Assembly (NCBI GenBank): GCA_943356485.1
Contig: CALRFD010000001.1
Coordinates: 137,716 to 201,715 of the forward strand
Length of the DNA: 64,000 nucleotides
Reading direction: 5' to 3'
Source of the DNA: Patescibacteria group bacterium
GTDB taxonomy: Bacteria > Patescibacteriota > Microgenomatia > Daviesbacterales > UBA10151
The notes beneath the pieces are model-generated. The model was not told where the DNA came from. It did not search any database and saw nothing but the letters and a program-made list of their open reading frames with translations. Each line of letters begins with the position of its first letter. Positions within the stretch are counted from its first letter, which is position 1. Both the position numbers and the translations under genes were made by a program. This document shows, piece after piece, positions 1 through 64,000 of the stretch.

Positions 1-1556
1 ATGCCGTGGAAGAACATATTTTTAAATGGAATTTGATCGGTAAAATGCAGCGAGAGCATAATCATCCGGGCAATCCAAAGGTATTTAATCTCTCCGGCCG
101 AGATTTCAAAATCCCAGGGGAAATATTTCTCAAATTCTACAGTATTTTCAGGCCAACCTAGTGTGGCCATTGGCCAAAGTCCTGATGAAAACCAGGTATC
201 GAGTAGTTGCTCGTCTTGCACCCAATCCTGCTTCCCACAGCTAGAGCAGTTCTCGGTCGGTTTATTTTGGGAAATTATCACGCCGCGGGAGCTTTTATTT
301 GCCACCTGGTGAGTAGGATTGCAAGATAAGCAGTACCATACCGGAATCTGGTATCCCCACCATAGCGGACGGGAGATGCACCAATCGTGAATATTCTTAA
401 TCCAGTCGGAGATAATTTTCTGATAATTTTTCGGGGCAAAGCTAACCTCGCCAATTCGTTTTAGAGCCTTTTGCGCCAAAGGCTGCATACTCACAAACCA
501 TTCTTCGGAGATAATGGGTTCAACCACTGTCTTACATCTTTCGCAAACTGGTACAGTGTGAGTGTATTCTTCTTCTTTAACCAAAATCCCTTTTTCTCTA
601 AGTTCAGGAAGCATCGCTTCTCTTGCCTCCGCCACTTTCATTCCAGCATACTTGCCGGCAATCTCGGTGAGTCGACCGGTTTTATCTATAACATGAATGA
701 TCGGAAGATTGTGTCTTTTGCCGATTTCGTAATCTACGAAAGAATGACCAGGGGTAACTTTAATCACTCCGGTGCCGAATTTAGGATCAATAGCTTCATC
801 GCCGACTAGCTTCATTTTTCGCATTCCAGTTAACGTTTCGATCTCAAATTCTTTGCCAATATCATTTTTATACCGTTTATCGTTTGGATTAACTGCCATG
901 GCGGTGTCGCCAAATTTAGTTTCTGGTCTGGCTGTAGCTAAAGTGAAAGGGCCGTATTTTAGATAATACAGTTTTTCTTTTCGCTCCTCGTATTCAACCT
1001 CCACATCTTCGATGGCAGTAGCATCTTTGGGGCACCATTGCACAATGTAGGCGCCTTTATAAATTAGATCTTGTTCCCAAAAAGTTTTGAATTCCGTCAG
1101 TACTGCTTTGGCAACTTTGGGATCTAAGGTAAAAACCTCCCTAGACCAGTCAGCAGATAAGCCCATTGTTCTCCAGGTAGCTGAAACTGAGTTGTATGAT
1201 TCTTCTTTAAATTTCCAGGCTCTTTTTAGCCACTCTTCGCGTCCCAGCTTATACTTGGAAGTGCCTTCTTTTTCCAGCAGTTTATTTAACGTGCCTTCGA
1301 ATTGGATTCCGGCATGGTCGACTCCAGGGAGTAGTAAGACATTGAAACCCTGCATTCCCTTAAAACGGGCGATCGCATCCAGTATTGAGTGTTGCATCGC
1401 GTGACCCAAATGCAGCGCCCCGGTCACATTTGGCGGAGGCATTAGTAATGAATAAGGTTTTTTGGAGTCACCAGGGGTTGCTTTAAAATAGTTTTCATCT
1501 TCCCAGAATTTGTACCACTTATTTTCAACTTCTTGTTGGTTATATACCTTGTCCAT
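1..1556 (-). CDS. valS: Valine--tRNA ligase, N-terminal ~518 aa. The start codon is at 1554-1556 and the C-terminus lies beyond the window start.
   Basis: Manual reverse-complement translation gives MDKVYNQQEVENKWYKFWEDENYF...PPNVTGALHLGHAMQHSILDAIARFKGMQG (class I HIGH motif) ...YIVQWCPKDATAIEDVEVEY...TKFGDTAMAVNP, typical of ValRS. Not in the ORF track because it is open-ended. The plus-strand track ORFs 471..1404 are antisense to it. Confidence 0.85.
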   Translation of the reverse strand, partial: MDKVYNQQEVENKWYKFWEDENYFKATPGDSKKPYSLLMPPPNVTGALHLGHAMQHSILDAIARFKGMQGFNVLLLPGVDHAGIQFEGTLNKLLEKEGTSKYKLGREEWLKRAWKFKEESYNSVSATWRTMGLSADWSREVFTLDPKVAKAVLTEFKTFWEQDLIYKGAYIVQWCPKDATAIEDVEVEYEERKEKLYYLKYGPFTLATARPETKFGDTAMAVNPNDKRYKNDIGKEFEIETLTGMRKMKLVGDEAIDPKFGTGVIKVTPGHSFVDYEIGKRHNLPIIHVIDKTGRLTEIAGKYAGMKVAEAREAMLPELREKGILVKEEEYTHTVPVCERCKTVVEPIISEEWFVSMQPLAQKALKRIGEVSFAPKNYQKIISDWIKNIHDWCISRPLWWGYQIPVWYCLSCNPTHQVANKSSRGVIISQNKPTENCSSCGKQDWVQDEQLLDTWFSSGLWPMATLGWPENTVEFEKYFPWDFEISAGEIKYLWIARMIMLSLHFTDQIPFKNMFFHG

Positions 1557-1575
1557 GAGCTTAAGTATATTCAAA

Positions 1576-2739
1576 TTAGTTAGATAGAGCAAGGTTTGGC
1601 TCTGCCTGTAGTTTTAACGGATCAATGGGTTTTTGGAAAAATCCTCTTGAGGCAATCATGGCGGCGTTGTCGGTACAAAGTTCTGGTGGCGGTAGGTGTA
1701 ATTTAACTTTTAACCCTGCCTCGCCGGCAGGCAGGTTTTCACTTTGAATTTTTAACTTGCGAACCAGGAACTGGTTCGCTGCGACGCCACCTGCTATCAT
1801 AATATGCTCAACCTTGTATTTTTGTGCTGCTGCAATAGTCTTTTTAACTAACACGTCAACGATCGCCTGTTCGATTCCGGCTGCCAAATCGCATTTCACC
1901 TCCGAGGAGTCAAAGCCCACCTCGGAGGTGGAGAGTAAATTTGCTACAGCAGTTTTTAACCCGGAAAAAGAAAAATCAAAATCTCTTGAGTTAATCATTG
2001 GACGGGGAAGGTTGAACCTCAAGGCGTCGCCTTGCGAGGCTAATTTAGATATTTCCGGCCCGCCAGGATAAGGCAAACCTAGCAGCCTGGCACATTTATC
2101 AAAACACTCACCTGCTGCATCATCGCGGGTACCACCAAGATATTCATAATTTTGCTCGTCTTTAAATAAAACTAAATCAGTATGACCACCGGAAACCAGC
2201 AGGCCGATGCAGGGAAAGTTAGGTAAGTGACTAGTCGCTAGAGTCAAGAGACTAGGCGTTTTTTTTCTTGACCCTTGACCCTTGACCCTTGACCCTGTCT
2301 CAATCCAATTTGCCCAGAAATGTCCGAGTAAATGATTTACCGGAATTAGTGGCTTATTCCAGGTTAGCGCCAGAGTCTTGGCTGTTTCAACTCCAACTAG
2401 AAGCGACCCGATAAGTCCCGGCCCATAAGTTACTGCAATAGCGTCAATTTTAGAAGCGTAAAGGGGAAAGCGTAAAGCCTGCCTGCCGGCAAGGCAGGGG
2501 GAAAGTTCAGGGAAAGCTTGCTCCAAAGCTTCATTTATGACTGGAATAATGCTTTTGATTTGCTCCCGGGCTGCCTGTTCCGGAATGATCCCGCCGTATT
2601 TAGCCTGCATCTGGGCAGATGAGGCGATAACATTGGATAAAATATGTACCTGCCTGCCGGTAGGCAGGTACGATCCTCGCTTTTCCAGCACTGCCGCTGC
2701 AGTTTCATCACAACTGGTTTCGATGCCTAAAATTATCAT
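1576..2739 (-). CDS. tsaD: tRNA N6-adenosine threonylcarbamoyltransferase TsaD (Kae1/YgjD family). Carries three short in-frame insertions.
   Basis: MIILGIETSCDETAAAVL, LVSGGHTDLV, DDAAGECFDKCARLLGLPYPGGPEISKLA and FSFSGLKTAV match the TsaD core. Extra segments relative to E. coli TsaD coincide with palindromic/SSR DNA (see findings). Confidence 0.9.
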   Translation of the reverse strand: MIILGIETSCDETAAAVLEKRGSYLPTGRQVHILSNVIASSAQMQAKYGGIIPEQAAREQIKSIIPVINEALEQAFPELSPCLAGRQALRFPLYASKIDAIAVTYGPGLIGSLLVGVETAKTLALTWNKPLIPVNHLLGHFWANWIETGSRVKGQGSRKKTPSLLTLATSHLPNFPCIGLLVSGGHTDLVLFKDEQNYEYLGGTRDDAAGECFDKCARLLGLPYPGGPEISKLASQGDALRFNLPRPMINSRDFDFSFSGLKTAVANLLSTSEVGFDSSEVKCDLAAGIEQAIVDVLVKKTIAAAQKYKVEHIMIAGGVAANQFLVRKLKIQSENLPAGEAGLKVKLHLPPPELCTDNAAMIASRGFFQKPIDPLKLQAEPNLALSN

Positions 2740-2850
2740 GTTAATATTCTACCAAATCTAATTGCCAAATATTATTAGTTAATATTGCATTTCCAGTGTA
2801 AATAAGGCGAGGATTGATTAATTAAAGAAAATAGTGTATCCTATAACAAT

Positions 2851-4152
2851 ATGAAACTTGAACAATTAAAGCATTTAATGGAAAGATTTAATCAAGAACC
2901 AGATTTTAGGGAGGCGGTTCGATCTCATAATCCTCATCCCGGGCTTTGGCAAAGGCTTTTGAATCCACCATTAATAGTACCCAGCTATAAAGCAAATTTT
3001 ACTTTAGATCCTATCCAAGCACAAATGCATGGTTTAGAAAAGGATTTTCAGATTGAAGCAGGATCCATAACGGAATTTCCTTTGAGTTCTGCATTGGCTT
3101 TATCAAAATTACCATTCTCTGATGTTAATCGATTAAGGGAAAACGATTTTGGAGTTTGGCCTTCCCTCAGTGAGCCTGACAGAGACCTTTTACGTATAAT
3201 GAATCCGGACTTGGATGGACACTCAATAGATTTTATAATGGGGGGCGTTCATCCTAAGTCTGTGCCTCATATTGAAGATATTGAGTCAAGACAATGGGGC
3301 GCTTTATGGTTTGATCCCCGGCATTTAGCATCTTCTGATACTGCTACTCCTGAGACTAACTTAATTCCAAATATATTTGAAGTGTTATCGGCAGTAGATT
3401 CCTTCCGCGCTCAACAAGGCAAGGATGGGAATCTGTCTCTAAGCTCAAGTAATGAGTGGGTGTTAACTAGCTCTAGGGTACAAGTAGATCTTAAAAAGGA
3501 ATATCGTCAATGGTTAAAAGATAGAGGGTGGTTGGCAGAGTTTTTTCATTCTGCTATTTTAGAAAGATATGTGCCTAATGGGAGTGAAATAAATAATATT
3601 ATTGCTAAAGAAGAAGCCGGAGGTTTCGAGCATAAGAAATCCAGACCTTTGAGGACAAGACTGAATGATGGAAGTAATGTAACGATATTTGAAGATCATG
3701 TTCTGGTTCAAAGAAGAGGAGAAACATTTTATGAGCGTATTTCTGATGATTACATGAGCATTAATACTAAGAAAAATTCTTGGAGTTTGAGAATGGGCAC
3801 ATTGGAGATACAGGATTATACTGACCATACGAGACACTCTTTTAATTTTGATGAGGAGATACTAGATCCGTTAAGGCGATTATTAGGTAGCCATGTAGCA
3901 AAAAGCCTATTTACTACTACACAAGGCATAAATTTATGGGTATGCTTTAGATTAGGTATTAGAGAAGGACTATCAGTTGGAATGTTTGTTCCTAGTACGG
4001 ATGCTATTCCACTTAATGAACATATTTCTATTTCTTTGTTGGATGGAGCTTTTAATGATTTGAAACTTATGGCACCAGCACTTAATCATGTTAGGAAGTA
4101 TGTGCCTCCAGCAATATATCGAGATCAGGATGCACGCAGATTATTGGATTAA
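2851..4152 (+). CDS. Hypothetical protein (433 aa), no recognisable domain.
   Basis: Long ORF with its own AT-rich upstream region containing a GTGTAT box. No motif recognised. Confidence 0.5.
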   Translation: MKLEQLKHLMERFNQEPDFREAVRSHNPHPGLWQRLLNPPLIVPSYKANFTLDPIQAQMHGLEKDFQIEAGSITEFPLSSALALSKLPFSDVNRLRENDFGVWPSLSEPDRDLLRIMNPDLDGHSIDFIMGGVHPKSVPHIEDIESRQWGALWFDPRHLASSDTATPETNLIPNIFEVLSAVDSFRAQQGKDGNLSLSSSNEWVLTSSRVQVDLKKEYRQWLKDRGWLAEFFHSAILERYVPNGSEINNIIAKEEAGGFEHKKSRPLRTRLNDGSNVTIFEDHVLVQRRGETFYERISDDYMSINTKKNSWSLRMGTLEIQDYTDHTRHSFNFDEEILDPLRRLLGSHVAKSLFTTTQGINLWVCFRLGIREGLSVGMFVPSTDAIPLNEHISISLLDGAFNDLKLMAPALNHVRKYVPPAIYRDQDARRLLD

Positions 4153-4236
4153 TGGAATCTCATCACAAGATGTCTCTATACCTAAAATTATCATGGGTGT
4201 ATTGTAGCAAATTAAGTAGTATGGTAAAAATGAACT

Positions 4237-4992
4237 ATGGCAGACCGATTACCCGAGCAAGAAAGTTTAAGCGAGAGAATAGTTAGTTTAGGTCAAGAGT
4301 TTTTAATGTTTGATCCCAGGTTCACAAAAGGAGAATTTAATGAAAGACTTAGTGTGGAGCAATTTAAGGGAGGTAAGATATCACTGGACACAACTGGAGT
4401 TTTGTCTCAAGTGCAGTTTAGTCTAAATTCTTTCCCATCAAGAACAGATAAAAGAGTTTCAATTACCCCTTTCGATCGTGAAATAGGTTATACGATTACA
4501 GAGGAAGACTTTAAATTAGAAGACAGACTTATAAAACACGAGTCAATTAATGGAAAAATTGATGATAGAAGAGCTCCATTACACTTGGAAATTGGGGTAA
4601 CAGAAGCTGGTAAAATTCGATTGCCCCAAGAAATATTATCAGCAGCAAAAGAGTTAAAAGTTCAGCTGCAATTTCCGAACGGACTAATGTTTGAAGCTCA
4701 GCCGGATGAATTATGGTTAAGTAATGGCGAGATAGCATTCAGAAGCTTTTATCCATTAGACACAGGTCCTTTGCCATATGACAGGAAAAGAAATCTCTGG
4801 ATGACTGAGGGATTATATTTATTTGTACCTTCAGATAAAGAGCTGTTAGGCCAAATTAAAGTTAAAATAGTAAAGCGTAAGCAAGGGGAGGATATGGATG
4901 AAGAAATCCCGCCAAAAACTGCCGGGGTTAAAGATAATAATAGCGTTCCGGTTGCATTTAAAGATGCTTTCAAAGATGACCCTGCTTGGTAA
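4237..4992 (+). CDS. Hypothetical protein (251 aa).
   Basis: ORF preceded by the conserved GGGTGTAT...TGGTAAAAAT promoter-like motif, also seen at 6701-6742. Starts MADRLPEQ. Confidence 0.5.
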   Translation: MADRLPEQESLSERIVSLGQEFLMFDPRFTKGEFNERLSVEQFKGGKISLDTTGVLSQVQFSLNSFPSRTDKRVSITPFDREIGYTITEEDFKLEDRLIKHESINGKIDDRRAPLHLEIGVTEAGKIRLPQEILSAAKELKVQLQFPNGLMFEAQPDELWLSNGEIAFRSFYPLDTGPLPYDRKRNLWMTEGLYLFVPSDKELLGQIKVKIVKRKQGEDMDEEIPPKTAGVKDNNSVPVAFKDAFKDDPAW

Positions 4993-5096
4993 TAAAACAT
5001 TCTACCCTTCATCTGACCCAGGCTTCACCCGATCTCTTTTTTGTACTTAGGTAGTCAGGCTGAGTTTTTTAATAGCAATGCCGTATAATTTAGCTA

Positions 5097-5318
5097 ATGA
5101 TATTTATTAAAGAGTTGAATAACGATCAGCTTAACGGATTAGCAAGCTTATGTTTTGATTTAGCCAAAGGGTCTTTTCTGGTGGCACTTTTTCCAACCGT
5201 TGAGATAACCACGAAACCGTTTTTATCATTTATGATGATGCTTATGGGTTTGTTTTTAGGTCTTGTCTTTACTTACATAGCCTTGTTATTATTAAGACTA
5301 AAGGAGGTAGGTAAATGA
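5097..5318 (+). CDS. Small hydrophobic membrane peptide (73 aa; may start internally).
   Basis: Hydrophobic segments LVALFPTV and FLSFMMMLMGLFLGLVFTYIALLLL. The stop overlaps the start of the next peptide (ATGA). Confidence 0.25.
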   Translation: MIFIKELNNDQLNGLASLCFDLAKGSFLVALFPTVEITTKPFLSFMMMLMGLFLGLVFTYIALLLLRLKEVGK

Positions 5319-5440
5319 GCATCGGAGAAATCTTCACACAACTCTATTATAGTGGAATCTTAGCTTTATCCATTATGGCGTTAGCAATTGCGATTATTGT
5401 CTATCCTACTCTGCGCAATAAATCTCAAAAAAAGAGATAA
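5315..5440 (+). CDS. Small membrane peptide (41 aa), MSIGEIFTQLYYSGILALSIMALAIAIIVYPTLRNKSQKKR.
   Basis: Strong SD AGGAGG at 5302-5307, 7 nt before the ATG. One transmembrane helix plus a basic tail. Below the ORF-track length cutoff. Confidence 0.35.
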   Translation: MSIGEIFTQLYYSGILALSIMALAIAIIVYPTLRNKSQKKR

Positions 5441-5510
5441 AAACTATTTCTCCTGTTTGCCTACCTAATATTATCGTGTGTATAAGTCTTGGATTATTTA
5501 ATAATTGCAT

Positions 5511-6692
5511 ATGGCAGGAGCCGGGATTATAATCCAACGTATGCCTGAGCGTAGAGTTGGGGGTTATAATAGAGCTGATAATAAAATAGATCCCAGAGAT
5601 TTTGAGCCTGTTTCTTTGCCTGAAGTCGCTGAACCTCTTAAAAAGCCAGTAGCCCCAAAAAAAACAATAGAGATTGCAGAAGTAATAGATCAGATTAAGA
5701 CAGAGCAGCAGGCATTAGGCCGGTTGAGGGAGTCTGTTACTAAAATGACTGATCCGGATAATAGTATGGCCCGACTTGTCAGCAGGTTGATGTTTGGGAG
5801 TAAAGAACGGGAAGTTAAGGGCGAGGATGGGTTGACGGAAATGCGTCCCTGGACTTTGGCAGACATTTTTGAATTAGACAGGCAAGGTTACCCGGAAAGG
5901 GAAAGAGGAGCCAGAAGAAGCCTCACCCAGGAGACAGTTATTGGTTTACGAGAGCAGCAGGAATTTTTTACTACTGCCGAGCATCCCAGGTTGGCTGAAG
6001 TTGAGGCAGTAATAGATTTTACAACTGCCATTGCAAAGCGGGTTTTAGCCTCAGAGAAATCAATTACAGAGCCATTTACGATTTATGCCTCTGCTACCTA
6101 CGACGAAGCAGAAATGATGGAAATTATCCGCAGGACAATTTTAGAACCAACTTATATGTTAATGGAAGGGCATGCAGAGGGTCCTATCGGGGTAATTCCT
6201 AGCTATGATGAAGACGATGAGTTTTGGGATCCAATGAGTGAAAGGGATCAAAAAGTTAGTTCCCAAATGAAAGATCCAAGAGACTATACAGAGCGGAGGG
6301 AAGTTCAAAAGAGGATAGCTTTAAATAACCCTAAAGGCTATGACAGTGAGAAATGGGAGGAGATTTTAGATAAGGAAGCAATCTATCTTTATCAATATGC
6401 GCTGGTTGCAGCCGGAAGAGATAGCGGAGCGCTGCAAAGAGCAGCCAAGTTTTACGCCAGTTTAACTGATAATGGTCAACCAGTACATTCGAATGAGCAA
6501 TTAGCGCCTCTTAATGTCCGAGTTGAAGAATTAACAAGAATATATGAAGAAATAAAAGGTTTAGAAGGTTTTAGACAACTTTCAGGATGGATTAAACAAA
6601 GGTTTGGTCCGGAGGCTACTTTTCAAACTTTACTGCAAACCCTAAGCCCTGTTGATCTAAATCATCAGCCGGAATTTAACACTGTAATATAA
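5511..6692 (+). CDS. Hypothetical protein (393 aa from the ATG; the track start 5505 is TTG).
   Basis: Start context ATTGCATATGGCAGGA resembles that of the 6748 ORF. No domain recognised. Confidence 0.5.
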   Translation: MAGAGIIIQRMPERRVGGYNRADNKIDPRDFEPVSLPEVAEPLKKPVAPKKTIEIAEVIDQIKTEQQALGRLRESVTKMTDPDNSMARLVSRLMFGSKEREVKGEDGLTEMRPWTLADIFELDRQGYPERERGARRSLTQETVIGLREQQEFFTTAEHPRLAEVEAVIDFTTAIAKRVLASEKSITEPFTIYASATYDEAEMMEIIRRTILEPTYMLMEGHAEGPIGVIPSYDEDDEFWDPMSERDQKVSSQMKDPRDYTERREVQKRIALNNPKGYDSEKWEEILDKEAIYLYQYALVAAGRDSGALQRAAKFYASLTDNGQPVHSNEQLAPLNVRVEELTRIYEEIKGLEGFRQLSGWIKQRFGPEATFQTLLQTLSPVDLNHQPEFNTVI

Positions 6693-6747
6693 TCTAAGCT
6701 GGGTGTATCAGATTGTAATAATTTAATCAGTGTGGTAAAAATATTGC

Positions 6748-7026
6748 ATGGCAGATATTAGTAATACAGAGTTTGGTACTTTGAAAACCGGCACTCCAAC
6801 AAAAGAAGTAGAAGCTATAAAAGGAGGTTTCAGTGAGTTCGCGCAAGAGTATGCAGGTCACCATGGTTTACAAGTTGGTCAAATTATTCCTGAACAATTA
6901 TTTATGGCCGCCTCTGGCAGTTCTAGAGGACGAGATTGTGTTTGGCGTAACCGATTTAGCGCTACAATGGATCCTATCAAAGGGGTTCAGTACTCACATT
7001 TTAAAGTTATCGATAATGATCATTAA
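6748..7026 (+). CDS. Hypothetical small protein (92 aa).
   Basis: Preceded by GGGTGTAT (6701-6708) and TGTGGTAAAAAT (6731-6742) then ATGGCAGAT. Starts MADISNTEFG. Confidence 0.4.
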   Translation: MADISNTEFGTLKTGTPTKEVEAIKGGFSEFAQEYAGHHGLQVGQIIPEQLFMAASGSSRGRDCVWRNRFSATMDPIKGVQYSHFKVIDNDH

Positions 7027-7255
7027 TATCAATGATTTCAACCTCACTATTTCCCCTAATACCAAATACAGCTCGATATTTACGATCGATACGGAAAGAA
7101 TAAATCTTAAAACTCCTCGGTTCTAATATTTCAGTATTTAAAGAGGGGTGTGAGGGATTATTTAAGAAGAGAGTAACCTGTTTGTCAAATTTTTTGACTA
7201 GGCCATGTTTTATAAGGTACTTTTGAAGATCTTCTCTAAGAGGCTTAATGCTCAT
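7007..7255 (-). CDS. Type II toxin, RelE/ParE superfamily.
   Basis: KQVTLFLNNPSHPSLNTEILEPRSFKIYSFRIDRKYRAVFGIRGNSEVEIIDINDH fits the RelE/ParE pattern (NP..P.L..e.L.......S.RI...YR.i). Overlaps the upstream RHH antitoxin ORF by 11 bp. Confidence 0.7.
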   Translation of the reverse strand: MSIKPLREDLQKYLIKHGLVKKFDKQVTLFLNNPSHPSLNTEILEPRSFKIYSFRIDRKYRAVFGIRGNSEVEIIDINDHYR

Positions 7256-7526
7256 AAAAAGAGGATTTACTTAACCCAGAAACCATGTTTTTAATAAACC
7301 TCTCATTATATTTACCGGTCTTTTTAAATCCTTGTTCTATCTCTTCAAGAGGTCGAGGAATAAATTCTTCAAAAATTAATTCTTTAGAACCAAAATACTT
7401 TCTGATTAAACTCCTGACAAATTCAGACCGGGTGGAGAAACCTTCTTTTTTGACCTCAGAGTCAATCTGTTTAGCTATGTGGCTTGGTAAAGAAATAGTA
7501 ATTGTACTCATAAGAATATTTAACAA
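7245..7526 (-). CDS. Ribbon-helix-helix (CopG/ParD-like) antitoxin. May start at the internal MSTITISL.
   Basis: MSTITISLPSHIAKQIDSEVKKEGFSTRSEFVRSLIRKY is a typical RHH N-terminus. Lies immediately upstream of, and overlapping, the RelE-like ORF. Confidence 0.6.
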   Translation of the reverse strand: MLNILMSTITISLPSHIAKQIDSEVKKEGFSTRSEFVRSLIRKYFGSKELIFEEFIPRPLEEIEQGFKKTGKYNERFIKNMVSGLSKSSFYEH

Positions 7527-7558
7527 TAATTCTTAATTTTTGTCAAGATATCGAAAAA

Positions 7559-8119
7559 CTAAACCAGGTTTATCTCAGCCAGGGTGTTATGGGAATGGAA
7601 TCCCTCATTTGCCACAGATTCAAAAAGTTTGATTGAGTTGATATTAATATGATCAAAAGACATAGTCATGATCTTTTCCAGCTCCATTTCCAGCTTGCGG
7701 TCGATAAATATCTGTTCGTTGAGCTTGGCAACAGTGATATGTGGAATAAAACGCCTTTCATCAACCGGCAGGTGCAAAGCACTCAGACCGTCTTTGATAT
7801 ATTCCCTGATTAGTAAAACTTTATCTATATCGCCCTTAACTCCCACCCATAAAACATTAGCATGGTGAATATTGGGAAAGCCGTCAAGATAAGCAGGAGT
7901 CACTTCAAATGGAGAAATATCCAGGACAGAATTTCTAATAATTTCTATTAATTTCTCTTTTAAGTTATCCGGTTGCTCGCCGATAAAGGCTAAGGTCAGG
8001 TGAATTTTATCCAAATCAGTTATTCTGGCTTGAGGGATTAATGTATGCAATTTATCTTGAATAGATTGAAACTGGGGGATATTCTCACTCGGTATTTCCA
8101 GGGCGATAAAGAATCTCAT
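7559..8119 (-). CDS. thpR: RNA 2',3'-cyclic phosphodiesterase / 2'-5' RNA ligase (2H phosphoesterase, LigT/ThpR family).
   Basis: Two H-x-T-x motifs, HLTLAFIG and HITVAKL, in a 186-aa protein. Confidence 0.8.
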   Translation of the reverse strand: MRFFIALEIPSENIPQFQSIQDKLHTLIPQARITDLDKIHLTLAFIGEQPDNLKEKLIEIIRNSVLDISPFEVTPAYLDGFPNIHHANVLWVGVKGDIDKVLLIREYIKDGLSALHLPVDERRFIPHITVAKLNEQIFIDRKLEMELEKIMTMSFDHININSIKLFESVANEGFHSHNTLAEINLV

Positions 8120-8206
8120 AGTCGGATATACATATTATACTCTTACATAAATCCATTGACAAAAAAAGTATATCTAGGTAAAGTGTTGTACACCTGCACC
8201 AAAGTA

Positions 8207-9973
8207 ATGAATAGAGAGTCACCGGAAGGATCCTTTTTAGACAAAATAAACAGAGCAGATTTAAAGAAAGTTATTACTCCAACAACCCCCTTTACCCATC
8301 TTACCACTGAGGTTTATTTGCCAGAGGCTGGACTTTGGGGTAGCGGCGGATTGGGAATTTTAAATGGGGATACAGCAGGGATTGTCAGGAGGCTTGGATT
8401 TTCATACAGGCTATTGACTCTGGCTTACGCCGAGCGCACTTCACAAGAATTAGACGGGTTTCACCAAAGAATCAATCATCAGGCAGTTGCTCCTGAGAGT
8501 CGATTGGTAATAAGAGGCAGTAGTAATATCGGCGCTAATCATGATGAGATAGATCTGGGTGTTCTTGGTTCTAGTGATTATCCGGTTGTTGGATTATATG
8601 AAAATGGTTTGAAAAGTGCCTATTGGGGCAGTAGAGATAGTGACCATAGGTTATATCAGATGGCTGTTTTGGGTTTTGGGGGATATCAAGTTCTCCATCG
8701 GGAAGGAGTTGAACCATCATTTATTAGGTTGGATGAAGCCTCCTCCTCATTGTTTGCTTTAGCTAGACTGGATGGCTATATAAAAAACATACAGGCGCGT
8801 GGTATAGAAATTACCCCGGTAATATTTAACTTTATTTTAAAAGGAGCTAGAAAATCAGTTGGGTATACTAATCACACATTAGTTCCGGCCTCAGTTTCGA
8901 CTTTTGACCAGCGTCAGGTAGAAAGTTATATTTTCCCGAATTTGCAAAGCGATCTAATAAAGGATTGGCTAATAGATATGATGAACCAAACAGGCCGGCT
9001 GGACACCAGTGTTTTGACCTCTACTTTGGCAGGGAAATATAATGGTGTGAGCCAGATGCATGCGGCAATAGCCAGCGGAAGGTTTTACCGCGTTGATGGT
9101 ACACCGGTTAATTTTTCTGCCATCACCAATGGTGTTGATATGCAAAGGTGGACTTATAAAGACCTCTACGATCTTTATAGAGATGGAATTATAGATTGCT
9201 ATGAGTTGCCGGAAGTAGGCTTTGCAGGAAAAATAGAAAATTTGCCGGTTGAAAGACTATATCAAATTAAACAAGAAGCCAAGCAAGAATTGCTGGATTT
9301 TTTGAAAGGGAGAGCAAACCAGTATGAGCAAGCGATTGATATCCCGGGTAACGCAACTGTTGTTTGTTGGGGGAAAAGGATGGCAGATTATAAAAGGCCG
9401 GAATTACTTTTGGAAGATAATGACCGACTAAAGCAGATATTAGTTGAACAGAATATGCACGTACTTATTACCGGTAAGGCGCATGAAGAAGATCATAAGA
9501 TGAGAGGTTTACTACATGATATATTAACCAGGATCAATCAGGATGAAGTACTAAAACAAAGGATGCATTTTGTAGTCGATTATGATACTGCGCTGGCTGA
9601 AAAGTTGGTTGCAGGGGTTGATATCTGGCTGAATGTGCCAGAAGTAGGTAGGGAGGCTTGCGGAACATCTATCTGGAAGGCTTTGGCAAATCTTTCCACA
9701 ATAGTCGCGACAGAAGATGGTGGAATAGCAGATATTAAACCTGCGGTCTATCTGCAGGTGCAAGGTGATAATAGATATGAAGAGGTAAAGTCAATGTATC
9801 AGCAGCTGGAAAATGCCGGCAGAATTACCAGAAACATTCAAAGCTGGGGTAGTCAGGTGAAAAGCCAACTTAGCGCATACTTACCGATTATTGCCGGTGG
9901 GAGAATGATGCAGGATTATTTAAACTTTGCCTTTCCTAGAAAGGCTTTAGCTCCAGACTCATATGCATATTGA
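8207..9973 (+). CDS. Alpha-glucan (glycogen/maltodextrin) phosphorylase, GT35 family, short form.
   Basis: EAGLWGSGGLGILNGD matches the E.GLGNGGLGRLA motif, YTNHTLVPAS matches YTNHT(V/L)LPEALE, and EACGTSIWKALAN matches the PLP-lysine motif EASGTSNMKFALNG. Start moved to the in-frame ATG at 8207; the track ORF 8045 would overlap thpR. Confidence 0.8.
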   Translation: MNRESPEGSFLDKINRADLKKVITPTTPFTHLTTEVYLPEAGLWGSGGLGILNGDTAGIVRRLGFSYRLLTLAYAERTSQELDGFHQRINHQAVAPESRLVIRGSSNIGANHDEIDLGVLGSSDYPVVGLYENGLKSAYWGSRDSDHRLYQMAVLGFGGYQVLHREGVEPSFIRLDEASSSLFALARLDGYIKNIQARGIEITPVIFNFILKGARKSVGYTNHTLVPASVSTFDQRQVESYIFPNLQSDLIKDWLIDMMNQTGRLDTSVLTSTLAGKYNGVSQMHAAIASGRFYRVDGTPVNFSAITNGVDMQRWTYKDLYDLYRDGIIDCYELPEVGFAGKIENLPVERLYQIKQEAKQELLDFLKGRANQYEQAIDIPGNATVVCWGKRMADYKRPELLLEDNDRLKQILVEQNMHVLITGKAHEEDHKMRGLLHDILTRINQDEVLKQRMHFVVDYDTALAEKLVAGVDIWLNVPEVGREACGTSIWKALANLSTIVATEDGGIADIKPAVYLQVQGDNRYEEVKSMYQQLENAGRITRNIQSWGSQVKSQLSAYLPIIAGGRMMQDYLNFAFPRKALAPDSYAY

Positions 9974-10538
9974 ACAAGAAGGAAATACCTTAGCAGGACA
10001 AGTTTGGGAGAAACATGAACTAACACAAAAAGCCTCTTTGGCCAAAGAGGCTTTAGTCAGGTTACTCTCAGAAGAAGTAGTAGATGGTTTAAGGCATTAC
10101 TTTGGAGCTCCACAGCCAGAGTCAGGAGTCTTTTTTGATAAGCAGTTTGGAAATGTTGGTATAACAATTAATCCAGGATTTAAAGTTCCCCAGTCAGAGC
10201 CGGAACTATTTTTTGGCAGACAGTTTAGCCTAGGAAATAATTCAGATTCTCACTGGGAATTTTGCCGTTCTGGCGGATTCCGCCAGGTTATATTTGAAAC
10301 AAACCAGAATACTGCTTTGGGTGACCGGAGTTTAAGGAGGTTTATGATTAGAGGTTCTCATCCTGAAAATAGATCCGGTGAGTGGGAAGTTGAATTTATA
10401 ATCGGAGGATCGGGAATTATGAAAAGAGAAAATAGAGAAGCATTAATTTTTGAGCAGGCAGACGCTTTACTAGTTTTAACTATTTTAGGTGGAATTAAGG
10501 ATCAGCTTGAAAGATTAAAGTTAAATAAAAGAAGATAA
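9963..10538 (+). CDS. Hypothetical protein (191 aa).
   Basis: ORF overlapping the phosphorylase stop by 11 bp. No motif recognised. Confidence 0.4.
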   Translation: MHIEQEGNTLAGQVWEKHELTQKASLAKEALVRLLSEEVVDGLRHYFGAPQPESGVFFDKQFGNVGITINPGFKVPQSEPELFFGRQFSLGNNSDSHWEFCRSGGFRQVIFETNQNTALGDRSLRRFMIRGSHPENRSGEWEVEFIIGGSGIMKRENREALIFEQADALLVLTILGGIKDQLERLKLNKRR

Positions 10539-10559
10539 AGAGCAAGCGAAAGATTAAAT

Positions 10560-10588
10560 TTGACAGAAGATTACATTTTTAGTAAGAT
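10560..10588 (+). promoter_or_regulatory. Sigma70-like promoter TTGACA-17-TAAGAT driving a ~270-nt leader before the PLP enzyme gene.
   Basis: TTGACA at 10560-10565 and TAAGAT at 10583-10588, spacer 17. Confidence 0.5.
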
Positions 10589-10595
10589 TATTTTT

Positions 10596-10865
10596 ATAAT
10601 TAAATATTAATCAAGAGTGATGGCCTCTTTCGCTAAAGCTTCAAAGGCTAAAGGGAGAGATAGAGATTTGGCTCGAAATCATCCAGCAACCCTTCGACTC
10701 GCTGATACTCGCTCAGGGCTATAGCCCTTTGTAAGTTTAGGCAAAGTCGGGATCGGGTGCTACACCCAAACCTTTACCTCGCCTTTGGCGGGCGAAAGGG
10801 AGGATTAGTCCTGAGCGAAGTCGAAGGAAAAAACATGTAACCTCTCTTTCAAGAGAGGTTTTTTA
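10596..10865 (+). promoter_or_regulatory. Structured 5' leader (candidate riboswitch or attenuator, class unassigned). An 18-bp long-range helix encloses several GC hairpins and is followed by a terminator hairpin that also sequesters the SD.
   Basis: CCTTCGACTCGC...CGCTCAGG (10691-10717) pairs with CCTGAGCGAAGTCGAAGG (10810-10827). Internal hairpins are GGGCtataGCCC, GGGTGctaCACCC and CGCCtttGGCG. Terminator CCTCTCTTtcaaGAGAGG + TTTTTT lies at 10841-10864, 1 nt before the ATG at 10866. The region is GC-rich in an AT-rich genome. Confidence 0.5.
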
Positions 10866-12023
10866 ATGGCTATAGAAACAAAAACAAATGTACCATCATT
10901 CATAGATTTAGAAGATGTGCTTGCAGCGCAAGAAGCTAAGAGAAATCACCAAGCCCGGGATTTATATCCCAGAGATGGCAGCCTGGGTCTGTTTTCCTTA
11001 GAGGAGGAAATAGCTACGTATCTATCAGTAAGACGGGGATCGCTACTGCTTTATAATACCGGAATGTCGGCAGTAGTAGATGCGCTTGAGGTAAATAATC
11101 CTACTTTCGGCACAAAAATTGTCAGAGGTGCGCAGCAATACAGTCAGGCAGGCGGCTATATTTCTCAAGATTTAAAACAAAGAGGCGCTAAATCATATTT
11201 AGTTGATGCAGGATCAATTGAAGATCTAGACCATGTTTTAATAAAACATGAACCTGACATAGTATTTTTAGAGACAGTGACAAACGGATCTGAAATGGCG
11301 GTTTTGGATGTAGAACAATTTTTAAAACTGGATTCTTTGGCACGGATCAATCCGGTGATTATCTTAGACCATACCTTACCAACATCTTCTGGAAAACGAT
11401 TATCAGAGATTATTGAAGCCTCGCAAAGAAGAGTTATCGGTGTAGAGAGCGGAACTAAGTTTATCGGTATGAATACGGAAATGAGCGGGATTGCTTATAC
11501 AAATAATGATGAATTGCTGACAAGATTAAAACAAAGACGGCAGAGAACAGGTTCTTTACTCAGTAGCTCTGCCGCTGAAACGATCCAAAGAGTAATGCCT
11601 AGGAATGTTGATGAATATAATAAAAGGAACATTCGTATTTTAAGAAATACATCCAGGTTAGCACAGGCTTGTTACAGTGCAGAGTCAGGGCAGTCAGGTT
11701 TTATTGTTACATATCCAAACCTACCTTCTCATCCTCAGTTTGAGTATGTTAAAACTGCTTATCCAGACGGAGCTGCGCCGGTATTTTTTATCCAGCTTAC
11801 CAATTTTGCTGAAAATGGTCACCATGAATTAACCAGGGCATTGTGGAGGAATGACACCATAAGATTAATGTGTGAGCTGGGGCAAAGTTTCGGGTTTGAT
11901 AAATCTAGAATTTGGCCGGATGATCACGCTCCGGTAGTAAGGGTTAGTGGCGGAACTTATTTGCCCAAAGAAGAGATAGAGTTGGAGAGAGCCTTTTACC
12001 TTGTTTTATCCTCTTTAAAATAA
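10866..12023 (+). CDS. Cys/Met-metabolism PLP-dependent enzyme (cystathionine gamma-synthase / beta-lyase / O-acylhomoserine sulfhydrylase family).
   Basis: NNPTFGT (cf. Y.R..NPT), FLETVTNGS (cf. ETPTNP) and VESGTKFIGM (PLP lysine in the S.TK motif). Length 385 aa. Confidence 0.7.
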   Translation: MAIETKTNVPSFIDLEDVLAAQEAKRNHQARDLYPRDGSLGLFSLEEEIATYLSVRRGSLLLYNTGMSAVVDALEVNNPTFGTKIVRGAQQYSQAGGYISQDLKQRGAKSYLVDAGSIEDLDHVLIKHEPDIVFLETVTNGSEMAVLDVEQFLKLDSLARINPVIILDHTLPTSSGKRLSEIIEASQRRVIGVESGTKFIGMNTEMSGIAYTNNDELLTRLKQRRQRTGSLLSSSAAETIQRVMPRNVDEYNKRNIRILRNTSRLAQACYSAESGQSGFIVTYPNLPSHPQFEYVKTAYPDGAAPVFFIQLTNFAENGHHELTRALWRNDTIRLMCELGQSFGFDKSRIWPDDHAPVVRVSGGTYLPKEEIELERAFYLVLSSLK

Positions 12024-12032
12024 GGAGAAGTT

Positions 12033-14373
<2,341 letters not shown>

Positions 14374-14415
14374 TAAGTATTACTTATACCAAGTAAAGAT
14401 GTCTTTTGCCAAGGG

Positions 14416-17400
14416 TTAAATTGGGGAAGGGGTGGGAATCTCTGTTAAATCAATGCCTCGTGATTTAGCTCTTTCGACTACTTGTTGACCATACTCAGGT
14501 CGATCGACTCTTTTATATCTATCAACTGCTTCTTGATAAGCTTGTCTAGCTTTATCCGGATCTCCCCTTTGTATATAAAGCTCTGCGAGAGCAACATGAC
14601 TGCTGATTGGAAAGTATGGGTCATGTTCTTGACCATCTTCAAACGTCTGGATTGCCTCTTTAATTTGTCCGTTACCTTGATAAAGTCTTGCTAACTGGTA
14701 AGAAGAAACATAATAAGCATCTGGCTCCGAAGTTTTCAATCCCGCATAGATACCAATAAGCTCTGCGCGAATTTGTTTTGCTTTTTCAGTATCTCCACTT
14801 TTTTCGTAGAGCTCACAAATTCTGTAGTAATCAGTTTTCAAATAGCGATTATCACGATCTTTTACCTGTTCTAATAAGGATATTGCCTCATTTATTTTCC
14901 CACTTTTTTCATAAATATCTACCAATTTGAATACATTCGCTGTTCCATATTCTCTTGTCCAAAAACTTTTATCAGTTTCCTCTCCCTGAAGCATAACATT
15001 GTTTGCTTGATCTGCTTGTCCAGCTTTTTCATAAATAGAAGCGAGTTGAACATACCCACCACTTGCCACTTCGGGATTATAGAATTTAGGATCTTTAGTT
15101 TCTGCTTCAAGACTAGTATCAATTGCCTCTGGTAATTTACCAGCTTCTGCGTAAAGATTAACAAGTTGAGAATAAGCTCCAGTGTAGGAAGCCTCCCAGA
15201 ATTTTTGACTTTTAGCCTTTGCTTTCTCACATATTGCAATAGCTTTATCAACTTGATTATTTCTGGCATATAAACTAGCTAATTGCCCATAAACAGGGCC
15301 ATAATTTCGATTCCAAAACAACTCAGGATTAGCTACAGCCACTTCTTCATATAAACTAATTGTTTTTTCATCTTCGCCTCTATAAACTCGAGCTAAAGTA
15401 GTAATATTATTATCTTCTTGGAAAAATATTTCAGGAGAACCAATTCTTACTTCTTCTAACATAGCCACTGCTTGGATTGGATCTTTTTGCTCACCATTTA
15501 AATATAATCCTGAAGCATACTGATAAACGCTTTTAGCGTAAAATCTTTTTTCTTTAGTCTTTATTTCATTGGCAAATTCAACCGCTTTATTTAAAACAGT
15601 AGGATCTTTTTTGCTCTGTTCCAAATAAAGCTCCATCAGTTTCTGGAAAGGAGGAGAATAGTCGGCTGCATCCCAAAATTGTGTTTCTTGAACTTTGCTA
15701 AACTGTTCATATACCTCTATCTTTTTCTCTGTTTGATCATCGTATGATGAAACTATCTCCCATACATTTGATGATTCTGAATAAAAAAGTGTAGGATTTT
15801 CGTTTAGTGCTTGCTCCATTAAAGACAAAGCACGTGCTCTATCTTGTTCAGCCACCTCTCCTGTTTTATTATCTGCTTGATACCTAATGTGTCTTGCTAG
15901 ATCATGAATCTTTTTATAATAGGCCTGTGGATTTTTTGCCTTCGTTTCTTCAAAGATTTGTAAAGCTCTATCAACTTCTCTTTCATATGCATACATTAAA
16001 GCATGGTCAGTACTCATACCTTCCCAATAAAGAGTTGGCCGCTCTTTTTTAGTTCTCTCTAGAAAGGCTAACCCCTCTTCTCTTGGCAATAAACTTGCAT
16101 ATCCGGTATATGCTCTAGTATCGTATGGGCTCATTTCGAGATGTTTTCTAAATAGATAAATACCGACATCTTTATATGCAGCGTTGATAAATTGAGCAGT
16201 ATTATTAGTGAACGAAGAATTAATAAAAAGATAACCATCTTTGTCAGGAGCAGTTATTAAGTGAGGATAGGGAATATTTGCTCTCCATATTTCTTGTTGT
16301 CCTGTATAAGGATTGATTCTAATAATTAAACGTGGAGTTTCTTTTATCTCTTGTAGCTGTTGTGGGTTTGTGATTACTTGAGAGATATTTTCAGTCATAT
16401 ACATAAGAATACGGGCATCTGTAGGGATAAATCGGGAATTAGCTGTAGCTAACTTAGTGTATTTCAATGCAGATTCAACTTCTGGGTCTTTAATGCCAGG
16501 ATTATTTTTTCTAATACGTTCAACCAACTCATCATCAGTTTTATCCTCTAAACCATATCTATTTCCAAAATTTGCATCAATAACTAACTTATTTCCACTA
16601 GGGAGATCACCTTCAAAGCAAACATGACCCTCGGTTCTATTATCCAAGATTTCTTTAACAGAATTTGCCCGTGCATTTACACCTAAATATTTTGATATTG
16701 CCAAAAGCACATTGACTTTACCTGCACAAATAGCATCTTCGTTTTCAAGCACCTCTGTTAAATTGGTGGAACCTTGATGAGGAAAAATACGATCTACCTT
16801 ATTAGCTATAGGAACAAAGAGGGCTTGCATTTGTCTATCTAAATTAGCAAGCCTATCTTTCTTTTCATCTTCACTTAAATCTGAAGCTCGTATTTCTTGA
16901 GCTTGTTGCTGTAAAGTAGAAACTCTTGATTTTGTGCCAACAAGATCTATAGCTTCATCTGTATCAGTCTCTCTATTAAAAGAGCTTTCAATTGCTGGCC
17001 GACACCTTTCTTTAAACTGACCCTCTAATTCCTGGATTTTTTGTTTCTTATCGTCATCTGATAATGAGGAGTTACTGACTTGAGCAATTTCGTCTCTAAG
17101 TTTATTGAAATCTTCGGCAAGACCATCCCTTTCGATTATTTGTGTATATGCAGGGTCTGCTTCTCTTCCCTCTAAACAGGCAGTCAGTTTTCTAAATTTG
17201 CCATTAAGACCAAGCGGGCGTTGCACTCTATCCAACACTCTTACTGCATTGAGGGTAAATGCTGTTTCTAAATATTCATCTATTAAATTATCAGCTAGCG
17301 TTGCTCCTTGGCGAGGTTCTAAGTGAGAAGAAATAAGCCTTACTGCTCTTGGTTCTTGAATCAATTTACCAAGTCTTTGAGCGTAACTCTCATGAGTAGA

Positions 17401-18000
17401 AGAAGTAGGATGCCCATCAGCTCCTCTAACAGTTTTTGTAGTGGGGTTATTTAACCTTACTATGTTGTTTTCTAACAAGTCTTGATAGTAAGTTCTTTCA
17501 GCATCATTACTACAAAGGCTTTGAGCAATTTCGTCTACAGTATGTTCCCATGCATCGATCTTAACTCCAAGTTCAGCAACTTCATTAGTAGGTTCGTGGC
17601 CTAATACACTACTAAAAACTCTAGCTTTGGCAGTGATCTCAGCTAATTTATCAAGTAATTTAGGGTTGTTTCCTAAAAGTTCTTGGACAAAGTGGTCTTG
17701 GTTAGCTACTACCCTTTGCTCAGGTGCAAGCCTAGAAGAATCAGTCATAATACCTTGAGAAGCTTGTTCAAATAAAGAGTGACGTAGTTGTGATGTTAAT
17801 TCTGTAATGCCCAATAAACTAGCAGCTTTAGTTTGTGTTTCAGGGGATAATTTTAAGGTATCATCTTCTGCTATTTTAACCCCTCCCTGTTCTCGAAGGG
17901 TATAGGTCATGCCAAGCGCAGATTTAGCAAATCTGTCCTGTGCAGTCCCACTTATTGATTTTGCAAACTCTTCTGATCCGCCTTCTGTATGTTCTGCCAT
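14416..18000 (-). CDS. Large (1194 aa) protein with a transglutaminase-like Cys-His-Asp core and a C-terminal array of TPR repeats.
   Basis: ICAGKVNVLLAISKYLGVNARA...GHVCFEGDL...LVIDANFG matches the transglutaminase-like C/H/D spacing. The C-terminal ~500 aa consist of repeated W/Y-rich 34-aa units (YYRICELYEKSGDTEKA, YQLARLYQGNGQIKEA). Confidence 0.6.
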   Translation of the reverse strand: MAEHTEGGSEEFAKSISGTAQDRFAKSALGMTYTLREQGGVKIAEDDTLKLSPETQTKAASLLGITELTSQLRHSLFEQASQGIMTDSSRLAPEQRVVANQDHFVQELLGNNPKLLDKLAEITAKARVFSSVLGHEPTNEVAELGVKIDAWEHTVDEIAQSLCSNDAERTYYQDLLENNIVRLNNPTTKTVRGADGHPTSSTHESYAQRLGKLIQEPRAVRLISSHLEPRQGATLADNLIDEYLETAFTLNAVRVLDRVQRPLGLNGKFRKLTACLEGREADPAYTQIIERDGLAEDFNKLRDEIAQVSNSSLSDDDKKQKIQELEGQFKERCRPAIESSFNRETDTDEAIDLVGTKSRVSTLQQQAQEIRASDLSEDEKKDRLANLDRQMQALFVPIANKVDRIFPHQGSTNLTEVLENEDAICAGKVNVLLAISKYLGVNARANSVKEILDNRTEGHVCFEGDLPSGNKLVIDANFGNRYGLEDKTDDELVERIRKNNPGIKDPEVESALKYTKLATANSRFIPTDARILMYMTENISQVITNPQQLQEIKETPRLIIRINPYTGQQEIWRANIPYPHLITAPDKDGYLFINSSFTNNTAQFINAAYKDVGIYLFRKHLEMSPYDTRAYTGYASLLPREEGLAFLERTKKERPTLYWEGMSTDHALMYAYEREVDRALQIFEETKAKNPQAYYKKIHDLARHIRYQADNKTGEVAEQDRARALSLMEQALNENPTLFYSESSNVWEIVSSYDDQTEKKIEVYEQFSKVQETQFWDAADYSPPFQKLMELYLEQSKKDPTVLNKAVEFANEIKTKEKRFYAKSVYQYASGLYLNGEQKDPIQAVAMLEEVRIGSPEIFFQEDNNITTLARVYRGEDEKTISLYEEVAVANPELFWNRNYGPVYGQLASLYARNNQVDKAIAICEKAKAKSQKFWEASYTGAYSQLVNLYAEAGKLPEAIDTSLEAETKDPKFYNPEVASGGYVQLASIYEKAGQADQANNVMLQGEETDKSFWTREYGTANVFKLVDIYEKSGKINEAISLLEQVKDRDNRYLKTDYYRICELYEKSGDTEKAKQIRAELIGIYAGLKTSEPDAYYVSSYQLARLYQGNGQIKEAIQTFEDGQEHDPYFPISSHVALAELYIQRGDPDKARQAYQEAVDRYKRVDRPEYGQQVVERAKSRGIDLTEIPTPSPI

Positions 18001-18210
18001 GCTGTATCAGTGTATCAAAAAGACATTATTATCCCAAAATATTTTACTTTTTATGAAAGCAATATAAGGTTTTAACTCGCAGGATGAAGCAGTTGATACT
18101 TATTAAGGAATATAATTTAACCTAAGGATAGGCATGGATAAATTCCCTTCAAGCTTTTGGCCTGCTAGGCCAAAGCGCTTCAGGATTCTACTACAGCTGA
18201 TATAATCAGG

Positions 18211-18777
18211 GTGATGAAGATAGTTTTGATCAGACATTCAAAATCTCTGGTTAATCCAGATATTTCCATAACCAGCTGGGGACTATCTGCAGAAGGTATG
18301 ATACTTGCCAAAAAGTTAAATTCTCTCCCGCAGATTAAAACGATCCAGGTAGTTTATTCAAGTTTACAACCTAAAGCACTGGAGACGGCAGTTTTGGCCA
18401 CCAAAAACCTGGATATTCCCATAAAAACGGATGATGGGCTGACTGAATCCACCTCTTTTACAAATAAGTTTGTCAGTTTAAAAGAACTTGAAGAAAATAC
18501 CAGGAAATATTATGCAGAAAAAACTTGCAGTATTAACGGCGGTGAAACTTTTAAAGAGGCGCAGGAGCGTTTCGCAAAAGCTCTAGAAGATATTGTCAAA
18601 AAAGAACAGGGTAAGGAAAATATTGGCATTGTTTCCCATGGAAATATTCTGGCCGGATTTGTCAGTCAAATGACTTCTGAGGATCCACTTGAGATTGTGC
18701 AAAAAATACGTCAACCGGATGTGGCTGTGTTTGATTGGGAGACAAAACAGTTTGTTAGGGGGTTTGGGGAGGTATAG
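18211..18777 (+). CDS. Histidine phosphatase superfamily protein (phosphoglycerate mutase/SixA-like).
   Basis: N-terminal LIRHSKS (RHG-type catalytic His) and IVSHGNIL near the C-terminus. Confidence 0.6.
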   Translation: MMKIVLIRHSKSLVNPDISITSWGLSAEGMILAKKLNSLPQIKTIQVVYSSLQPKALETAVLATKNLDIPIKTDDGLTESTSFTNKFVSLKELEENTRKYYAEKTCSINGGETFKEAQERFAKALEDIVKKEQGKENIGIVSHGNILAGFVSQMTSEDPLEIVQKIRQPDVAVFDWETKQFVRGFGEV

Positions 18778-18840
18778 AGATGGTTCAAAAAAGGAGAGGT
18801 GCGAAGCTAATCCAAATGGAAGGTGGCAGCTTTAAGAGAA

Positions 18841-19782
18841 TTATTTCTTAAGAGATTCAATAAATTTTTCTAAGTCAATTTTATCAATCCTAATAAATTT
18901 TCCTCCAAGTTTAACTGCTTTTAAATCTCCACGCCTTACATACCTTCTCACACTCTCTGGATCAACCTGCAAAAGCTTTGCTACCTCATCTGTTGTGTAA
19001 AAACGTTGATCCAAAGCTGGCTCTTCTGCACTTACTCTTCCTGGCTCAACTGTCTCAAGATAAATATCCAAAGATCTATCTACTGCTTCAAGCATTAAAT
19101 CATAATAATCAACTAGATCATTTTTTGTCTGGCCTTTTTCTAGGGAGTTAATATATTCACTGCGATCTTCTTTGCGAATGATAGCTGAAGGGAAACCAGC
19201 TTGCATCAGAAGTAAATTTAGTAATAATCGTGCAGTTCTCCCATTGCCATCAACAAAAGGATGAATACTAACTAATTTATAATGAGCATCGATAGCAATT
19301 TTAACAGGATGATCAGAATTATCACTTTGTAACCAGGCAATAAATTCATCCATTAATTCCGGTACTTTTAGAGGATTAGGTAAAATTGTTTCTGAACCTC
19401 GTAGACGCACGGCCACGGTTCGGTATCTGCCTTTGTTTATATCATCAATTTTATTTAAGATAATGCTATGGATATCCAAGATATCTTTTGCAGTTAATTC
19501 TTGTCTTTTTTTGTTAACGAGGGTTTGAATATAGTCAAAAGCTTTTGCATGATTAATTGCTTCTTGATGCTCTGTTAAGCTTTTACCTTTAACAGTAATA
19601 CCTTCTTCCACCACCATGGCTGTTTCTTGGCGTGTTAAAGTATTGCCTTCTATAGCATTTGAGGTATAGGTTAGTTCTATCCGGAACCATTCTTCGAGGT
19701 TTTTAATAAGCTCATTTTGGAGTGGTTTGTAGCTATCTAGGTGTTGTTTTTTAGCTTGTAACTTAAGTAATTTATTATCCAT
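18841..19782 (-). CDS. Fic-family protein (AMPylase/phosphocholine-transferase fold) with a C-terminal excisionase/MerR-type HTH.
   Basis: Fic motif HPFVDGNGRTARLL. The C-terminus YTTDEVAKLLQVDPESVRRYVRRGDLKAVKLGGKFIRIDKIDLEKF resembles excisionase-family DNA-binding HTH. Confidence 0.85.
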   Translation of the reverse strand: MDNKLLKLQAKKQHLDSYKPLQNELIKNLEEWFRIELTYTSNAIEGNTLTRQETAMVVEEGITVKGKSLTEHQEAINHAKAFDYIQTLVNKKRQELTAKDILDIHSIILNKIDDINKGRYRTVAVRLRGSETILPNPLKVPELMDEFIAWLQSDNSDHPVKIAIDAHYKLVSIHPFVDGNGRTARLLLNLLLMQAGFPSAIIRKEDRSEYINSLEKGQTKNDLVDYYDLMLEAVDRSLDIYLETVEPGRVSAEEPALDQRFYTTDEVAKLLQVDPESVRRYVRRGDLKAVKLGGKFIRIDKIDLEKFIESLKK

Positions 19783-20010
19783 ACAAGGCTATTTTATACT
19801 ACACAAAGCAATAAGTCAATAGCCATATGTATTATAGAGTAGTATTAATTGTCTAATCGTTCTTATACACCATAGGCGAAAAATAGGCGATTTGTAGTCG
19901 ATTGTCAATGACGATACTTAGTCTAATGGTCATTATGTTCTGGATGATTACAGAATAATTCTTCACCTGTTTGCTTTTTCTGCAAGATTTCCGAAACAAC
20001 TAAACTCGGT

Positions 20011-21810
20011 TTATCCGCCAGTCCCCACCAAATACACTGCCTGCCAGGGTTTATAAAACGACTTCCAAACCTCTTTGGCAATTATTTCCCCATTTCTCGT
20101 AACAGTTCTGGTGAAACTAACATCTGCTCCTCTGGCCGCAAAGTCTACCTGTTTAACTACTCCGCGGGGAAGGGTGGGATCATCTTGTCTTAGATCCGGC
20201 GGTGCAGGGGTAATATTTGTCACCACAGGGGTTGTTAAATTAACAATCCGGTTATCAGGTGCGCCGTAGAGATCAACAAATAAAGTACTGCCATAAGCAT
20301 AGGCCTGGATTAAAATATAATGCTCAGTGTCATTTTTAAATTGAAAATCAACTGATGGGTAAAAAACCGTGGCGTCCAGTCCGGGCGGAAAACCTTGTTC
20401 GTAGTAACCAACCCGGTAAGCATGGGCTACTCTTTTTACAACCGGCAGCCCGGCGTTTAAAACAGCCCGAAAAAGGGTGGTGGAATCCTGACAAACTCCA
20501 CCGCCATCATCTAAAACCGTTCTGCCTTCTTTAATAACATAGGCCTGTTTGAATCCGGTGGCGCCGGAGATGTCTCCCACAGTTTGATTGAAAGAAAAAA
20601 TTTCTCCTGGTGGAATAAGTGTGCCATTTATCTTTGCGGCAGTTAAATTAACATTATAAATTCTATTTGGAATTGATCCAGCAAAGTTGGAAATACCTCT
20701 GCCTAAAAGTTCTTTTATCCCTAAATTATTGACATCAGCTGTTTTGACTTTAGGCTGGACGATATTAACCGGCAGCGCAATTGTTTTGGAGGAGTTATTG
20801 TCAATGGCGCTTAATAAAAGCGGGTAAGTTTTTTCAATATCCAGTTCTTGTCCCTCTGCAGAAGGCCTAAAAGCGCTGACTCTTTTTGTCTGGTCGTTAA
20901 ATTCAAACAAGCCTTCCTGGACTTTTTGGTCTATCTCGGATGCGATCTTTTTAAGATAGGTATTAGTTTGAGTCTTACTTAGCAAAGAGTTATTACTGGT
21001 TTCTAAATCCAAAAGGGTGAGAAGCTGTTTTGCATCCAGGATCCAGACTTTTTCTTCAAAGGTTAATTTTATTGGTTCTTTAATGACATTTTCCAAAGCA
21101 GTCTTTGCTTTTTCGGCCTCATCATTAGTGATTTTTGGCTGAATAATTTTAAGCGGCAGCTGTTGGATTTTAATGTTGGTTTGTAAAAATTTAACCAGAT
21201 TATTTTTCAAAGCCTCCTTGTCTAAACTGGATCCGTCTACCCCGGGTTTAATTTGAATACGGGCAGAGTTAGTTGCATCAGCAGTTGGAGTTTCGTCAAA
21301 AGTAATCTCCGCATTTTGATAAGGTTGGTTAATAACAGTAGAGATTTCTTCAAGTTGTTTATCCAAAGCCAGTTTAATATTCGGATAGATTCTGGTTGGA
21401 GAGAAAATATTTAATAGTTGTTTTTGGATTTTTTCCAAAAAAGAATCAGGGTGCTGGGCTTTAAACGTGTCATAGACTTTTGTATAATCTATTTGAGCAG
21501 ATGAAGTGGCTAGATCAATGGTAAAAATTTGGCTGGAGGAGCTGGCCTCTGCTTTTGAAAACTGCAGCTTTTCCTTTGTTCTTTTATTAAATTTAGCCTC
21601 AAAAGCTCTTATTGCTTCCTCCTCTGTTAGTAAAGAAACATTACTGTCACCAATAAAGGTAAATAAAGAAAATTTATCAAGCAGGATCAGCGGATAACTT
21701 AAAAGCATTAACAGCAGTAAAGTCAAAAAAAGAATAATCGGTAAAAAATTTACCTTAAAAAATTGTATAAGATGTTTTTCCTTCTTTTTAACTTTACCCA
21801 TCGGCGACAT
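20011..21810 (-). CDS. VanW-family membrane-anchored protein.
   Basis: N-terminal transmembrane helix. The C-terminal GGGVCQDSTTLFRAVLNAGLPVVKRVAHAY matches the VanW signature GGGVCQ.STTLY.A.L.AGL. Confidence 0.65.
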   Translation of the reverse strand: MSPMGKVKKKEKHLIQFFKVNFLPIILFLTLLLLMLLSYPLILLDKFSLFTFIGDSNVSLLTEEEAIRAFEAKFNKRTKEKLQFSKAEASSSSQIFTIDLATSSAQIDYTKVYDTFKAQHPDSFLEKIQKQLLNIFSPTRIYPNIKLALDKQLEEISTVINQPYQNAEITFDETPTADATNSARIQIKPGVDGSSLDKEALKNNLVKFLQTNIKIQQLPLKIIQPKITNDEAEKAKTALENVIKEPIKLTFEEKVWILDAKQLLTLLDLETSNNSLLSKTQTNTYLKKIASEIDQKVQEGLFEFNDQTKRVSAFRPSAEGQELDIEKTYPLLLSAIDNNSSKTIALPVNIVQPKVKTADVNNLGIKELLGRGISNFAGSIPNRIYNVNLTAAKINGTLIPPGEIFSFNQTVGDISGATGFKQAYVIKEGRTVLDDGGGVCQDSTTLFRAVLNAGLPVVKRVAHAYRVGYYEQGFPPGLDATVFYPSVDFQFKNDTEHYILIQAYAYGSTLFVDLYGAPDNRIVNLTTPVVTNITPAPPDLRQDDPTLPRGVVKQVDFAARGADVSFTRTVTRNGEIIAKEVWKSFYKPWQAVYLVGTGG

Positions 21811-21830
21811 TGTAGTCTTTTGCGGTATAA

Positions 21831-23171
21831 TTGAAAATACTTATGAAAAAAGTAATAATTGTTGTGTTAAGTTTAAGTGTAGTTTTCGGATTTATTTTCT
21901 GGAAATTTGGTCCAAAGATTTCGCTTTTTAATAAACCAAAAGCCCCGGATCGGATAACTTTAACTTATTGGGGTCTTTGGGAAGATGATAATTTGATCAA
22001 ACCGGTGATTGCCCAGTATCAAAAAGAAAACCCCAATATAACAATAAATTACATTAAATCTTCTTCAATAAATTATCGAACCAGGGTGCAGGCGCAAATT
22101 AAAGACGGGGTGGGGCCGGATGTTTTTAGAATCCATAACAGTTGGCTGGGAATGTTTTTAAAAGATAGTAGTCTTTCATCAGCTCCCGGCGATATCTTTT
22201 CAGTCGCAGATTACAAAAGTTTGTTTTATCCGGTTGCTTTTGATAGTTTTGTTAAAGACAGTCAAATATATGCCGCTCCGATGGAGATAGACGGACTGGC
22301 TCTTTTTTATAATGAAGAGATGTTAAATGCAGTTGGCGGAACCCCGCCGAAAAATTGGCAGGATTTTATTGATTTGGCTGTGAAGATGACTGTGAAAGAT
22401 CAATCAGGGGTTAAAACCGCCGGGGCGGCAATGGGAGCAACTGGAAACGTTGATCATTGGTCTGATATCTTGGGACTGCTTTTACTTCAGCAGCCGGGGG
22501 TTGATCTAACCAATGTCGCTACTCCGGCAGTGGCTGAGATTATAAAATTTTACACCGGATTTATCACTGATCCAAAAAGAAAAACCTGGGATAAAAATTT
22601 GCCTTCCTCGACAGAGATGTTTGCTACCAATCGCTTAGGTTTTTATTTTGCCCCTTCCTGGAGAGCGCATGATTTAAGGATCAGTAATCCTAATTTAAAA
22701 TTTAAAGTTATTCCAGTTCCGCAATTACCGGGCAAGCAGGTTGCCTGGGCTAGCTTTTGGGGCGAGGCAGTATCCAGCAAAAGTCAAAATCCAATCGAAG
22801 CCTGGAAGTTTGTGAAATATTTAACCTCGCAACAGACGGAAAGGCTAGCTTATCAGCAAGCCGCACAGATCAGGCTTTTTGGCGAGCCATATTCTTTAAC
22901 TGCCCTGACCCCGGAGATTGCCTCTGATCCGATTGTTGGGGCGTTTGTTGCGCAAGGTCCGGTGTATAAATTTTGGTATTTGGCTTCCAATACGCTGGAT
23001 AATGGCATCAACGATGAGATGATTAAATACTGGGAAGATGGGATTAATGCCACTCTGGCAGGAGTTGATTCGATGACTGCTTTACAAACAGTAAATCAGG
23101 GGGTAAAGCAGGTAATAGAAAAGTATACAAAACCAACTATACAGGCATCTCCTAAACAAGGAATTAATTGA
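21831..23171 (+). CDS. ABC transporter extracellular solute-binding protein (family 1, sugar-type).
   Basis: Signal/transmembrane anchor, then ITLTYWGLWEDDN...YQKENPNITINY typical of SBP_bac_1. No cognate permease nearby. Confidence 0.65.
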   Translation: MKILMKKVIIVVLSLSVVFGFIFWKFGPKISLFNKPKAPDRITLTYWGLWEDDNLIKPVIAQYQKENPNITINYIKSSSINYRTRVQAQIKDGVGPDVFRIHNSWLGMFLKDSSLSSAPGDIFSVADYKSLFYPVAFDSFVKDSQIYAAPMEIDGLALFYNEEMLNAVGGTPPKNWQDFIDLAVKMTVKDQSGVKTAGAAMGATGNVDHWSDILGLLLLQQPGVDLTNVATPAVAEIIKFYTGFITDPKRKTWDKNLPSSTEMFATNRLGFYFAPSWRAHDLRISNPNLKFKVIPVPQLPGKQVAWASFWGEAVSSKSQNPIEAWKFVKYLTSQQTERLAYQQAAQIRLFGEPYSLTALTPEIASDPIVGAFVAQGPVYKFWYLASNTLDNGINDEMIKYWEDGINATLAGVDSMTALQTVNQGVKQVIEKYTKPTIQASPKQGIN

Positions 23172-23177
23172 GTCTCT

Positions 23178-23243
23178 TCCCACCCTTCGGGTGGTTTAGC
23201 CCACCTTGCCGGTGAGGCAGACTTCGCACCTATTCTTTTTTGG
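23178..23243 (+). repeat. Copy A of a ~66-bp two-hairpin + U-tract element, about 90% identical to 59471-59536.
   Basis: CCACCCttcgGGTGG (UUCG tetraloop hairpin), TTGCCggtgaGGCAG hairpin, then CTTTTTTGG. Confidence 0.7.
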
Positions 23244-23436
23244 GAAATAGGATAGAAAACTATCTCACCTTGGGGGTCTTAGACTCTTAAGGGAGAGCCG
23301 ATTCGGCTGAGCTCATGGCCTAAGCCCTCAGGCTCAGACTCAAGTGAGGTGTAGAATACCTGCCGGCAGGCAAGATACAATCATGCGAACTGATTGTATC
23401 AAGCACGGAATAACATTTTGAAATAAGCTCTAAATT

Positions 23437-24225
23437 CTAATTGGTAGAAGAGATCTTTTTCCAAGCGTTATCATCAGTGCTATGCCTATAAACTCTGGTT
23501 TTTTTATCAAGTCCAGGCAATAAACTATATGCTTTGGTTTTAAGTCTTACAGAAAGCCCCTCATGATTTTCTATATATTGTTTTATTCTTCTATTATGGG
23601 CATGTGGAGCAATATAAAGAGTTTCTGAATCAGGTGATTCCTGTGCTGACTGAATAAGTGCTTTTGCTGTGATGAGCCTTCTTGCATTGTTCAGATCTAT
23701 AAAAAGTGACTCATATTTAGAAGGATAGTTAGACTCATTTAGATATGTTCCCGTGAATGTATAACAAGCAGCTAAGGCGAGAAAAGATGATAAATATAGT
23801 GCGTAGTGTGATGACAATATTAGACTACTGCCTAAAATACATGGTCCGAACCACATTCTTAGCGAGAAATTATAAAGTTCATAAAGAGGTTTATTTGCAA
23901 TATCTGTAATCGCAACATCTTTCTTGTAACGGACTGCAAGGGAGGCTACTTCGTTAAAGAAACTATTTATTCCAGAATAATCGCCAACTTCTTGCGCTAA
24001 CCTACCTATAAATCTCGAATTATAAGCTGTTGTTTCCAACTCAGGTGGAAAATATTCGACAAACACCAAAGAGCTATTTTGTATTTGAGATGCTATCTCT
24101 GGCCAGGGATTCTGGGTAGGTGTTTTGTTAGGCATATGGTCACAAGAGAGGAGGTGTATATTACTTGAGCCGAATTTTATTGTATCTAGATTTAAGGCAT
24201 ACGGATCTTGAGCTAATTCTGTCAT
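23437..24225 (-). CDS. Hypothetical protein (262 aa).
   Basis: ORF only; hydrophobic middle segment. Confidence 0.4.
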   Translation of the reverse strand: MTELAQDPYALNLDTIKFGSSNIHLLSCDHMPNKTPTQNPWPEIASQIQNSSLVFVEYFPPELETTAYNSRFIGRLAQEVGDYSGINSFFNEVASLAVRYKKDVAITDIANKPLYELYNFSLRMWFGPCILGSSLILSSHYALYLSSFLALAACYTFTGTYLNESNYPSKYESLFIDLNNARRLITAKALIQSAQESPDSETLYIAPHAHNRRIKQYIENHEGLSVRLKTKAYSLLPGLDKKTRVYRHSTDDNAWKKISSTN

Positions 24226-24324
24226 AGCCAGCGATTATATATCAGGTCGCTTAAAATATCAAACTATAAGGTTATTAAAATAATCCACTTTCCCTCCCCC
24301 CCCAGACTCTCTTTTCCCGCTAGC

Positions 24325-25467
24325 TCATTCAGAAGCAAATAAACTCATGAGCTTTTTAAAAGCGGCATCTGTTCTACTAAATGGGCTCTCAATTATAGGG
24401 ATGCCCTGAGGGTAATACTTATAGTTAGGGTGATATGTCATTTGTTGTAGGAAAGGGTTGGTGACTGAATGAGTTAAAAAGAATCCAGATAATTCCCCAG
24501 GAGTAAAAATAGCTACCTCTAATTTTGGAACCTGTATTGAACGATCAAATTCCAGGTATGGAGTATTTGTAATCTCAATTCTTTGTACTGAAGACTGCCT
24601 AAAACCTGTTAGCGTTAATTTCTCTCTTTCTTGCTTATTACTATCCCACACTCTCCCTCTTTCAAAACGTGTAGCTTGTCTTTCGGCCAGTAAGCGAACA
24701 ACCTCTAATTTTAGCGCATTCAGACTTGGAGCACTCCTTTTATCAAGTTCCATTGCAGTAGGTAAGGCTCTCCATAACTGGCGTGCAAGCCTGGCTATTG
24801 GTGGCATATTGTACCTATCTAATATAGGTAACTCTGCCAGAAGAGAAGGATAGCTGTCCCAATTAAAACCGATCTCTTCTGCATTAGGCTTACCCATTTC
24901 TTTTTTTGGAGCGCTTAAGTATTTAACTAGCTCATATCCAGCCGCGATAAATCGAGCTCTTTCCATATATAAAAGGCGTTGGGGATTCTGATTTTGTGTT
25001 CCAATATAAAGACGGATTGCATCACTTTGATTTCCTGAAGAAGGAGTACAAGTAATACTAAGATCAAGATTAGGCTCGCCTGTTGTTCTAAATCGCAGCG
25101 TAGGATCTAACTGCAGCTTGTTTTGTGTCTTTGAACCAGGCCAAAAAGTTAATTTTACCTTTCTCCCGGATCGAAGTCCTTGCAAATTTTCACTCAGATT
25201 AACTGCCTCTATTCCTGTATCTGGGTTAACTTCCTCTGACTTATTGAGATCAAATTGTTTATATAATAATTGCGCAAGAAAGTCTCCTGTGCTTTCTCTT
25301 TGCTCTCTAGTAATTGGTAGAGGTAAGCCTTGGAATCTTGATACAATAGCCGAATTTAAATCATAACATATCCCTCTCAAATCTCTTTGAGCTTGAGATA
25401 AACCGTGATATGCGCTATTTGCTAGCGGTCCTATTAAATAATGCGCTGCTTCTCTTGGATAAGCCAT
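24325..25467 (-). CDS. Hypothetical protein (380 aa).
   Basis: ORF only. Confidence 0.4.
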   Translation of the reverse strand: MAYPREAAHYLIGPLANSAYHGLSQAQRDLRGICYDLNSAIVSRFQGLPLPITREQRESTGDFLAQLLYKQFDLNKSEEVNPDTGIEAVNLSENLQGLRSGRKVKLTFWPGSKTQNKLQLDPTLRFRTTGEPNLDLSITCTPSSGNQSDAIRLYIGTQNQNPQRLLYMERARFIAAGYELVKYLSAPKKEMGKPNAEEIGFNWDSYPSLLAELPILDRYNMPPIARLARQLWRALPTAMELDKRSAPSLNALKLEVVRLLAERQATRFERGRVWDSNKQEREKLTLTGFRQSSVQRIEITNTPYLEFDRSIQVPKLEVAIFTPGELSGFFLTHSVTNPFLQQMTYHPNYKYYPQGIPIIESPFSRTDAAFKKLMSLFASE

Positions 25468-25578
25468 ATTATTTCTACGATCAAATGATACGTTATTATA
25501 TAGTTGTTCTACTTATTTATCAAGGTACTACCACTTCACCTAAAGACCTGAATAAAAGCTTGTCTTTTGTAACTCGAT

Positions 25579-26223
25579 ATGCTAATTTGGCGGCAGAAGA
25601 AAAAAATGAGTGGATTTATTGAAGGAAGTCCAGAAATATTTTTAGCAACTTTTGCTGAGAAAATTCAACACAGCAGACCCTTGTTTGATACACTTAAAAA
25701 ATTTAGTGATCCCATAACTTATAGAGCTTCCGTGAGGACATCTTTATGGACAGAGGGCTCGCCTGATTTTGTACTAATCGCCAGACCTAAGGATCCAAAA
25801 GTTAGCGATTTAAGGATAAGACTTCATCCGGATTTACTGGGGCCTAAGATGGAAATGTTAGTTGAAGATCTAAAACAACCTATCAATAAAACTTGTCTGG
25901 AATTACAGTTAGGATGGGACAATATCGGTTCTCCTGATACAAAAACTGGCGGCTGGAAAAAAGATTTTATAGCTAGTTTAGAAATCCCAAACCTCAACAC
26001 ATTATCTGTGCAAGGAGAGTGGATCTTAAGAGTTAGTAGATATTTTCTTAAGGCTAGTAAGGAATATCTTAAAGAAACTGATCCTCAAGCGAGAGCCCAA
26101 ACATTAGAGCAGTTAGACGAAGAATTAGATTTGGCCAGCAGGCGATGTTTAGCGGTATTAAAGGAAAGAGGTTTTGCATATCCTTCGGTACCTTCAGCAA
26201 CTGAATATCTCACCAGGGGATAA
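25579..26223 (+). CDS. Hypothetical protein (214 aa).
   Basis: ORF only; divergent from the 24325..25467 ORF. Confidence 0.4.
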   Translation: MLIWRQKKKMSGFIEGSPEIFLATFAEKIQHSRPLFDTLKKFSDPITYRASVRTSLWTEGSPDFVLIARPKDPKVSDLRIRLHPDLLGPKMEMLVEDLKQPINKTCLELQLGWDNIGSPDTKTGGWKKDFIASLEIPNLNTLSVQGEWILRVSRYFLKASKEYLKETDPQARAQTLEQLDEELDLASRRCLAVLKERGFAYPSVPSATEYLTRG

Positions 26224-26318
26224 ATGACTAACTACCAACCCCAGGGGTTGAATAGCTTTGAACCCAAGGATTTCTTGAACAAAAACAAGATAGAATTTTC
26301 CGACCCTACAGGAGACCC

Positions 26319-26347
26319 TTGACATAAAACCTTTAAAAAAGTAAAGT
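26319..26347 (+). promoter_or_regulatory. Sigma70-like promoter TTGACA-17-TAAAGT, giving a near-leaderless transcript for the acyl-CoA synthetase gene.
   Basis: TTGACA at 26319-26324 and TAAAGT at 26342-26347; ATG at 26359. Confidence 0.45.
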
Positions 26348-26358
26348 ATTTAAGCTAG

Positions 26359-27918
26359 ATGTTAACTCCAGAATTGTTAAACATTCCTGCTGCAATTTGT
26401 CCTGATCGCAGCGCGGTCATTTTTGAAGGTTCCCACCAATCTTTTGCCCAGTTAGATCAACGTTCTTCAAAATTAGCAGAATCACTCTTGCGCCAGGGTA
26501 TAAAATACGGAGATAGAGTGGCGATGCTGGAAGTAAATACTCCAAAAGTAGTTGAAGCTTATTTTGCCTGCGCCAAAATTGGGGCTGCTTTTGTTCCGCT
26601 GGATTTCCGGGCCAGGCAGGATGAGCTTAAATATAGATTAGAAGATTCAGGTGCGCAAGCTATTTTTTTGGGTGAGAGATATCTTCCTATGGCTGCTGCC
26701 TTAGGATCGAATAGAAAAATTATCTCCCTGGTCGCAGCTGCTAATCCTGAGATGTTAGGGATAGATAGCCTAATTGAAAATGGCAGAGAAGATAATCTTC
26801 CGGATACACCGGGTGATGAATCAGACATGAGCGTTTTAATGTATACCTCGGGCACAACAGGTGTTGCTAAAGGGGTGATGCTTTCCCATCAAAGTTTTAC
26901 GGAGTATTCGTTAAATAATGTTGATCCGGCAGATCCGGAAAAGCAAGAAAGTAATATTTTAACAGTGCCGCTTTTCCATATTGCCGGGATGCAGGCTATG
27001 ATGGCAGCGGTTTGGGGTGGTAGAACTTCAGTGCTGCAAAGACAATTTGAGCCGGTGGAGTGGATGAGGTTGGTGCAAGAGCACCGGGTTGACCGGGCGA
27101 TGATGGTGCCAACCATGCTTAAGATGTTAATGGATCATGCTGATTTTTCAAAGTATGACTTAGACAGTTTAAAAGTTATCACCTACGGTGCTGCTCCAAT
27201 GCCTTTTGAGGTGATAAAAAAAGCAATTGAACTATTTCCAAGCGCAGGTTTTATCAATGCTTTTGGCCAGACAGAATCCGGGGCTACTATCACCATGCTT
27301 GGGGTGGAGGATCATAAATTAGTGGGTTCCCCCGAAGAAGTTGCCAAAAAGTTGAAAAGATTAAGCTCAGCCGGCAAGGCTTTGCCTGGTGTAGAAATCA
27401 GGATTAAGGATCCGGATGGAAAAGATCAACCTGTATTTGAAAACGGTGAGATAGTGGTCAGGACGAAAAGAGCTATGAAAGGATATCTGGGAAAGCAGGA
27501 GGCAACTGCGGAGACAATTGATCCGGAAGGTTTTTTGCATACAGGAGATGCAGGTTATCTGGATGAAGAAGGTTATCTGTTTATCTCCGGTCGGATGAGG
27601 GATACGATCAAAAGAGGGGGAGAGTTTGTTCCACCGGCAGAGGTAGAGGATACTTTGATGTCTCATCCCTCTATTGCCGATGCAGCGATTATCGGTGTGC
27701 CTGATGATACCTGGGGTGAGACGATCAGGGCAGTAGTAGTGCTAAATCCCGGACAAAGCGTGACTTTAGAGGAGTTACGCAGCTTTGGCAGACAAAGAAT
27801 GGCAACGTATAAACTGCCGGACTCTTTGGTTATAGTTGATGAATTGCCAAGAAATCCAATGGGAAAAGTGCTAAAAGCTGAGCTTAAAAAAGTATACGGT
27901 CAAGCAGGAGGCAAATGA
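26359..27918 (+). CDS. AMP-dependent synthetase/ligase (acyl-CoA synthetase family).
   Basis: AMP-binding motif YTSGTTGVAKGVMLSH, plus TGDAGYLDEEGYLFISGR and the C-terminal K in PRNPMGKVLK. Confidence 0.85.
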   Translation: MLTPELLNIPAAICPDRSAVIFEGSHQSFAQLDQRSSKLAESLLRQGIKYGDRVAMLEVNTPKVVEAYFACAKIGAAFVPLDFRARQDELKYRLEDSGAQAIFLGERYLPMAAALGSNRKIISLVAAANPEMLGIDSLIENGREDNLPDTPGDESDMSVLMYTSGTTGVAKGVMLSHQSFTEYSLNNVDPADPEKQESNILTVPLFHIAGMQAMMAAVWGGRTSVLQRQFEPVEWMRLVQEHRVDRAMMVPTMLKMLMDHADFSKYDLDSLKVITYGAAPMPFEVIKKAIELFPSAGFINAFGQTESGATITMLGVEDHKLVGSPEEVAKKLKRLSSAGKALPGVEIRIKDPDGKDQPVFENGEIVVRTKRAMKGYLGKQEATAETIDPEGFLHTGDAGYLDEEGYLFISGRMRDTIKRGGEFVPPAEVEDTLMSHPSIADAAIIGVPDDTWGETIRAVVVLNPGQSVTLEELRSFGRQRMATYKLPDSLVIVDELPRNPMGKVLKAELKKVYGQAGGK

Positions 27919-27922
27919 ATTT

Positions 27923-28102
27923 ATGGCAGAAAGATTAGAAAATATAGGTTCTCGTTTTAAAGATGCTGTACAGAGATTTGGTTCTGAGGATGCTTTAGCA
28001 AAGCATCTGCGTTCTTTACCGGAAGCAGTTGCACTAAGAAAGACACATGCTCAGGAGAGGCGTAATATAGGAGAAGAATTAAAGAGGCTTGGTCTTAAGT
28101 GA
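27923..28102 (+). CDS. Possible small ORF (59 aa), MAERLENIGSRFKDAVQRF...
   Basis: Fills the gap between the acyl-CoA synthetase and murB exactly. Below the track cutoff. No homology recognised. Confidence 0.2.
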   Translation: MAERLENIGSRFKDAVQRFGSEDALAKHLRSLPEAVALRKTHAQERRNIGEELKRLGLK

Positions 28103-29026
28103 TCAAATTTTTGGCAGGTTAATTAACTGCACTTCCGGCTCGAGGGTAATCCCAAATTTTTCTTTAACCAACTCTGCATATTTTTTGGCTAATTTATAAA
28201 AATCTTCGGCAGTACCCCTACCTTTATTAATAAATAAATTGGCATGATACGGGGCGATCTCAATATCACCCAGAGTTGCGCCTTTGGCGCCTACACTTTC
28301 CAACAAGGATCCGGCAGGTAGTTTCCCGTAGACAATCTTATCTTTTAACTTTTCGGCAATCTCCTGCGGTAAGGTGCTGGCAACTATGTTTTTGAAAAAA
28401 GACCCCGGACATTTAATCCCCGTTGGATATTTTACAAGTCTTTTTTCCAAAATTTCCTGGGACTGAGTACTAAGTAACTCTTCGGTTGAGGGTTCTAATT
28501 CAAAAGATATTTCAAGAATAGTGTAGTGATTTTTTTTAAATTCTGAGTACCTGTAATCAAAGGAGCATTCATCCCTGGTGAAGTTTTCTTCATTGTTGCC
28601 ATTGAAGGCTGTAATTTGTATCAGATGCTCAGAGATGGTTTGGCCATACGCTCCGGCGTTGCCATAAACTGCACCGCCGACGGTACCTGGGATACCGCTT
28701 AAATTTTGTAATCCGGAAAGCCCAAGCTGGATTGAATAGTTGATCAAATCCTTAAGGATCGTACCGGATTTTACTTTTAAAATATTTCCCTCCTGCTGGA
28801 TTCCAGAAAATTTATTTTGAATGATTAATTTATTAACGCCGCTATCTGAAATCAGTAGATTACTTCCGCCGCCAACAACTAAAAATTCTAAATTATTATC
28901 CCGGGCAAATTTTATTGCCTCAATTAATTCATCCAAATTTTCAACAGCCACAAATTTTTTGGCTGATCCGCCAATCTTTAGGGTTGTAATATTTGCCAAG
29001 GAATAGTTATTTTTAATATCTAACAT
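28103..29026 (-). CDS. murB: UDP-N-acetylenolpyruvoylglucosamine reductase MurB.
   Basis: FAD-binding PCMH segment FLVVGGGSNLLISDSG, then GIPGTVGGAVYGNAGAYG. The start was taken at the internal MLDIKNN to avoid overlap with the upstream gene; the track ORF extends to 29116. Confidence 0.8.
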   Translation of the reverse strand: MLDIKNNYSLANITTLKIGGSAKKFVAVENLDELIEAIKFARDNNLEFLVVGGGSNLLISDSGVNKLIIQNKFSGIQQEGNILKVKSGTILKDLINYSIQLGLSGLQNLSGIPGTVGGAVYGNAGAYGQTISEHLIQITAFNGNNEENFTRDECSFDYRYSEFKKNHYTILEISFELEPSTEELLSTQSQEILEKRLVKYPTGIKCPGSFFKNIVASTLPQEIAEKLKDKIVYGKLPAGSLLESVGAKGATLGDIEIAPYHANLFINKGRGTAEDFYKLAKKYAELVKEKFGITLEPEVQLINLPKI

Positions 29027-29030
29027 ATAG

Positions 29031-29675
29031 TCATCCTGAAAAACCGTTAGAACTGTCAGCCAGATGAGAGATATCGTTCCAGGTAATAAGTTTCCAATCG
29101 TTATCTTTATATTCACAAAGGGTTAAGCCGCTGGTCTCAAGAAAAAAGAATTTATATGCCCTTAACAAAACACTGGCTGTTAGCTTTTCACCCAACATCA
29201 TTGTTAAAACAACTGCCTGTATAAAAACCATGTGTGTTACAACCAGCACCTGTTGCTGTTTAAGGGACTGAAGGTAAGTTATAAAGACAAAAGCTCTTTT
29301 TCTCAAATCATAAAAATTTTCTTCATCAGAAAAATGCCAGTTAGGTAAATGAAAATGTTTATCAAGTTGTTTTTTTATTTTTATAATGTCCGGATCGTAT
29401 CTGTTTTTTCCGGAGATTTCTGTGGGTCTTCTGATCTCTACAGCTAAGTCGTTATAGATGACTTTTTTGTTTAAATTTTTGTTTATAATATTCGTTGTCT
29501 GAACAGTTCTTTTATATGGACTGGAAATAATCAGTTCAATAGGCAAAGTTTTTATTCTTTTCCCGGCGAATTTTGCCTGTTGCATACCTTTATCGGTTAA
29601 GGGAGCCTCAGGGTAAGAATATAAATGGTTGGCATTATGCACTCCTTCCCCGTGTCTAACAAAATAAACTTTCAT
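29031..29675 (-). CDS. Histidine phosphatase superfamily protein (second paralogue).
   Basis: MKVYFVRHGEGVHN (RHG motif) and LVVTHMVFIQAV. Confidence 0.65.
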   Translation of the reverse strand: MKVYFVRHGEGVHNANHLYSYPEAPLTDKGMQQAKFAGKRIKTLPIELIISSPYKRTVQTTNIINKNLNKKVIYNDLAVEIRRPTEISGKNRYDPDIIKIKKQLDKHFHLPNWHFSDEENFYDLRKRAFVFITYLQSLKQQQVLVVTHMVFIQAVVLTMMLGEKLTASVLLRAYKFFFLETSGLTLCEYKDNDWKLITWNDISHLADSSNGFSG

Positions 29676-29750
29676 GAGGGTTATTATACCTCTTTTTAGG
29701 ATTGGTGATTATACAATGCAGAAAATCTTAAGTTATGCTAAATTAGCCTC

Positions 29751-30611
29751 ATGGAAAAAGCAATTTTAAAAACTCTGATCTATGCAAATATCTTTGCCTA
29801 TCCCTTAAAAGGGTATGAAGTTTACAAATGGCTGGTTAAAAAGCCAACAACCCTTCTGCAGGTAGAGGCAGGTTTAAATAGACTGATAAAAAAAAGAAAG
29901 GTGGAATTTTTTAAAGGATATTATTTTTTGTCAAAGGAAAAATCGATAGTTCTAAAAAGAATCAGACGGGAAAAATATTCAAAAACTTTATATAAAAAAG
30001 CAATATTGTTTGCCCAAATTTTGAAAATAATTCCCTGGATAAAGTTGGTGGGAATCTCCGGTGGATTGGCGCTAAACGATGCAGATAAAAAAGATGATGT
30101 TGATTTATTTATCATAACTGCGGGCAGTAGACTTTGGTTATCCAGGCTTTTGGCAATTTTAATACTTGATCTTTTTAGGATCAGGAGAAAGGCAGGAATG
30201 AGTCGGAAAGATACTAAAGGTAAAGTTTGTTTAAATACTGTTATTGATGAAGGCTTTTTAGAACAAAAATTTAAAGATCTGTTTATTGCCCATGAAGTTT
30301 TACAGATGAAAGTTATCTGGCAAAGAGAGGGGATTTATTCCAGGTATTTAAATGATAATGATTGGGCGTTTAATTTTTTGCCAAACTGGACTTCCAGGAT
30401 AAAATATTTAAAAGCCAGACTTGATGAAGGATCTAATTTTTTTAATATTGTGGAAAGATTAGCCAAAAAATTACAAATAAAAATTATGCAAAAGCCAAAT
30501 GGATTAGAAAGAATAGAAGAGGGCGGTTTATACTTTTATCCAAATGACTACCGGGCGCAAATATTAAAGTTATATAATCAAAGAACTAAAAGATTTTCTA
30601 GCACCACTTGA
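29751..30611 (+). CDS. Hypothetical protein with a possible minimal nucleotidyltransferase (Pol-beta-like) motif.
   Basis: LVGISGGLALNDADKKDDVDLFIIT matches the GS-x(9-13)-DxD pattern. Confidence 0.35.
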   Translation: MEKAILKTLIYANIFAYPLKGYEVYKWLVKKPTTLLQVEAGLNRLIKKRKVEFFKGYYFLSKEKSIVLKRIRREKYSKTLYKKAILFAQILKIIPWIKLVGISGGLALNDADKKDDVDLFIITAGSRLWLSRLLAILILDLFRIRRKAGMSRKDTKGKVCLNTVIDEGFLEQKFKDLFIAHEVLQMKVIWQREGIYSRYLNDNDWAFNFLPNWTSRIKYLKARLDEGSNFFNIVERLAKKLQIKIMQKPNGLERIEEGGLYFYPNDYRAQILKLYNQRTKRFSSTT

Positions 30612-30637
30612 CAAGGTTTGCTAATGTTTGGTATAAC
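30608..30637 (+). promoter_or_regulatory. Sigma70-like promoter TTGACA-18-TATAAC upstream of groES.
   Basis: TTGACA at 30608-30613 and TATAAC at 30632-30637. No CIRCE inverted repeat seen. Confidence 0.45.
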
Positions 30638-30670
30638 TCATCACACGAACCTGCCTCAGTCTTTTTTCAT

Positions 30671-30994
30671 ATGTCAAAAGTCGATAAAAAAATAGTTTCT
30701 AAGGTTAGTATTAAGCCCCTGATGGGCTATGTATTAGTTGATCCCTCCGGTGCAGATACTAAAACTGCCTCCGGGATATATCTTCCGGAATCAGCTCAAG
30801 AAAAACCAGCCCAGGGAATAGTTCTATCAGTTGGGGAAGAGATGGTATTTGATAATGGCAAAACGCTAAAATCTCCGGTTAGGGCTGGCGATAAAGTGGT
30901 CTATAAAAAATGGGGCGGGGATGAGATAAAAGTTGATGGGAAAGAGTTAAAGTTAGTAAAATTCGACGACTTAATGGCAATTTTGGAGAACTAA
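30671..30994 (+). CDS. groES: Co-chaperonin GroES (Cpn10).
   Basis: IKPLMGYVLVDP...ASGIYLPESAQEKPAQGIVLSVGEE...AGDKVVYKKWGG. The track ORF begins at TTG 30608; the first ATG is at 30671. Confidence 0.9.
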   Translation: MSKVDKKIVSKVSIKPLMGYVLVDPSGADTKTASGIYLPESAQEKPAQGIVLSVGEEMVFDNGKTLKSPVRAGDKVVYKKWGGDEIKVDGKELKLVKFDDLMAILEN

Positions 30995-30995
30995 T

Positions 30996-32931
<1,936 letters not shown>

Positions 32932-32938
32932 CTTGCCA

Positions 32939-33592
32939 TTAACCGAATATAGCTTGAAAGGCTTTTGCAAAGCCTCTTAAAAAAGAAGGCCTTGGCCGGT
33001 ATACTTTTGGCTCCCAGTTGTTAGTAAATATATACTTGGTAAGGAGTATCGGAGTATCTTCTGATAATTTATCTACAGATGAAATATCTTGTTCTTGTAA
33101 TGAAAAATGCCGGTAAATTACCCGGTAAATTGGCTCTTGCAGCACTACAACTTTTTGATAAACATTTCCTGTGTGTTCGACCTCCCTGTATTCCTTTATT
33201 AAGCCGAGTAGTATGAGCCGGTCTTCAGGTTCTTGTCCAAGCTGTGCGGATCCTTTATCAAAAAGTGCAACGTCTGTTTCTGCATCAATAGTAGGTATCT
33301 TATCTGGTCTGATCCTTTGTCTGGTCAGGCTTTCAACAAAACTATGAATGGGGCTAAACTTTTTTTTATCCGGTAAGGGTAAGGCATCTGTTGCAGAAGC
33401 TTTTATAAATTCATTAGCTTCCCGGAAGATGCTTTCTAATCTGGGGTTATTAAATCTTTGTGATCTAAATCCTTTTAAATTTAAGGTTCCATTCCGATTA
33501 ATTATTAGGTTACCTAAATCTTTATTATCAGAAGCTGATGCAGACCAGCCTGACTGTGTTTCGGTTATAAAAATAGATTTGAACTCAGCCAT
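32939..33592 (-). CDS. Hypothetical protein (217 aa).
   Basis: ORF only. Confidence 0.4.
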   Translation of the reverse strand: MAEFKSIFITETQSGWSASASDNKDLGNLIINRNGTLNLKGFRSQRFNNPRLESIFREANEFIKASATDALPLPDKKKFSPIHSFVESLTRQRIRPDKIPTIDAETDVALFDKGSAQLGQEPEDRLILLGLIKEYREVEHTGNVYQKVVVLQEPIYRVIYRHFSLQEQDISSVDKLSEDTPILLTKYIFTNNWEPKVYRPRPSFLRGFAKAFQAIFG

Positions 33593-33651
33593 TGGTGGAT
33601 TCTAGCAAAAAGTCTTACTCGTAGCAACCTTAATCTGCTACAATTAGTTTA

Positions 33652-34245
33652 ATGGCTAAGTTTCACTACCGTGAATCTCCAACAGAGAAACAAAAAACGG
33701 CTTTTAAAAAATACTTATCAGAAGATGAGGAGCTGGTTTTAGTCACAGGATTATCAAGTGCTTATTTAAGAAACAAATTCGTCATATATTTGTTTTTTCC
33801 AGGACTATTATTTTTTAGTATTGGTCTGGGACTAGGTTGGCTTTTAAGTCTGGGGAAAGTTTGGGCGTTAAGTTTAGGTTTGATTGGTTTGAGTCTAGCT
33901 ACAATTTTAAAAACAATGCATCTGCATCACTCAAATAGATATTTATTAACAACCAGAAGAATAGTCATAAAAAAGGGGCTGCTATCAGTCAAACTTACTG
34001 CCGCGCTGTACGATAAAATTACCCACCTGGAGGTTGATCAATCTTTTATAGACAGGTTACTTCTGCATCATGGAACAATAATTATTAATACTGCCGGGTT
34101 AAACAAAGGAGAGATTAACTTATCATATGTAGACTATCCGCTAGAGCTGAAGAATCTATTGGAAAGGTTAATAAATCGCGAAAGAGAACAGTTTGGTTTA
34201 AGGGGAGCGACCTTAACCGAAGTAGAAGGTGAAATTATTTCTTAA
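33652..34245 (+). CDS. Membrane protein with a bacterial PH domain (bPH_2, YdbS/YdbT-like).
   Basis: Two transmembrane helices, then TTRRIVIKKGLLSVKLTAALYDKITHLEVDQSFIDRLL. Confidence 0.55.
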   Translation: MAKFHYRESPTEKQKTAFKKYLSEDEELVLVTGLSSAYLRNKFVIYLFFPGLLFFSIGLGLGWLLSLGKVWALSLGLIGLSLATILKTMHLHHSNRYLLTTRRIVIKKGLLSVKLTAALYDKITHLEVDQSFIDRLLLHHGTIIINTAGLNKGEINLSYVDYPLELKNLLERLINREREQFGLRGATLTEVEGEIIS

Positions 34246-34936
34246 CGATAGTTGTCGCAGTAGGCATGTCCGGAAGTGTTGGGAGCAGTCCTAAAGGGTC
34301 GATGTATACTCCATTATGTGTAATCTCTAAGTGGGTATGTGGGCCGGAAGTGTGTCCGGTTAAGCCTACTTCCCCCAGAGTATTATCGGTTGTTAGCTTA
34401 TCTCCTTTTTTTACATAAATTTTACCTAAATGAGCGTACTTGGAAGTAAAATTATTTTGATGAGACAGTGTTACATAATTCCCCAGGCCAAAAATATCAA
34501 AACCCGCATCAATTACCTCCCCGTCTATAATCGGATGGATCGGCATGCCCAGTCCTGAGGCGATATCAATACCAGGATGCCAGGTGGAAAATCTGGTAGA
34601 CAAATAACCGGGATGAGGAAGCGCTAAAGGTTTACTGAAAGATGCAGATATAACTTCAGCTTTTTGCTCTTTGCTTTGGGCAAAAACAAAGGATTTTTTT
34701 ATAGGAGGGACTCCTAATGTCGGGTAATACCCTAAAAGGGAGAAAGAAATAATAAATACCAAAGTAAGCCATCGAAACCATCTGACTGGAACCACAGGCT
34801 TAATTTTAAAAAGTCTATAATTTTGGGCGACCCGTTTAAAGACTTTCCTAGGCAGAAGGTTTTTAAACTGATTTTTCAAACCAGAGCCCCAATTTATTGT
34901 TGGGGCGGATGTAAATTCTAGCAAAATTAAGCTCAA
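34235..34936 (-). CDS. M23-family metallopeptidase (LytM-like).
   Basis: HPGIDIASGLGMPIHPIIDGEV...GNYVTLSHQNNFTSKYAHL...GLTGHTSGPHTHLEI (HxxxD and HxH motifs). Confidence 0.8.
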   Translation of the reverse strand: MSLILLEFTSAPTINWGSGLKNQFKNLLPRKVFKRVAQNYRLFKIKPVVPVRWFRWLTLVFIISFSLLGYYPTLGVPPIKKSFVFAQSKEQKAEVISASFSKPLALPHPGYLSTRFSTWHPGIDIASGLGMPIHPIIDGEVIDAGFDIFGLGNYVTLSHQNNFTSKYAHLGKIYVKKGDKLTTDNTLGEVGLTGHTSGPHTHLEITHNGVYIDPLGLLPTLPDMPTATTIVKK

Positions 34937-35000
34937 AAGTCAAAAATCCAAAGGTTAGAAGATTCTCCTTGCCAGTGTATAATGTATCCAGCTACCTCTT

Positions 35001-35816
35001 ATGAAAAAAACACTGACCTGGATTTTAATTTTGCTAAGTATTGTTGTTTTAATAATCAGGTTTAGCTCCTCTGCAGAGGAGCTGCTGTTTGGGATAAAAC
35101 AAAAAAGTGGAATTTCAGTTTTGTCTACTCCTGAAGATGCAACAGTATCTTTAGATGGGAAAGATGTCGGTAAAACGCCCTATGAGGATAAAAATTTAGC
35201 TGTTAAGGAATATTCTATTAAAATTGAAAAAGACAAATCAGTTTGGCAAGCCAAACTAAACCTGATTGCCGGTACAGTGGCTGTAATAAACAGGGATCTC
35301 TCCCCGGATGAAGCCTCATCAGCAGGCGAGATCTTAACTTTGAAAAAAGGTACGGGGATAACTGTTGTTTCCAGCCCTGCAGATGTAAATGTAGAGATAG
35401 ATGGTAAGTCTCTTGGTAAAACACCCAATACTTTTGATATCAAGCCAGGTGAGCATACAATTATATTAAGCCATATTAACTTTCAAAATAGAAGCATAAA
35501 AGCAAAATTACCGGAAGGCTTTAATTTAACTGTCTCCTCTGATCTAGCCATTTCTGAAGCTGATTTAACCACCATTTCGACTCCGGTTATTACTCAAACC
35601 CCGGAAGTTATAGTCAAAAATACTCCCACAGGATTCTTAAGGGTTAGAGATAAAGCCTCGCTCAGTGGTAAGGAAATTGCCCAGGTAAAGGTGGGTGAGG
35701 CATTAATCCTCCTGGAAGAGCTAGGATCCTGGGATCGGGTCAGATTGTCAAATAATACAGAAGGTTTTGTTTCAAGCAGCTATGTTGAAAAGAAAAATAC
35801 TCAAGCCCCTAAATAG
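35001..35816 (+). CDS. Secreted protein with two PEGA domains and a C-terminal SH3b domain.
   Basis: VLSTPEDATVSLDGKDVGKTPYE and VVSSPADVNVEIDGKSLGKTP (PEGA motifs); GFLRVRDKASLSGKEIAQVKVGEALILLEELGSWDRVRL (SH3b). Confidence 0.6.
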   Translation: MKKTLTWILILLSIVVLIIRFSSSAEELLFGIKQKSGISVLSTPEDATVSLDGKDVGKTPYEDKNLAVKEYSIKIEKDKSVWQAKLNLIAGTVAVINRDLSPDEASSAGEILTLKKGTGITVVSSPADVNVEIDGKSLGKTPNTFDIKPGEHTIILSHINFQNRSIKAKLPEGFNLTVSSDLAISEADLTTISTPVITQTPEVIVKNTPTGFLRVRDKASLSGKEIAQVKVGEALILLEELGSWDRVRLSNNTEGFVSSSYVEKKNTQAPK

Positions 35817-36733
35817 TAGATAATTCCAATGACCATTAAAATATAGATAATAGCAGATGAAAGCAAAGGTTTGTCTGATAATAAAACCCGCTCCGGTGAC
35901 TCGCCTTCTTTTTTCTCATAAATAATATACAGATATCTCATAACAGCGTAGATAACAATCGGTACCGTGGCCATTAAATATTTGACCTCTTTAAAAGGCA
36001 GTTCAAATCCGCCTAAGAAAGAAGACAGAACATGTCTGGCCTGGATCGGCGGCTGCAGAAAAGCAAAAAAAGCATAGGAAAGCCAGGTAGCTGTGGCAAA
36101 CATGGCAGTTAAGATATCTAAAAGATTTTCCGGATAATGCAGTAGGGTTTCCCGGTGGGCAGAGGCTTTTCCTTCCATTAAGGTTCTCTCAGAACGTCTT
36201 TTCCCGATTGCCAAAAACAGAGCAAAAGAGGTGATGGAAAGTAAAAACCAGACGTTTAAATGAGCATCAATTGCCCAAACTCCCCCATAAACTCGGAGGA
36301 CAAACCCGGCGGCAATTACTAAAACATCGATTAAGATCAACTGTTTAAGATAGGAGGAATATAGCAGTTGCATAATTAAATATGTTAAGGAAGCAAAGAA
36401 AAATGCAGGAGATAATTTATAAGCAAAAGGTAGGAAAACTACAATAAGGGAAAGTGCTAAACCGACTGCCAATGGAACAGGAACTATACCGGAGGCGATC
36501 GGCCTTTTTTTCTTGAAGGGATGAAGTTTGTCCCGTTCAATATCGAAAACGTCATTTAAAAGATAAGTAGCAGATGAAAAGATGCAAAAAAGCAAAAAAG
36601 CCTCGGTTGCTTTTAATTGATTTATTAAGTCAAATAAAGTTCCGGAAAAAATTAACGCCGCATATACAGCGAAATTTTTTATCCATTGTCTGGGTCTGAG
36701 TGCTTTAAGAATTCCCCAAAAAAGTTTAACCAT
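35801..36733 (-). CDS. UbiA-family prenyltransferase (polyprenyl-phosphate transferase-like).
   Basis: LRPRQWIKNF N-terminus, NDVFDIERDKLHP (NDxxDxxxD) and multiple transmembrane helices. The 5' end overlaps the upstream GT4 gene by 55 nt. Confidence 0.8.
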   Translation of the reverse strand: MVKLFWGILKALRPRQWIKNFAVYAALIFSGTLFDLINQLKATEAFLLFCIFSSATYLLNDVFDIERDKLHPFKKKRPIASGIVPVPLAVGLALSLIVVFLPFAYKLSPAFFFASLTYLIMQLLYSSYLKQLILIDVLVIAAGFVLRVYGGVWAIDAHLNVWFLLSITSFALFLAIGKRRSERTLMEGKASAHRETLLHYPENLLDILTAMFATATWLSYAFFAFLQPPIQARHVLSSFLGGFELPFKEVKYLMATVPIVIYAVMRYLYIIYEKKEGESPERVLLSDKPLLSSAIIYILMVIGIIYYLGA

Positions 36734-37764
36734 AATATTGTACCAAGTATTATTATCGCAACTAATATTGCCGCAAATAATTTTCCTGAAGAGGATAAAC
36801 TTAATGCTGCTGCACCCAGAATAACACTTCCTAAAATGTAAAACAAGGCTATTTGACGATGAGAAAATCCTTTCTCCAACAGTTTATGGTGCAGATGTCC
36901 CCTGTCACCCCAAACAGGGGATTTACCCTGGAGGATTCTGCGGAAAAAAGTATAAGCAAAATCAGTGGCCGGAATTAAAAGAACTAACCCAGCTGTAGCC
37001 AGTTTTGCCCCTGAAAGAATCGAAAGGGTGGCAATCATAAACCCTAAGATAGTTGATCCGGAAAATCCCGGAAAAATTTTTGCCGGATACCAATTAAAAA
37101 TTAAAAGGGCAAAAGAAGAAGCGGATGTGATAAAAGCAATTTTTGCCACATTTATCTGCTGTGGATCATGGAATAAATTAATCTTCAAAGATAAGATTCC
37201 TAAAATAAAAGCAGCAACTGTGACAATGCCCGGCATCTGCCCGTCAACGCCTTTAGACCAATTAATCATATTCATCACCCAGACAATCCAAATCACTGCC
37301 AGGATATCAGCTAAAATAATTATCTGATGAAATCCAAATAGATTAAACTGCAGACTTAAGTTATTAAGTTGGATGATGCCTCCTAAAGGGTTGGTTACAA
37401 AGTCGATGCCAATGCCGGATAAAACAACAGCCGAACTTGCCAAGAACTGACTGACTAGCCTTAAATATGGAGATAAGTTTTTATACCTGTCGTCCAGAAG
37501 GCCGACTACTAGTAGAATAATTAGGGCAACTAATATTCCAAAGATATGTTTGCTTAAGGGCAAAAAAAGTAAAATAGGAAGTACAATCCCTGCAAAGTTA
37601 GCCAATCCTCCAGCTCTGGGTACAGTTCTTACTTGAGTATGGGCAGGGTGCGGTCTTAACTTTGGATTATCAACTAAATTATATTTTTTTGCCAGCTTAA
37701 TTGTTAAAGGGATAGCAGCAATTGTTGTAATGAAGGAAACAAGAGCTGGAATTAATAAATCCAT
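36679..37764 (-). CDS. Glycosyltransferase family 4, polyprenyl-phosphate sugar-1-phosphate transferase (MraY/WecA family).
   Basis: YNLVDNPKLRPHPAHTQVRTVPRAGGLA (cf. D.P..RK.H..P.P..GG) and about 10 transmembrane helices. Confidence 0.8.
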   Translation of the reverse strand: MDLLIPALVSFITTIAAIPLTIKLAKKYNLVDNPKLRPHPAHTQVRTVPRAGGLANFAGIVLPILLFLPLSKHIFGILVALIILLVVGLLDDRYKNLSPYLRLVSQFLASSAVVLSGIGIDFVTNPLGGIIQLNNLSLQFNLFGFHQIIILADILAVIWIVWVMNMINWSKGVDGQMPGIVTVAAFILGILSLKINLFHDPQQINVAKIAFITSASSFALLIFNWYPAKIFPGFSGSTILGFMIATLSILSGAKLATAGLVLLIPATDFAYTFFRRILQGKSPVWGDRGHLHHKLLEKGFSHRQIALFYILGSVILGAAALSLSSSGKLFAAILVAIIILGTILWLNFFGEFLKHSDPDNG

Positions 37765-37769
37765 GTTAG

Positions 37770-38135
37770 TTAAATAAAAATTAAAACTATTTTAATAAAA
37801 GTTACAGCTAAAAGGATGCCGATTATTAACGGACTGATAAGGAGAACCCTCTTAAAAAAATATTGAGAAGGATGAAGCTGCCAGGAAATACTTAAGTTTA
37901 AAAGTGAGATTAAGGCGATACTTAAAGGTAACACAAAAAACTGCTGATGGTTAGCAAGCTGTTGGTTGCCCCATGAAAGAGAATAAAATAAGGGCATCTT
38001 AGCAGGCAGGAATTTGAAAAAAATTAAGATGGTTATCATAATGAGTAAAGCAATTAACAGCGATGATAAGTTAATCCATAAATAGATTTTACTTAAATCC
38101 TTTTTGCCGTTTATGTCATTTTTCAAATTTGTCAT
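37770..38135 (-). CDS. Small integral membrane protein (121 aa).
   Basis: Four hydrophobic helices. Lies between two glycosyltransferase genes. Confidence 0.4.
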   Translation of the reverse strand: MTNLKNDINGKKDLSKIYLWINLSSLLIALLIMITILIFFKFLPAKMPLFYSLSWGNQQLANHQQFFVLPLSIALISLLNLSISWQLHPSQYFFKRVLLISPLIIGILLAVTFIKIVLIFI

Positions 38136-38138
38136 AAG

Positions 38139-39914
38139 TTATGCTTTTTCTAAAAGCCGTGATTTGTTAGTTACCCTAAATTCCAATTTCTTACCAAACA
38201 TCAAAGATGTCTGGGCATCAATTGCCGGGAATGATGAAATGGTCACTAAAATTATCGGCAGTAATATCCACTGAAGGTAGGACCAGATCCTTCTAAATAA
38301 AGACCAATTTGCAGGTCTTTTGGGGGCAGTTTTTTCATGGACATATATTGTTGCAAAAAGTCCTAAAAATGCTGCTGATAAAATCCAGGAAGATATTATT
38401 GGTAAATTTACCGATAAGACTGAGGCTTTAAAGTTCGGGTTAACCAATGGGATAAATAAACTTCCAAATGTTACAAATATAGCCAAAAATCCCCATTTTA
38501 GATCACCCCAGATTTTAAAAAGTACCCGATCTGTTTTATCCCAAAATTCTATATCCTGGGTAAAATATTTTCTAACTATAAAAGGGATATGTTCAACTCC
38601 GTAAGCCCATCTTTTAATCTGCAAATATTGATTCTGAAAGGTTTTTAAAAGTGTGGCGTCCTGGACTGCGTCTGCAGATATGGGTAAAAAATGAGGTATA
38701 ACTTTATAATCACCATTAAAATGATAATATGCCTTCCAATAAAAACCTGAATCATCGTTTACCTTATCGGGGATCCAAAGGCCAATGTCGAGTAGCCCTT
38801 TTAGGCTCAGAGACATCGATGAGTAATTTATATATTTATCAGACCCAACCAGCTCGGCCATCTGCCAAAAAGATGTGCCGGTTGCCATCAGACGCATCGG
38901 TGTAGGGGTTTGCCAATAATTGTTATGATATAAAAATACTCCGGTAAAGGTACGCTTATCCCTCTCCTCAATTGGAGTTGATAAGTATTTATGTAAAGCC
39001 CCGGCTAAAAATTGCGGGTGTATACAAAAATCTGCGTCCAGTGTGGTTACAAAAACATCTTCAGTTTTTATCTTCTTTTCTTTCAAGCTGCTAACTAAAT
39101 GCTTTACCATCCAGTTTTTATTTGACCCTTGACCGGGAACTTCTCCTTCCAATCCGTAAGGATGGGTAGTGATAAATACTGCGCCAATTTTTTTCTCAAT
39201 AGTTTTTAAGAAAGCTTTTGTCTCCTCAATTTTTTTAGGGTCGTCTCTTTCTTCAAAGCCGACAGCTAAAAAAATCTTCTGTTTAGGAAAATCGGAATTG
39301 ATGATGGCGTTAAAGGTTGGCTTAAGAATATATAGAGCTTCTTTGTAGGTCGGAAGAAGGATGATTTGATAGTAGTTATCCCAATTGTCCGGGTAATCTT
39401 TTTTCAAAAGATTTAACCAATTTTGTTGCCTTGCCCAATCCATCTTTTTGTAGCCGATAATGATTAATGCCCCAATTTTTAAGGCATTAAGCAGCCAGTA
39501 AACATCTGCTATCAGGATTAAATAAGCAACTGCATAAGGTAAGGTAAATGAAAGCCAGATAGGAGAAGTCAGGGCGATCCAGGTCATTGCCCCGGGGAGA
39601 ATTTCCAAAAATCTCTCAAAACCATTCTCGTGTTTTAAGACAAATTCTTTTTCGTAAGTCTTAAATAAGATAAACCGCTGGGAAAGTAGATGATGAATAA
39701 TCAATCCTATGCCGGAGCCAATTAAAAAAAATCCAAGCAAAACATTAACCCCTCCGTAAAATAAAAGGTTTCCGGAAAAGCCAAAAAAAGTTCCAGCAAT
39801 TATCAGGATAAATCCGAGAAGACTATAGCGGATTTTCTTGATTAAAGTTTGAAAAATTGTAGACAGGTAGAAGAAAGAGAGCATGCCGATGAAAAACATT
39901 AAGATAATTCGCAT
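38139..39914 (-). CDS. Processive GT2-family beta-glycosyltransferase (cellulose/chitin-synthase-like) with flanking transmembrane domains.
   Basis: LAVGFEERDD, TTLDADFCIHPQFL (DxD), QIKRWAYGVEH (QxxRW) and transmembrane helices at both ends. Confidence 0.8.
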   Translation of the reverse strand: MRIILMFFIGMLSFFYLSTIFQTLIKKIRYSLLGFILIIAGTFFGFSGNLLFYGGVNVLLGFFLIGSGIGLIIHHLLSQRFILFKTYEKEFVLKHENGFERFLEILPGAMTWIALTSPIWLSFTLPYAVAYLILIADVYWLLNALKIGALIIIGYKKMDWARQQNWLNLLKKDYPDNWDNYYQIILLPTYKEALYILKPTFNAIINSDFPKQKIFLAVGFEERDDPKKIEETKAFLKTIEKKIGAVFITTHPYGLEGEVPGQGSNKNWMVKHLVSSLKEKKIKTEDVFVTTLDADFCIHPQFLAGALHKYLSTPIEERDKRTFTGVFLYHNNYWQTPTPMRLMATGTSFWQMAELVGSDKYINYSSMSLSLKGLLDIGLWIPDKVNDDSGFYWKAYYHFNGDYKVIPHFLPISADAVQDATLLKTFQNQYLQIKRWAYGVEHIPFIVRKYFTQDIEFWDKTDRVLFKIWGDLKWGFLAIFVTFGSLFIPLVNPNFKASVLSVNLPIISSWILSAAFLGLFATIYVHEKTAPKRPANWSLFRRIWSYLQWILLPIILVTISSFPAIDAQTSLMFGKKLEFRVTNKSRLLEKA

Positions 39915-39936
39915 AACTTAACTTTAAGTTTACCCA

Positions 39937-39959
39937 GTTGAAGCTAAGAAAGCAACTAA
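39937..39959 (+). repeat. 23-bp direct repeat GTTGAAGCTAAGAAAGCAACTAA, left copy.
   Basis: Exact second copy at 42291-42313. Confidence 0.8.
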
Positions 39960-39989
39960 CCTGGATTTACTCTTTGTTATAATAAAAAG

Positions 39990-41543
39990 ATGGATGGAGT
40001 TAGTAGAGAGGTAGAGTTAATAAATGTAGTGCCAGAAGCAGAAGCTTTTAATGTGAGTAAATACGAGAGCATGTCTAATCTTATGGATAGATTCAAAAAT
40101 ATTTTTACGGATAGTAGTGCGCGAAATTTTTTAGGAGACGTTCGGGAAAATAGAGAAATATTAAGTGAATCTTTAAAACATGACCAATATGTGCTACCAA
40201 CCCTTCAAATTATCAGAACAATTCAAAGAGCTGGAAATAATGATCGTTTACATGAACAGATGTATGAGTTTAGAAAACTTGGTCACGAGTTATTAGCTGA
40301 TAACTTATTGGGTATTGATCAGGCAGTACAAAGATTAAATGATCCATCTTGCCTGCAACTTGCAATGAAGTTAGTAGCTAATAGGTTCACAGAAAGAATA
40401 TATTTTAAAGAAGATTTTCCTTCAGAAGGGATAGGCTTTCTTATTAGACACTTTGAAGAAGGACTAAGAATAAACGGTAACTTTGTTGATTTAGAAGCTC
40501 AGGGTAGAACCTCGTTTCCTATAAACTATCAGTATCTAGCTTGTTGTCTGTTTGAAAGTATGGATGTTAGTCAACAAGATAAAGCAATACAAATGTTAAA
40601 ACATGCAGTTGAGAGTCCTGACATCAAATTGTCTGCTCTAAGCATTATAAGTGGTTTAATAGGTGATGATAAAACTCCCAGCAAGGTACAAACTGAGATA
40701 CGAACGGGTCTAATAGATCCAATGATGGAAAAGTTTGGTCTTGATTATGATAAGTTATTAAAGTCATGGTCAATGATTGGTAATGGAAGATCAGATACTT
40801 ATTTTTATACGCGGGTTAATCTAAATGAAATATTTTCTTTGGAAGAGTCCCACCCAGGAATTTGTAAAGTTTTAATGAATGAATTTGGCATAAGTAATTT
40901 TAACCGTTACCCAAAGGAATTATTAATAGATATGTACGAGCAAAGGGATAATTCAAATATTCCCTATGGTTTAATGCTATATCCAAAAGCAGATCATAAC
41001 GGCGCTTTTTATCCCATTAAAGGATTAATCGGTGAATTTTACCAGCAATTAAAGGGATTGGGGTATGGTATGCGTATATATGAAACTGGGAGTAAAAACG
41101 AGATAGCCAGGGCATTTATAAGTTCAAAAAAACGCTACGGCTTAGATAATAAGCCGGCTTTTGTAATTCTGGCAGGTCATGGAAATCCTAACTCAATTGT
41201 CTTTGGTGAGATTCAAAATGGAGGCATTGTAATAGATAAAAAAAATGCAAGAAGTATAATAAGTCAAGCTGATTTTGAAGGAAAAGGAGTTAAAAGAATT
41301 GGTGAGTTTATCGCAGATAATGCAAATATTGTCCTTATTTCCTGTTCAACAGGGGTTGTTGGAGGAATAGCGCAGAAAATTTCTGATACTTACTCTGGAG
41401 TTGTAGTTACTGCACCTGAAGTTGATACTAACCTAAGCGGTTTGGAAGTTACAAGAGATGATCAGGGTGCGTTAAAGTTTACAGTTTCATACCACTCTGG
41501 TGACACTAAATTCTTTACCGACGGTAAAAATATTCAGTCCTGA
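39990..41543 (+). CDS. Hypothetical 517-aa protein. The C-terminal region has a His/Cys dyad arranged like caspase/CHAT-type peptidases (inference).
   Basis: FVILAGHGNPNSIVFG...(~53 aa)...NIVLISCSTG. A hydrophobic strand then HG, and a hydrophobic strand then SC, resemble the catalytic dyad of clan CD peptidases. The N-terminal 350 aa are unassigned. Confidence 0.4.
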   Translation: MDGVSREVELINVVPEAEAFNVSKYESMSNLMDRFKNIFTDSSARNFLGDVRENREILSESLKHDQYVLPTLQIIRTIQRAGNNDRLHEQMYEFRKLGHELLADNLLGIDQAVQRLNDPSCLQLAMKLVANRFTERIYFKEDFPSEGIGFLIRHFEEGLRINGNFVDLEAQGRTSFPINYQYLACCLFESMDVSQQDKAIQMLKHAVESPDIKLSALSIISGLIGDDKTPSKVQTEIRTGLIDPMMEKFGLDYDKLLKSWSMIGNGRSDTYFYTRVNLNEIFSLEESHPGICKVLMNEFGISNFNRYPKELLIDMYEQRDNSNIPYGLMLYPKADHNGAFYPIKGLIGEFYQQLKGLGYGMRIYETGSKNEIARAFISSKKRYGLDNKPAFVILAGHGNPNSIVFGEIQNGGIVIDKKNARSIISQADFEGKGVKRIGEFIADNANIVLISCSTGVVGGIAQKISDTYSGVVVTAPEVDTNLSGLEVTRDDQGALKFTVSYHSGDTKFFTDGKNIQS

Positions 41544-41622
41544 TGGTTTTCTTTTACTTACCAATCAAACATTATTGTTTGACTATTGACAGATTATACA
41601 AAAACAATATAATTGTATTATT

Positions 41623-41913
41623 ATGCAAAGGATTATTGTTCAGGTTCCTATGACGAGAGAGTTAAAAGATAAAGCAGAGATTATTTCCGCTGACTTAGGA
41701 TTTTCTTCTTTACAAGAAACTATTAGAGTGCTTTTAACCAAGCTTTCCAAAAAAGAGTTTAGTCTAAGAGTAGAAGAAGAGCAGGAACAGCCAAGTCAAT
41801 ATTTACTTTCTGCAATGAAAAAGGCAAGAGCAAACAGAAAGACGGGCAAAGCATCTCCTGTTTTTGATAATGCCAAAGACGCACTTAAATTTTTAGATGA
41901 ACAAGGTATATGA
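41623..41913 (+). CDS. Putative RHH/RelB-like antitoxin.
   Basis: IIVQVPMTRELKDKAEIISADLGFSSLQETIRVLL. Stop overlaps the start of the downstream RelE/ParE gene (ATGA). Confidence 0.5.
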   Translation: MQRIIVQVPMTRELKDKAEIISADLGFSSLQETIRVLLTKLSKKEFSLRVEEEQEQPSQYLLSAMKKARANRKTGKASPVFDNAKDALKFLDEQGI

Positions 41914-42197
41914 AAATTCAGTATGATCCTGATTTTCTCAAAATTCTTAAAAAAGCAGATGTAAGAATCCGTAAGAGTTTAAGAATAAGAATAGAAATAT
42001 TTTTAAAAAATCCCTCTGATCCAAAACTTAATAATCATAGGCTTAAAGATGAATATGCAGGATATCGGAGCATAGATATTACTGCAGATTATCGTGTAAT
42101 TTATGAGGAGATAAATGAAGGCAATGAATCAATTGCCTATTTTTTATTCATTGGTAGGCATGAATTACTTTACGGTCATCTAAAGAAGATTAGTTAG
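41910..42197 (+). CDS. Type II toxin, RelE/ParE superfamily (second copy).
   Basis: FLKNPSDPKLNNHRLKDEYAGYRSIDITADYRVIYEE, paralogous to the 7007..7255 toxin. Confidence 0.7.
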   Translation: MKIQYDPDFLKILKKADVRIRKSLRIRIEIFLKNPSDPKLNNHRLKDEYAGYRSIDITADYRVIYEEINEGNESIAYFLFIGRHELLYGHLKKIS

Positions 42198-42290
42198 GTA
42201 TAAAGTTTGCCATAACTTTTCCTTTTTGGATTCCTTATTGTATATTGGCATAATTATAGATTAATAGTATTATGGTATAAGAATTATACT

Positions 42291-42313
42291 GTTGAAGCTA
42301 AGAAAGCAACTAA
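42291..42313 (+). repeat. 23-bp direct repeat GTTGAAGCTAAGAAAGCAACTAA, right copy.
   Basis: Exact match to 39937-39959. Confidence 0.8.
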
Positions 42314-42355
42314 GGGGAGTTTTTAGTTAGCCAGTGAGCTTAAACACCTTTTTCA

Positions 42356-42952
42356 TCAGTTTGATTGTACCCACCGAAAGTAAGTCTTTTTATCCTGTTG
42401 GTGTTCAATATAACCTTCAGGTTTAAATTGTGCAGTTTCTAGGGTAACAACGCCACTGTAAAGAGTATATTTTGTATTTAATCCCGGATATCCGCCAGAT
42501 TGCCGCATCTCTTCTTTCTTGCTGCCAAGTTGTACTACGTCGTCTGCAATATCTGTAATCCCTAATTCTTCTAAACAAGCCCGCTTGATATTTGCTAAGA
42601 TATTTTCATCTCCTGGTTTTAACTTTTCCGATAAAGATCCGCCTAGATTTCTTTTTCTCTGCCTTCCGTCTGTAAATTCCTGATGATCTTCATAAAGGTG
42701 AAATTCAATACCGCTATGAAGGTCTTGGTACTTAACATCCACAATTACAACTCTAATCTCTCTTAGTAACTGCCCATTTTCCTCTTTAGTAAGTATACTT
42801 TCTCTGTTAAGCAGTTCAGTTGCGAGGTGTCTGATCGTCCTGGCGCTGCCTTTTCCCCATAAAGCTAGATCAATACCCGCAAGAGTTAATTGCTGACGTA
42901 GCGCAAATTCTTTATCAGATAATACTCTTTCAGATACAGATAATTTTTCCAT
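42356..42952 (-). CDS. Hypothetical protein (198 aa).
   Basis: ORF only. Its start overlaps/abuts the upstream ORF 42954..43811. Confidence 0.4.
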   Translation of the reverse strand: MEKLSVSERVLSDKEFALRQQLTLAGIDLALWGKGSARTIRHLATELLNRESILTKEENGQLLREIRVVIVDVKYQDLHSGIEFHLYEDHQEFTDGRQRKRNLGGSLSEKLKPGDENILANIKRACLEELGITDIADDVVQLGSKKEEMRQSGGYPGLNTKYTLYSGVVTLETAQFKPEGYIEHQQDKKTYFRWVQSN

Positions 42953-42953
42953 T

Positions 42954-43811
42954 TTAATCTGATGGGTCTTTTTCCATTAATTTGACCTGCCACAGTTTTG
43001 AATCAGTTTTAGTTTTACTAATAGATAAATAGAATCTTTGACCGGTTTTTGTATATTCAAAAGTAACTATTTGATTATTAATATCGGGTAACTTATCTGA
43101 TAATACCCATTCCTCTGGTTTGTCACTATCTCTTTCAGTCAGGAAAATAGAGATCTTTGGGACTATGTTGCCTTCTGAATCCTTGAAAGTATTAAACCTG
43201 ATGTTGGTAATAGTAGAAGTGTTATCATTGACTTTCCAATTAAGGCCTCTTCCAGCCTCGATTACAAACGGGCTTTGCAGACCGTTTTGTTCTGTATACT
43301 TAAGATTAGGATAGTTTGGTTCGCGAAAAATTCTCCAGCCGGTTGCGGATACAGTCGAGGGCTTTAATCCCAAAGTATGATTTTTCTCAAAATCGATAGC
43401 GGCATTTTTATCTGCCTCTTTTCTTTGCTGCTGACTTACTCTGGAGGCCTCTTCTCTAGCTGCGCTGGCTTCCGGACTGGTATAATCATTTATCCCAAAT
43501 CCGATTGTAGTCCCAAGATAAGCCCCTGCGATAATTGCTGCTAGAACTTTAAGTTTAGCTTTAACGTTTCTTCTGACTATGAGGACTCTGGTTCTTTTTA
43601 ATTCCAGCTCAAACTCTCTTAATCTGGCGAATTGCTCTTGTGTATCCAGAGTGTGTTTTATTGCCTGGTCATAACCTTTTGGATAGCCAGGATCTTGTTT
43701 AATAGCCTGTAATACTCTTCTGGTGGCTTGGATATCTTCTATAGAGACCCTAGCGACAAACGTCTCCTTTTTTTCTAAAAAATTTATTTCTTTTGGTTCT
43801 CTATCAGCCAT
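42954..43811 (-). CDS. Hypothetical single-pass membrane protein (285 aa).
   Basis: Transmembrane helix LKVLAAIIAGAYLGTTIGFGI. The extracytoplasmic C-terminal domain is unassigned. Confidence 0.4.
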   Translation of the reverse strand: MADREPKEINFLEKKETFVARVSIEDIQATRRVLQAIKQDPGYPKGYDQAIKHTLDTQEQFARLREFELELKRTRVLIVRRNVKAKLKVLAAIIAGAYLGTTIGFGINDYTSPEASAAREEASRVSQQQRKEADKNAAIDFEKNHTLGLKPSTVSATGWRIFREPNYPNLKYTEQNGLQSPFVIEAGRGLNWKVNDNTSTITNIRFNTFKDSEGNIVPKISIFLTERDSDKPEEWVLSDKLPDINNQIVTFEYTKTGQRFYLSISKTKTDSKLWQVKLMEKDPSD

Positions 43812-43901
43812 TGGCGTATTATAAGTATGTAATGAGCTAAAGTCAAACTATGGGGTTATCACAATTTGACTTATTAGTCCCATAAGAATATAATCCCCTG
43901 C

Positions 43902-45221
43902 ATGGTTGAAGCAAGTAGGGATTATAAACCAATAGATTTACTCGCTACGTTAGGAGAACCCTTTAAAGGAGAACTTAATGACTCCCCTGATGCATTTCAA
44001 ATGGTTGAGGCTGCGAAATGGACGATGAGGAATGTAGCAAGAAGGGTTGTTGGAAGGGAAAGATTAGCCTCGCAAACTTTACTTGCTCTTTTAACCAGAG
44101 AGCACCAGCTAATTTTTTCAAGAACAGGGACAGCTAAGTCTTTATATGCAGAGACTGTTTTCAGTCAATTTACCGCAGAAACTTTTTCAATACAATTCAC
44201 GACTGGAACTACTGAAGAGGCGGTTGTAGGAGCTTATGATTTAAATAAATTTAGGGAGGGCACTATTTGGCACAATACTGAAAAATCTTTAGTTACTGCT
44301 GATTTTGCATTTTTGGATGAATTCATGGATGCAAATGATATGGTACTGCGGTCAATCTTAGGGATTTTAAATGAAAGAAAATTTTCCAAAGGAAAACAAT
44401 TTGAGCAAGCCAGGCTTCATAGCGCTATAGCTACCACCAATTATGTCAGAAGGTCAGAGATGTCAGAGGCAGTACTTGACAGGTTTCTTTTCCAAGCCAG
44501 GATTAACCCTGAAACAAGTCCGTTGGATCAGCTTTTGATTGATAGGGTTTATTCTCTGCAAAACGGGAGAGTTAGTAAACCTGAAAATCCGGTACCGCTA
44601 GACGTTTTAAAGGAGCTGTCAAAGATGGTTAAGGGTGAGGGGGATACTAATATTAGTGCTTCACACTCTCTACTTTTTTTAAAAAATCAACTAATTAAAA
44701 ATTATATCGATATGTTGTTTGACCAAAGACGTGAGCAAAATCAAAATGCGGAAAAACTTTATATTAGCCCGAGGAAATTGGCAAAAGCCAGGGATGTTTT
44801 AAATGCCTCAGCCATACTGCAAGGCAGGTTTGATGCATCCGTGGAAGATCTACCTGCATTAAGGTTTATTTTAACAACTATTTCAGGGAGCGAAGAGGAT
44901 GGTGATTCGGAGGAGGAAATTTTTTATCAGGCTTTAGATTATACGCTGACTTCTTTTAGCCGGGAAGATCTTAATGATGTTGAAAAAATTATGTTTACCT
45001 ATGAATATTATGAGGCTTATAAAGACGGTAAGTTAGTTGAAGCAGTCAAAGCCAATCTTCCTGGTATATTTAGAATAGTGATGAGCCTTTTCGGTATTGT
45101 ATCCTGGCAGGATGTTAATAAGGAAGTATTTTTGCAAACCCTTCAGGCTATGAAAATTAAGAGTCCTGCAGTAGTGCAACTTAGGGATAACCTGAAAGAT
45201 AAGATTATCAAATATGGCTAA
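43902..45221 (+). CDS. MoxR-family AAA+ ATPase, RavA-like, with a degenerate Walker A.
   Basis: [18 protein letters not shown] aligns to RavA [45 protein letters not shown] aligns to [36 protein letters not shown] aligns to EALYDRMLI. Confidence 0.7.
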   Translation: [439 protein letters not shown]

Positions 45222-46578
45222 AGAGAGAGAAAGTTCAGTCAGAGGAGTAAATGAAAATTTGTCGGATTTTTATAAATCCTGGGGAGCATTTGATATCTTT
45301 GAGAAAACGCTGGATCAGCTACCTCCGGACTGGTTAAAAATCTTAAACATTGCCAGAAATCTACTAGACGGGAAAAGAATTCCTGGAGTCAACCTTCCTT
45401 CAACTGTCATGGCTCTGGTAGAGAAGGATCAGGAAATAGTTTTTGAAAAAAGATATATGACCAGAAAATGGCAGCAAAAATCCATCCTACCAGCCACCAG
45501 CATTGATGTTAAAAATCTGGAAGATTTATCTCAATTGCCTAAAGTATTGCCAGCCCACCTCCTGCTGCAGGGCGAAGCGCCGGAAATCTTTGCTTATCGG
45601 GCTCTGACTCATTCTCTACCAATAGCCGAGATGCAAAAACCAAGAGCAATAACAGAAGAAAAATCAGAAACCTTGATGGAACTTGTACCAAAGGCAAGAG
45701 AAAGAACTTCTATGCGGCAAAGAGTCTATGCTTTAATGGATGTTTCTCTCTCAATGAAATCTAATTACAAATTAATCTTTTCCAAAGCTGTCATGTTGGC
45801 TTATTTGGCAAAAGCCCACGAGGAAGGATCAGAGGTTTATTTCCGAGCTTTTGCCGGCAGTGTCGGGGATCTGGTAGCCTGCATCTCTCCTGAGGATTTT
45901 CCTGCTTTGGCAAAGAGGATCTTAGGATACAGGGTCTATCATGGTACTGATATTAGGTATGCTCTCACAACTGCAGTTGAAGATATTTCTAGGATGGAGA
46001 GATTAACTGACAGTAGAAGAGCTAAAACTGAGGTTTTGCTAATATCAGATGGTGAAAGCTATACCCCTATACCCCTGATGCCTAAAAATATAGCTTTGCA
46101 TACCCTGCATTTAGTCGGAGGAGGCGAGGAGTTTATATTAGATAAAGAGTTAAGGCAAATGAGTAACACTTACACCAGGATAGATACAGGAAATTTAATG
46201 CTGCCAAGTATTTCAGAGGAGGCTTGGTTTATGTTTGAGGAGATTGAGAGGCTGGAAGATCAAACAAAAGGTCTGACAGATTCAGAGATGAAATACGATA
46301 GAAGACTGCAGCAAAGAGTTGAAGCTATAAGAAAGCATACAGAAGCATATAGAAAAATCGATTCCAGCGAGAAAGTTAGGGAAAATGCCGGCAGAGCGCA
46401 AAAACTGCATGATAAAGTTTCCTTAGAAAAAGCAGAGGAAAGATTAAAGAAAAAATTAGAATTAATAAGGTATTTTATAAAAAAACTTATGCAAAAAATT
46501 AAGTCTTTCCGATTGCCTAAATTTGACAGAAAGAAAGTATTAGCCGGGAGTTTATTTGATTTTAGAATAAAGGACTAG
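45214..46578 (+). CDS. von Willebrand factor A (vWA) domain protein, ViaA-like partner of the MoxR ATPase.
   Basis: MIDAS motif in RVYALMDVSLSM (DxSxS), then a Thr and LLISDGES. Overlaps the MoxR gene by 8 nt (coupled). Confidence 0.65.
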   Translation: MAKERESSVRGVNENLSDFYKSWGAFDIFEKTLDQLPPDWLKILNIARNLLDGKRIPGVNLPSTVMALVEKDQEIVFEKRYMTRKWQQKSILPATSIDVKNLEDLSQLPKVLPAHLLLQGEAPEIFAYRALTHSLPIAEMQKPRAITEEKSETLMELVPKARERTSMRQRVYALMDVSLSMKSNYKLIFSKAVMLAYLAKAHEEGSEVYFRAFAGSVGDLVACISPEDFPALAKRILGYRVYHGTDIRYALTTAVEDISRMERLTDSRRAKTEVLLISDGESYTPIPLMPKNIALHTLHLVGGGEEFILDKELRQMSNTYTRIDTGNLMLPSISEEAWFMFEEIERLEDQTKGLTDSEMKYDRRLQQRVEAIRKHTEAYRKIDSSEKVRENAGRAQKLHDKVSLEKAEERLKKKLELIRYFIKKLMQKIKSFRLPKFDRKKVLAGSLFDFRIKD

Positions 46579-47521
46579 GATTACCTATTACCTTAACATT
46601 ATTTGTAGTTTGATTTGCTACTTCTTCCAAAGTTATTCCTTTTAACTCTGCAATCAGCCTTGCAATTTCTAAAACTGCAGATGGTTCGTTTCTCTGCCCC
46701 CGTTTGGATTGGAGAGGTAGGAAGGGGCAATCAGTCTCCAGGCAAATTTTATCCAAAGGCAGAATTTTAACAGCCTCTCTTAAGTATTCATTTTTAGGAT
46801 AGGTTAGAGTTCCTCCAAATGACACTAAAACATTAGACATTTTGAGTATTTGGTGAGTGGTTCTGGTCAAACCACTGTAGCAGTGGAAAATAGCCGGGTA
46901 ATCACCTATTAAATTTAACGTTTCATCCCAGGCTTCGCAGTTTTCTGGATTTTTAGAGCGGTCATCCCGGCAGTGAACTATTAAAGGTAAGTCTAGCTTT
47001 TTAGCCAGATCAATCTGGGCTTGAAAAAGTCTTCTTTGTAGCTCTTTTTCGTGATTGTGAGAAAGTTTACCGGTTCGACTGAGCTCACCGTCGAAGTCCT
47101 GAACTTGTTTCAGGGTGGCAATCTCTGTTTCTCTAAAGTAATAATCCAGCCCGCATTCCCCAACAGCGATAACCTTTTTCGGATTTTCTCTATAAATTTT
47201 TTCCAGTTGAGTAATGTCTTCGTTGACATTTTTGCAACGATCGTCGTATTTTTGTCCAGGTAAGGAATAATTTATAGCCTCATGCGGGTGAATACCGATT
47301 GTTGAATAAACCTTCAATCCTGGAATGTCTGACAGTTTACCGGTTCGACTGAGCTCACCGCCGAAGTCCTGAGCTTGTCGAAGGGCTTTTTTCGATGATT
47401 CAATATCTACCCCAACATTTATAATGGTAGTTACACTGGCATCAAGAGATCGTTTTATAACTTCATCAAAATCCGGTTTAAAACTGTCCCAATATAAATG
47501 GGCATGGGTGTCTATCAGCAT
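46562..47521 (-). CDS. tatD: TatD-family metal-dependent deoxyribonuclease. Carries two in-frame ~48-bp repeat insertions.
   Basis: MLIDTHAHLYW, GIHPHEA, AVGECGLDYY, LIVHCRDD and the C-terminal DCPFLPL. Duplicated inserts encode QDFGGELSRTGKLS and QDFDGELSRTGKLS. Confidence 0.85.
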   Translation of the reverse strand: MLIDTHAHLYWDSFKPDFDEVIKRSLDASVTTIINVGVDIESSKKALRQAQDFGGELSRTGKLSDIPGLKVYSTIGIHPHEAINYSLPGQKYDDRCKNVNEDITQLEKIYRENPKKVIAVGECGLDYYFRETEIATLKQVQDFDGELSRTGKLSHNHEKELQRRLFQAQIDLAKKLDLPLIVHCRDDRSKNPENCEAWDETLNLIGDYPAIFHCYSGLTRTTHQILKMSNVLVSFGGTLTYPKNEYLREAVKILPLDKICLETDCPFLPLQSKRGQRNEPSAVLEIARLIAELKGITLEEVANQTTNNVKVIGNPSPLF

Positions 47522-47612
47522 GCATTAATTATACACTTGTAAGAATAAATACAATTTTCTTGTAATTATCAATACTATATGTTATATACCATGATGCAAT
47601 TTAATTGAGTTA

Positions 47613-48302
47613 ATGACTAATATGAAACTAGCAGAAAGATTGTTAAAAATTTGGCAGCCAGGCGACTTTAAGCAGATTTTTGAAAAATTTTCCAATAAAA
47701 AGGAATTTATGGTCAAAAAGGGCACGGTTTTATTTAATGAAGGGCAGCCACTGGATAGGATCTTTTTCATAAAATCTGGTTTTGTTAAGTTATACCGTCT
47801 TTCAGAAGAAGGTCGGGAATCGATAATTTATCTATATGGTGCAGGACAGATTCTGGGGATAAGGGCGCTTACTTCTGAGGATGAATGTGCCAGGCATTTT
47901 GCAGAAGCAATAACTGATCTTGAAGTAGTAAGCATCACCCGCGGCGAATACCTTGAAGCTGTAGCAGAAAATCCTGAATATTTATTGGATCTTTTGCATG
48001 TTTTTATAGACAGATTAAATTATACAGAGAAAAAATTGACCGGATTTATTTTGACTGATACTGTGGCCAGAGTTGCCTTTTTCCTGTCAGATTGCGCCAC
48101 CCGTTTTGGGATCAGTAAAAAAGACACGGTGGAGTTGCCGATAGAATTAACCCATCAAAGAATAGCGGAGTTTGTGGGTTCTTTTAGGGAAACTGTCACT
48201 TTAGCAGTTCAAAAATTAGAACAGATGGGCATTATTAACATCAAAAAAAGTAAAGTAGCTATCCTGGATTTAAAAAAACTGCACAAGCTCGCCGGATTGT
48301 AA
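47613..48302 (+). CDS. Crp/Fnr-family transcriptional regulator (cNMP-binding + HTH).
   Basis: TVLFNEGQPLDRIFFIKSGFVKLYRLSEEGRE (cNMP fold) and the C-terminal HTH QRIAEFVGSFRETVTLAVQKLEQMGII. Confidence 0.8.
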   Translation: MTNMKLAERLLKIWQPGDFKQIFEKFSNKKEFMVKKGTVLFNEGQPLDRIFFIKSGFVKLYRLSEEGRESIIYLYGAGQILGIRALTSEDECARHFAEAITDLEVVSITRGEYLEAVAENPEYLLDLLHVFIDRLNYTEKKLTGFILTDTVARVAFFLSDCATRFGISKKDTVELPIELTHQRIAEFVGSFRETVTLAVQKLEQMGIINIKKSKVAILDLKKLHKLAGL

Positions 48303-48527
48303 GAAAGACTACTATTAAAAAGTAGTTACTACTACTGAACTAACCCCTTCTTTAAGGTTTAATGGTTTCATGATTACATTTATTTTTGCCAATATTTATC
48401 AAGCGATATCCTTACTTTTACGCCTGTATCCAGGTGAAGATTCCAAGACTTCTTCGACAGAGGAGATTAATCAGTTAAGACAGTACAGGTCTTTTCTAAA
48501 AAAATACGAACAGGAGAATAAAGAATA

Positions 48528-49892
48528 ATGTCAGTAACTGTTGAAACAATCGGATCAGAAGATTTATACAGAATGAGAAAAAGCCATCGGGTAGTAGTAA
48601 CCGGCATGGGTGCTGTTACTCCTTTAGGGCTTAATGTAGAGGATACCTGGCAAAACCTTATTGCCGGAAAATCAGGTATTCAAAGAATCAGTACCAGTGA
48701 TTGGGAAGGCAAAGTGGATGCAAAAAACAGCGAGGTTGATATTGCCGGTTTGGTTATGGGTTTTGATGCTTCAAAGTATATCCCAAGAAAAGAATTAAAC
48801 AGGATGCACAGATCAGCACAATTTTCTATTGTAGCTGGTCGAGAAGCTCTAATACAGGCTGGTTTATTTGATGCTTCAACAAAAATGGAAAAAGGTGCGA
48901 CTCCTCTTACAGGGGTAAGTCCTGAAGCATTTGGCGCGATTTTAGGAACTGGTATTGGAGGAGGTTCTGAAATAGCGGATATAGAAGATGTTATCCGGGA
49001 TAGAGGTGACTCGCGTGTTAGTCCTTTTGCCATGTTACTGCTTTTACCAGAAAGGGTAAGTACTGTTCCGAGTATGTGGCTTAGCTGTCAAGCTGAAGTA
49101 GGAGAGAAGACTGCTGCTTGTGCTTCCGGTGCGCAAGCAATTGCAGATGCATATAGAGTTTTAGAACGGGGAGAAGCAGATGTGATGTTAGCAGGTGGCA
49201 GTGAGGCAGCGGTTCATCGGGTAGCTCTATCCTCTTTTAATAATATGCATGCTTTAAATAATATAAGTAATGATAACCCAAAAGGAGCCAGTAGCCCTTT
49301 TGATCAAAAAGCCGCTGGCTTTGTGATGGGAGAGGGAGCAGGAGTACTTTGCTTAGAAACCTTAGAGCATGCATTAGGTAGAGGGGCAAATATTTTGGCA
49401 GAATTAGTAGGTTATAGTAATACAGCTGATGCTCATCATGACACAGCTCCCTTGCAGGCAGGGGCAGAGAGAGCTATCAGGAATGCCTTAGCTATGGCAG
49501 AGATTGATCCAAGTCAGGTTGACTATATTAATGCTCATGGTACTTCTACTCCTACTAATGATCCAAACGAACTGAAAGCTTTTAGAGCTGTTTTTGAAGA
49601 TAGCCTAGATGATATTTCAATCAGCTCTACTAAATCAGCCACAGGTCATTTACTGGGAGCAGGCGGAGGGATAGAAGCAGTTTTTTCTATCCAGGCTATC
49701 CTGGAAGGGATAGTGCCGCCAACGCTTAATTTACAAAATCCAATTAAAGAAGGTGAGGGATTAAATCTGGTACCTTTAGCCGCACAAAAAAGAGAAGTTA
49801 ATATAGCTATGTCTGATTCGCTTGGATTTGGCGGACTAAATTCAGTCTTAATTTTCAGAAGATTTCAGAAAAGTTATCAAGAGGTAGTCTAA
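48528..49892 (+). CDS. fabF: 3-oxoacyl-ACP synthase II (KAS II).
   Basis: VVVTGMGAVTPLG, active Cys in ACASGAQAIADA, and His residues in INAHGTSTPTND and KSATGHLLGAGG. Confidence 0.9.
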   Translation: MSVTVETIGSEDLYRMRKSHRVVVTGMGAVTPLGLNVEDTWQNLIAGKSGIQRISTSDWEGKVDAKNSEVDIAGLVMGFDASKYIPRKELNRMHRSAQFSIVAGREALIQAGLFDASTKMEKGATPLTGVSPEAFGAILGTGIGGGSEIADIEDVIRDRGDSRVSPFAMLLLLPERVSTVPSMWLSCQAEVGEKTAACASGAQAIADAYRVLERGEADVMLAGGSEAAVHRVALSSFNNMHALNNISNDNPKGASSPFDQKAAGFVMGEGAGVLCLETLEHALGRGANILAELVGYSNTADAHHDTAPLQAGAERAIRNALAMAEIDPSQVDYINAHGTSTPTNDPNELKAFRAVFEDSLDDISISSTKSATGHLLGAGGGIEAVFSIQAILEGIVPPTLNLQNPIKEGEGLNLVPLAAQKREVNIAMSDSLGFGGLNSVLIFRRFQKSYQEVV

Positions 49893-49898
49893 AAAATT

Positions 49899-50648
49899 AT
49901 GCCAACATTGGAATTAGAAGGAAAAGTAGCAATAGTAACAGGTGGAACAAGGAGTATTGGCAGGGCTATAACAGACAAGCTTTTAGAACATGGGGTCAAA
50001 GTTGCCTTTAATTCCCTTAATCCGGATGGTGAAGAGGGGAAACAGTTAGTAGAAGAGCATGGGGAGAATGTGTTGTGGGTTCCGGGAGATATTTCCAGTC
50101 CTGAAACAGGTTCAGATTTGGTTAAGAAAACAATTGATAAGTTTGGCAGGGTTGATATCTTAGTTAATAATGCTGGAATTAACAGGGATACGTTATTAAT
50201 GAGGATGAGTGATGAAAAGTGGGATGAGGTTTTACAAGCTAATCTTTATGGCTCAATGAGGGTGACCAGGGCAGCTCTCCGGCCAATGCTAAGACAAGTT
50301 GAGGGCGGTTCTATTATTTTTATATCATCAGTAGCCGCGCGCGGTAATCCGGGACAAGCAAATTATGCCGCTTCAAAAGGAGGGGTGGAAGCATTTATGA
50401 GGGTTGTGGCTTTGGAGGGAGCAAGCCGTAATGTCAGGGCAAACGCGATAGCTCCTGGTCCGGTAGAAGAAACAGATATGCTGAATAATCTTAAACCGGA
50501 GCAAAGAGAAGCCCTTATAAATATGGTTCCTATGAGAAGAGCCATAAGAAGGGTGGAAGTTGCAAATACTGTTTTGTTTTTAGCCTCTAATCTGTCTTCC
50601 GGGATTACCGGACAGGTTATAAATGTAGATGGGGGGATGATTAGATAA
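49899..50648 (+). CDS. fabG: 3-oxoacyl-ACP reductase (SDR).
   Basis: VAIVTGGTRSIGRAI, NNAGI, YAASKGG (YxxxK) and IAPGPVET. Confidence 0.85.
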   Translation: MPTLELEGKVAIVTGGTRSIGRAITDKLLEHGVKVAFNSLNPDGEEGKQLVEEHGENVLWVPGDISSPETGSDLVKKTIDKFGRVDILVNNAGINRDTLLMRMSDEKWDEVLQANLYGSMRVTRAALRPMLRQVEGGSIIFISSVAARGNPGQANYAASKGGVEAFMRVVALEGASRNVRANAIAPGPVEETDMLNNLKPEQREALINMVPMRRAIRRVEVANTVLFLASNLSSGITGQVINVDGGMIR

Positions 50649-50650
50649 AT

Positions 50651-51916
50651 ATGGCTGAGCGGCCGATAGCTGTTATAACAGGAACTTCCAGGGATGTGGG
50701 GAGATATGTCTCTATTGGGTTAGCCCAGGCAGGTTATGATATTTTAGGCGTTTATAGAAATCCCCAACATGACCAGGATCAAGCAGACGTTATAAAGGAA
50801 GTTAAAGGTCATAAAGCCAGGATGGTTGCAGTCAGGGCAGACCTTTTAGATGAGGCTACGCCAGATTTAGTATTAGCAAAATTAGAGGATTTTGGGGGTA
50901 AAGTTAGCGCTTTTATTGATAATGCTGCCGGAGGGTATGGCTTAACTAAAGAGGAGGCAAGAGAGATAAATGTTGCTGCTCCGCAGAGATTAATGGATAA
51001 GCTAAGGAATAACTTAACGCCTGATGCGGCGGTAGTTTTTAACACCAGCATTCCTGCCCATTTATTTCACACCCTGCAAGCAGACGATATGGCATTAATG
51101 GGAGATTATGATTTCGTTGCCCGGAGTAAAAACGAAAGAGAAAGGATGCTAAGGTCAGAATTTGTTGGAGATGGACAAAGACTGGCGGTAGTAGTAGGTA
51201 ATGGGTTGGATGGCAGTTTTGTAACCAGGCTTTTGAAGGGGAAAAATAAGTCTTTTGTTAGCCGGATGTTGAGCCTTTCAGATACAGATTATTTCCCGAC
51301 AGTGATGGATATGGCAACTGCTGTGGTTAAGGTAGTAAGAGGCAACTATCCAACAGGACACACAGAATATGTAGGGATTGCGCCCCAACATCAGCTTTAT
51401 CCTTCCAGACCTTTGGGATCTAGTCTAATTGACGCTCCGCAAATGAGGGAAGGGTCGATTTTATCCAGAGAGGAAATTTATAATATTATCCCCCACCGCT
51501 GGCCGTTTATGTTTATTGGAGGAGTTTCGGAGGTTGAATATGGTAAAAGAGCTGTTGGTTCATTGGTAGACTTAACTAATCCTGATATTAATTGGACTGG
51601 CGGACATTTTCCAGACTATCCTTTGGTTCCAGGGGTAATTACTCAAGAAGCTTTGCAGCAGTTGGGGGCTTTGGTTGTTTTAGGTATGACTGAGCATAGA
51701 GGTATGACTGCTGTTTTAACAGGAGTTGATCAGATGCGTTTTTTAAGGCAGATTCTTCCAGGGGATAATATAAGATTGGAGGTTGAAGGCATGGACATTA
51801 CTGAAGAGAAAAGAAGGATTACAGGTATGGGTCATGTGCGGGCTTTAAATCACTTAGGTAAAGTAGCAGTAGAGGGTAGGGTGTCATTTGCGCTTATTAA
51901 TCCGGCTAAAAAATAA
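50651..51916 (+). CDS. Fusion protein: N-terminal SDR domain with a FabI-type Y-x6-K motif (putative enoyl-ACP reductase), plus a C-terminal FabZ-type hotdog 3-hydroxyacyl-ACP dehydratase.
   Basis: N-terminus IAVITGTSRDVGRYVSIGLAQAGY and YDFVARSK (cf. FabI YNVMGLAK). C-terminus IIPHRWPFMFIGGV...NWTGGHFPDYPLVPGVITQEALQQ (cf. FabZ LPHRYPFLLVD...FFQGHFP..PIMPGVL). Confidence 0.65.
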   Translation: MAERPIAVITGTSRDVGRYVSIGLAQAGYDILGVYRNPQHDQDQADVIKEVKGHKARMVAVRADLLDEATPDLVLAKLEDFGGKVSAFIDNAAGGYGLTKEEAREINVAAPQRLMDKLRNNLTPDAAVVFNTSIPAHLFHTLQADDMALMGDYDFVARSKNERERMLRSEFVGDGQRLAVVVGNGLDGSFVTRLLKGKNKSFVSRMLSLSDTDYFPTVMDMATAVVKVVRGNYPTGHTEYVGIAPQHQLYPSRPLGSSLIDAPQMREGSILSREEIYNIIPHRWPFMFIGGVSEVEYGKRAVGSLVDLTNPDINWTGGHFPDYPLVPGVITQEALQQLGALVVLGMTEHRGMTAVLTGVDQMRFLRQILPGDNIRLEVEGMDITEEKRRITGMGHVRALNHLGKVAVEGRVSFALINPAKK

Positions 51917-51976
51917 TATGAATATGATCTTGTTTTTTAAAAATTTAAATGTTAATGTCTGCTAAATTATAAAAAT

Positions 51977-53332
51977 ATGCCATCTACACCAGAAACATCA
52001 AAAGAAAAACGTTCATCCCTTTCCAGAGGTTTAGAAAAAGCAGCTAATCTAATAGACGCAGCTTCGGATAGATATGGGAAACCTACTGATAGAGAGATTG
52101 TAGAGAGGCTTTTGCAAAGAGGTATTAATACTGTTGTCAGCGTTCCCTGTTCTATAACTCAAACTATCGCCGCAGAGTGGCATGATCTGTCAAAAAAAGG
52201 ACAGATGCGTTTAATCAATACAGTAAATGAACATAGTGTAGTTGGGATAGCTGCCGGGGTTTGGTTTGGAACAGGCGAAGTGCCTCTTATACATATGCAG
52301 AATTCCGGAGTAACTAATTCTGCAGATGGTTTGATTTCTTTCGCTAAGGTTTATAAAATCCCGATACTGGAGATGGTTACCTGGCGGGGTAATGATTTAA
52401 CAGATGACAGTGAACCACACCAAGAGATAGGTAATATGACTGATGATTTAACGAAGTTACTGGCAGGTAAAGAGAATAACTTTGGGATGAAAGATGGCAG
52501 GGGGTTTATGCGAAGAATGGATGAGGCAATCAGGATGGCTCAGATGGGCGGAAGAAGCGTCATTAGACTTTCCCCTGCTGCTTTTAGAAAGAGCTACCCT
52601 ATGTCGCTCCCGGTTGATTTAGAGGAAGAAACTGAAGATAAAATTTTGGCTAGAAGAGAGAGAATTAAAGAAAGTAAAGGTAGTAATATTGGCGAGGTTC
52701 TTCGAAGATATAGGGTTTCCAGGGGAGAAGCCATGGCTGAGATTGTTCATCAACACCCTGATGCGGCGATTTTATTTGCTAATGGTTTTAACGCCAGGGA
52801 AGCTCAAGGAAGAAATACAATAGACCGGGAAGGTAATTTTTACAACGCCGGCTATATGGGTGGCACACTGGCTATTGGTTGGGGAATTGCCAAAGCAAAT
52901 CCTGATATAAAGGTGGTGGTTGTGGATGGTGATCAAAATGCCATGATGGGTAAGATGCATGAACATTTTGGAGATGGGGATTATCCGGATAACTTGAGTT
53001 GGTATATTTTAGATAACAGAATAGGCGCATCCGTTGGAACTTCAAAAAGCCTTAAGCTACCCTGGTGGTATTATGACGTAGCTCGTGTTATAAGGACTGT
53101 TCCTGATGAACCAGGCTCATTTAAGCTGCCTCGGGTAAAAGAGCAGGGAAAGTATTTTGATAAAGAGGCAGCTAAACAGCTGGCAAGAGCAAAAGAGATG
53201 GGTCCTTTACCTGTGCTAACATTGATGTTCCGCGACTGGATTGCAAAACAAACACAGGTTAATATAAGAGCCAATGTATCCAATAATGTTGCTGAGGTGT
53301 TAAGAGTTAATTCAGCTATGTTAGAAGCTTAA
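51977..53332 (+). CDS. Thiamine-diphosphate-dependent decarboxylase (sulfopyruvate/phosphonopyruvate-decarboxylase-like, fused alpha/beta halves).
   Basis: N-terminal half VVSVPCSITQTIAAEW...NEHSVVGIAAGVWFGTGEVPLIHMQNSGVTNSADGL (cf. ComD/Ppd). C-terminal half GGTLAIGWGIAKANPDIKVVVVDGDQNAMM (TPP-binding GDG-type motif). Confidence 0.6.
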   Translation: MPSTPETSKEKRSSLSRGLEKAANLIDAASDRYGKPTDREIVERLLQRGINTVVSVPCSITQTIAAEWHDLSKKGQMRLINTVNEHSVVGIAAGVWFGTGEVPLIHMQNSGVTNSADGLISFAKVYKIPILEMVTWRGNDLTDDSEPHQEIGNMTDDLTKLLAGKENNFGMKDGRGFMRRMDEAIRMAQMGGRSVIRLSPAAFRKSYPMSLPVDLEEETEDKILARRERIKESKGSNIGEVLRRYRVSRGEAMAEIVHQHPDAAILFANGFNAREAQGRNTIDREGNFYNAGYMGGTLAIGWGIAKANPDIKVVVVDGDQNAMMGKMHEHFGDGDYPDNLSWYILDNRIGASVGTSKSLKLPWWYYDVARVIRTVPDEPGSFKLPRVKEQGKYFDKEAAKQLARAKEMGPLPVLTLMFRDWIAKQTQVNIRANVSNNVAEVLRVNSAMLEA

Positions 53333-53334
53333 GT

Positions 53335-53937
53335 TTATAATCCCAAAATAGTCATAAACCTAAAATCATTTTCTTTTTTATCTTCCGCTCTTCTGTGAGA
53401 GAAATAATCCTCACTTTCATATGTGCAAATTCTAGGATTCCCGATATTTTTTTCTAAAACCCCACAATCAGTTAATTGTTTTTCTGCTTTCTTCCAAATG
53501 TCCATTCTGTAGCAGCAAGGACCAATAGAAGGTCCAAGTTTAACAATTAGATCTTTTGGGTCTGATTTAAAAAATTTAGCCATTTTTTCAATAACTTTTT
53601 TGATTATTCCTTTCTTCAGTCCTTTGAACCCGGCATGTATTAAGCCGATCGCCTTATTTTTAGGATCGTAAAACCCAATTTGATGGCAATCAGCGGCTTT
53701 AATCATGAGATAAAGTTTAGGTCTATTGGTAATTAATCCATCTGCTCTGTTGATTTTAACGGTTGGCTGATCAATCTTAATGATTCTATTACCATGTATT
53801 TGTTTTAATTCAATGATATTTTTGTAATCAATACCAAGTTTTTTGGAAAACTTTTTCTGGTTATTTAAAGCAGTAGTGGGATCTCCGCAAAAAATTGACA
53901 TATTCCCGTCTGAGGTTTTGGAAGTGATAAAGATCAT
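53335..53937 (-). CDS. pgeF: PgeF/YfiH-family (DUF152, laccase-domain) purine nucleoside enzyme.
   Basis: ADGLITNRP, AADCHQIGFYDP and LIHAGFKGLKKG. Confidence 0.7.
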   Translation of the reverse strand: MIFITSKTSDGNMSIFCGDPTTALNNQKKFSKKLGIDYKNIIELKQIHGNRIIKIDQPTVKINRADGLITNRPKLYLMIKAADCHQIGFYDPKNKAIGLIHAGFKGLKKGIIKKVIEKMAKFFKSDPKDLIVKLGPSIGPCCYRMDIWKKAEKQLTDCGVLEKNIGNPRICTYESEDYFSHRRAEDKKENDFRFMTILGL

Positions 53938-54512
53938 AAAGCTAGAAAACGCAGCAGGACTGCCACACTTCGGTCTTCACCGATACGAGAGTTTAAACAC
54001 ATCTTTTTAGCGTCATTAAAACTCACCCAATTTAGCTTTATATTTTCACCCAGTTCAAGTCTTTGTCCATCCGGGTGGTTATGGAATTTTGTAACGATAA
54101 AATAGTATATATCCCAAACCACAGTTGTCCCGCAATTAGACAGCGCAAAAAGCTTGATTTTTTCCACCTCTAAGCCTACTTCTTCCAAAGCCTCTTTTTT
54201 CGCAGCAGCCATAGCTTTCTTTGCAATATCTACTTTATTTTTTAATAACTGGTTATATTCTTCTAAAGTATCTACAACTTTTCCTCCGGGAAGTCTGATA
54301 TCCCATTTTTTGATGTCTGTCCGGTACTCTTTGGTTAAAAGAATTTTATGATCACGAGAGATAATAATTAGTCTGGTGCCAGGGGAGCGGCGGGCAAACT
54401 CCACAGTAAATTCTTTGTCGCCAGCCTGCATTTTTTGTTGAACTATTTCAATAAGTTTGCCCTTGAATATTACAACTTCCTGACCTTTAGGTTTTGGTAA
54501 TGATTTATTCAT
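53934..54512 (-). CDS. NUDIX hydrolase.
   Basis: LPGGKV...(insert)...EALEEVGLEVE, a Nudix box with an internal insertion. Overlaps neighbouring genes by 4 nt on both sides. Confidence 0.6.
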   Translation of the reverse strand: MNKSLPKPKGQEVVIFKGKLIEIVQQKMQAGDKEFTVEFARRSPGTRLIIISRDHKILLTKEYRTDIKKWDIRLPGGKVVDTLEEYNQLLKNKVDIAKKAMAAAKKEALEEVGLEVEKIKLFALSNCGTTVVWDIYYFIVTKFHNHPDGQRLELGENIKLNWVSFNDAKKMCLNSRIGEDRSVAVLLRFLAL

Positions 54513-55915
54513 ATTCTAGGAAAAAGTGGAGCTTGTGATTTTATTTCCCCTGAGAATTGTTTTAAGATTTTCTCAGCAGTTTCCGGCATAAATGGCTGCA
54601 GGTTATATCCAATTGCCTGAATTTTTTTAACAAGATCTTCTAAAACTTCTTTGGCTTTTTGACCTTCCAGCTCCCATGGCTTTTCCAAATTTACTTTTTT
54701 ATCAGCCTCTGATATTAATTGCCAAATAACAGCAATAGCTTCATTAAATTTAAACTCCCCCAGGTATTTTTCCAAATCCGTACACCAGACATTAGAACCA
54801 GTAACCCCTGATAATTTATTTTGCTCACAAAGTTTGGCAACTCTGGCAACTAGATTCCCCAACCCGTTTGATAAATTGGCAATGTAGCTTTCATGGATTC
54901 GCTCAACAGTTACATCACTATCCTCGAAGGTATTTAAATCATGGGCTATAAAAAACCTGAGGGCATCTGTTCCATATTTATTTACCAGCTCAAATGGATC
55001 AATCACATTTCCTAAGCTTTTACTCATTTTTTGGCCGGCATTGGTGATGAATCCATGAATGATAATTTGTTTGGAACAAGGTAGACCGGCTGACATTAAC
55101 ATAGCCTGCCACATCGCGGATTGCTGTCTTAAATTATCTTTGCCGGCCATTTGCACCACAGGCCAATATTCTTCAAAATTTTTCTCATCATTAGGCCAAC
55201 CTAATGTTGAGATATAACTAACAAGAGCATCAAACCAAACATAAGAAACATGATCCGAATCATTAAACACAGCTACACCCCAAGGTAATTTTTCCTTAAG
55301 CCTGGAGATACTAAAATCCTGCAAGCCGGAAGAAACAAATTCTTTAATTTCTTTTAAGCGAAAATCTGGTAATACAAATTGGGGATTTTTTTCATATAAA
55401 TCCAGCAGTGGCTGCTGGTATTTTGAAAATTTGAAGAAGTAATTTTCTTCCTCAATAGTTTCTATTTCCAAGTTTGGATGTATGGGGCATTTATTATCCG
55501 TTAATTCTGAGTCTGTTCTTTCTAACTCACAGCCAATGCAGTATTTTATTTTATAGTTTTTTTTGTAGATGTCATCATTTTCAAGGCATCTTTTCCAAAA
55601 TTCCTGGGCAGCCTTTTTATGTTGAGTGCTGCTGGTTCTTAAGAAATTTGTATAGCTTAAATTTAAAGACTCCTTTAAGGAATTAAACTTAGCAGCATAT
55701 TCATCGACGTAAGATTGAGGATCTTTATTTTGAGCGAGAGCCGCCCGGTAGATCTTTATCCCATGCTCATCAGTGCCGGTATTAAAAACTACCTCATTAC
55801 CCAGTAACCTATGGTATCTGGCAATAATATCTGCCTGAACTATCTCCATCGCAAAACCTAAATGTGGCTCTGCATTAACATAAGGTAGTGTTGTAGTAAT
55901 GTAGTATTTATTCAT
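54509..55915 (-). CDS. metG: Methionine--tRNA ligase (short form).
   Basis: ITTTLPYVNAEPHLGFAMEIVQADIIARYHRLLG (HIGH-region), zinc-knuckle CxxC...CPIH, and KMSKSLGN. Confidence 0.9.
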   Translation of the reverse strand: MNKYYITTTLPYVNAEPHLGFAMEIVQADIIARYHRLLGNEVVFNTGTDEHGIKIYRAALAQNKDPQSYVDEYAAKFNSLKESLNLSYTNFLRTSSTQHKKAAQEFWKRCLENDDIYKKNYKIKYCIGCELERTDSELTDNKCPIHPNLEIETIEEENYFFKFSKYQQPLLDLYEKNPQFVLPDFRLKEIKEFVSSGLQDFSISRLKEKLPWGVAVFNDSDHVSYVWFDALVSYISTLGWPNDEKNFEEYWPVVQMAGKDNLRQQSAMWQAMLMSAGLPCSKQIIIHGFITNAGQKMSKSLGNVIDPFELVNKYGTDALRFFIAHDLNTFEDSDVTVERIHESYIANLSNGLGNLVARVAKLCEQNKLSGVTGSNVWCTDLEKYLGEFKFNEAIAVIWQLISEADKKVNLEKPWELEGQKAKEVLEDLVKKIQAIGYNLQPFMPETAEKILKQFSGEIKSQAPLFPRI

Positions 55916-55919
55916 TTGA

Positions 55920-56291
55920 TTATCTTCTAAGTTTTGTCAGTTTAGGGATTTTTGATAAATTAGTCAAATCTCTTTTCTTATTTTTCTTAAAGTAGCTTAT
56001 TAAAAGTCCGATAGAGATTATAATTAATCCTCCGGAAACTAAATTTAAGGAATGCAGAGCCTGTATTATTAATATAAAAATTAAGCCTAAAGCGATTGAT
56101 CCGGAAATAAAGACATTCTTTAAAAAAATATTTAAACTAAAAGTAATGGCAAGAAAAAGGGGGATAAAAAAACTGAAGAGCTGGTTTAGATTTGCCTGGG
56201 TTATATTCTCAGGGTAGGGTACCTGTAAGATTACATAAATAAAAATACCCCAGAAAGTTAAACTGGGGAATAGTTTTAAAAAAAGCTTCAT
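55920..56291 (-). CDS. Small integral membrane protein (123 aa).
   Basis: Three or four hydrophobic helices. Confidence 0.35.
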   Translation of the reverse strand: MKLFLKLFPSLTFWGIFIYVILQVPYPENITQANLNQLFSFFIPLFLAITFSLNIFLKNVFISGSIALGLIFILIIQALHSLNLVSGGLIIISIGLLISYFKKNKKRDLTNLSKIPKLTKLRR

Positions 56292-56351
56292 TAAGTTAAG
56301 TATAGTTTACCTCTCGGTAGTGAAGCAAATAATGGTAAAATACCGAATGTA

Positions 56352-57521
56352 ATGGCTACCCCAACTATTTTGATTTGTCCAAACTGCAAAAAAGAAATCT
56401 CTGTTGATGAAGCGCTAAAGGGTCAACTTGAAGATCAGATAAAAGCACATCTTCGGGATGAGTATAACCAAAAGTGGGTTGAAGAAAAAAAGAAACTCAC
56501 CCAGTCTGTTGAAGAAAGTATTAAAAAAGAATTACTTGAGCAGTCAAAAAGAGAAAAAGAAGGATTAGAGGAGCAAATAGAAAAACAAAAAAAAGAGAAT
56601 GATGAATTTCGACAAAATGAACTTGAACTCCGTAAAAAAACCCGGGAGTTGGAAGAAAAAGAAAAAAATCTGGAACTGGAAAAGCAAAGACAGATAGATG
56701 AAGAACGTAAAAAGATTCAGGAAAAAACAGAGACAGAAGTTTCAGAGAAATTTCACTTAAAAGAAAAAGAGTATGAACAACAGATGGAGGCCATGAAAAA
56801 GTCTTTGGAAGAGGCTCAAAGAAAAGCGTCTCAAGGATCACAGCAACTGCAGGGTGAAGTGCTGGAATTGGAGCTGGAAGAAATATTAAAACGGGAATTT
56901 CCGGTAGATGAAATTCTGCCGGTTGGAAAAGGTATAAGGGGAGCAGATATTGTACAAAGAGTATTTAATAAATCAGGTAAACACACTGGTACGATTGTTT
57001 GGGAGAGTAAACGTACCAAGGGTTGGGAAAAAAAGTGGGTGGAGGATTTAAAGGTAAATATGCTCTCGTCTAAGGGAGATGTGGCAGTTTTAGTATCAAT
57101 GACTTTACCGGAAGAGATTAAGGCCTTTGGTTTTAAAGACGGAATATATGTTTCCAGTTTTGAATGTTTCCTGTCGGTTGCGTTTTTACTTAGAAAATCC
57201 ATTATTGATCACCACGCAGTTAAGCAGTCAGTGGTGGGGAAAAACGAAAAAATGGAGATGGTATACAACTACTTTTTAAGCCCGGAGTTTCAGCAAAGAG
57301 TATCAGCCATAGCCGAGGCCTTTACAGCGATGAAGGCAGATTTAGATACCGAAAAAAGAGTGTTTGCCAAACTTTGGGCGAAGCGGGAAAAAGAAATTGA
57401 AAAAGTGATTCTTAATACCTCCTCTCTGCACGGTGAACTGCACGGCCTGATTGGCGATGCATTGCCAAAAATAACAGCACTGGAAACAGATGCTTTGTTG
57501 TCAGAAATTAATGAGGTTTAG
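56352..57521 (+). CDS. DUF2130-like protein: N-terminal zinc-ribbon (CPNC), long charged coiled-coil, and a C-terminal restriction-endonuclease-like domain.
   Basis: ICPNCKKEI, then an ~150-aa E/K-rich coiled coil, then GKGIRGADIVQRVFNKSGKHTGTIVWESKRTKGWEKKWVEDLK...AVLVSMTLP. Domain assignment is from memory of the DUF2130 architecture. Confidence 0.45.
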   Translation: MATPTILICPNCKKEISVDEALKGQLEDQIKAHLRDEYNQKWVEEKKKLTQSVEESIKKELLEQSKREKEGLEEQIEKQKKENDEFRQNELELRKKTRELEEKEKNLELEKQRQIDEERKKIQEKTETEVSEKFHLKEKEYEQQMEAMKKSLEEAQRKASQGSQQLQGEVLELELEEILKREFPVDEILPVGKGIRGADIVQRVFNKSGKHTGTIVWESKRTKGWEKKWVEDLKVNMLSSKGDVAVLVSMTLPEEIKAFGFKDGIYVSSFECFLSVAFLLRKSIIDHHAVKQSVVGKNEKMEMVYNYFLSPEFQQRVSAIAEAFTAMKADLDTEKRVFAKLWAKREKEIEKVILNTSSLHGELHGLIGDALPKITALETDALLSEINEV

Positions 57522-57687
57522 CTTGTCATAGCAATCTAATCGCCAATAATCGTCCGTTATTTTTTCGAACCATCAGTTCGATTAGCTTGTCATAAAGCCC
57601 TAATCATCACAAATCGACCGTTCGTAAATCTATGCAAATCTAGGTATTTCGTGCCTAAAATCATTATAACCGTCGGTTAACCGTGGG

Positions 57688-58200
57688 TTGCACCTTTCTC
57701 CAAAAATTTATACAATAAAACCAATGCCTCAGGACACAGGTTCGATACATTCAGATACCGCCAAACGCGAGCCGCGCGGCGAGCACGGAGAGTTTGCGCG
57801 CACCCATATCGTAGCGCAAAATACACCCAGCCTACCCTCCCGCATATGGGATTATTTGTCCAAAATAAGTCTTAAAAAGCTCATTACTACCATGGGTCTA
57901 ATCTCCATAATTGCCACCAACGGGCTATCACTTACTTTAATCGAGCGACTTTTCCCTCATTCCTCACCCATTTTCCATCGTCAAGTGGCTCACCAGGGGA
58001 TCTTAAACACATCTGGAGGAGGGATTTATACTCTCACATTGACGGATAATTCGGTGTATACTTTGAATCTTAAGCCGTCTGGTAATCTAAAAAATTTGAA
58101 AAACCTAAACGAAGTCGTAGTCCGAGGCAATCTAACTTTCACTCCATATCTCATCGACAATGCCGAAATCTACCCAGTAAATATCTCCACTACTGATTGA
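57688..58200 (+). CDS. Doubtful ORF. The track start is TTG; the 5' part spans a GC-rich patch; a 101-aa product from the ATG at ~57892 is possible.
   Basis: No SD. The N-terminal segment encoded by GC-rich DNA (57760-57830) is atypical for this genome. Confidence 0.25.
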   Translation: MHLSPKIYTIKPMPQDTGSIHSDTAKREPRGEHGEFARTHIVAQNTPSLPSRIWDYLSKISLKKLITTMGLISIIATNGLSLTLIERLFPHSSPIFHRQVAHQGILNTSGGGIYTLTLTDNSVYTLNLKPSGNLKNLKNLNEVVVRGNLTFTPYLIDNAEIYPVNISTTD

Positions 58201-58231
58201 ACCAGTTTTGCACATCTGCTTTTGTCAGAGT

Positions 58232-59395
58232 CTATTTCCTAAATAATGCGACATAATCCTTCATCTCAAATAGCCTATTCCTAGAATAGCCTGTTTTTTC
58301 CTGTAGAATATCTAAGCCCGTAAGATCTGATACAAGATCACTTGCGGCTTTAAAACTTACACCCAGAACTTTACTCACATTATTTACACTTACGATAGGT
58401 TGAGAGAATAGATATATCAGCAACTGTCTTGCTTTTGGAACTTTTCTTCCTAAGGTAGTAATTTTATTATCATATTGCTCACGAAGAGTAATAATATTCT
58501 CGAATTTTTGTTTCCCCTTATTACTAGTCACTACAACTCCTTCAAGAAAGAAACGAACCCACCCTTCGAGATTATTCTTCTGTCTGACTTCATCAAGGGT
58601 CTCGTAATATGATTGACGATATTCCTCAAAATAGTCAGAAATATACAAAACTGGTTTAGTAAGGAAGCCACGCTCTATTAGTTGTAAAGTGATAAGTAGC
58701 CGACCGATGCGGCCATTTCCATCGAGAAATGGATGAATAGTTTCAAATTGATAATGCATAATAGCTATTTTTATCAGTATTGGTATATTTAACGAAGAAT
58801 TATGCCAAAATTTTTCCCAATCAGAAAGCAATCCTGCAACTTCTGTGTGTTGAGGGGGGACGTAATGAGCTGTACGAATAGAAGAACCTCCAATCCAGTT
58901 TTGGCTTGTGCGAATTTCACCAGGTAATTTATGCTTACCTCGAACGCTAGTTAGAAGACGAGAGTGAGTGTCTTTTATGAGCCTTACCGAGACTGGTAAT
59001 CTTTTAAGTTCTTCAACAGACCAGTTCATGGCATTGATATAATTTCTAACCTCTCGCCAATCGTCACGACGCTCAGGATCTATTTCGTCTTCTGGGAGCA
59101 ATACCTCATCTATTTCTGTACGGGTGCCCTCAATTCTGGAGGAGCTTACAGCTTCTGATTTAACATGCATCTGAATGAAATAATCAATATCAGGTACGAG
59201 CCTTGAATACGCATTCAATTCACCAAGTAGGCGTGTCGCCTCTTCTAAAAGTGTAATAGTGGATTGGTCATTAGCTATAAATGGCCTATTGATACCAGAC
59301 GGCAGAAAACTGGTATACTCAGCATCCATGCCGACAAGTATTTTTTGATTTGTTCCTGCAGTAAAGTCTTTCATACTGTAAATATAACACATCAT
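58232..59395 (-). CDS. Fic-family protein (second copy).
   Basis: Fic motif HPFLDGNGRIGRLLITLQL in a 387-aa protein. Confidence 0.8.
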   Translation of the reverse strand: MMCYIYSMKDFTAGTNQKILVGMDAEYTSFLPSGINRPFIANDQSTITLLEEATRLLGELNAYSRLVPDIDYFIQMHVKSEAVSSSRIEGTRTEIDEVLLPEDEIDPERRDDWREVRNYINAMNWSVEELKRLPVSVRLIKDTHSRLLTSVRGKHKLPGEIRTSQNWIGGSSIRTAHYVPPQHTEVAGLLSDWEKFWHNSSLNIPILIKIAIMHYQFETIHPFLDGNGRIGRLLITLQLIERGFLTKPVLYISDYFEEYRQSYYETLDEVRQKNNLEGWVRFFLEGVVVTSNKGKQKFENIITLREQYDNKITTLGRKVPKARQLLIYLFSQPIVSVNNVSKVLGVSFKAASDLVSDLTGLDILQEKTGYSRNRLFEMKDYVALFRK

Positions 59396-59470
59396 ATTTT
59401 ACTTTGCAAGTATAAAGTAAAATAAGGATTTCTATATTATAGATCACAAACGCCGATAATTTCCCAAATT

Positions 59471-59536
59471 TTCCACCCTTCGGGTGGATTAGCCCGCCTT
59501 GCCGTCGAGGCAGGCTTTGCACCTTTCCTTTTTTGA
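59471..59536 (+). repeat. Copy B of the ~66-bp two-hairpin + U-tract element, followed by a CCACCTCC...GGATTAGGTAG box at 59542-59573.
   Basis: CCACCCttcgGGTGG, TTGCCgtcgaGGCAG, CCTTTTTTG. About 90% identical to 23178-23243. Confidence 0.7.
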
Positions 59537-59581
59537 AATTATTCCACCTCCAAAGGGGATTAGGTAGGCACAGTTGACGTC

Positions 59582-59608
59582 TTGACTTCGGGTTGTTTTC
59601 GGTATAAT
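59582..59608 (+). promoter_or_regulatory. Sigma70-like promoter TTGACT-15-TATAAT upstream of the Bro-N gene.
   Basis: TTGACT at 59582-59587 and TATAAT at 59603-59608; ATG at 59617. Confidence 0.5.
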
Positions 59609-59616
59609 GTAATCGT

Positions 59617-60132
59617 ATGGATGCTAAAGTTGCATTATTTGAAAACCAACGAATTCGTAGAGTTTGGCATAACAACGAGTGGTGGCTTTCTGTGGTTGAT
59701 GTTTGTAAAGCATTGACTGGTAGTCCTGATTCCGGGTCATATTGGAGAAAATTAAAACAAAGATTAAAGGAAGAAGGAAGTGAAGTCGTGACATTTTGTC
59801 ACGGGTTGAAGTTAGAAGCACCTGACGGAAAATTACGTGAAACTGATTGTGCTAATATAGGGAGTTTTGATTTAAAAGTTGATGAATATAAAGATTTAAA
59901 AGGTTTGGATAAAGAAAATTTACGTGATCATATGAATGATATTGAATTAATTTTGACAATGTTAGCAGAAGCAACTACAACTAAAATTCATAAAGGCAGA
60001 GATTCACAAGGTTTCCCAAAGCTTAAAAAAGATGCCAAAGATGGTGGTGGTGTTGCAGGAAGGACACGTAAAGATATTGAGCAAGTAAGTGGTAAAAAAG
60101 TTATAAGTACTAAAAATTATTTACTAAAATAA
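59617..60132 (+). CDS. Bro-N (phage antirepressor N-terminal) domain protein.
   Basis: LFENQRIRRVWHNNEWWLSVVDVCKALTGSPDSGSYWRKLKQRL matches the Bro-N pattern. Confidence 0.6.
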   Translation: MDAKVALFENQRIRRVWHNNEWWLSVVDVCKALTGSPDSGSYWRKLKQRLKEEGSEVVTFCHGLKLEAPDGKLRETDCANIGSFDLKVDEYKDLKGLDKENLRDHMNDIELILTMLAEATTTKIHKGRDSQGFPKLKKDAKDGGGVAGRTRKDIEQVSGKKVISTKNYLLK

Positions 60133-60201
60133 ATTCATTCAAGAACAATTAGACGAAGTATTCATACCTAATTATTATCCCAAGTAGATTATAATCAACT
60201 C

Positions 60202-60843
60202 ATGAGTTTTCCACAGTATTTGTATAGGTTTTTTAATCAAAAAGATCATAGAGATCAGTTTATTCAAGGATTAATTCGATTTGGGAGATTAGAGGCATAT
60301 AAAGAAATCGAAGATGAACAAAGGAAAGATAAAGATGAGGGAGATCCAAGAGGAAAATATAAAACAGATAAACAAATTTATCTCAAAATAAGCAATCAAA
60401 CAGGAAAGGTAGTAGAGCATGGAATTAAGTTAGGAGATATTAATATATCAGGATATAGTCCAAATAATTTCTTTATTGTTTCGGCAACAGACGAGAAAGT
60501 TAATGTAGAAAAGATATCAGAAAAATTTGGTAAGTATGTAGTAAAAATTAACAATCCTCAGAAATTGCTTGATTTATTAAATAAAAACCGTAAATTCCCT
60601 TGGAGCGTAGGCAAGATTGTATTAGAGCGAGTGAAATATGATAAGGATAATTATTTAGAGATAGAAGAAAGTAATCCTCATTTACCATTTGGCTACTATT
60701 ATGCTCAAAAACCCCAAATGTTTTCTGATGAAATGGAGTGGAGATTTGTGTTAATAGGAAGTGGTATTGATGAGCTGGAAGATAAATTTGTAGTTATAGA
60801 GATAGGTTCTATAGAGAATATAATTACCCGTATAGATTTATGA
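60202..60843 (+). CDS. Hypothetical protein (213 aa).
   Basis: ORF only. Confidence 0.4.
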   Translation: MSFPQYLYRFFNQKDHRDQFIQGLIRFGRLEAYKEIEDEQRKDKDEGDPRGKYKTDKQIYLKISNQTGKVVEHGIKLGDINISGYSPNNFFIVSATDEKVNVEKISEKFGKYVVKINNPQKLLDLLNKNRKFPWSVGKIVLERVKYDKDNYLEIEESNPHLPFGYYYAQKPQMFSDEMEWRFVLIGSGIDELEDKFVVIEIGSIENIITRIDL

Positions 60844-60869
60844 TTAGACACACATAGAAATAGACGTCT

Positions 60870-61220
60870 CTATCTTTTTTCCCCAGATATTGTAGCTACT
60901 CTCTCCATAAGCCTCTGATTCTCTTCCAGTTGTGTCTTATAATCCTTTAAAAGGACATTTCTTTCTTCAAGTCTTTGTGAATAATCTTGATAGGCAGCGT
61001 TATTTATTTGAAATAAACTAACTATCATTTGTACAAAGGCTATAAAAACTACTACAACTACACCGCCCGTAATCCAACTAATATCTCTAAATTTATCACT
61101 TAATCTTTTTTCTGAATACTCACTAGACTGTCTTACGCTCTCAGTGATAACTGCCAATTCTTGTATAGTAAATTGATTAGTCTGTTCTTGAGGAGTATTT
61201 TGTCTTCTTGGTGGTGTCAT
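60870..61220 (-). CDS. Hypothetical membrane/coiled-coil protein (116 aa).
   Basis: Transmembrane helix GGVVVVVFIAFVQMIVSLF, then a coiled coil. Confidence 0.35.
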   Translation of the reverse strand: MTPPRRQNTPQEQTNQFTIQELAVITESVRQSSEYSEKRLSDKFRDISWITGGVVVVVFIAFVQMIVSLFQINNAAYQDYSQRLEERNVLLKDYKTQLEENQRLMERVATISGEKR

Positions 61221-61441
61221 TTGTAAACTCCTATAATTTCATTTATTCCACCAGGTTGTTCTACAACTGAAAAATCCTTACCCATAAATAGGGTAAAATC
61301 AATACCGGCAAAAGATACTCCTCGCGTAAATCTCACGCCCGGCCCAAATTCTACTCCACCCACCCGTATTCTAACTAAAGGCTCAACGCCGCCATCAAAA
61401 TTGATTTTAAATAGTTGATTGAAGTTCTTTTTTACTGGCAT
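61217..61441 (-). CDS. Hypothetical small protein (74 aa).
   Basis: ORF overlapping the downstream gene by 4 nt. Confidence 0.3.
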   Translation of the reverse strand: MPVKKNFNQLFKINFDGGVEPLVRIRVGGVEFGPGVRFTRGVSFAGIDFTLFMGKDFSVVEQPGGINEIIGVYK

Positions 61442-61498
61442 ATACGAATACTTAACCTGAAACTAATTCTAACAGATATATAATTAATCTTATAGCTA

Positions 61499-61597
61499 GA
61501 ATAATTCCTTTATTTGAACTTTTAAGACTTTAGCTATTTTTTCAATAGTTTCTAGAGAAGAGGACTTTCTTCCTTGCTCAATTTGGCCTAATTGCAT
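61499..61597 (-). pseudogene. Truncated XRE-family HTH repressor fragment (32 codons: MQLGQIEQGRKSSSLETIEKIAKVLKVQIKELF).
   Basis: Matches only the C-terminal half of a Cro/C1-type HTH (...IERGKRNPSLETLLKIAKALGV..ELF). There is an in-frame stop immediately upstream of the Met. Confidence 0.35.
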
Positions 61598-61601
61598 TTG
61601 A

Positions 61602-61859
61602 TTATTTGTACTTCTTTACGGTAATTTTATATGGATTAACTGTTCCTGTTTTGCCTGTGTATGGATTGTAATTTCCTTTTGTTGAAAAGTTATCAATTTT
61701 TGTTTTATTTGGAGAGGATTTAAAATGAGGGGCAACATATGTGCCTTTTTTCGTAACGTATCCTTTGACGCGAGTAGCAGCGCTGACAGAAGATACGTTA
61801 ATAACGAAGATTGAAACAGTTAATAAAAAAGCTACAAAAATACTAAATATTTTTCTCAC
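61602..61859 (-). CDS. Small secreted protein (85 aa) with a signal peptide.
   Basis: MRKIFSIFVAFLLTVSIFVINVSSVSA, then a K/Y/T/G-rich mature region. Confidence 0.35.
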   Translation of the reverse strand: MRKIFSIFVAFLLTVSIFVINVSSVSAATRVKGYVTKKGTYVAPHFKSSPNKTKIDNFSTKGNYNPYTGKTGTVNPYKITVKKYK

Positions 61860-61926
61860 GAGCCAATTGTATCTAATATGATTAATTTAAACAATCTCGC
61901 ATTTCAAGTGGTATAATGTCGGTATT

Positions 61927-62250
61927 ATGACACACAAGAATATATCATTGCGCTGTATTACTTATCAAGAAAAAGATGGCTCTTTTACAGGGGTTTGTCT
62001 TGATTTGGACATCGTGGAAGAGGGACATATTAGCTTAGAAGAGGCAGTTCTAAGCATTAACGATGCTATTTTATCTCATTTTCAAGCTGCTGCGAAGTTG
62101 GATTTTCCCAAAGAGTTGGTCACTAGATTAGCGCCAAAAGAGTATTGGAACAAACTAAAAGAAGTTACCCAAGAAAACCCATCTCACAAAAAGTTTGAGC
62201 CGTTCCAATTTTTTACCAGACAATTTACTCCTGGTTTGATGTATGCCTAA
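61927..62250 (+). CDS. hicB: HicB-family antitoxin.
   Basis: LRCITYQEKDGSFTGVCLDLDIVEEGHISLEEAVLSINDAILSHFQAA fits the HicB N-terminal fold pattern. Overlaps the downstream HicA gene by 8 nt. Confidence 0.55.
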   Translation: MTHKNISLRCITYQEKDGSFTGVCLDLDIVEEGHISLEEAVLSINDAILSHFQAAAKLDFPKELVTRLAPKEYWNKLKEVTQENPSHKKFEPFQFFTRQFTPGLMYA

Positions 62251-62488
62251 ATATAAACCTCTTAAATATCGTGATGTGGTCACTATTCTAAAAAATCTAG
62301 GTTTTATTCAAGAAAGCGGTACTGGTTCTTCACACCAAACATGGGTTCTAAAAAGAAACGGCATGAGTTTTGCTGTAACGGTTGCTTTTCATGGAAATAA
62401 TCAGGAATTTAGGCCGGGTACTTTAGGATCAATGATTCGCCAAAGCGGATTTACAAAAGAAGAATTTTATAAAGCTCTCAAAAACTAA
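62243..62488 (+). CDS. hicA: HicA-family toxin (mRNA interferase).
   Basis: KYRDVVTILKNLGFIQESGTGSSHQTWVLKRNGMSFAVTVAFHGNNQEFRPGTLGSMIRQSGFTKEEF matches the HicA/YcfA pattern (..GSH..F......TVP.H...L..GTL..I...G). Confidence 0.65.
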   Translation: MPKYKPLKYRDVVTILKNLGFIQESGTGSSHQTWVLKRNGMSFAVTVAFHGNNQEFRPGTLGSMIRQSGFTKEEFYKALKN

Positions 62489-62500
62489 AATATCACACTC

Positions 62501-62532
62501 CCCACCTCCGAAGCGGATTAGGTAGAGACACA
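62501..62532 (+). repeat. CCACCTCCGAAGCGGATTAGGTAGAGACACA box, related to 59542-59573.
   Basis: About 80% identical to CCACCTCCAAAGGGGATTAGGTAGGCACAG. Both lie about 45-90 nt upstream of a gene start. Confidence 0.5.
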
Positions 62533-62588
62533 TTGGATAAGGCTCACGTTTAATCCGTGACTTAAGTTATAATTGGGCAAAGAATATT

Positions 62589-64000
62589 ATGAATAATGAT
62601 AATTTTCAATCAGCTTATAAAATTTTAAACCCCGCTCAAAAAGATGCTGTAGACAGCATCGAAGGTCCGGTGATGGTAATTGCCGGGCCGGGTACTGGCA
62701 AAACCCAAATACTCACACTTCGCATTGCCAATATTCTACTAAAAACTCAGGTTAATCCGGAAAATATTTTAGCTTTAACTTTTTCCGAAAGCGCAAGTTT
62801 TCAAATGCGTGAAAGGCTTTCGAAAATAATTGGTACAAGTGCTTTTAAAGTAGATATTTCTACCTTCCATTCTTTTGCAAATGAAATTATTAAAAATTAT
62901 CCGGATGAATTTTCCAACCTTTTATCTTCAGAAAATATTACTGAAACAGAACAGATAGAGTTAATAGAAAAATTAATTGAATCAATAACTTTAAAAGTGT
63001 TACGTCCGTACGGCGATCCGCTGTACTATTTAAAAGATATTCTAAGTGCAATTAATGATTTGAAAAAAGAGGGTATTACTTCGGAAAAGTTGGTAAAGGC
63101 TATAAATAAACAAAAAGCAGATTTTGATTTGATAGAAGATTTATACCATGAAAAAGGAAGGTATAAAGGTGAGATGAAGGGCAAATATCAGGATCTAAAA
63201 AAGGATATAGAAAAGTCAGAAGAGTTTTCATTGGTTTTTGAAAATTACGAAAAGGCTTTAGTTAAAGAAAGAAAATATGATTTCAATGATATGTTGCTTG
63301 AAGTTATAAAAGCTCTTGAATTCAATAAATCTTTATTACTTAGGATACAAGAAAAATATCACTATATTCTAATTGATGAACATCAGGATACCAATGCTGC
63401 CCAAAACAAACTAGTTGAACTCATTGCGTCATTTTATGATATACCGAACTTATTTGTGGTGGGTGATGAAAAACAGTCAATATACAGATTCCAGGTGGCA
63501 TCTCTTGAGAATTTTTTATATTTTAAAAATTTATATCCGCAAGCAAGATTAATAAATTTAGAAACAAATTACCGTTCGCACCAACTGATTTTGGACGCCT
63601 CTCAAAGCATGATAGAAAAAAATATTTCTGCAAATATTTTACCCCAAAAAAACTTACTTGCAGACAGTAGCTTTAAAGGAGAAAAGATTAATCTGGTACA
63701 ACTTTCAGATTTTCATCTGGAATATGAATATATTGCCAAAAATATATCAGAGAAAATTAAAGCGGGTGAAAACCCTTCATCAATAGCAGTTCTTGCAAGA
63801 AGAAATATGGATTTATCTCCCCTTGTGTCAGTACTCACGAGACATGGAATTAAATCTGTCATTGCCTCAGATCAGGATGTATTGGCTGATCTGCAAGTAC
63901 AAAAATTAATCATGTTGTTGGAATCAATCAATAATCCCTTTGATGAGGTGTTATTAATTCGGGCAATGCACATAGATTTTTTAAATATTGATCCATTTGA
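62589..64000 (+). CDS. UvrD/PcrA-family (SF1) DNA helicase, N-terminal ~470 aa; continues beyond the window end.
   Basis: Manual translation gives MNNDNFQSAYKILNPAQKDAVDSIEGPVMVIAGPGTGKTQILTLRIANILL...ILALTFSESASFQMRERL...TFHSFANEII (motifs I, Ia, II). Not in the ORF track because it is open-ended. Confidence 0.8.
   Translation, partial: MNNDNFQSAYKILNPAQKDAVDSIEGPVMVIAGPGTGKTQILTLRIANILLKTQVNPENILALTFSESASFQMRERLSKIIGTSAFKVDISTFHSFANEIIKNYPDEFSNLLSSENITETEQIELIEKLIESITLKVLRPYGDPLYYLKDILSAINDLKKEGITSEKLVKAINKQKADFDLIEDLYHEKGRYKGEMKGKYQDLKKDIEKSEEFSLVFENYEKALVKERKYDFNDMLLEVIKALEFNKSLLLRIQEKYHYILIDEHQDTNAAQNKLVELIASFYDIPNLFVVGDEKQSIYRFQVASLENFLYFKNLYPQARLINLETNYRSHQLILDASQSMIEKNISANILPQKNLLADSSFKGEKINLVQLSDFHLEYEYIAKNISEKIKAGENPSSIAVLARRNMDLSPLVSVLTRHGIKSVIASDQDVLADLQVQKLIMLLESINNPFDEVLLIRAMHIDFLNIDPF

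Follow-up and report, generated by a model that had tools for sequence, protein, structure and literature searches.

A RavA-like MoxR ATPase and its coupled vWA partner in a Patescibacteria genome: a probable chaperone-like remodelling module shared with several phyla

What does an AAA+ ATPase do when its P-loop departs from the classical pattern, and on which client does it act? The question is raised by two overlapping genes in the genome of a Patescibacteria group bacterium, within an analysed stretch of 64,000 nucleotides (hereafter the window). Few chaperone-like systems of bacteria are as widespread as the MoxR-vWA pairs, few are so poorly understood, and only a small number of the pairs have a known client. 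The initial annotation described the genes as a RavA-like MoxR ATPase coupled to a ViaA-like vWA protein, and wondered whether the ATPase had become a regulatory pseudo-enzyme. The features discussed here are collected in Table 1.

Table 1. Features of the dyad and of the divergent membrane protein gene, in positions of the window
Feature	Position	Strand	Remarks
MoxR-class ATPase gene	43902..45221	+	439 aa ORF
RavA-like AAA+ core and lid, residues about 30-325	within 43902..45221	+	Pfam, profile, AF2
Family-specific helical C-terminal domain, about 336-438	within 43902..45221	+	
Walker A / P-loop SRTGTAKS (S73-R-T-G76-T-A78-K79-S80)	44118..44141	+	aligns to RavA G46-PPGIA51-K52-S53
Walker B FAFLD139-E140	44304..44321	+	aligns to RavA D114-E115
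Sensor 1 asparagine N180	44439..44441	+	invariant, 70 sequences
Arginine finger R194 (LDRF)	44481..44483	+	aligned to RavA YDRM, = RavA R170
Trans-acting sensor 2 arginine R291 (ISPRK)	44772..44774	+	aligned to RavA VSDRR, = RavA R251
8-nt overlap, MoxR stop with partner start (ATGGCTAA)	45214..45221	+	read from sequence
vWA/MIDAS partner gene	45214..46578	+	454 aa ORF
Partner conserved N-terminal region, residues 1-165	within 45214..46578	+	
vWA domain, residues 168-325	45715..46188	+	
MIDAS D176-V-S178-L-S180; T245; D279	45739-45753; 45946-45948; 46048-46050	+	
Partner helical C-terminal region 333-431, then basic tail	within 45214..46578	+	
Cationic amphipathic helix LELIRYFIKKLMQKIKSF, residues 415-432	46456..46509	+	hydrophobic moment
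Extreme C-terminal motif LFDFRIKD	46552..46575	+	tail listing
TM285, 285-aa single-pass membrane protein	42954..43811	-	lineage-specific third gene
TM285 predicted TM helix, residues 87-107	43491-43553	-	
Bidirectional promoter region	43818..43894	both	between TM285 and MoxR
Minus-strand promoter TTGACT-17-TATAAT	43846 to 43818	-	-10 ends 6 nt before TM285 ATG
Plus-strand promoter TTGACT-17-TATAAT	43866-43894	+	-10 ends 7 nt before MoxR ATG

The dyad is a real and tightly coupled pair of an AAA+ ATPase and a metal-site adaptor. The coupled plus-strand genes proposed at 43902-46578 exist as exact ORFs sharing eight nucleotides: the ATPase ends in AAA TAT GGC TAA, the partner begins with ATG GCT AAA, and the junction holds no Shine-Dalgarno-like sequence upstream of the partner start. 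The identical overlap is found in four CPR orthologue loci (L165, L166, L167 and L168), and the junctions of other relatives consist of a 14-nt overlap, a 1-nt overlap or a 1-nt gap. As read from the letters, this arrangement is one of translational coupling. The partner adjoins MoxR in 124 of the 164 related loci, and the dyad recurs in CPR, Chloroflexota, Planctomycetota, Spirochaetota and Riflebacteria. More than 1,000 homologues of the ATPase are spread over at least five phyla, and the cultured Tepidiforma flava (L029) is among the organisms that have one; current annotation names the family no more precisely than "AAA family ATPase" and "vWA domain-containing protein".

To which family does the ATPase belong? 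Its Pfam matches are PF20030 (6.6e-32, 110.7 bits), AAA_5 (1e-14) and AAA_lid_8 (5e-7), which keep 43902..45221 among MoxR/RavA relatives. The family profile finds RavA in the PDB with E=2.5e-41, aligned only over positions 35-324, and MoxR-proper 2r44 with 9e-13. The AF2 model (pLDDT 90.4) has RavA (3nbx) as its best Foldseek match, then 2r44 and MCMs, and by this overall fold, in keeping with the pre-sensor-2 insertion architecture, the protein is a MoxR-class AAA+ ATPase of clade 7, the repositioned lid of which carries the trans-acting sensor 2 arginine. Profile and model agree with the RavA-like core that had been proposed. The resemblance had also been called unusually close; BLASTP gives 28% identity to E. 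coli RavA over 279 aa (E=8e-18), a value that is ordinary between MoxR subfamilies.

The next question is whether the enzyme is alive. The classical Walker A reads [AG]-x4-G-K-[ST] (PROSITE PS00017). BLASTP confirmed the reading SRTGTAKS and its block alignment to RavA, and this loop fails the pattern at S73 (position 1) and A78 (position 6). Among 118 family proteins, position 1 is serine in 88, glycine in 27 and alanine in 3, position 6 is alanine in 98 and glycine in 20, and the residue at S80 is S or T across the family. A sequencing artefact, which had been considered, does not account for a serine carried by 88 of 118 proteins. In 144 distinct loci the serine at this position is encoded by TCN 71 times and by AGY 61 times, and the residue is therefore maintained by selection. 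As for the rest of the site, G76, K79, E140, N180, R194 and R291 never vary among 70 sequences of 27-76% identity, in which D139 is conserved to at least 90%, and the Walker B DE is present in 113 of 118 family proteins. This catalytic set maps onto A51/K52/S53, D114, R170 and R251 of RavA, where R170 is the arginine finger and R251 the trans sensor 2 (PMC6987120). Sequence comparison argues that the serine is an ancient and conserved family trait, the majority state, and no mark of a dead enzyme.

The two readings that turn on the ATPase itself can be weighed on this ground. A regulatory pseudo-ATPase, in which the Walker A changes abolish hydrolysis or binding and leave a nucleotide-independent scaffold or sensor, would fit the two deviating positions of the loop. 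However, the residues of hydrolysis and of the intersubunit contact stay fixed, or nearly so for D139, over the 70 diverse sequences, which is unexpected for a dead enzyme; RavA is an active ATPase although alanine stands at its position 6 (PMC6987120); and members with glycine at position 1 sit in the same family without other changes. With the serine family-wide and selected and all catalytic residues kept, the pseudo-enzyme suggested at the outset is quite unlikely. Still less probable, to the point of being nearly dismissed, is a true RavA-ViaA orthologue with the targets known from E. coli, respiratory complexes or lysine decarboxylase. RavA is indeed the closest characterised and solved relative, and the E. 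coli ravA and viaA genes overlap too. Yet the ATPase reaches 56.5 bits on the NCBIfam RavA equivalog NF010054 against a cutoff of 681, and Pfam finds in it neither LARA (PF20265) nor RavA_C (PF12592), both of which are recovered in the E. coli RavA control (1e-39 and 1.8e-23); because of that score and the two absent domains, the protein is not a RavA orthologue. On the side of the partner, the ViaA match is confined to the vWA domain (116 columns in hhalign, 68% probability), the domain order differs and the N-terminal regions are unrelated, so that the label "ViaA-like" holds for the vWA domain only.

What, then, is the partner? Orthologues share 45% identity with it in Microgenomates and 36% in Dehalococcoidia. 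The complete DxSxS MIDAS that had been noticed is there, on a Rossmann-like vWA fold, and T245 and D279 can be added to it; D176, S178, S180, T245 and D279 are invariant in 14 orthologues. The AF2 model has a pLDDT of 72 for the protein as a whole; the vWA domain reaches 83-94, and confidence is only moderate (50-80) in the N- and C-terminal regions, for which no recognisable homologues were found. An F-R-x-[KR] end is common to CPR and Chloroflexota orthologues, and F450 is invariant in 14 sequences.

A feature of the partner that is new here is the cationic amphipathic helix that precedes this end. No other segment of the partner has so high a hydrophobic moment (0.62); the net charge is +4, and the segment lies largely within a helix predicted at 404-431 in the AF2 model. 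Of 101 distinct orthologue tails, 79 have an equivalent window that ranks within the top 5% for the protein that carries it, and the median charge is +4; a few tails, such as that of L035, score poorly. It is as a physical property that the helix is conserved across phyla. The hydrophobic-moment calculation suggests that the helix is probably a peripheral membrane anchor.

Another intriguing point is the gene on the other side of the ATPase. The two minus-strand ORFs reported at 42356-43811 exist, and one of them encodes TM285, a protein whose cytoplasmic N-terminal domain is conserved (motif Y43-P-x-G-Y-D48) and whose C-terminal domain, ~175 aa long, is predicted to be extracellular. A divergently oriented homologue occurs in six independent CPR loci and adjoins MoxR in L001/L005, L165, L166, L168 and L170; an alignment of four sequences holds 50 invariant columns. 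TM285 is absent from two of the eight CPR-clade loci (L085 and L167) and from all other phyla, and consequently it is not a universal client. It is also rare: its profile retrieved 2 proteins only in an indexed homologue search and 52 representatives in an exhaustive search of 1.84 billion proteins, and it has no Pfam, NCBIfam or PADLOC match. Distant relatives in L171 and L173 are not beside a MoxR; the gene that follows the relative in L173 has no significant MoxR match and looks RpoB-like by eye, and the locus of a further relative, L172, is too short to show a neighbour.

Between TM285 and MoxR, which are transcribed away from each other, lie two promoters that score 11/12 each and outrank every other match in 42200-46800. 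The same architecture is found in five CPR loci, with 42 invariant columns. As the -10 boxes end only 6 and 7 nt before the two ATGs, both transcripts are likely leaderless, judging from these spacings. That TM285 is conserved divergently in CPR relatives, across a conserved bidirectional promoter, is a new observation, drawn from comparison of the loci. The larger functional unit that had been envisaged stands in this part only, for the CPR relatives and their membrane protein; the other upstream genes are not conserved with the dyad.

Indeed, the dyad keeps ordinary company. Its neighbourhoods consist of housekeeping genes and are syntenic within phyla (those of the high-GC Chloroflexota and Planctomycetota were read by tblastn and called genes); in Spirochaetota, for example, they include adenylate kinase, a histidine kinase, an epimerase and a signal peptidase. 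A cluster upstream of the dyad in the latter phylum (c2) was considered as a system component and set aside as synteny, being a PAS histidine kinase found only within that phylum. The window neighbours searched by tblastn against the 164 related loci were the Nudix-like (198 aa) and caspase-like (517 aa) ORFs, the antitoxin, ParE, TatD, the Crp-like regulator and a 591-aa ORF; none co-occurs with the dyad, save for one Crp-family match in L035 that is probably coincidental. By eye, and without a profile test, the 591-aa ORF looks like a membrane glycosyltransferase. The labels "Nudix-like" and "caspase-like" rest solely on motifs read by eye: the Nudix-like ORF finds nothing significant among PDB sequences, and the ORF at 39990-41543, introduced as caspase-like, has no Pfam, NCBIfam, PADLOC or PDB sequence match, and its label is not confirmed.

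These surroundings bear on two further readings. The pair could be a metal-cofactor or enzyme-maturation factor in the manner of CoxD-CoxE, NorQ-NorD or CbbQ-CbbO, inserting metal into, or reactivating, one specific enzyme, be it a soluble or a membrane one, encoded elsewhere in the genome, with no membrane tether. Maturation is the role most often documented for MoxR-vWA pairs (PMC7159879), the only Pfam match of the partner is VWA_CoxE (9e-6), and its NCBIfam match is the vWA part of a putative cobaltochelatase. However, the VWA_CoxE score of 25.7 lies below the gathering threshold of 26.4, and E. coli ViaA matches the same model, which is consequently not discriminating; a candidate enzyme gene is conserved beside the dyad in no phylum; and the conserved cationic amphipathic tail would be left unexplained. 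We regard maturation as unlikely. An NTP-dependent conflict or defence core of the MoxR-vWA ternary type, working with the caspase-like, Nudix-like or toxin-antitoxin genes, had also been evoked, and it is very unlikely. It would draw on the name of the best Pfam model, PF20030, taken from MoxR-vWA-β-propeller ternary systems, and on the genes within 4 kb of the dyad, where a RelE/ParE toxin-antitoxin pair stands between the dyad and the putative His-Cys protease-like ORF. Yet E. coli RavA scores 191.2 bits on PF20030 against 110.7 bits for the ATPase, so that a match to the model does not single out ternary systems. In PADLOC-DB 2.0, MoxR, TM285 and the Nudix-like and caspase-like ORFs have no match, and the fifth protein, the partner, has only an insignificant one (AbiLi, E=0.032). 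None of the 164 related loci has the Nudix-like, caspase-like or toxin-antitoxin genes, no β-propeller, STAND NTPase, FtsH or effector is conserved in these loci as a third component, and the housekeeping neighbourhoods also speak against a conflict role.

The reading that we prefer, and hold to be probably right, is that the dyad is a chaperone-like MoxR-vWA remodelling module with a membrane-tethered adaptor, and that its family, widespread and uncharacterised, is a sister of RavA-ViaA. The comparisons above establish the homology of the dyad, the conservation of its motifs, the coupling of its genes, their phyletic spread and their synteny; hexamer formation, ATP hydrolysis, membrane binding and the role of TM285 as a client are inferred. 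To judge from its sequence, the 439-aa protein would be a catalytically competent clade 7 AAA+ ATPase, expected to form a hexamer in which, by analogy with RavA, the nucleotide would be held by K79, S80, D139 and E140 of one subunit and by R194 and R291 of its neighbour. The serine at position 1 would be a fixed trait of the family rather than a loss of function. The 454-aa partner, co-translated with the ATPase, would act as the adaptor: its vWA MIDAS may capture an acidic residue or peptide of the client, its conserved N-terminal region probably docks on the ATPase, and its amphipathic helix probably keeps the complex attached to the membrane on the cytoplasmic side. Hydrolysis of ATP would then remodel or release the client. 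Outside CPR, no conserved client gene was found beside the dyad in the related loci; in the CPR lineage of the window, TM285 is the strongest candidate for the part of client or membrane receptor.

Could the CPR proteins go one step further? A speculative and rather doubtful extension is a three-part transmembrane device, in which the MoxR-vWA pair, held by the helix at the inner face of the membrane, would use ATP to remodel the cytoplasmic domain of TM285 and so switch or assemble its extracellular domain. If true, episymbiotic ultra-small bacteria could possess a means of inside-out signalling or surface remodelling, comparable with the inside-out activation of integrins through their MIDAS, and the nucleotide cycle of the device would be tuned to this role by its Ser-type P-loop.

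Whatever the client may be, the analysis defines a large MoxR family that has so far been annotated generically. An S-x-x-G-x-A-K-S loop that is ancient and selected calls for caution with "dead enzyme" verdicts based on motif deviations alone, and a Pfam bpMoxR match is no evidence of a conflict system when RavA itself scores higher. The conserved, predicted membrane-targeting tail and the CPR-specific membrane protein offer handles on the client question.

How does the dyad compare with the systems already described? It is a variant of the MoxR-vWA kind and overturns no established view. The BatA/BatB-MoxR systems involved in the aerotolerance of Bacteroides and Leptospira have integral-membrane vWA proteins and multi-gene operons with DUF58 and TPR proteins, whereas the partner described here is a soluble protein with an amphipathic tail, encoded in an operon of two genes. 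NorQ-NorD, CoxD-CoxE and CbbQ-CbbO share the logic of an ATPase hexamer with a MIDAS adaptor, and the vWA domain resembles the NorD/CoxE type; however, they come from different MoxR subfamilies (CGN and others) and adjoin the genes of their client enzymes, and the dyad has no conserved client gene. The MoxR-vWA-β-propeller and related ternary conflict systems, reportedly described by Kaur, Burroughs, Iyer and Aravind in 2020, match the same Pfam model (PF20030, bpMoxR) and have a vWA partner with MIDAS aspartates. They carry a further component, be it a β-propeller, a STAND NTPase, FtsH or an effector (PMC7159879), whereas the dyad stands without a third component in 164 loci and outside any defence-island context.

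RavA-ViaA is the closest known system, and the differences from it are several. RavA has LARA and its own C-terminal domain where the ATPase here has another helical one, its Walker A begins with glycine instead of serine, and the cores share only 28% identity. In ViaA the vWA domain is C-terminal, after a helical NTV to which the N-terminal region of the partner is unrelated; here it is central and followed by ~130 residues. The dyad is found in CPR, Chloroflexota, Planctomycetota and Spirochaetota rather than in Gammaproteobacteria. The likeness extends to the clade-7 AAA+ core, the A-K-S ending of the P-loop, the Walker B DE, the arginine finger and trans sensor 2, the AAA_lid_8 lid, and the overlapping, co-transcribed genes of ATPase and vWA protein. 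In both systems, too, the MIDAS of the partner is complete, and the C-terminal helix of the dyad's partner, predicted to be cationic and amphipathic, is an analogue of that of ViaA, without sequence homology between the two helices; the helix of ViaA is rich in arginine and binds cardiolipin and phosphatidic acid (PMC9489729).

The finding is real: the MoxR-class ATPase and its vWA partner form a chaperone-like MoxR-vWA dyad, in a variant that is widespread yet uncharacterised. Both reading frames lie exactly where the initial annotation had placed them, and they overlap by 8 nt: the junction reads ...AAA TAT GGC TAA, with the ATG GCT AAA of the partner inside it, and no obvious Shine-Dalgarno sequence can be read there. 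An overlapping stop and start of this kind is the textbook arrangement of translationally coupled genes.

Features of the dyad and its surroundings (window positions unless a relative locus, L, is named)
Feature	Position	Strand	Remarks
Caspase-like ORF	39990-41543	+	517 aa
Toxin-antitoxin pair	41623-42197	+	two small genes that overlap (96 and 95 aa)
Nudix-like ORF	42356-42952	-	198 aa; 1-nt gap after TM285
TM285 ORF (single-pass membrane protein)	42954-43811	-	285 aa; divergent homologues in other CPR loci
Bidirectional promoter	43812-43901; L001 7904-8000; L165 7082-7213; L166 1499-1627; L168 1911-2005
MoxR-class ATPase ORF	43902-45221	+	439 aa
vWA partner ORF	45214-46578	+	454 aa
TatD-family hydrolase	46562-47521	-	PF01026, 8.4e-63
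Downstream cluster	48528-53332	+	labels read from translations by eye

How close is the ATPase to RavA? BLASTP against E. coli K-12 RavA gives 28% identity over 279 residues (E=8e-18) and reproduces the two blocks aligned initially (SRTGTAKS/GPPGIAKS and FLDEFMDAN...ILNERKF/FLDEIWKAG...INERQF, window protein first). The homology is real, but 28% is an ordinary figure among MoxR subfamilies; the "unusually close" match that had been proposed is not borne out. A family profile built from 28 sequences finds RavA among the PDB sequences at 2.5e-41 and MoxR-proper 2r44 at 9e-13; the RavA alignment stops at residue 324, so that the AAA+ core and lid alone are in common. The AlphaFold2 model, for which 70 sequences were used, has very high confidence (pLDDT 90.4, pTM 0.89), and its first structural match is RavA 3nbx (E=4.4e-15), followed by 2r44 and MCMs, which together represent AAA+ clade 7. 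Residues 336-438 are a family-specific helical domain. The label "RavA-like MoxR" therefore holds for the core, but not as orthology: the NCBIfam RavA equivalog gives just 56.5 bits where the cutoff demands 681. The Pfam matches are PF20030 bpMoxR (6.6e-32, 110.7 bits), AAA_5 and AAA_lid_8, while LARA_dom and ATPase_RavA_C, present in E. coli RavA, are both missing.

The Walker A motif, S73-R-T-G-T-A-K-S80, belongs to a large family (1,095 matches among the candidates scored). The best 118 matches whose P-loop can be recognised carry Ser (88), Gly (27) or Ala (3) at position 1 and Ala (98, the RavA residue) or Gly (20) at position 6; 113 of them have DE as Walker B. A switch between TCN and AGY serine codons needs two nucleotide changes; since both families encode the position-1 serine (TCN 71, AGY 61, in 144 distinct genomic loci), it has been held by selection over a long divergence, and a sequencing artefact is ruled out. 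In an alignment of 70 sequences (27-76% identity), G76, K79, E140, N180, R194 and R291 are among the invariant columns and D139 is kept in at least 90%. These catalytic residues correspond to the nucleotide contacts of RavA, namely A51/K52/S53, D114, the arginine finger R170 and sensor 2 R251 (PMC6987120). That residues relevant only to hydrolysis and intersubunit catalysis have been retained is a strong argument that the ATPase works; the serine may tune its cycle.

The partner has the complete MIDAS site that had been noticed at DxSxS (D176-V-S-L-S180), together with T245 and D279. It lies directly 3' of the MoxR gene in 124 of 164 related loci (tblastn), most of the others being truncated contigs, with identities of 45% in Microgenomates and 36% in Dehalococcoidia. 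Its sole Pfam match, VWA_CoxE, falls below threshold (25.7 vs 26.4 bits); E. coli ViaA matches this model as well. "ViaA-like" is correct for the vWA domain, the only part that aligns in a profile-profile comparison (116 columns, 68% probability), and not for the architecture. In the AlphaFold2 model (pLDDT 72) the vWA domain is central (residues 168-325) and confident (pLDDT 83-94), whereas the N-terminal region with long β-hairpins and the C-terminal helical region 333-431 are of moderate confidence. The protein is thus a MIDAS adaptor of non-ViaA-like architecture. In every phylum its last 40-60 residues hold a hydrophobic and basic helix-like segment; here LELIRYFIKKLMQKIKSF (residues 415-432) has the protein's highest hydrophobic moment, 0.62, and a net charge of +4. 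Across 101 distinct orthologue tails the medians are 0.60 and +4, and 79 of the tails rank among the top 5% within the protein to which they belong. The arginine-rich amphipathic C-terminal helix of ViaA binds cardiolipin and phosphatidic acid, by experiment (PMC9489729), and this analogy suggests that the tail is a peripheral membrane tether.

A third, lineage-specific gene encodes TM285, which has a conserved N-terminal domain with a Y-P-x-G-Y-D motif, one TM helix (87-107), whose preceding basic residues imply that the N-terminus is inside, and a C-terminal domain of ~175 aa. The family is small, with just 52 representatives in an exhaustive search of 1.84 billion proteins. Homologues occupy the same divergent position in L001/L005 (28% identity, E=2e-26), L165 and L166 (50 invariant columns, alignment A2), L168 (33%, E=8e-44) and L170. 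None is found in L085 and L167, and the member in L171 does not adjoin a MoxR gene. The 90 nt between TM285 and MoxR contain two back-to-back σ70-like promoters, both TTGACT-17-TATAAT (11/12 each), whose -10 boxes stop 7 nt short of the MoxR ATG and 6 nt short of that of TM285, a spacing that implies leaderless transcripts. The architecture GCATATTAT / AAAGTCAAAC / TTGACTT / TCCTATAAC / TATAAT is conserved in all five CPR loci compared, with 42 invariant columns vs ~30-60% identity of the flanking proteins. This shared architecture links TM285 to the dyad as a conserved, divergently transcribed pair in this CPR lineage.

Some details of the promoter deserve mention. The divergent -35 boxes form an inverted repeat (AAGTCAAA...TTTGACTT), and across the loci the -10 boxes end 6-10 nt before the start codons. 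The conserved blocks TATAGG and TCCTATAAC, between and after the -35 boxes, could be an operator. In L166 (1586-1630), the called start of MoxR is a TTG at 1628, but the true start is probably an in-frame ATG lying 39 nt before it, which follows the conserved -10 box by 7 nt, precisely the spacing of the window.

A larger upstream unit had been envisaged, and it survives as far as TM285, conserved in several CPR loci; the Nudix-like, caspase-like, RelE/ParE and TatD neighbours are absent from all related loci examined. The Nudix-like protein has a Nudix-box-like stretch, E-x7-R-A-C-L-E-E-L-G-I (ENILANIKRACLEELGI), with no Pfam, NCBIfam, PADLOC or PDB sequence match. The caspase-like reading comes down to a His-Gly ... 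Cys layout (VILAGHGNP ... VLISCSTG) that recalls caspase-like or CHAT proteases, with no profile or PDB match. Between these two genes lies a type II toxin-antitoxin pair, so assigned because its second gene is a ParE/RelE/YafQ-type toxin (PF05016, 6.3e-6). The TatD gene converges on the vWA gene, with a 17-nt overlap of 3' ends; it contains QDFGGELSRTGKLS twice, 308 residues map onto a 253-position profile, and an internal duplication or insertion seems to be present in the protein. Farther downstream is a cluster of GC 0.40-0.42, above its surroundings, whose translations, read by eye, suggest a KAS-like ketosynthase and a short-chain reductase, followed by a fused reductase/dehydratase-like protein and a thiamine-pyrophosphate-enzyme-like ORF, contents unusual in a reduced CPR-like genome.

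Related loci span Microgenomates (CPR), Chloroflexota (Dehalococcoidia and Tepidiformales, cultured Tepidiforma flava among them), Planctomycetota, Spirochaetota/Leptospirales and Riflebacteria. The dyad adjoins glycosyltransferases in Microgenomates, and an MFS transporter and PEP carboxykinase in Dehalococcoidia. The Spirochaetota block (L055-L084 and others; L056 4836-11980) comprises adenylate kinase, a small multi-pass membrane protein, a PAS histidine kinase, MoxR and vWA, after which come an NAD-dependent epimerase and signal peptidase in convergent orientation. The kinase lies directly upstream of MoxR on the same strand, which could hint at regulation but may equally be no more than synteny.

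Homology, motif conservation, gene coupling, phyletic spread and synteny are established for the dyad; oligomerisation, catalysis, membrane binding and the client are inferred. In the mechanism that we propose, a RavA-like MoxR hexamer would hydrolyse ATP together with its co-translated MIDAS adaptor, which the amphipathic tail would tether to the membrane; the vWA domain would capture an acidic peptide of a client, and hydrolysis would remodel or release it. In CPR, the cytoplasmic domain of TM285 would be the best client or receptor candidate.

Other explanations are conceivable. That the dyad is a dedicated enzyme-maturation factor is unlikely, with no conserved client gene nearby. A pseudo-ATPase, suspected from the Walker A substitution, is decidedly doubtful, for it is contradicted by the hydrolysis residues conserved in 70 sequences. 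A conflict system is improbable: ternary MoxR-vWA systems characteristically include one or more further proteins (PMC7159879 section 8), but here a third component and a defence context are both lacking. Beside the dyad in related loci, genes for a β-propeller, a STAND NTPase or an effector do not recur, and PADLOC returned no significant match. Nor is PF20030 evidence of such a system; E. coli RavA, the control, scores higher on it (191 bits), and it marks the RavA-like MoxR branch. Very improbable is a true RavA-ViaA orthologue, which failed the domain and score tests. To the questions of artefact, pseudo-enzyme and conflict system the answer is mostly no.

What is modestly new about the chaperone-like dyad is its family-wide Ser-type P-loop and conserved putative membrane-targeting tail and, in CPR, a specific membrane partner with a conserved, leaderless-looking bidirectional promoter. 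E. coli K-12 ravA and viaA overlap too, by 7 nt (L169 3098-3104), so that overlap-based coupling of ATPase and vWA protein is common to both families.

Follow-up and report, generated by a model that had tools for sequence, protein, structure and literature searches.

The tatD gene in the window (the whole 64-kb stretch of DNA analyzed here) carries two in-frame copies of a sharply bounded 27-nt unit whose core recurs across many bacterial phyla, inside genes, in intergenic DNA, and within hairpin repeats. We consider it probable (roughly 0.6) that a mobile unit of 24 or 27 nt, spread across phyla, accounts for the copy at one position in tatD (site 1), that the copy at the other position (site 2) is a secondary, intragenic one, and that both are neutral or selfish. 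A sequence-only reading of the same DNA had described two copies of a ~48-bp near-palindromic element inserted in frame into tatD and had seen in them a sign of a genome-wide phenomenon; the repeat and its frame stand, and the extent of the element has to be redrawn.

Two in-frame copies in an intact tatD gene

The host of both copies is an intact ORF of 319 aa on the minus strand (46562–47521), assigned to tatD, a housekeeping nuclease gene, from its ORF and Pfam match. By its homologues, the organism belongs to Candidatus Daviesbacteria (CPR/Patescibacteria). The product matches TatD_DNase (PF01026) with E = 8.4e-63 and 212.5 bits against a cut-off of 27, covering profile positions 1–249 out of 253. 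We aligned it with 119 TatD proteins from Daviesbacteria (60%–72% identity). In this alignment of 120 sequences, H6, H8, E122, H183, H213, and D264 form invariant columns and are kept in the window protein; all family-invariant residues, the metal ligands among them, are retained despite the inserts. An AF2 model built from the same alignment (pLDDT 81, pTM 0.85) was similar to the TatD crystal structures 4p5u, 1j6o, and 2gzx in a Foldseek comparison (TM 0.80–0.83). With its profile match, (beta/alpha)8 barrel, and His/Glu/Asp metal ligands, the product is a TatD family protein.

The 43-mer TTTACCGGTTCGACTGAGCTCACCGYCGAAGTCCTGARCTTGT occurs exactly twice in the 64-kb window, at 47066–47108 and 47336–47378 on the plus strand, and had no match in any of 100 shuffled sequences. 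The two copies of this core agree at 41 of 43 bases. Ungapped extension lengthens the repeat to 63 nt with 54 equal bases (86% identity) at a spacing of 270 nt, which bears out the two near-identical in-frame copies of ~48 bp, 270 bp apart, that had been read from the sequence. Both are read in one shared frame, as QAQDFGGELSRTGKLS (residues 49–64; in wider context ALRQAQDFGGELSRTGKLSDI, residues 46–66) at site 1 and as QVQDFDGELSRTGKLS (residues 139–154; in wider context TLKQVQDFDGELSRTGKLSHN, residues 136–156) at site 2. The full 63-nt segments, given on the plus strand, lie at 47323–47385 (site 1) and 47053–47115 (site 2), and each consists of a 27-nt unit with flanks, which encode ALRQAQ and GKLSDI at site 1 and TLKQVQ and GKLSHN at site 2. 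The unit itself is GGTTCGACTGAGCTCACCGCCGAAGTC at site 1 (47342–47368, plus strand; coding strand DFGGELSRT, residues 52–60) and GGTTCGACTGAGCTCACCGTCGAAGTC at site 2 (47072–47098, plus strand; coding strand DFDGELSRT, residues 142–150), and the two differ at one position out of 27.

No further copy was found within the window except for one doubtful relic. This is an intergenic segment (23290–23347, plus strand; ..GATTCGGCTGAGCTCATGG..) that is possibly a degenerate third member, with a core match at 23302–23318 that has three mismatches and a weak nhmmer score (E = 0.23) against a profile of 27-nt-form copies. The tatD DNA of two other assemblies, obtained from different samples, contains both repeats in identical form: one (L137) shows no differences from the window and the other (L132) shows two, both outside the repeats. 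With the same gene running through both repeats in two further assemblies, an assembly artefact is unlikely.

The inverted-repeat core proposed earlier is present in part, and the near-palindrome is weak. TTCGAC and GTCGAA form a 6-bp stem (5/6 at site 1) around TGAGCTCA, with a 10-nt loop. Folding energies of the tatD copies were not clearly better than those of shuffled sequences (z from −1.9 to +0.05), and a repeat search reported no inverted repeats.

Both inserts coincide with low-confidence loops of the otherwise confident TatD model. Insert 1 falls between a helix (residues 40–51) and a strand (residues 70–75), with pLDDT below 50 at residues 53–58. Insert 2 falls between a strand and a helix on one side (residues 117–126 and 131–138) and a helix on the other (residues 155–176), with pLDDT below 50 at residues 134–149, and its region is very variable in length among the 119 orthologues. 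Going by standard TIM-barrel topology, insert 1 is predicted to occupy the alpha2–beta3 loop on the non-catalytic face, and insert 2 the beta4–alpha4 loop on the catalytic face. The orthologue alignment and the model agree with the earlier proposal that the inserts sit between conserved TatD blocks: they are extra, in frame, and located in loops.

A clean 27-nt indel at site 1

Most Daviesbacteria orthologues read ALRQAQ-GKLANIPGL.. at site 1, without the nine residues DFGGELSRT. We compared the DNA of four orthologues at this site (P0003, P0004, P0037, and P0043). P0003 and P0004 differ from the window by one clean, codon-aligned gap of 27 nt (nine codons) between CAG and GGT; the extra piece in the window is GACTTCGGCGGTGAGCTCAGTCGAACC, the reverse complement of which is GGTTCGACTGAGCTCACCG followed by CCGAAGTC. 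At this position P0043 and P0037 also have 27 nt, in a diverged form, GGTGAGCG(T/A)AGTCGAACC. Several other orthologues have ..GE(R/Q)S(R/Q)T.. at site 1, and a third group has the minimal loop AAELESDKIKFY.

The variable part of the tatD repeat is the 27-nt unit (C)GGTTCGACTGAGCTCACCG-YCG-AAGTC and not a ~48-mer. The notion of an inserted ~48-bp element finds no support in this indel or in the flanks, QAQ... and ...GKLS, which are native at site 1; where the window encodes GKLS(D/H)(I/N), orthologues without the unit have GGTAAACTAGCAAAT.., which is ordinary TatD sequence. Conservation of the peptides in orthologues that have no DNA repeat, an observation the sequence-only reading had named as evidence against itself, holds for the flanks only and not for the nine-residue core. 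In a rough NJ tree, the unit-bearing orthologues turn up in scattered places, so site 1 either holds an old insertion that was lost many times or is a recurrent target.

Site 2 most likely derives from site 1

Neither the site-2 peptide nor the unit is present at that position in any of the 119 orthologues. The likeness between the two tatD copies continues outside the unit, with 15 out of 19 nt shared on one side and 20 out of 26 on the other. For the GKLS-side flank, the best agreement with any of 120 other family members among the matches listed was 12/19, versus 15/19 between the tatD copies, and the flank-plus-core 25-mer (TTTACC joined to the core) had no match in metagenome contigs (241 million records). 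The opposite flank, CCTGAGCTTGTCGAAGGG, which encodes ALRQAQ, is conserved among orthologues, and the identical sequence recurs as a repeat module, CCCTTCGACAAGCTCAGG, in unrelated MAGs (L040 and L043), with an inverted pair in L040. The 32-mer made of the core and YCGAAGTCCTGAG was rare, with three metagenome matches, all intergenic. Separately, we noted a likeness between the ALRQAQ|GKL(A/S) sequence itself and a further module of this repeat world.

The flanks are private to the tatD copies and native at site 1, which points to site 1 as the source. From these comparisons, site 2 most likely arose by ectopic, in-frame copying of the site-1 segment, the unit together with its flanks, and the earlier picture of two independent insertions of one 48-bp element is probably incorrect. 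The upstream flank of site 2, CCCTGAAACAAGTTCAG, agrees with P0004's empty site 1 at 16 of 17 positions, and its downstream flank, GGTAAACT, is identical to that of site 1. Divergence between the copies is uneven (1/27 in the unit versus about 8/36 in the flanks), so a single old duplication fits less well; gene conversion at a later time, or a recent pair of insertions into sequences resembling each other, may be alternatives.

The unit recurs across phyla

We searched for the 19-mer core GGTTCGACTGAGCTCACCG on both strands of one-genome-per-species contigs (596 Gb) and found it at more than 118 loci, versus about four expected by chance according to our own arithmetic, which assumes even base use. 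At least 10 phyla are represented among these loci, with copies in Planctomycetota, Chloroflexi/Anaerolineae, Verrucomicrobia, Kiritimatiellaeota, Omnitrophota, WOR-3, delta- and gammaproteobacterial MAGs, cyanobacteria (Leptolyngbya PCC 7375), and many CPR groups, among them Saccharibacteria and Davies-, Curtiss-, Levy-, Uhr-, and Magasanikbacteria.

The boundaries of the unit are sharp. Across 119 aligned copies among the matches listed, position −1 of the core was C in 97%; the core was followed by AAGTC in 68 copies (the 24-nt form) and by YCGAAGTC in 23 (the 27-nt form, mostly from CPR), and conservation was at most 45% beyond the unit ends on both sides. The motif CGGTTCGACTGAGCTCACCG(YCG)AAGTC covers both forms. 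Outside the unit, the flanks of family copies are unrelated to each other and often self-complementary. The unit has no terminal inverted repeats, no target-site duplication was seen beyond one ambiguous C or G at the junctions, and no transposase was seen to accompany it in the 64-kb window.

A deltaproteobacterial MAG provided filled and empty sites within a single genome. In the 224 kb sampled, the unit occupies a fixed position in 13 hairpins and is missing from 25 related ones; the same three stem families hold 12 of the 13 filled hairpins and 15 of the 25 empty ones. Filled hairpins are laid out as stem - GTTTCnGAAAC - unit - stem'. The filled and empty hairpins show the same pattern as tatD site 1.

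Several candidate identities for the unit were considered and set aside. Rfam at the gathering score gave no match in the window or in 18 unit-carrying loci, a search at E ≤ 1 over tatD gave none either, and the only match in the locus L003 was a spurious lncRNA (E = 0.45). With no Rfam family and folding not clearly better than shuffles, we rejected a structured RNA. Intergenic copies showed no orientation bias relative to neighboring genes, which speaks for an element at the level of DNA and against a strand-specific RNA. A phage or plasmid origin was rejected as well: the unit had no match among INPHARED phages, two marginal matches of 21–24 nt among PLSDB plasmids, and six matches in IMG/VR, and it is not notably viral. 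A tRNA-fragment origin was rejected, the likeness of GGTTCGACT to a T-arm and of GAGCTCAGTCG to a D-arm being partial, judged by eye, and without a closing stem. Hammerhead or other ribozyme cores were discarded since CUGAGCU does not fit CUGANGA. We also dropped the view that nothing is mobile because the site-1 flanks are native, given that the 19-mer is found across phyla and the 27-nt indel is clean. A literature search found no description of the unit sequence or its peptides, although such an absence does not prove novelty.

In-frame copies in other proteins

By direct reading, four of the six frames of the core are open (GSTELT, VRLSSP, GELSRT, and VSSVE), and the other two contain TGA. 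All four open frames are in use within long ORFs; among the listed loci with a GC fraction of 0.5 or less, ORFs of 120 aa or longer contain 24 of the 72 copies. Pfam supports three in-frame cases: the GTPase domain of an IF-2 (..SEDFDGELSRTVAQ.., framed as in TatD), the RadA protein of a Curtissbacteria MAG, and an adenylation module of an NRPS. The unit also occurs in an AddB-like protein (the L066 ORF, its identity read from sequence) and in putative sensor-kinase linkers. Because the unit measures 24 or 27 nt, any insertion keeps the downstream frame, which probably explains its survival in gene-dense genomes.

Elsewhere in the window, TsaD and a PfkB kinase also carry GC-rich palindromes in frame. 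The in-frame palindrome phenomenon is therefore real beyond tatD, as had been proposed for the genome as a whole, and the unit family extends far wider than this genome.

Discussion

In-frame selfish repeats are textbook knowledge for Rickettsia, and intragenic REPs are known as well; those elements are lineage-specific and larger. A further parallel is found in the mobile GC clusters of AT-rich mitochondrial genomes (as in yeast var1), which are organellar, ~30–50 bp long, and lineage-specific. They resemble the unit as GC-rich palindromic mini-elements of an AT-rich genome that are optional between strains and tolerated in coding sequence, but they are not known to be related to it in sequence. 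The closest known system in size and behavior is that of the small dispersed repeats (SDRs) of Nostocaceae, which Elhai et al. in 2008 reportedly described as 21–27 nt long and too small to encode anything. SDRs are said, in that same work, to be present-or-absent insertions that are often nested in other repeats or hairpins. The unit shares their size and their present-or-absent, nested behavior, as seen in the 27-nt indel relative to orthologues and in the 13 filled and 25 empty hairpins of one MAG. Unlike SDRs, it crosses phyla and is often intragenic, and the likeness is one of size and behavior. The Elhai et al. work is cited in PMC3116915 and PMC5861425; the latter gives SDRs as reported only in Nostocaceae and with a specific insertion context (HIP1 for SDR5).

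Rickettsial palindromic elements (RPEs) are selfish repeats that lie in frame in unrelated housekeeping genes, contributing extra peptide at positions compatible with the protein fold and sometimes twice per ORF (PMC10969869; PMC3733652). Both tatD copies are likewise in-frame insertions at fold-compatible positions, in loops and twice in one ORF. RPEs differ in being ~100–150 bp long, confined to Rickettsia, and marked by a CGTC end tag, whereas the unit is 24 or 27 nt (63 nt for the whole tatD segment), has here a Candidatus Daviesbacteria host, lacks an end CGTC tag, and occurs in many phyla. REPs are stem-loop repeats of 20–40 bp that are known from several phyla and lie mainly outside genes, with some inside known protein genes (PMC3733652; PMC3116915), and they are recognized by an unpaired GTAG or CGTC tetranucleotide at one end (PMC3733652). 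The unit contains no GTAG, and its only CGTC is internal, within the stem of the 27-nt form. REP/REPIN elements, which form GTAG- and CGTC-tagged superfamilies, are mobilized by RAYTs, transposases of the IS200/IS605 Y1 type; for the unit, no RAYT link was seen in the 64-kb window. Moreover, REP families share the tetranucleotide and a general form across phyla, whereas the unit family shares 24–27 nt; the unit has a stem of only 6 bp with a 10-nt loop and, unlike a REP, is inserted into other hairpin repeats. MITEs (such as Correia/NEMIS, ERIC, and BOX) are non-autonomous and can form in-frame fusions with host ORFs (PMC10969869), but they exceed 100 bp and have terminal inverted repeats and target-site duplications, both of which are absent from the unit. 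The unit works like RPEs, intragenic REPs, and SDRs but lacks the features that define REPs, RPEs, and MITEs. Having no end tag, no terminal inverted repeats or target-site duplications, a length other than 100–150 bp, and no restriction to one lineage, it is not a member of those families as defined.

We assign the unit to a very small interspersed repeat family that has a 24-nt and a 27-nt form and behaves as a present-or-absent piece in hairpins, intergenic DNA, and genes. At eight or nine codons and with no stop in four of six frames, most insertions into genes add only a short peptide. Inserts would then persist where the protein tolerates the extra peptide, here in two disordered surface loops of the TatD barrel. 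At site 1, an older ALRQAQ|GKL(A/S) sequence would have received the unit, which lies between codons Q51 and G61. At site 2, which is unique to this species, the unit and ~18 nt of TatD-native flank on each side would subsequently have been copied in frame. The tatD inserts are probably no functional motifs but translated passengers, selfish or neutral.

Two other histories would change how the copies arose. The unit could instead recognize a sequence or a structure and have inserted twice, recently and separately, into site 1 and into an older short duplicate (..CAAGTTCAG|GGTAAACT..) at site 2. This would account for a unit that differs at 1/27 positions between copies versus ~8/36 in the flanks, and for site-2 flanks that equal the empty site 1 of P0004 at 16/17 and 8/8 positions. 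The fixed position of the unit in the deltaproteobacterial hairpins and the scatter of unit-bearing site-1 orthologues in the tree also speak for it, as does the perfect match of both window units to the cross-phylum consensus, the unit of P0043 having decayed. We nevertheless regard it as unlikely, since it needs an extra event, the earlier duplication of the short form, that no orthologue shows, and since the flanking bases (TTTACC^ in tatD versus GAAAC^ in the hairpins) make no common target motif evident. Less probable still are independent insertions of a longer, genome-specific element (~48–63 nt) from master copies elsewhere in the genome. The family is indeed mosaic, with longer composites in L067/L129, L130, and L131 that have the core, then TCGAAGTCCTGAG.., then ..GTCGAA.GGG, and other phyla have the right-hand flank CCTGAGCTTGTCGAAGGG as a repeat module in its own right. 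The left flank GGTAAACTnTCnnAC, on the other hand, is native TatD sequence in orthologues without the unit and occurs in none of 120 other family members among the matches listed; a longer element has no other copy in the 64-kb window and had no matches in metagenome contigs.

A functional role, in which selection keeps the repeated peptide or an mRNA hairpin as a binding loop or as a translational or RNase signal, appears very improbable. It is true that neither of the two differences between the copies disturbs the frame, that the T/C one leaves the stem paired (as G-U) in the mRNA strand, and that the gene is intact in three assemblies. But the same DNA is found in non-coding hairpins and in four frames of unrelated proteins, and identity across phyla is at the DNA level. 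Folding not clearly better than shuffles, the lack of an Rfam match at E ≤ 1, and the lack of strand bias also tell against this role; by standard TIM-barrel topology the two loops would lie on opposite faces of the barrel, and site 2 is missing from 119 of 120 orthologues. A collapsed or chimeric repeat in the assembly is hardly credible. The source is a metagenome, and assemblers can be misled by short GC-rich repeats, but two further assemblies from different samples have the identical gene, the two copies are distinguishable by two bases in the core and by others in the flanks, and the frame and all catalytic residues are intact.

A bolder version of the mobile-unit reading is tentative, and we think it doubtful. 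The unit might be an active, site- or structure-specific, broad-host-range "nano-element" that conserved machinery moves within genomes as well as from one to another in many phyla, with its length and open frames as adaptations to life in the coding sequence of gene-dense genomes. If true, this would explain 24–27 bases that are identical from CPR bacteria to Planctomycetes, and such an element would be a general source of loop insertions in bacterial proteins.

The preferred reading, a mobile unit at site 1 with a secondary copy at site 2, concerns a sharp-ended unit of 24–27 nt that is found in the essential proteins TatD, IF-2 (in its G domain), and RadA as well as in hairpin repeats. Its sequence provides an annotation signature with which spurious ORFs can be masked and insert-bearing orthologues recognized, and a handle for seeking the responsible enzyme by phyletic profiling. 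If mobile, the unit would rank with the smallest and most widespread of the mobile DNA units described so far, and it would readily account for many loop insertions and odd "hypothetical proteins" of CPR and other environmental genomes.

In-frame palindromes in other genes

In the window, the tatD gene is not the only one to carry GC-rich palindromes in frame. The TsaD gene (1576-2739, minus strand) has two, notably at 2649-2668 and about 2470-2500, which belong to a family other than that of the tatD unit. One, CCTGCCTACCGGCAGGCAGG, encodes ..YLPTGRQV.. and the other, CCTGCCTTGCCGGCAGGCAGG, encodes ..PCLAGRQAL..; the Pfam match of TsaD falls into two separate stretches. The same is true of the Pfam match of a PfkB-family kinase (13354-14373, minus strand), whose gene has a GC-rich in-frame segment at about 13593-13690. 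This insert reaches 76% GC in its peak 50-nt window, contains the perfect palindrome CCTGCCTGCCGGCAGGCAGG, and translates into a 22-residue stretch (residues not shown).

Elsewhere, the tatD-type unit was observed together with related modules in two essential proteins, IF-2 (locus L104, position 2343) and RadA (L051, position 1957), where they make up in-frame stretches of roughly 30-40 residues each. In IF-2, the insert is flanked by the G1 and G3 motifs of the GTPase domain.

Hairpins and composites around the unit

Terminator-like hairpin repeats are numerous in a deltaproteobacterial MAG (CAWEAR..); their stems are of at least three kinds, but they share one loop, GTTTCnGAAAC (loci L003, L006, L010, L016, L022, L033, L064, L073, L082, L093, L101, and others). 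The 24-nt unit directly follows ..AAAC in about one-third of the sampled hairpins (13 filled with the unit and 25 empty).

At L040 (1506-1660), an inverted pair, CCCTTCGACAAGCTCAGGACGAACGG ... CCGTTCGTGGTGAGCCTGTCGAACC, has a REPIN-like arrangement and is made up of the ALRQAQ-coding module found at tatD site 1. Three loci (L129, L130, and L131) carry a longer composite, ..TTCGACTYCGCTCAMCATGACC + unit + ..GGGTCATAT, which directly adjoins the start codon of a gene in divergent orientation and could lengthen annotated N-termini. A HEARO (IscB omega-type) RNA (158.8 bits) was found at L045 (5727-5949), ∼2.6 kb from two unit copies and with no evident link to them.

Other repeats in the window

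A third GC-rich repeat (66 nt, 86% identity; ..CCACCCTTCGGGTGG..CCTTGCCG..GAGGCAG..) has two intergenic copies, at 59470-59535 and at 23177-23242, the latter adjoining a possible decayed member of the tatD unit's family (23290-23347). Three 35-nt segments at 14883-15157, 69%-100% identical, recur at intervals of exactly 120 nt, which probably reflects a 40-residue protein repeat.

Strain variation at tatD

Comparison of the window with the ENA strain (L132, an assembly from another sample) uncovered two adjacent differing bases in tatD codon 238 (about 46808-46810), resulting in T238R between their TatD proteins (P0001 in the ENA strain and P0121 in the window). These were the only differences between L132 and the window in 20.9 kb, so the populations from different samples are near-clonal.

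Follow-up and report, generated by a model that had tools for sequence, protein, structure and literature searches.

A candidate regulator-linked type II fatty-acid elongation module with a putative enoyl reductase–dehydratase fusion in Daviesbacteria

Whether three adjacent genes could encode all four activities of fatty-acid elongation is the question raised by a plus-strand locus in the window, the whole stretch of 64,000 nucleotides analyzed here. The original prediction described a Crp/Fnr regulator followed by a ketosynthase, a ketoreductase and a single protein joining a reductase to a dehydratase, and the coordinates and strand of all four open reading frames were reproduced. Pfam and NCBIfam searches identify a Crp/Fnr-family transcription regulator (229 aa, 47613-48302, plus strand), a FabF-type beta-ketoacyl-ACP synthase II (454 aa, 48528-49892, plus), a FabG-type 3-oxoacyl-ACP reductase (249 aa, 49899-50648, plus) and an SDR-hotdog fusion protein (421 aa, 50651-51916, plus). 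The predicted spacing of 3-7 nt proved roughly right, with 6 nt separating the ketosynthase and ketoreductase genes and 2 nt separating the latter from the fusion gene; the regulator and ketosynthase genes lie 225 nt apart. The methionyl-tRNA synthetase (MetRS) encoded in the window shares 73-83% identity with proteins of Candidatus Daviesbacteria, which agrees with the CPR-type host proposed earlier and, at the level of sequence, places it in the Daviesbacteria. Within this lineage the cluster is rare and sporadic, as 19 fusion homologues (E <= 1e-5) were found versus at least 120 MetRS homologues (at least 64% identity).

The first two enzymes carry intact active sites. The ketosynthase contains both the N- and C-terminal ketoacyl-synt domains of Pfam, scores 462 bits against NF005589 (cutoff 387) and 474 bits against the fabF model TIGR03150 (cutoff 494), and aligns with a catalytic triad formed by Cys198, His337 and His374. 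The ketoreductase matches adh_short_C2 of Pfam at 1.2e-62 and the FabG model TIGR01830 at 251.5 bits (cutoff 298), with a YX3K active site residing within the sequence GQANYAASK.

The domain searches proposed for 50651-51916 returned adh_short at the N terminus of the third protein (residues 6-115) and a FabA/FabZ hotdog at its C terminus (residues 281-399). We delimit an SDR domain (aa 1-245, 50651-51385, plus), an interdomain linker (aa 246-272, 51386-51466, plus) and a FabZ-type hotdog domain (aa 273-421, 51467-51916, plus). An AlphaFold model contains two confident domains (pLDDT 86 overall, about 90 for the N-domain) joined by a linker that is conserved in sequence and modeled with low confidence, pLDDT dropping to 47 at residues 251-260. 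Stand-alone SDR homologues (P0020-P0031) and short proteins whose match to the fusion profile is confined to the hotdog region exist, as would be expected if an assembly error or frameshift had linked two separate genes. However, 19 full-length homologues, 40-78% identical and drawn from independent NCBI, JGI, ENA and Logan assemblies, share the same uninterrupted architecture, and the linker is unbroken and alignable in every one of them. The fusion is therefore genuine, and the probability of an artefact is negligible.

The C-terminal domain is FabZ-like, as predicted. Its catalytic dyad, His319 (51605-51607) and Glu333 (51647-51649), is invariant across the 19 homologues, and the 14-residue spacing of this pair, the single hotdog fold and the PHRWPF and GHFP motifs are all features shared with FabZ. 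The domain matches FabA of Pfam at 3.9e-13, the top PDB sequence matches are all FabZ (4e-16 to 3e-10), and Foldseek aligns it with Bacillus subtilis FabZ at 41% identity. Scores nonetheless remain under the curated FabZ cutoffs (86 versus 113 bits for NF000582, and 79 versus 155 bits for a second model). The FabZ fusion known in NCBIfam joins the dehydratase to LpxC (NF009667), not to a reductase. Weak ApeI-like hotdog matches were also observed.

In the N-terminal domain, the predicted YDFVARSK motif is present, and the domain combines a glycine motif (TGTSRDVG) with Asn107, Ser133, Tyr153 (51107-51109) and Lys160 (51128-51130). In alignments with reference sequences checked against the PDB, Tyr153 and Lys160 fall column-for-column on Y151/K158 of FabL and Y156/K163 of FabI, the two enzymes for which YX6K is the catalytic signature (PMC6817880), whereas all ketoreductases of the cluster carry YX3K. 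The original prediction was thus correct about the Y-x6-K signature, but its designation of the domain as FabI-like does not stand. E. coli-type FabI, a "divergent" SDR, shares the spacing and the proposed reaction (PMC6817880), but it is only 13% identical and lacks the classical TGxxxGxG motif, and no FabI chain occurs among the 60 best PDB matches of the N-domain profile. The classical TGxxxDxG motif of the window protein and the absence of a FabI HMM match rule out a FabI identity.

The nearest characterized relative is instead FabL (YgaA), the NADPH-dependent enoyl-ACP reductase III of B. subtilis (PDB 3oic/3oid), with which the domain shares the classical SDR fold, a TGxSRxVG-type cofactor motif, an NAA(S/G)G motif and the exactly aligned tyrosine-lysine pair. 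A profile of the N-domain matches FabL (3oic) over its full length at 3e-20, and the next PDB matches, none better than 2e-12, are for the most part confined to the Rossmann half. The resemblance is distant: identity is about 21%, the loop before the catalytic tyrosine is longer by about 9 residues, an aspartate interrupts the glycine motif, and the match to the FabL equivalog HMM reaches 47 bits (cutoff 328) over residues 3-96 only. In addition, FabL stands alone, whereas the window protein adds the FabZ domain.

The N-domain scores below every curated NCBIfam cutoff. Across 11 family members the PRK07806 model (NF005868, "SDR family oxidoreductase") ranks first, with a best value of 1.5e-45, and FabL second; for the window protein, PRK07806 covers the whole domain at 97-99 bits, under its 162-bit cutoff. 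This family carries no assigned function, and no mention of it was found in the literature searched. A wider clade of YX6K SDRs shares the motifs Y-x2-[VI]-A-x-[ST]-K and LNAAGG, and some of its members are fused to a hotdog domain or are encoded beside ketosynthase, ketoreductase and hotdog genes. In a neighbor-joining tree, the fusion family groups with this clade (200/200) and apart from the ketoreductases, which form a clade of their own (188/200), with FabL and FabI as sister to the fusion family. By sequence, then, the domain belongs to a large, uncharacterized PRK07806-like SDR clade and is a probable enoyl reductase.

In relatives of the locus, the trio lies beside genes for FabD and acetyl-CoA carboxylase (ACC). 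Three of them (L004, L005 and L006) share the order Crp, ketosynthase, ketoreductase, fusion, AMP ligase, FabD, biotin ligase, a protein of unknown type and a 1090-aa fused ACC. Biotin ligase and ACC also occur in L007, FabD in L010, and FabD with two ketosynthases in the Daviesbacteria locus L001; none of these six loci contains a second reductase candidate. This association with FabD and ACC supports the earlier view of the trio as a fatty-acid elongation set. Type-B loci each contain two active ketosynthases, and L018 encodes a distant, unfused version in the order ketoreductase, ketosynthase, SDR, hotdog. Some loci are reduced. The separate ketoreductase of L007 has lost its active site to an in-frame deletion of about 140 aa while the fusion is intact; L008 and L012 retain a ketosynthase and an SDR without a ketoreductase, the SDR of L012 being an internally deleted remnant; and a lone SDR occurs in L008 and L009. 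L007, L008 and L012 look like products of decay.

From the FabL-aligned YX6K pair, the FabZ domain, the FabD/ACC context and the lack of another reductase candidate, we therefore regard enoyl reduction plus dehydration as the best reading of the fusion, and assign a probability of about 0.6 to the locus being a compact, regulator-linked type II elongation module in which this protein combines a FabL-like enoyl reductase with a FabZ dehydratase. Of the four elongation activities predicted for three genes, the ketosynthase, ketoreductase and FabZ-like dehydratase domains are borne out, and the enoyl reductase remains putative. It is quite unlikely that the SDR is instead a 3-ketoacyl/3-hydroxyacyl oxidoreductase, with the fusion performing ketoreduction and dehydration, or the reverse, and enoyl reduction being absent or located elsewhere. 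Peroxisomal multifunctional enzyme type 2 (MFE-2) provides a precedent, as it joins an SDR dehydrogenase to a hotdog-fold hydratase 2 in one polypeptide catalyzing consecutive acyl-thioester steps; fold searches with the N-domain, which do not separate one type of SDR from another, return mainly ketoreductase-type SDRs, and the loci without a functional ketoreductase would fit. But MFE-2 is a degradative enzyme acting on CoA substrates, with a YX3K dehydrogenase and a MaoC-type double hotdog, whereas the fusion pairs a strict YX6K SDR with a single FabZ-type hotdog. Within this fold, ketoreductases and hydroxyacyl dehydrogenases use YX3K; the best characterized match is an enoyl reductase, an intact FabG lies directly upstream in the window and in most relatives, and the ketoreductase-less loci appear decayed.

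Two further alternatives accept the enzymes and question their use. It seems unlikely that the module yields a specialized product (a type II polyketide-like compound, a dedicated lipid, or elongated or remodeled scavenged chains) in place of bulk membrane fatty acids. FabH is absent from every cluster locus examined, an acyl-AMP ligase lies within the cluster in L004-L006 (in the window one occurs far from it, at 26359-27918), and the paired type-B ketosynthases, the ApeI-like matches, the sporadic distribution and the dedicated regulator point the same way; yet the ketosynthase, ketoreductase and dehydratase have the housekeeping models for FabF, FabG and FabZ as their nearest matches, relatives co-locate ACC, biotin ligase and FabD as primary synthesis would predict, and tailoring enzymes, cyclases, thioesterases and cluster-specific ACPs are lacking. 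That the trio is a non-functional remnant, its ACP and malonyl-ACP supply (ACC and FabD) lost from the genome, is very unlikely. As originally observed, acpP, fabD and fabH are not visible in the window: Pfam scans of about 50 ORFs and a small-ORF scan found no ACP, FabD, FabH or ACC, and tblastn with FabD, ACC and biotin ligase from relatives and AcpP from E. coli found no match. Nor does the 252-kb contig contain a homologue of the lineage's FabD, in a search that reaches close relatives only. The decayed loci, and a gene for a thiamine-diphosphate enzyme where relatives have FabD and ACC, would also suit a remnant. Against this stand three full-length ORFs with every catalytic residue intact and a conserved regulator with its boxes; moreover, direct inspection covers 64 kb of the genome, and small ACPs are easily missed. 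In this genome, the module may be supplied with substrate.

The thiamine-diphosphate enzyme gene (451 aa, 51977-53332, plus; TPP_enzyme_N and TPP_enzyme_C) resembles a fused sulfopyruvate/phosphonopyruvate decarboxylase, scoring 142 bits against TIGR03297 (cutoff 312). It shares the strand of the fusion gene, starts 60 nt downstream of it and may belong to the same transcript, but it is missing at the corresponding position in L004, L007 and L010 and is outside the conserved cluster.

The regulator contains cNMP_binding (4.7e-19) and HTH_Crp_2 (2.9e-13) domains, and its closest curated model is NtcA (TIGR03697, 82 bits, under cutoff). It is 72-79% identical to the cluster-adjacent regulators of L004 and L010, and regulators of the same kind occur in L007, L008 and L014. 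Box 1 (47538-47553, plus), which precedes the regulator gene by 60-75 nt, is an exact TGTA-N8-TACA palindrome of the NtcA type (GTA-N8-TAC) and the only exact match in 64 kb; exact boxes occupy the homologous position in L004, L005, L006, L007 and L010. Box 2 (TGTAATTATCAATACT, 47561-47576, plus, one mismatch) follows box 1 by 23 nt, a spacing repeated in L004, L006 and L010. Box 3 (TGTAAGAAAGACTACT, 48298-48313, plus, one mismatch) overlaps the regulator stop codon upstream of the ketosynthase gene, and exact boxes occur at this junction in L004 (4979-4994), L007 (2234-2249) and L010 (7800-7815).

Under the elongation reading, FabF would condense malonyl-ACP with acyl-ACP, ACP being the presumed carrier, FabG would reduce the 3-keto group, the FabZ domain would dehydrate 3-hydroxyacyl-ACP, and the FabL-like domain would reduce trans-2-enoyl-ACP, probably with NADPH. 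Expression would probably be controlled by the adjacent NtcA-like regulator through the TGTA-N8-TACA boxes. Covalent coupling of consecutive steps would allow irreversible reduction to pull the unfavorable dehydration. In maize plastids, the type II enoyl-ACP reductase ZmENR1 and the 3-hydroxyacyl-ACP dehydratase ZmHAD1 are physically paired with a gain in efficiency (PMC11686123), although the two maize proteins associate non-covalently and their reductase is FabI-type, whereas the pairing proposed here would be covalent. Such a fusion is unusual for a lineage normally unable to make fatty acids.

Four open reading frames in tandem on the plus strand make up the gene cluster, and the ORF table and the Pfam and NCBIfam searches all agree with the original prediction, which had read this arrangement from the sequence alone. 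The first (47613-48302; 229 aa) encodes a Crp/Fnr-family regulator with Pfam cNMP_binding and HTH_Crp_2 domains. It is followed after 225 nt by a FabF-type ketosynthase (48528-49892; 454 aa), after a further 6 nt by a FabG-type ketoreductase (49899-50648; 249 aa), and after 2 nt by the SDR-hotdog fusion (50651-51916; 421 aa), whose N- and C-terminal domains match NF005868 (PRK07806) and NF000582, respectively. The ketosynthase scores 462 bits with NF005589 (over the cutoff of 387) and 474 bits with TIGR03150 (just below the cutoff of 494), and with its C198/H337/H374 triad it belongs to the FabF family. The ketoreductase, which carries YX3K and NNAG motifs, scores 251.5 bits with TIGR01830 (cutoff 298) and 212 bits with NF009466 (cutoff 222).

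Sixty nucleotides past the fusion gene begins a plus-strand gene for a thiamine-diphosphate enzyme (51977-53332; 451 aa) that resembles a fused sulfopyruvate/phosphonopyruvate decarboxylase (TIGR03297 gives 142 bits, short of its cutoff); no PEP mutase was noticed among the window genes. In relatives, this slot is occupied by FabD, acetyl-CoA carboxylase (ACC) or a ligase. The spacer between the regulator and ketosynthase genes contains a 52-codon ORF (48370-48528, plus strand), the TAATG end of which overlaps the ketosynthase start. Its initial residues, MITFIFA, resemble those (MIRFFAC) of a 26-codon ORF in the equivalent position of the related locus L004, and it was rejected as a gene on finding no conservation in two other related loci, L007 and L010. 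Elsewhere in the window, a TatD-family hydrolase (46562-47521, minus strand) exceeds the Pfam model by about 60 aa and contains two near-identical peptides, QDFGGELSRTGKLS and QDFDGELSRTGKLS, roughly 100 residues apart. Just upstream of it lies an overlapping pair encoding a MoxR-type AAA+ ATPase (bpMoxR) and a VWA-domain protein (43902-46578, plus strand). Two Fic-domain proteins with HTH domains (18841-19782 and 58232-59395, both minus strand) and a ParE/YafQ-type toxin with a 96-aa ORF, its likely antitoxin, in front of it (41623-42197, plus strand) are also present. Positions 1-1575, where GC content is slightly higher (0.43), show neither an ORF longer than roughly 115 aa nor any Rfam or tRNA match, and may be non-coding or belong to a gene cut off by the window edge.

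Joining of two genes by an assembly frameshift had been named as an outcome that would undo the proposed fusion. A search of 5.8 billion proteins (E <= 1e-5) recovered 19 full-length homologues of the fusion, 416-444 aa long and 40-78% identical, from NCBI, JGI, ENA and many independent Logan assemblies, together with ten to twelve homologous proteins in which the SDR domain stands alone. The linker region is continuous in the alignment of the fusion proteins, and an AlphaFold model built from that alignment (mean pLDDT 86) places a Rossmann domain in the region up to about residue 245 and a hotdog domain from about residue 273 onward, joined by a linker of low confidence. The full-length homologues and the uninterrupted linker alignment exclude an assembly or frameshift artefact, the probability of which we consider negligible.

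The dehydratase identity that had been proposed for the C-terminal domain was upheld by several lines of evidence. NF000582 matches residues 274-396 at 86.4 bits (cutoff 113) and TIGR01750 gives 78.6 bits (cutoff 155), both below cutoff. His319, within a GHFP motif, and Glu333 are invariant in 19 sequences and have the 14-residue separation found in FabZ. The best 21 sequence matches of this domain in the PDB are all FabZ-type dehydratases (4e-16 to 3e-10), and Foldseek pairs the hotdog fold of the model with B. subtilis FabZ at 41% identity. FabA reached 5.5e-6 at best in the same PDB search, far weaker than FabZ, and a FabA-type isomerase identity was rejected. These data indicate that the C-terminal domain behaves like FabZ despite its sub-cutoff equivalog scores.

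For the N-terminal domain, the top NCBIfam model is NF005868 (PRK07806), which scores 97-99 bits over residues 6-244, below its cutoff of 162. When the window domain and ten stand-alone relatives were scanned together, PRK07806 ranked first in every case (best 1.5e-45) and FabL second (1.2e-16), with both models matched by all 11 sequences. No function is attached to PRK07806, an unnamed SDR subfamily in NCBIfam. The FabL equivalog NF005975 gives 46-47.5 bits against a cutoff of 328 and aligns with residues 3-96 only. The domain HMM searches recovered both the SDR and the FabZ-type hotdog, as had been expected, and the curated cutoffs of the FabL, FabZ and PRK07806 models were not reached. A profile constructed from the same 11 sequences and searched against all PDB sequences found B. 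subtilis FabL as its best match (3e-20, full-length alignment); later matches were 2e-12 or worse, mostly covering the N-terminal Rossmann half alone, and no FabI chain occurred among the best 60.

The YDFVARSK motif, from which a Y-x6-K SDR had been proposed, corresponds to Tyr153-x6-Lys160 of the fusion. In an alignment with E. coli FabI, E. coli FabG and B. subtilis FabL, whose sequences were checked against the PDB, these two residues share columns with Y151/K158 of FabL and Y156/K163 of FabI. In FabI and FabL, the YX6K spacing serves as catalytic signature (PMC6817880). It holds in the fusions, in all stand-alone relatives and in 40 members of a wider clade of YX6K SDRs, with the tyrosine invariant and the lysine present in 16 of the 19 fusions (histidine in the other three); YX3K is found instead in the window FabG and in four further ketoreductases from the clusters. 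The family also carries an NAA(S/G)G motif as in FabL, in contrast to the NNAG of FabG, and an arginine after strand 2 like that of NADPH-dependent FabL. Its cofactor motif, TGTSRDVG, in which the second glycine is replaced by aspartate, is of the classical type, unlike that of the "divergent" SDR enoyl reductase FabI, to which identity is 13% for the E. coli protein. By its cofactor motif, its identity to FabI and its PDB matches, the domain is not FabI-like, as it had originally been read. In a bootstrapped neighbour-joining tree, the family and wider clade group together in 200 of 200 replicates, apart from a separate ketoreductase clade (188/200) and with a FabL-FabI pair (137/200) as sister to the family; given thin reference sampling, this lends moderate support to a placement outside the ketoreductases, the question for which a phylogeny had been suggested. 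As judged from these comparisons, the N-terminal domain belongs to an uncharacterised YX6K SDR clade with FabL as its nearest characterised relative.

One distant stand-alone member of this clade, the protein P0058, resides in another lipid-like cluster (locus L015, 22-8816) with a PP-binding/NAD_binding_4 reductase, an AMP-binding ligase, two acyl-CoA dehydrogenases and a luciferase-like monooxygenase. Because its cluster differs, the clade is not confined to FAS-like contexts.

Homologous clusters in relatives take two principal forms. In loci L004, L005 and L006, whose fusions are 68% identical to that of the window, genes for the regulator, ketosynthase, ketoreductase and fusion are followed, in this order, by genes for an acyl-AMP ligase, FabD, a biotin-protein ligase, a 193-aa protein of no assigned identity and a fused 1090-aa biotin carboxylase-carboxyltransferase. 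L007 encodes the regulator, ketosynthase, a ketoreductase remnant, the fusion, biotin ligase, a 187-aa counterpart of the unassigned protein and the same carboxylase. In L010 (fusion 75% identical), FabD immediately follows the fusion, and FabD homologues also occur on short contigs with the homologous proteins P0008 and P0012. A second arrangement, found in L001 (Daviesbacteria), L008 and L014, combines the regulator with two divergently transcribed, active ketosynthases, to which L001 and L014 add a ketoreductase and the fusion and L008 a lone SDR; L001 also includes FabD. A distant, unfused version (L018) has the order ketoreductase, ketosynthase, SDR, hotdog. These relative loci contain no FabI, FabK, FabV or other reductase candidate, so that, if the clusters run full elongation cycles, the YX6K SDR would be the enoyl reductase by elimination. 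No locus contains FabH, and no ACP gene was recognisable there, ACP detection being weak.

Several features of these relatives were recorded separately. The 1090-aa protein is a single-chain ACC, with biotin carboxylase and carboxyltransferase beta/alpha portions, preceded by the biotin-protein ligase (L004, 11128-15848; L007, 5314-10133). The 187-193-aa protein between ligase and ACC, which has no Pfam match and lacks any clear biotinyl-lysine motif, may supply the biotin carrier that is otherwise missing. L010 (CAZYPW010000011.1) comes from a metagenome-assembled genome titled "uncultured Gammaproteobacteria"; identity between its cluster proteins and those of the window is 75-79%, it shares a 566-aa secreted neighbour with Daviesbacteria L012, and the label is probably wrong. 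Identity along the cluster is uneven: the ketosynthase and fusion of the window are 79.5% and 75% identical to those of L010, the window ketoreductase (49899-50648) is 48% identical to that of L004 (6513-7274), and the ketoreductases of L010 (9237-9998) and L004 are 91% identical. This mosaic similarity suggests gene replacement or recombination within the cluster.

The Pfam domains of the regulator score above their cutoffs, and its top curated model is NtcA (TIGR03697; 82 bits, cutoff 245), a factor whose consensus site is GTA-N8-TAC. The sole exact TGTA-N8-TACA match in the window (47538-47553) lies 60-75 nt upstream of the regulator gene, with one-mismatch boxes 23 nt beyond it (47561-47576) and at the regulator stop codon, upstream of the ketosynthase gene (48298-48313). 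In L004-L006 and L010, exact boxes are present at all three corresponding positions, the upstream pair again 23 nt apart (L004, 4223-4238, 4246-4261 and 4979-4994; L010, 7053-7068, 7076-7091 and 7800-7815). L007 has two, and the divergent promoter regions of L001, L008 and L014 also carry GTA-N8-TAC boxes. The number of boxes in the window is by itself not above chance, and the case rests on positional conservation across loci. From this we infer autoregulation by the Crp/Fnr protein, together with control of the fab genes, via the predicted sites. Scanning the window for sigma-70 promoters and terminators gave matches at chance level, and Rfam gave none.

The cluster is a sporadic trait in its lineage, as at least 120 homologues of the window MetRS (>=64% identity) were found compared with 19 of the fusion (E <= 1e-5), and a pattern scan of 185,579 species genomes returned three loci. 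The MetRS itself shares 83, 77 and 73% identity with proteins annotated as Candidatus Daviesbacteria, which assigns the host to the Microgenomates group of CPR bacteria. Consistent with the initial observation that acpP, fabD and fabH are not visible, Pfam scans, a homology search and a small-ORF scan of the 64 kb detected no FabD, FabH, ACC, biotin ligase, ACP or Pls. For ACP, this result rests mainly on the Pfam scans and a lack of plausible small ORFs, as a two-sequence ACP HMM was insensitive and missed the PP-binding domain present in L015. With the FabD of the lineage as query, five proteins were retrieved from the whole database, none of them on the 252,454-bp source contig of the window. 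A distant AMP-binding enzyme (26359-27918) is the single such gene in the window. The window thus lacks the ACP, FabD, ACC and initiation enzyme of a complete type II FAS; FabD and/or ACC adjoin the cluster in relatives.

We favor, with a probability of about 0.6, a type II elongation module in which a FabZ dehydratase is fused to a FabL-like enoyl reductase of predicted activity. FabF would extend acyl-ACP using malonyl-ACP, FabG would reduce the keto group, the FabZ domain would carry out dehydration, and the FabL-like domain would reduce the enoyl thioester, NADPH being the probable reductant. FabZ forms hexamers and FabL tetramers. Joining the last two steps covalently would allow the irreversible reduction to pull the unfavourable dehydration; a non-covalent ENR-dehydratase complex in maize plastids raises efficiency (PMC11686123). 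Initiation without FabH could proceed through an acyl-AMP ligase loading exogenous acids, or through decarboxylation of malonyl-ACP by FabF.

Other interpretations of the module were weighed against this proposal. The module might produce a specialised or remodelled lipid instead of supplying bulk fatty acids, which we regard as rather unlikely. Alternatively, the SDR could be a ketoreductase and the fusion an MFE-2-like dehydrogenase/hydratase. Proteins of that type likewise join two such domains, namely a YX3K hydroxyacyl dehydrogenase and a MaoC-type hydratase-2 hotdog. The SDR of the fusion is YX6K, and the window protein has a FabA/FabZ Pfam match and no MaoC match, making this identity unlikely. 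Signs of pathway decay do exist among relatives: an in-frame deletion of about 140 aa takes out the active site of the L007 ketoreductase (3696-4031); L012 has a ketosynthase followed by an internally deleted SDR remnant (9097-9822) from which the NAAGG strand is gone, and no ketoreductase; and in L008 (8001-8834) and L009 (874-1662) the SDR stands alone, without ketoreductase or dehydratase. The three window enzymes are intact and keep all catalytic residues. It is unlikely that the module survives here only as a non-functional relic.

Enoyl-ACP reduction is the most variable step of type II FAS and the target of the antibiotic triclosan. The known classes of this enzyme are FabI, FabL, FabL2, FabV, FabK and FabI2 (PMC6817880), a list that would be lengthened by a further YX6K clade fused to its pathway partner FabZ. 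Our literature search turned up no publication dealing with PRK07806, a FabL-FabZ fusion or the making of fatty acids by Daviesbacteria. The fused dehydratase-reductase would be new to type II FAS, as the enoyl-reductase clade probably is, although the chemistry is conventional and the activity is a prediction from sequence. A natural single-chain dehydratase-reductase would offer a way to study how substrates are passed on in a dissociated synthase; until activity is demonstrated, the fusion is of modest practical value.

CPR/Patescibacteria are generally held to be unable to make fatty acids and to depend on hosts for lipids (PMC7304191, PMC9938205, PMC11608272). A broader proposal, which we advance tentatively and at somewhat less than even odds, is that the YX6K PRK07806-like clade constitutes an unrecognised class of enoyl-ACP reductase, fused to FabZ in some Daviesbacteria, and that together with FabF, FabG, FabD, the 1090-aa ACC and the acyl-AMP ligase it forms an autonomous, FabH-less type II FAS under an NtcA-like regulator. 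If true, these bacteria would depart from the rule that CPR cells have to acquire lipids from hosts. A regulated, conserved FAS II module in a subset of Daviesbacteria would mark these lineages for a direct test of lipid dependence.

Follow-up and report, generated by a model that had tools for sequence, protein, structure and literature searches.

The window analyzed here, a 64-kb stretch of DNA, contains a 5.06-kb segment (57522-62578) that lies between genes for a DUF2130 protein and a UvrD-like helicase. The segment encodes a small membrane protein (orf158), a Fic protein, a Bro-N-like protein, four further small proteins (orf213, orf116, orf74 and orf85), the remnant of a repressor, and a HicB-like/HicA pair (Table 1). 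An earlier, sequence-only reading had proposed that this segment is a decayed prophage or integrative element. We compared the segment with related genomes, phage sequences and protein families, and found that part of this proposal held and part did not.

Table 1. Features of the segment and of the genes flanking it.
Feature	Position	Strand	Evidence or remark
DUF2130 protein, 389 aa, conserved left flank	56352..57521	+	Pfam DUF2130 E 4.5e-64
Direct repeat copy 1, 41 nt, orf158-associated motif	57518..57558	+	overlaps DUF2130 stop codon; nhmmer E 6.9e-7
Direct repeat copy 2	57582..57622	+	inverted ends GATTAG...CTAATC; nhmmer E 1.4e-7
Short-word array AAATC / AACCG-CGGTT, about 10-11-nt phasing	57623..57716 (including promoter-like part)	+	TRF period 11 at 57667-57689
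orf158, small bitopic membrane protein, Patescibacteria-type family	57724..58200	+	contains GC-rich patch and palindrome
SoFic-like class II Fic AMPylase (predicted), 387 aa	58232..59395	-	Pfam Fic_N + Fic + HTH_13
66-nt double-hairpin and T-run element, orphan copy	59470..59535	+	86% identical to 23177-23242
Box copy A CCACCTCCAAAGGGGATTAGGTAGGCACA, 29 nt	59544..59572	+	immediately left of Bro-N cassette
Promoter TTGACT-15 nt-TATAAT, travels with Bro-N cassette	59582..59608	+	conserved in L092, L093
Bro-N / PADLOC PDC-S13-family gene	59617..60132	+	288 nt lost internally in frame; junction about 59858/59865
orf213, 213 aa	60202..60843	+	phrog_13198 E 7e-21
orf116, membrane protein, coiled-coil tail	60870..61220	-	transmembrane segment seen in translation; gene call in L002
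orf74, small protein, ATGA overlap with orf116	61217..61441	-	gene call in L002
XRE-family repressor remnant	61496..61597	-	Pfam HTH_3 positions 25-55 of 55, E 6e-6
orf85, small secreted protein, 85 aa	61602..61859	-	signal peptide seen in translation; phrog_29674 E 1.9e-20
HicB-like antitoxin, predicted N-terminal HicB fold only	61927..62250	+	8-nt overlap with hicA
HicA toxin, 81 aa	62243..62488	+	Pfam HicA_toxin E 9.3e-12, 45.3 bits vs cut-off 27; phrog_353 'toxin'
Box copy B CCACCTCCGAAGCGGATTAGGTAGAGACA, 29 nt	62502..62530	+	between hicA stop and helicase start
UvrD/PcrA-like helicase, conserved right flank	62589..64000	+	Pfam UvrD-helicase E 5.7e-65; extends beyond window

The 5' edge of the segment holds orf158 and the element upstream of it. 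The direct repeats there, described earlier as about 38 bp long and 63 bp apart, exist, but they are 41 nt long, 76% identical and separated by 64 nt from start to start. A 28-mer of copy 1 recurs in L069 (26/28 positions), and copy 2 occupies a position homologous to a motif found 5' of the orf158 homologues in L064, L065 and L073. The candidate role of these repeats as att sites was rejected, as elsewhere the motif occurs together with genes of the orf158 family. The 3' end of the short-word array has a promoter-like TTGCAC-N17-TACAAT (57688-57716); TTGCA-N17-TA.A.T is also present directly 5' of the ATG in L064, L065 and L079. There was no significant RNA fold in the array region, 57623..57716 (z -1.1 to -1.6).

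We found six homologues of orf158 with 53-66% identity and one near-identical copy, every one of them full-length and together showing 67 invariant columns, and more distant relatives at a further 26 metagenome loci. The neighborhoods of the homologues are unrelated, and the family appears to be confined to CPR-like contigs. It matched no family in Pfam, PHROG, NCBIfam or PADLOC. The GC-rich patch with a 10-bp palindrome (GCCGCGCGGC, 57771-57780) that had been noted at this edge is indeed there, but it is part of a conserved coding sequence (GC3 = 0.46) and not a separate element.

The Fic protein, correctly recognized as the second one in the window (the first is encoded at 18841-19782 on the minus strand), is by its sequence a SoFic-like class II AMPylase of full length with intact motifs. 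It matched positions 5-359 of the 361-position PADLOC SoFic profile (E 7.1e-117), and residues 53-385 matched the SoFic structures 9tch/3eqx (E about 3e-35). The motifs HPFLDGNGRIGR and SSRIEG are both intact. Because it scored 183 bits against a cut-off of 550 for the NCBIfam SoFic equivalog, it is a distant member of the family. Its translation may start at a Met further downstream. SoFic of Shewanella oneidensis (PDB 3eqx, 3zcn, 9tch), a single-gene anti-phage system, has the same full-length architecture: the inhibitory SxxxEG sits on an N-terminal helix, HPFxDGNGRxGR marks the Fic core, and the C terminus forms a winged-helix domain. SoFic was tested experimentally as a toxic AMPylase and anti-phage system (PMC12249575). 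The E. coli Sofic gene is followed by a small co-directional gene for a 47-aa antitoxin, AS1 (PMC12249575). In contrast, the 31 nt between the Fic stop codon and the converging orf158 leave no space for an AS1-like gene. Fic relatives are also present on viral contigs.

The Bro-N-like gene has lost its center. PADLOC detected PDC-S13 in two stretches (E 1.7e-60), with an additional match to PDC-S04, and the protein belongs to phrog_15286. In the alignment, 96 codons (288 nt) are missing between CANI and GSFDLKV, and blastn against L092 skipped positions 1911-2198 of that locus. The non-identical homologues (119, among the matches listed) are 260-298 aa long. Two independent assemblies, L055 and L056, show the same deletion. 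Because the missing codons include the second half of the Bro-N domain, the Pfam Bro-N score is below its cut-off (E 1.5e-3). The earlier identification as Bro-N-like therefore stands for an internally deleted copy. Its N- and C-terminal thirds are 66-75% identical overall to homologues from many phyla, with at most 88% for the best local segment. These homologues are solitary, amid housekeeping or glycosyltransferase genes, and have the same promoter. DNA homology with the Bro-N cassettes in L093-L095 starts at 59582, the first position of TTGACT (59582-59587), and TTGACTTCGGGT...GGT(A/T)TAATGTAAT is conserved 5' of the closest homologues, in L092 and L093. The promoter had been called strong; the TATAAT (59603-59608) is perfect, but the spacing to TTGACT is 15 nt. 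Some sources name members of this family 'DNA-damage-inducible protein D' or 'prophage antirepressor'. The similarity of full-length members to E. coli DinD is remote (E about 1e-3 to 1e-4; cut-off 242 bits). PDC-S13 is a candidate defence family only, and the island copy differs from the other members in its deletion while sharing the promoter of its closest homologues.

Two kinds of repeated elements lie to the left of this cassette. The 66-nt double-hairpin element is an orphan with no preceding gene on the plus strand, whereas the copy at 23177-23242 is directly 3' of a gene; a shortened relative (18826-18807, minus strand) is 3' of the first Fic gene. The two 29-nt boxes are identical at 25 of 29 positions, and their pattern occurs twice in the window, with none expected by chance. 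The earlier reading had the segment bracketed by repeated hairpin/box elements, but its 5' edge has no box, and the 29-nt pair encloses only the sub-block from Bro-N to HicA.

There were only 17 homologues of orf213 (46-64% identity), none of them annotated; one, in L057, adjoins a serine recombinase/HTH/DUF6602 cluster, and one, in L058, is near a PIN-MazE pair. The AF2 model of orf213 was unusable (pLDDT 52). Neither orf116 nor orf74 had a significant match in Pfam, PHROG, NCBIfam or PADLOC, or any viral relative. In contrast, orf85 has five relatives on viral contigs (40-53% identity). Signal or transmembrane segments in the translations bear out the description of small membrane or secreted proteins, and the XRE repressor is truncated as had been proposed: only the C-terminal half of the HTH remains, and there is an in-frame stop seven codons 5' of the ATG. 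The decay of the cargo is real, and comprises this repressor and the internally deleted Bro-N gene.

The last two genes resemble a HicAB type II toxin-antitoxin system. The HicA domain scores above its Pfam cut-off and overlaps a partner with a predicted HicB N-terminal fold. This partner had no sequence match in Pfam or the PDB, and in its family of 77 representatives HicB_lk_antitox was touched by three of 57 aligned sequences. Its AF2 model (pLDDT 84) gave HicB structures as Foldseek hits 1-7 (6g1c, 6g26, 4p78, 6g1n) and a putative antitoxin (3k6q) as hit 8, with probabilities up to 1.0, a best E of 9.8e-3 and TM of 0.53-0.64. The proposed HicB-HicA pair is thus supported for HicA by sequence and for HicB by predicted fold, but not by a sequence match to HicB families. 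The usual order of these systems is hicA-hicB. The island differs in having hicB first and, in the AF2 model, in the lack of a recognizable ribbon-helix-helix or HTH DNA-binding domain in the partner.

Comparison with related genomes supports the conclusion that the segment is an accessory, strain-specific insert. The order metG, small membrane protein, DUF2130, UvrD-like helicase is kept in six of six related Daviesbacteria genomes, with the helicase gene always 3' of DUF2130, directly or past variable cargo. None of the six has the block. By tblastn, the gap between DUF2130 and UvrD is 20-136 nt in four genomes (L004, L005, L007 and L011), 1.3 kb in L006 and 2.6 kb in L003, the closest relative. 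The cargo in L006 is an Asp/Glu racemase and an NYN protein; that in L003 is LexA with a restriction-modification pair (N6_N4 methyltransferase and MvaI/BcnI endonuclease). A tblastn search with 17 window proteins recovered no island protein in the 16-21 kb around the site in each relative. The DNA match to L003 restarts at 62579, the first position to the right of the segment. No tRNA, integrase or transposase was found at the site. The flanking proteins are 76% (DUF2130) and 74% (helicase) identical in L003, 48-51% for full-length DUF2130 matches in L004-L007 (the match in L011 is partial) and 56-58% for the helicase in L004-L011. The hotspot is defined by seven genomes, including the source genome. 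Apart from L003, the relatives are distant (flanking proteins about 50% identical), and gain versus loss is therefore not strictly polarized.

The 5-kb windows of the island have the most deviant tetranucleotide usage of the 64 kb (z 2.8-3.5), partly because of the helicase flank, where GC is low (0.32). The GC3 of the cargo genes ranges from 0.19 to 0.46. The outcome that the sequence-only reading named as refuting it, a block conserved in relatives and of host-like composition, was not seen. Independent assemblies from other runs (L001, L055, L056 and L002; 99.9-100% identical) confirmed every junction except 60223-60478.

The segment is probably the variable cargo of a recombination hotspot between two co-oriented chromosomal genes of an uncultured Candidatus Daviesbacteria, built up from small cassettes that each moved on their own. 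Several of these are toxin or anti-phage genes, and some are decaying. For each cargo gene that could be traced, the homologues elsewhere are lone genes with unrelated neighbors, and because these homologues stand alone the block looks like cassette accretion rather than one element. It is unlikely that the block goes back to a single mobile element that entered between DUF2130 and the helicase, then shed its integrase along with most other genes and kept Fic, the Bro-N antirepressor, the XRE stump and HicAB as morons and regulators. Six cargo proteins have PHROG families, orf85 and Fic have viral-contig relatives, Bro-N and XRE genes (both truncated here) are characteristic of the regulatory regions of phages, an imperfect 29-nt direct repeat encloses the Bro-N-to-HicA block, and there are relatives without the block. 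However, the PHROG scan gave no structural, replication, packaging or lysis category, and phmmer searches, limited to two queries (one tyrosine recombinase and 90 residues of a serine recombinase), found no integrase-like ORF. The window ends 1.4 kb past the island, and an integrase may lie further downstream on the source contig. The DNA had no similarity to 50,697 phage records except two short patches (62 and 93 nt), and neither the 29-nt box nor the 5' motif is present in IMG/VR. The att-like repeats suggested at 57.5 and 62.5 kb did not materialize: no repeat is common to both ends. The Bro-N family is a very widespread solitary chromosomal gene with its own promoter, two relatives have non-phage cargo at the site, and composition is heterogeneous within the block. 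The island thus resembles a cryptic prophage in being accessory and decayed and in its Bro-N gene, XRE stump, toxin-antitoxin pair and small proteins that are secreted or membrane-bound, but differs in lacking an integrase, an att pair at its ends, phage core genes and similarity to phage genomes.

Two other explanations are more improbable still. The block could be old Daviesbacteria DNA, with separate deletions in the other lineages. The genomes of Patescibacteria are streamlined and tend to lose genes, the relatives are distant, and the orf158 family has its apparent restriction to CPR-like contigs. This is hard to reconcile with a tight junction in four genomes and different, non-homologous cargo in two, with the lack of island proteins around the site in relatives, or with the deviant and heterogeneous composition; moreover, the 70-78% identity of the Bro-N homologues across unrelated phyla indicates recent horizontal spread. 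It is equally doubtful that the CCACC...GGATTAGGTAG box serves as a recombination site, like an integron or att site, with the Bro-N-to-HicA block (59573-62501) inserted at it or duplicating it. The box is found exactly twice in 64 kb, in direct orientation around the block; copy A adjoins the left limit of Bro-N cassette homology, and related CCACC...GG(A/T)TTAG hairpin elements lie at other gene ends in the window. Against this, a limited phmmer test within the window found no recombinase, and the box is missing 5' of the helicase in the relatives (L003-L011), from all other fetched loci and from viral contigs. The block is a mosaic with genes on both strands and a pseudogene inside, and the two copies may be a dispersed repeat retained by chance or a shared operator.

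Our verdict is that the block is an ordinary small defence/toxin-antitoxin island, not a decayed prophage. Like defence islands and integration hotspots, it has conserved flanks, between which relatives have either nothing or non-homologous cargo, and it includes an abortive-infection-type toxin (SoFic-like) and a toxin-antitoxin pair, with restriction-modification genes in the nearest relative. It differs in its very small size (5 kb), in its Patescibacteria (CPR) host and in a site that lacks an integrase, a transposase and a tRNA. About half of its cargo is without defence annotation, and two of the genes are truncated. Fic alone among the cargo genes belongs to an experimentally validated defence family. 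The cassettes may have come and gone by illegitimate or short-repeat-mediated recombination without an integrase, and the box copies at 59544 and 62502 could mark one such junction. By analogy with SoFic, the Fic protein would be auto-inhibited through the inhibitory helix at its N terminus; when a phage infects, it would AMPylate host targets, so that infection is aborted. HicA would cleave mRNA once the labile HicB was lost, and its release would lead either to abortive defence or to addiction that stabilizes the island.

We found that the 5.07 kb between the stop codon of the DUF2130 gene and the start of the gene for a UvrD-like helicase, which holds ten ORFs, is an accessory insert, as the sequence-only reading had proposed. 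Scanning the DUF2130 protein against species-representative genomes yielded 51 loci, and the closest of these came from Daviesbacteria-type MAGs, one with 76% identity (L003, the closest relative) and five with approximately 48-56% (L004-L007 and L011). When 17 window proteins were compared with these six loci by tblastn, the order metG, DUF2130, UvrD was kept wherever the contig extended to those genes, the small membrane protein adjoining metG was found in L003 and L006, and there were no matches to island proteins in any of the six. The spacing between the DUF2130 and UvrD genes is 20-136 nt in L004, L005, L007 and L011. In L006 the two genes stand 1.3 kb apart, with genes for an Asp/Glu racemase and for an NYN protein between them, and in L003 the interval is 2.6 kb and encodes LexA together with an N6_N4 methyltransferase and MvaI/BcnI endonuclease; L003, L006 and the window have three different cargoes at the same site. 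This alternation of empty sites and non-homologous cargo indicates that the site is, on comparative grounds, a hotspot with changing cargo. DNA homology to L003 ends at 57454 and restarts at 62579.

Neither syntenic conservation nor host-like composition was found. The 5-kb windows across the island were the most deviant in the window in tetranucleotide usage (z 2.8-3.5), and GC3 in the cargo ranged from 0.19 (Bro-N) to 0.46 (orf158, a membrane-protein gene), compared to approximately 0.30-0.35 for core genes nearby. The window has a GC content of 38%, its helicase flank is AT-rich too, and composition agrees moderately with accessory status. Short contigs assembled from further runs of that study were 99.9-100% identical to the island; they covered all junctions but 60223-60478, and the arrangement is therefore no artefact of assembly. 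The window had no tRNA and no Rfam match at the gathering threshold, and at E<=1 the region gave nothing but one chance miRNA match. In L003 the hotspot holds lexA (11214-11828) immediately before the helicase gene. Further left in that genome, ruvC-, ruvA- and ruvB-like ORFs (7863-9974; named from their translations) separate the small membrane protein gene from DUF2130, whereas these two genes are directly adjacent in the window; the left side of the neighbourhood has therefore also been rearranged between the two genomes.

Features of the island, its flanks and associated elements (L064-L079, loci of the orf158 family)
Feature	Locus	Coordinates	Strand	Remarks
DUF2130 gene	window	56352-57521		left flank
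orf158, 158-aa membrane protein	window	57724-58200	+	no family in scans
Fic	window	58232-59395	-	Fic_N + Fic + HTH_13; PADLOC SoFic E 7e-117
Bro-N	window	59617-60132	+	weak Bro-N; PADLOC PDC-S13 E 1.7e-60, two stretches
orf213	window	60202-60843	+	PHROG family only
orf116	window	60870-61220	-	no family
orf74	window	61217-61441	-	no family
XRE stump	window	61496-61597	-	last 31 positions of HTH_3
orf85, secreted 85-aa protein	window	61602-61859	-	phrog_29674
HicB-like	window	61927-62250	+	no Pfam family
HicA	window	62243-62488	+	PF07927
UvrD-like helicase	window	from 62589 onwards		right flank
First Fic gene of the window	window	18841-19782	-	outside the island
66-nt double-hairpin element	window	23177-23242
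66-nt double-hairpin element	window	59470-59535
Relative of the 66-nt element	window	18826-18780	-	behind first Fic gene, without second hairpin
orf158-linked element + array	window	57518-57716
orf158-linked element + array	L064	6715-6930
orf158-linked element + array	L065	2660-2830
orf158-linked element + array	L066	2315-2470
orf158-linked element + array	L067	1950-2030
orf158-linked element + array	L069	455-560
orf158-linked element + array	L073	776-925
orf158-linked element + array	L075	1795-1960
orf158-linked element + array	L079	190-345

The proposal that the segment is a decayed prophage or integrative element was not supported. All stop-to-stop ORFs of 60 aa or longer were taken from the window, which extends 1.4 kb to the right of the island, and none matched a site-specific recombinase at E<=1 in a phmmer search of limited sensitivity with two queries, a CPR tyrosine integrase (from L060) and a 90-residue serine recombinase fragment (from L057, the locus of an orf213 homologue). 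Likewise, Pfam, PHROG and NCBIfam scans gave no recombinase family among the cargo proteins. The PHROG categories of the cargo were only 'unknown function', 'transcription regulation' and 'moron/toxin', with no structural, packaging, replication or lysis genes among the matches, and blastn against 50,697 phage records recovered nothing beyond two short stretches, 62 and 93 nt long. Relatives of orf85 are present on five viral contigs, and no viral relatives of orf213, orf116 or orf74 were found. A repeat search detected no repeat common to the 57.5-kb and 62.5-kb ends.

The traceable relatives of the cargo genes are solitary elsewhere, in unrelated neighbourhoods, and non-phage cargo occupies the same site in two relatives. 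Because of these two observations, we prefer an accreted island to a prophage, and a better description is a small defence and toxin-antitoxin island, accreted at a hotspot, in which decay is ongoing. Its defence and toxin-antitoxin cargo comprises SoFic-like, PDC-S13-like (deleted), HicA and HicB-like genes, with restriction-modification at the site in L003; four of the island cargo genes have no known function. The gene content listed from the sequence alone was largely right, with some corrections needed. Tiny and streamlined as it is, this Patescibacteria genome retains a hotspot where defence and toxin genes come and go with no integrase in view. For surveys of CPR immunity the island supplies a specific case from Daviesbacteria, with a SoFic-like gene and a HicA/HicB-like pair, useful if unsurprising.

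The island Fic protein has the Fic active-site motif HxFx(D/E)GNGRxxR (HPFLDGNGRIGR, aligned to HPFIDGNGRTGR of SoFic) and the inhibitory helix motif (S/T)xxxE(G/N) of class II Fic proteins, as defined in PMC12249575 (SSRIEG, aligned to SSEIEN of SoFic 9tch). SoFic itself is a toxic AMPylase and gives protection from phage (PMC12249575). The similarity is full-length and includes the C-terminal domain: the PADLOC SoFic alignment covered positions 5-359 of the 361-position profile, and SoFic crystal structures in the PDB aligned with residues 53-385 (E ~3e-35). The score is under the NCBIfam equivalog cut-off (183 versus 550 bits), which argues that the island Fic is a distant member of the SoFic family, as judged from these alignments. 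Downstream of the island Fic gene, there is no space for a small AS1-like gene. The public gene call begins one codon after the start of the 387-aa ORF. Another 387-aa ORF, at 1576-2739, was rejected as the first Fic gene of the window, being unlike the island Fic (best BLASTP E 0.34).

The Bro-N protein has more than 8000 homologues. Among those listed, 119 non-identical ones from many phyla are 260-298 aa long, and identity over the best local segment is mostly ~66-80%. Relative to these 119, the window protein (171 aa) is missing 96 central codons (288 nt) in frame, a deletion likewise present in independent assemblies. The Pfam Bro-N score is 19.5 bits against a cut-off of 25.6, and both the domain and the central region are incomplete. 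The closest homologues, which have the promoter TTGACTTCGGGT...TAATGTAAT in common with the window gene, are solitary, amid housekeeping or glycosyltransferase genes. A conserved Fic-Bro-N two-gene module was rejected, as a full-length Bro-N homologue stood beside a Fic gene in none of nine places inspected. Some sources name the gene DinD-like; as an equivalog of E. coli DinD the family was rejected (E ~1e-3 to 1e-4, far under the cut-off). A Moranbacteria genome has a Bro-N homologue next to, and divergent from, the gene for a UvrD-family helicase, and the region upstream of this homologue (L063, 4205-4300) has a perfect TTATCCACA, the DnaA-box consensus.

At the 3' end of the island, the HicA toxin domain scored 45.3 bits (cut-off 27), and the HicA gene overlaps the HicB-like gene by 8 nt. 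The HicB-like protein had no sequence match in Pfam or the PDB, and its family profile reached only E 0.33-0.61 against HicB in the PDB. Its structural model (pLDDT 84) has an N-terminal beta-beta-beta-alpha unit followed by two short helices and a strand. HicB N-terminal domains made up seven of its eight best PDB matches, the eighth being a putative antitoxin; Foldseek gave probabilities up to 1.0, yet E was only 9.8e-3 and TM 0.53-0.64. No RHH or HTH family was found for a C-terminal DNA-binding domain. The XRE stump is preceded by an in-frame stop. The 17 homologues of orf213 are unannotated, and their neighbours include a serine recombinase cluster and a PIN-MazE pair; the orf213 model is unusable (pLDDT 52).

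Two features of the 5' edge had been noted, imperfect direct repeats and a GC-rich patch with a palindrome. Both exist, and both are tied to orf158: the patch encodes its conserved N-terminal motif, and the repeats (41 nt, 76% identical, 64 nt apart), with no counterpart at 62.5 kb, are tandem-like copies of a gene-associated motif that orf158 homologues also have upstream. With seven copies of this motif as its basis, a profile found further ones only in orf158-family loci (L066, L067, L068 with the same sequence as L067, and L075; E 1e-6 to 1e-3), always upstream of the orf158-family gene and on the same strand, and none at E<1 in the other ~65 loci (~0.95 Mb). The 5' repeats are not att sites. 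The motif is ~26-45 nt long with inverted ends, ATTAG...CTAAT, and after it come arrays of short palindromic words that vary between genomes (TAACGG/CCGTTA, TGTGG/CCACA or AATGG/CCATT; AACCG/CGGTT in the window). The words recur with a period of roughly 11 nt, about helical phase, upstream of the gene's promoter, TTGCA-N17-TA.A.T, which immediately precedes the orf158-family ATG.

One tentative reading, which we hold to be rather improbable, is that the repeats are copies of an undescribed conserved non-coding element that accompanies the orf158 family and moves with the gene. Its layout would suit an operator- or centromere-like array whose binding factor changes in specificity, or else a structured RNA or DNA-hairpin element. 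Folding of the upstream element is strong in some genomes (z -4 to -5) but not in the window (z ~-1.6), where the element is weak and perhaps degenerate; it matched no Rfam family. A structured RNA at the 5' edge of the island was rejected (z -1.1 to -1.6, both strands). This palindromic element is the only part of the island that might lead to something new. An identical GC-rich hairpin (GCCCCGCAAACCCATACCCCCTTGTCGG.GGGGT) comes after the arrays in L066, L075 and L079, with a T-rich tail behind it in L066 and L079. In L073 (776-1114), the motif and word array precede an orf158 copy without the membrane segment and most of the domain, which is a second example of decay in the family.

The segment had also been described as bracketed by box elements. 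The pair exists; one copy of the 24-mer CCACCTCCRAAGSGGATTAGGTAG is internal (59544) and one is at the 3' end (62502), so that they flank the Bro-N-to-HicA block and not the whole island. No copies are expected by chance, and as a 29-nt repeat the two are identical at 25 of 29 positions. The internal copy adjoins the left limit of the Bro-N cassette homology. Candidate roles are a junction scar, a dispersed repeat or a shared operator. Both the Bro-N gene and the helicase gene have this box upstream, and in E. coli dinD and uvrD belong to the SOS genes; a damage-response operator common to the two genes is conceivable. Against such an operator, the box is non-palindromic and the relatives are without it; a conserved helicase operator was rejected, the box being upstream of the helicase in none of the six. 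No LexA was found in the window. The box was also absent from IMG/VR viral contigs, and both the box and the 5' motif were rejected as phage att sites for want of an IMG/VR match.

Looser relatives of the box (CCACC...GG(A/T)TTAG) open a 66-nt element with a double hairpin and a T-run, consisting of GC-rich hairpins CCACCCTTCGGGTGG and GCCTTGCCG..GAGGCAGGC and a tail TTYGCACCT.TCCTTTTTTG. Two copies, at 23177 and 18826(-), stand directly after stop codons, like terminators, and that at 59470 is an orphan with no gene before it. The GC-rich palindrome CCTGCCTGCCGGCAGGCAGG, present in four copies in this AT-rich genome (window 2478-2668, 13632-13651 and 23355-23374), may be another dispersed hairpin family. 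ORF 46562-47521(-) contains a 63-nt direct repeat (47053-47115 and 47323-47385; 86% identity, spaced by 270 nt), which points to a duplication within the ORF or to a repeat-domain protein.
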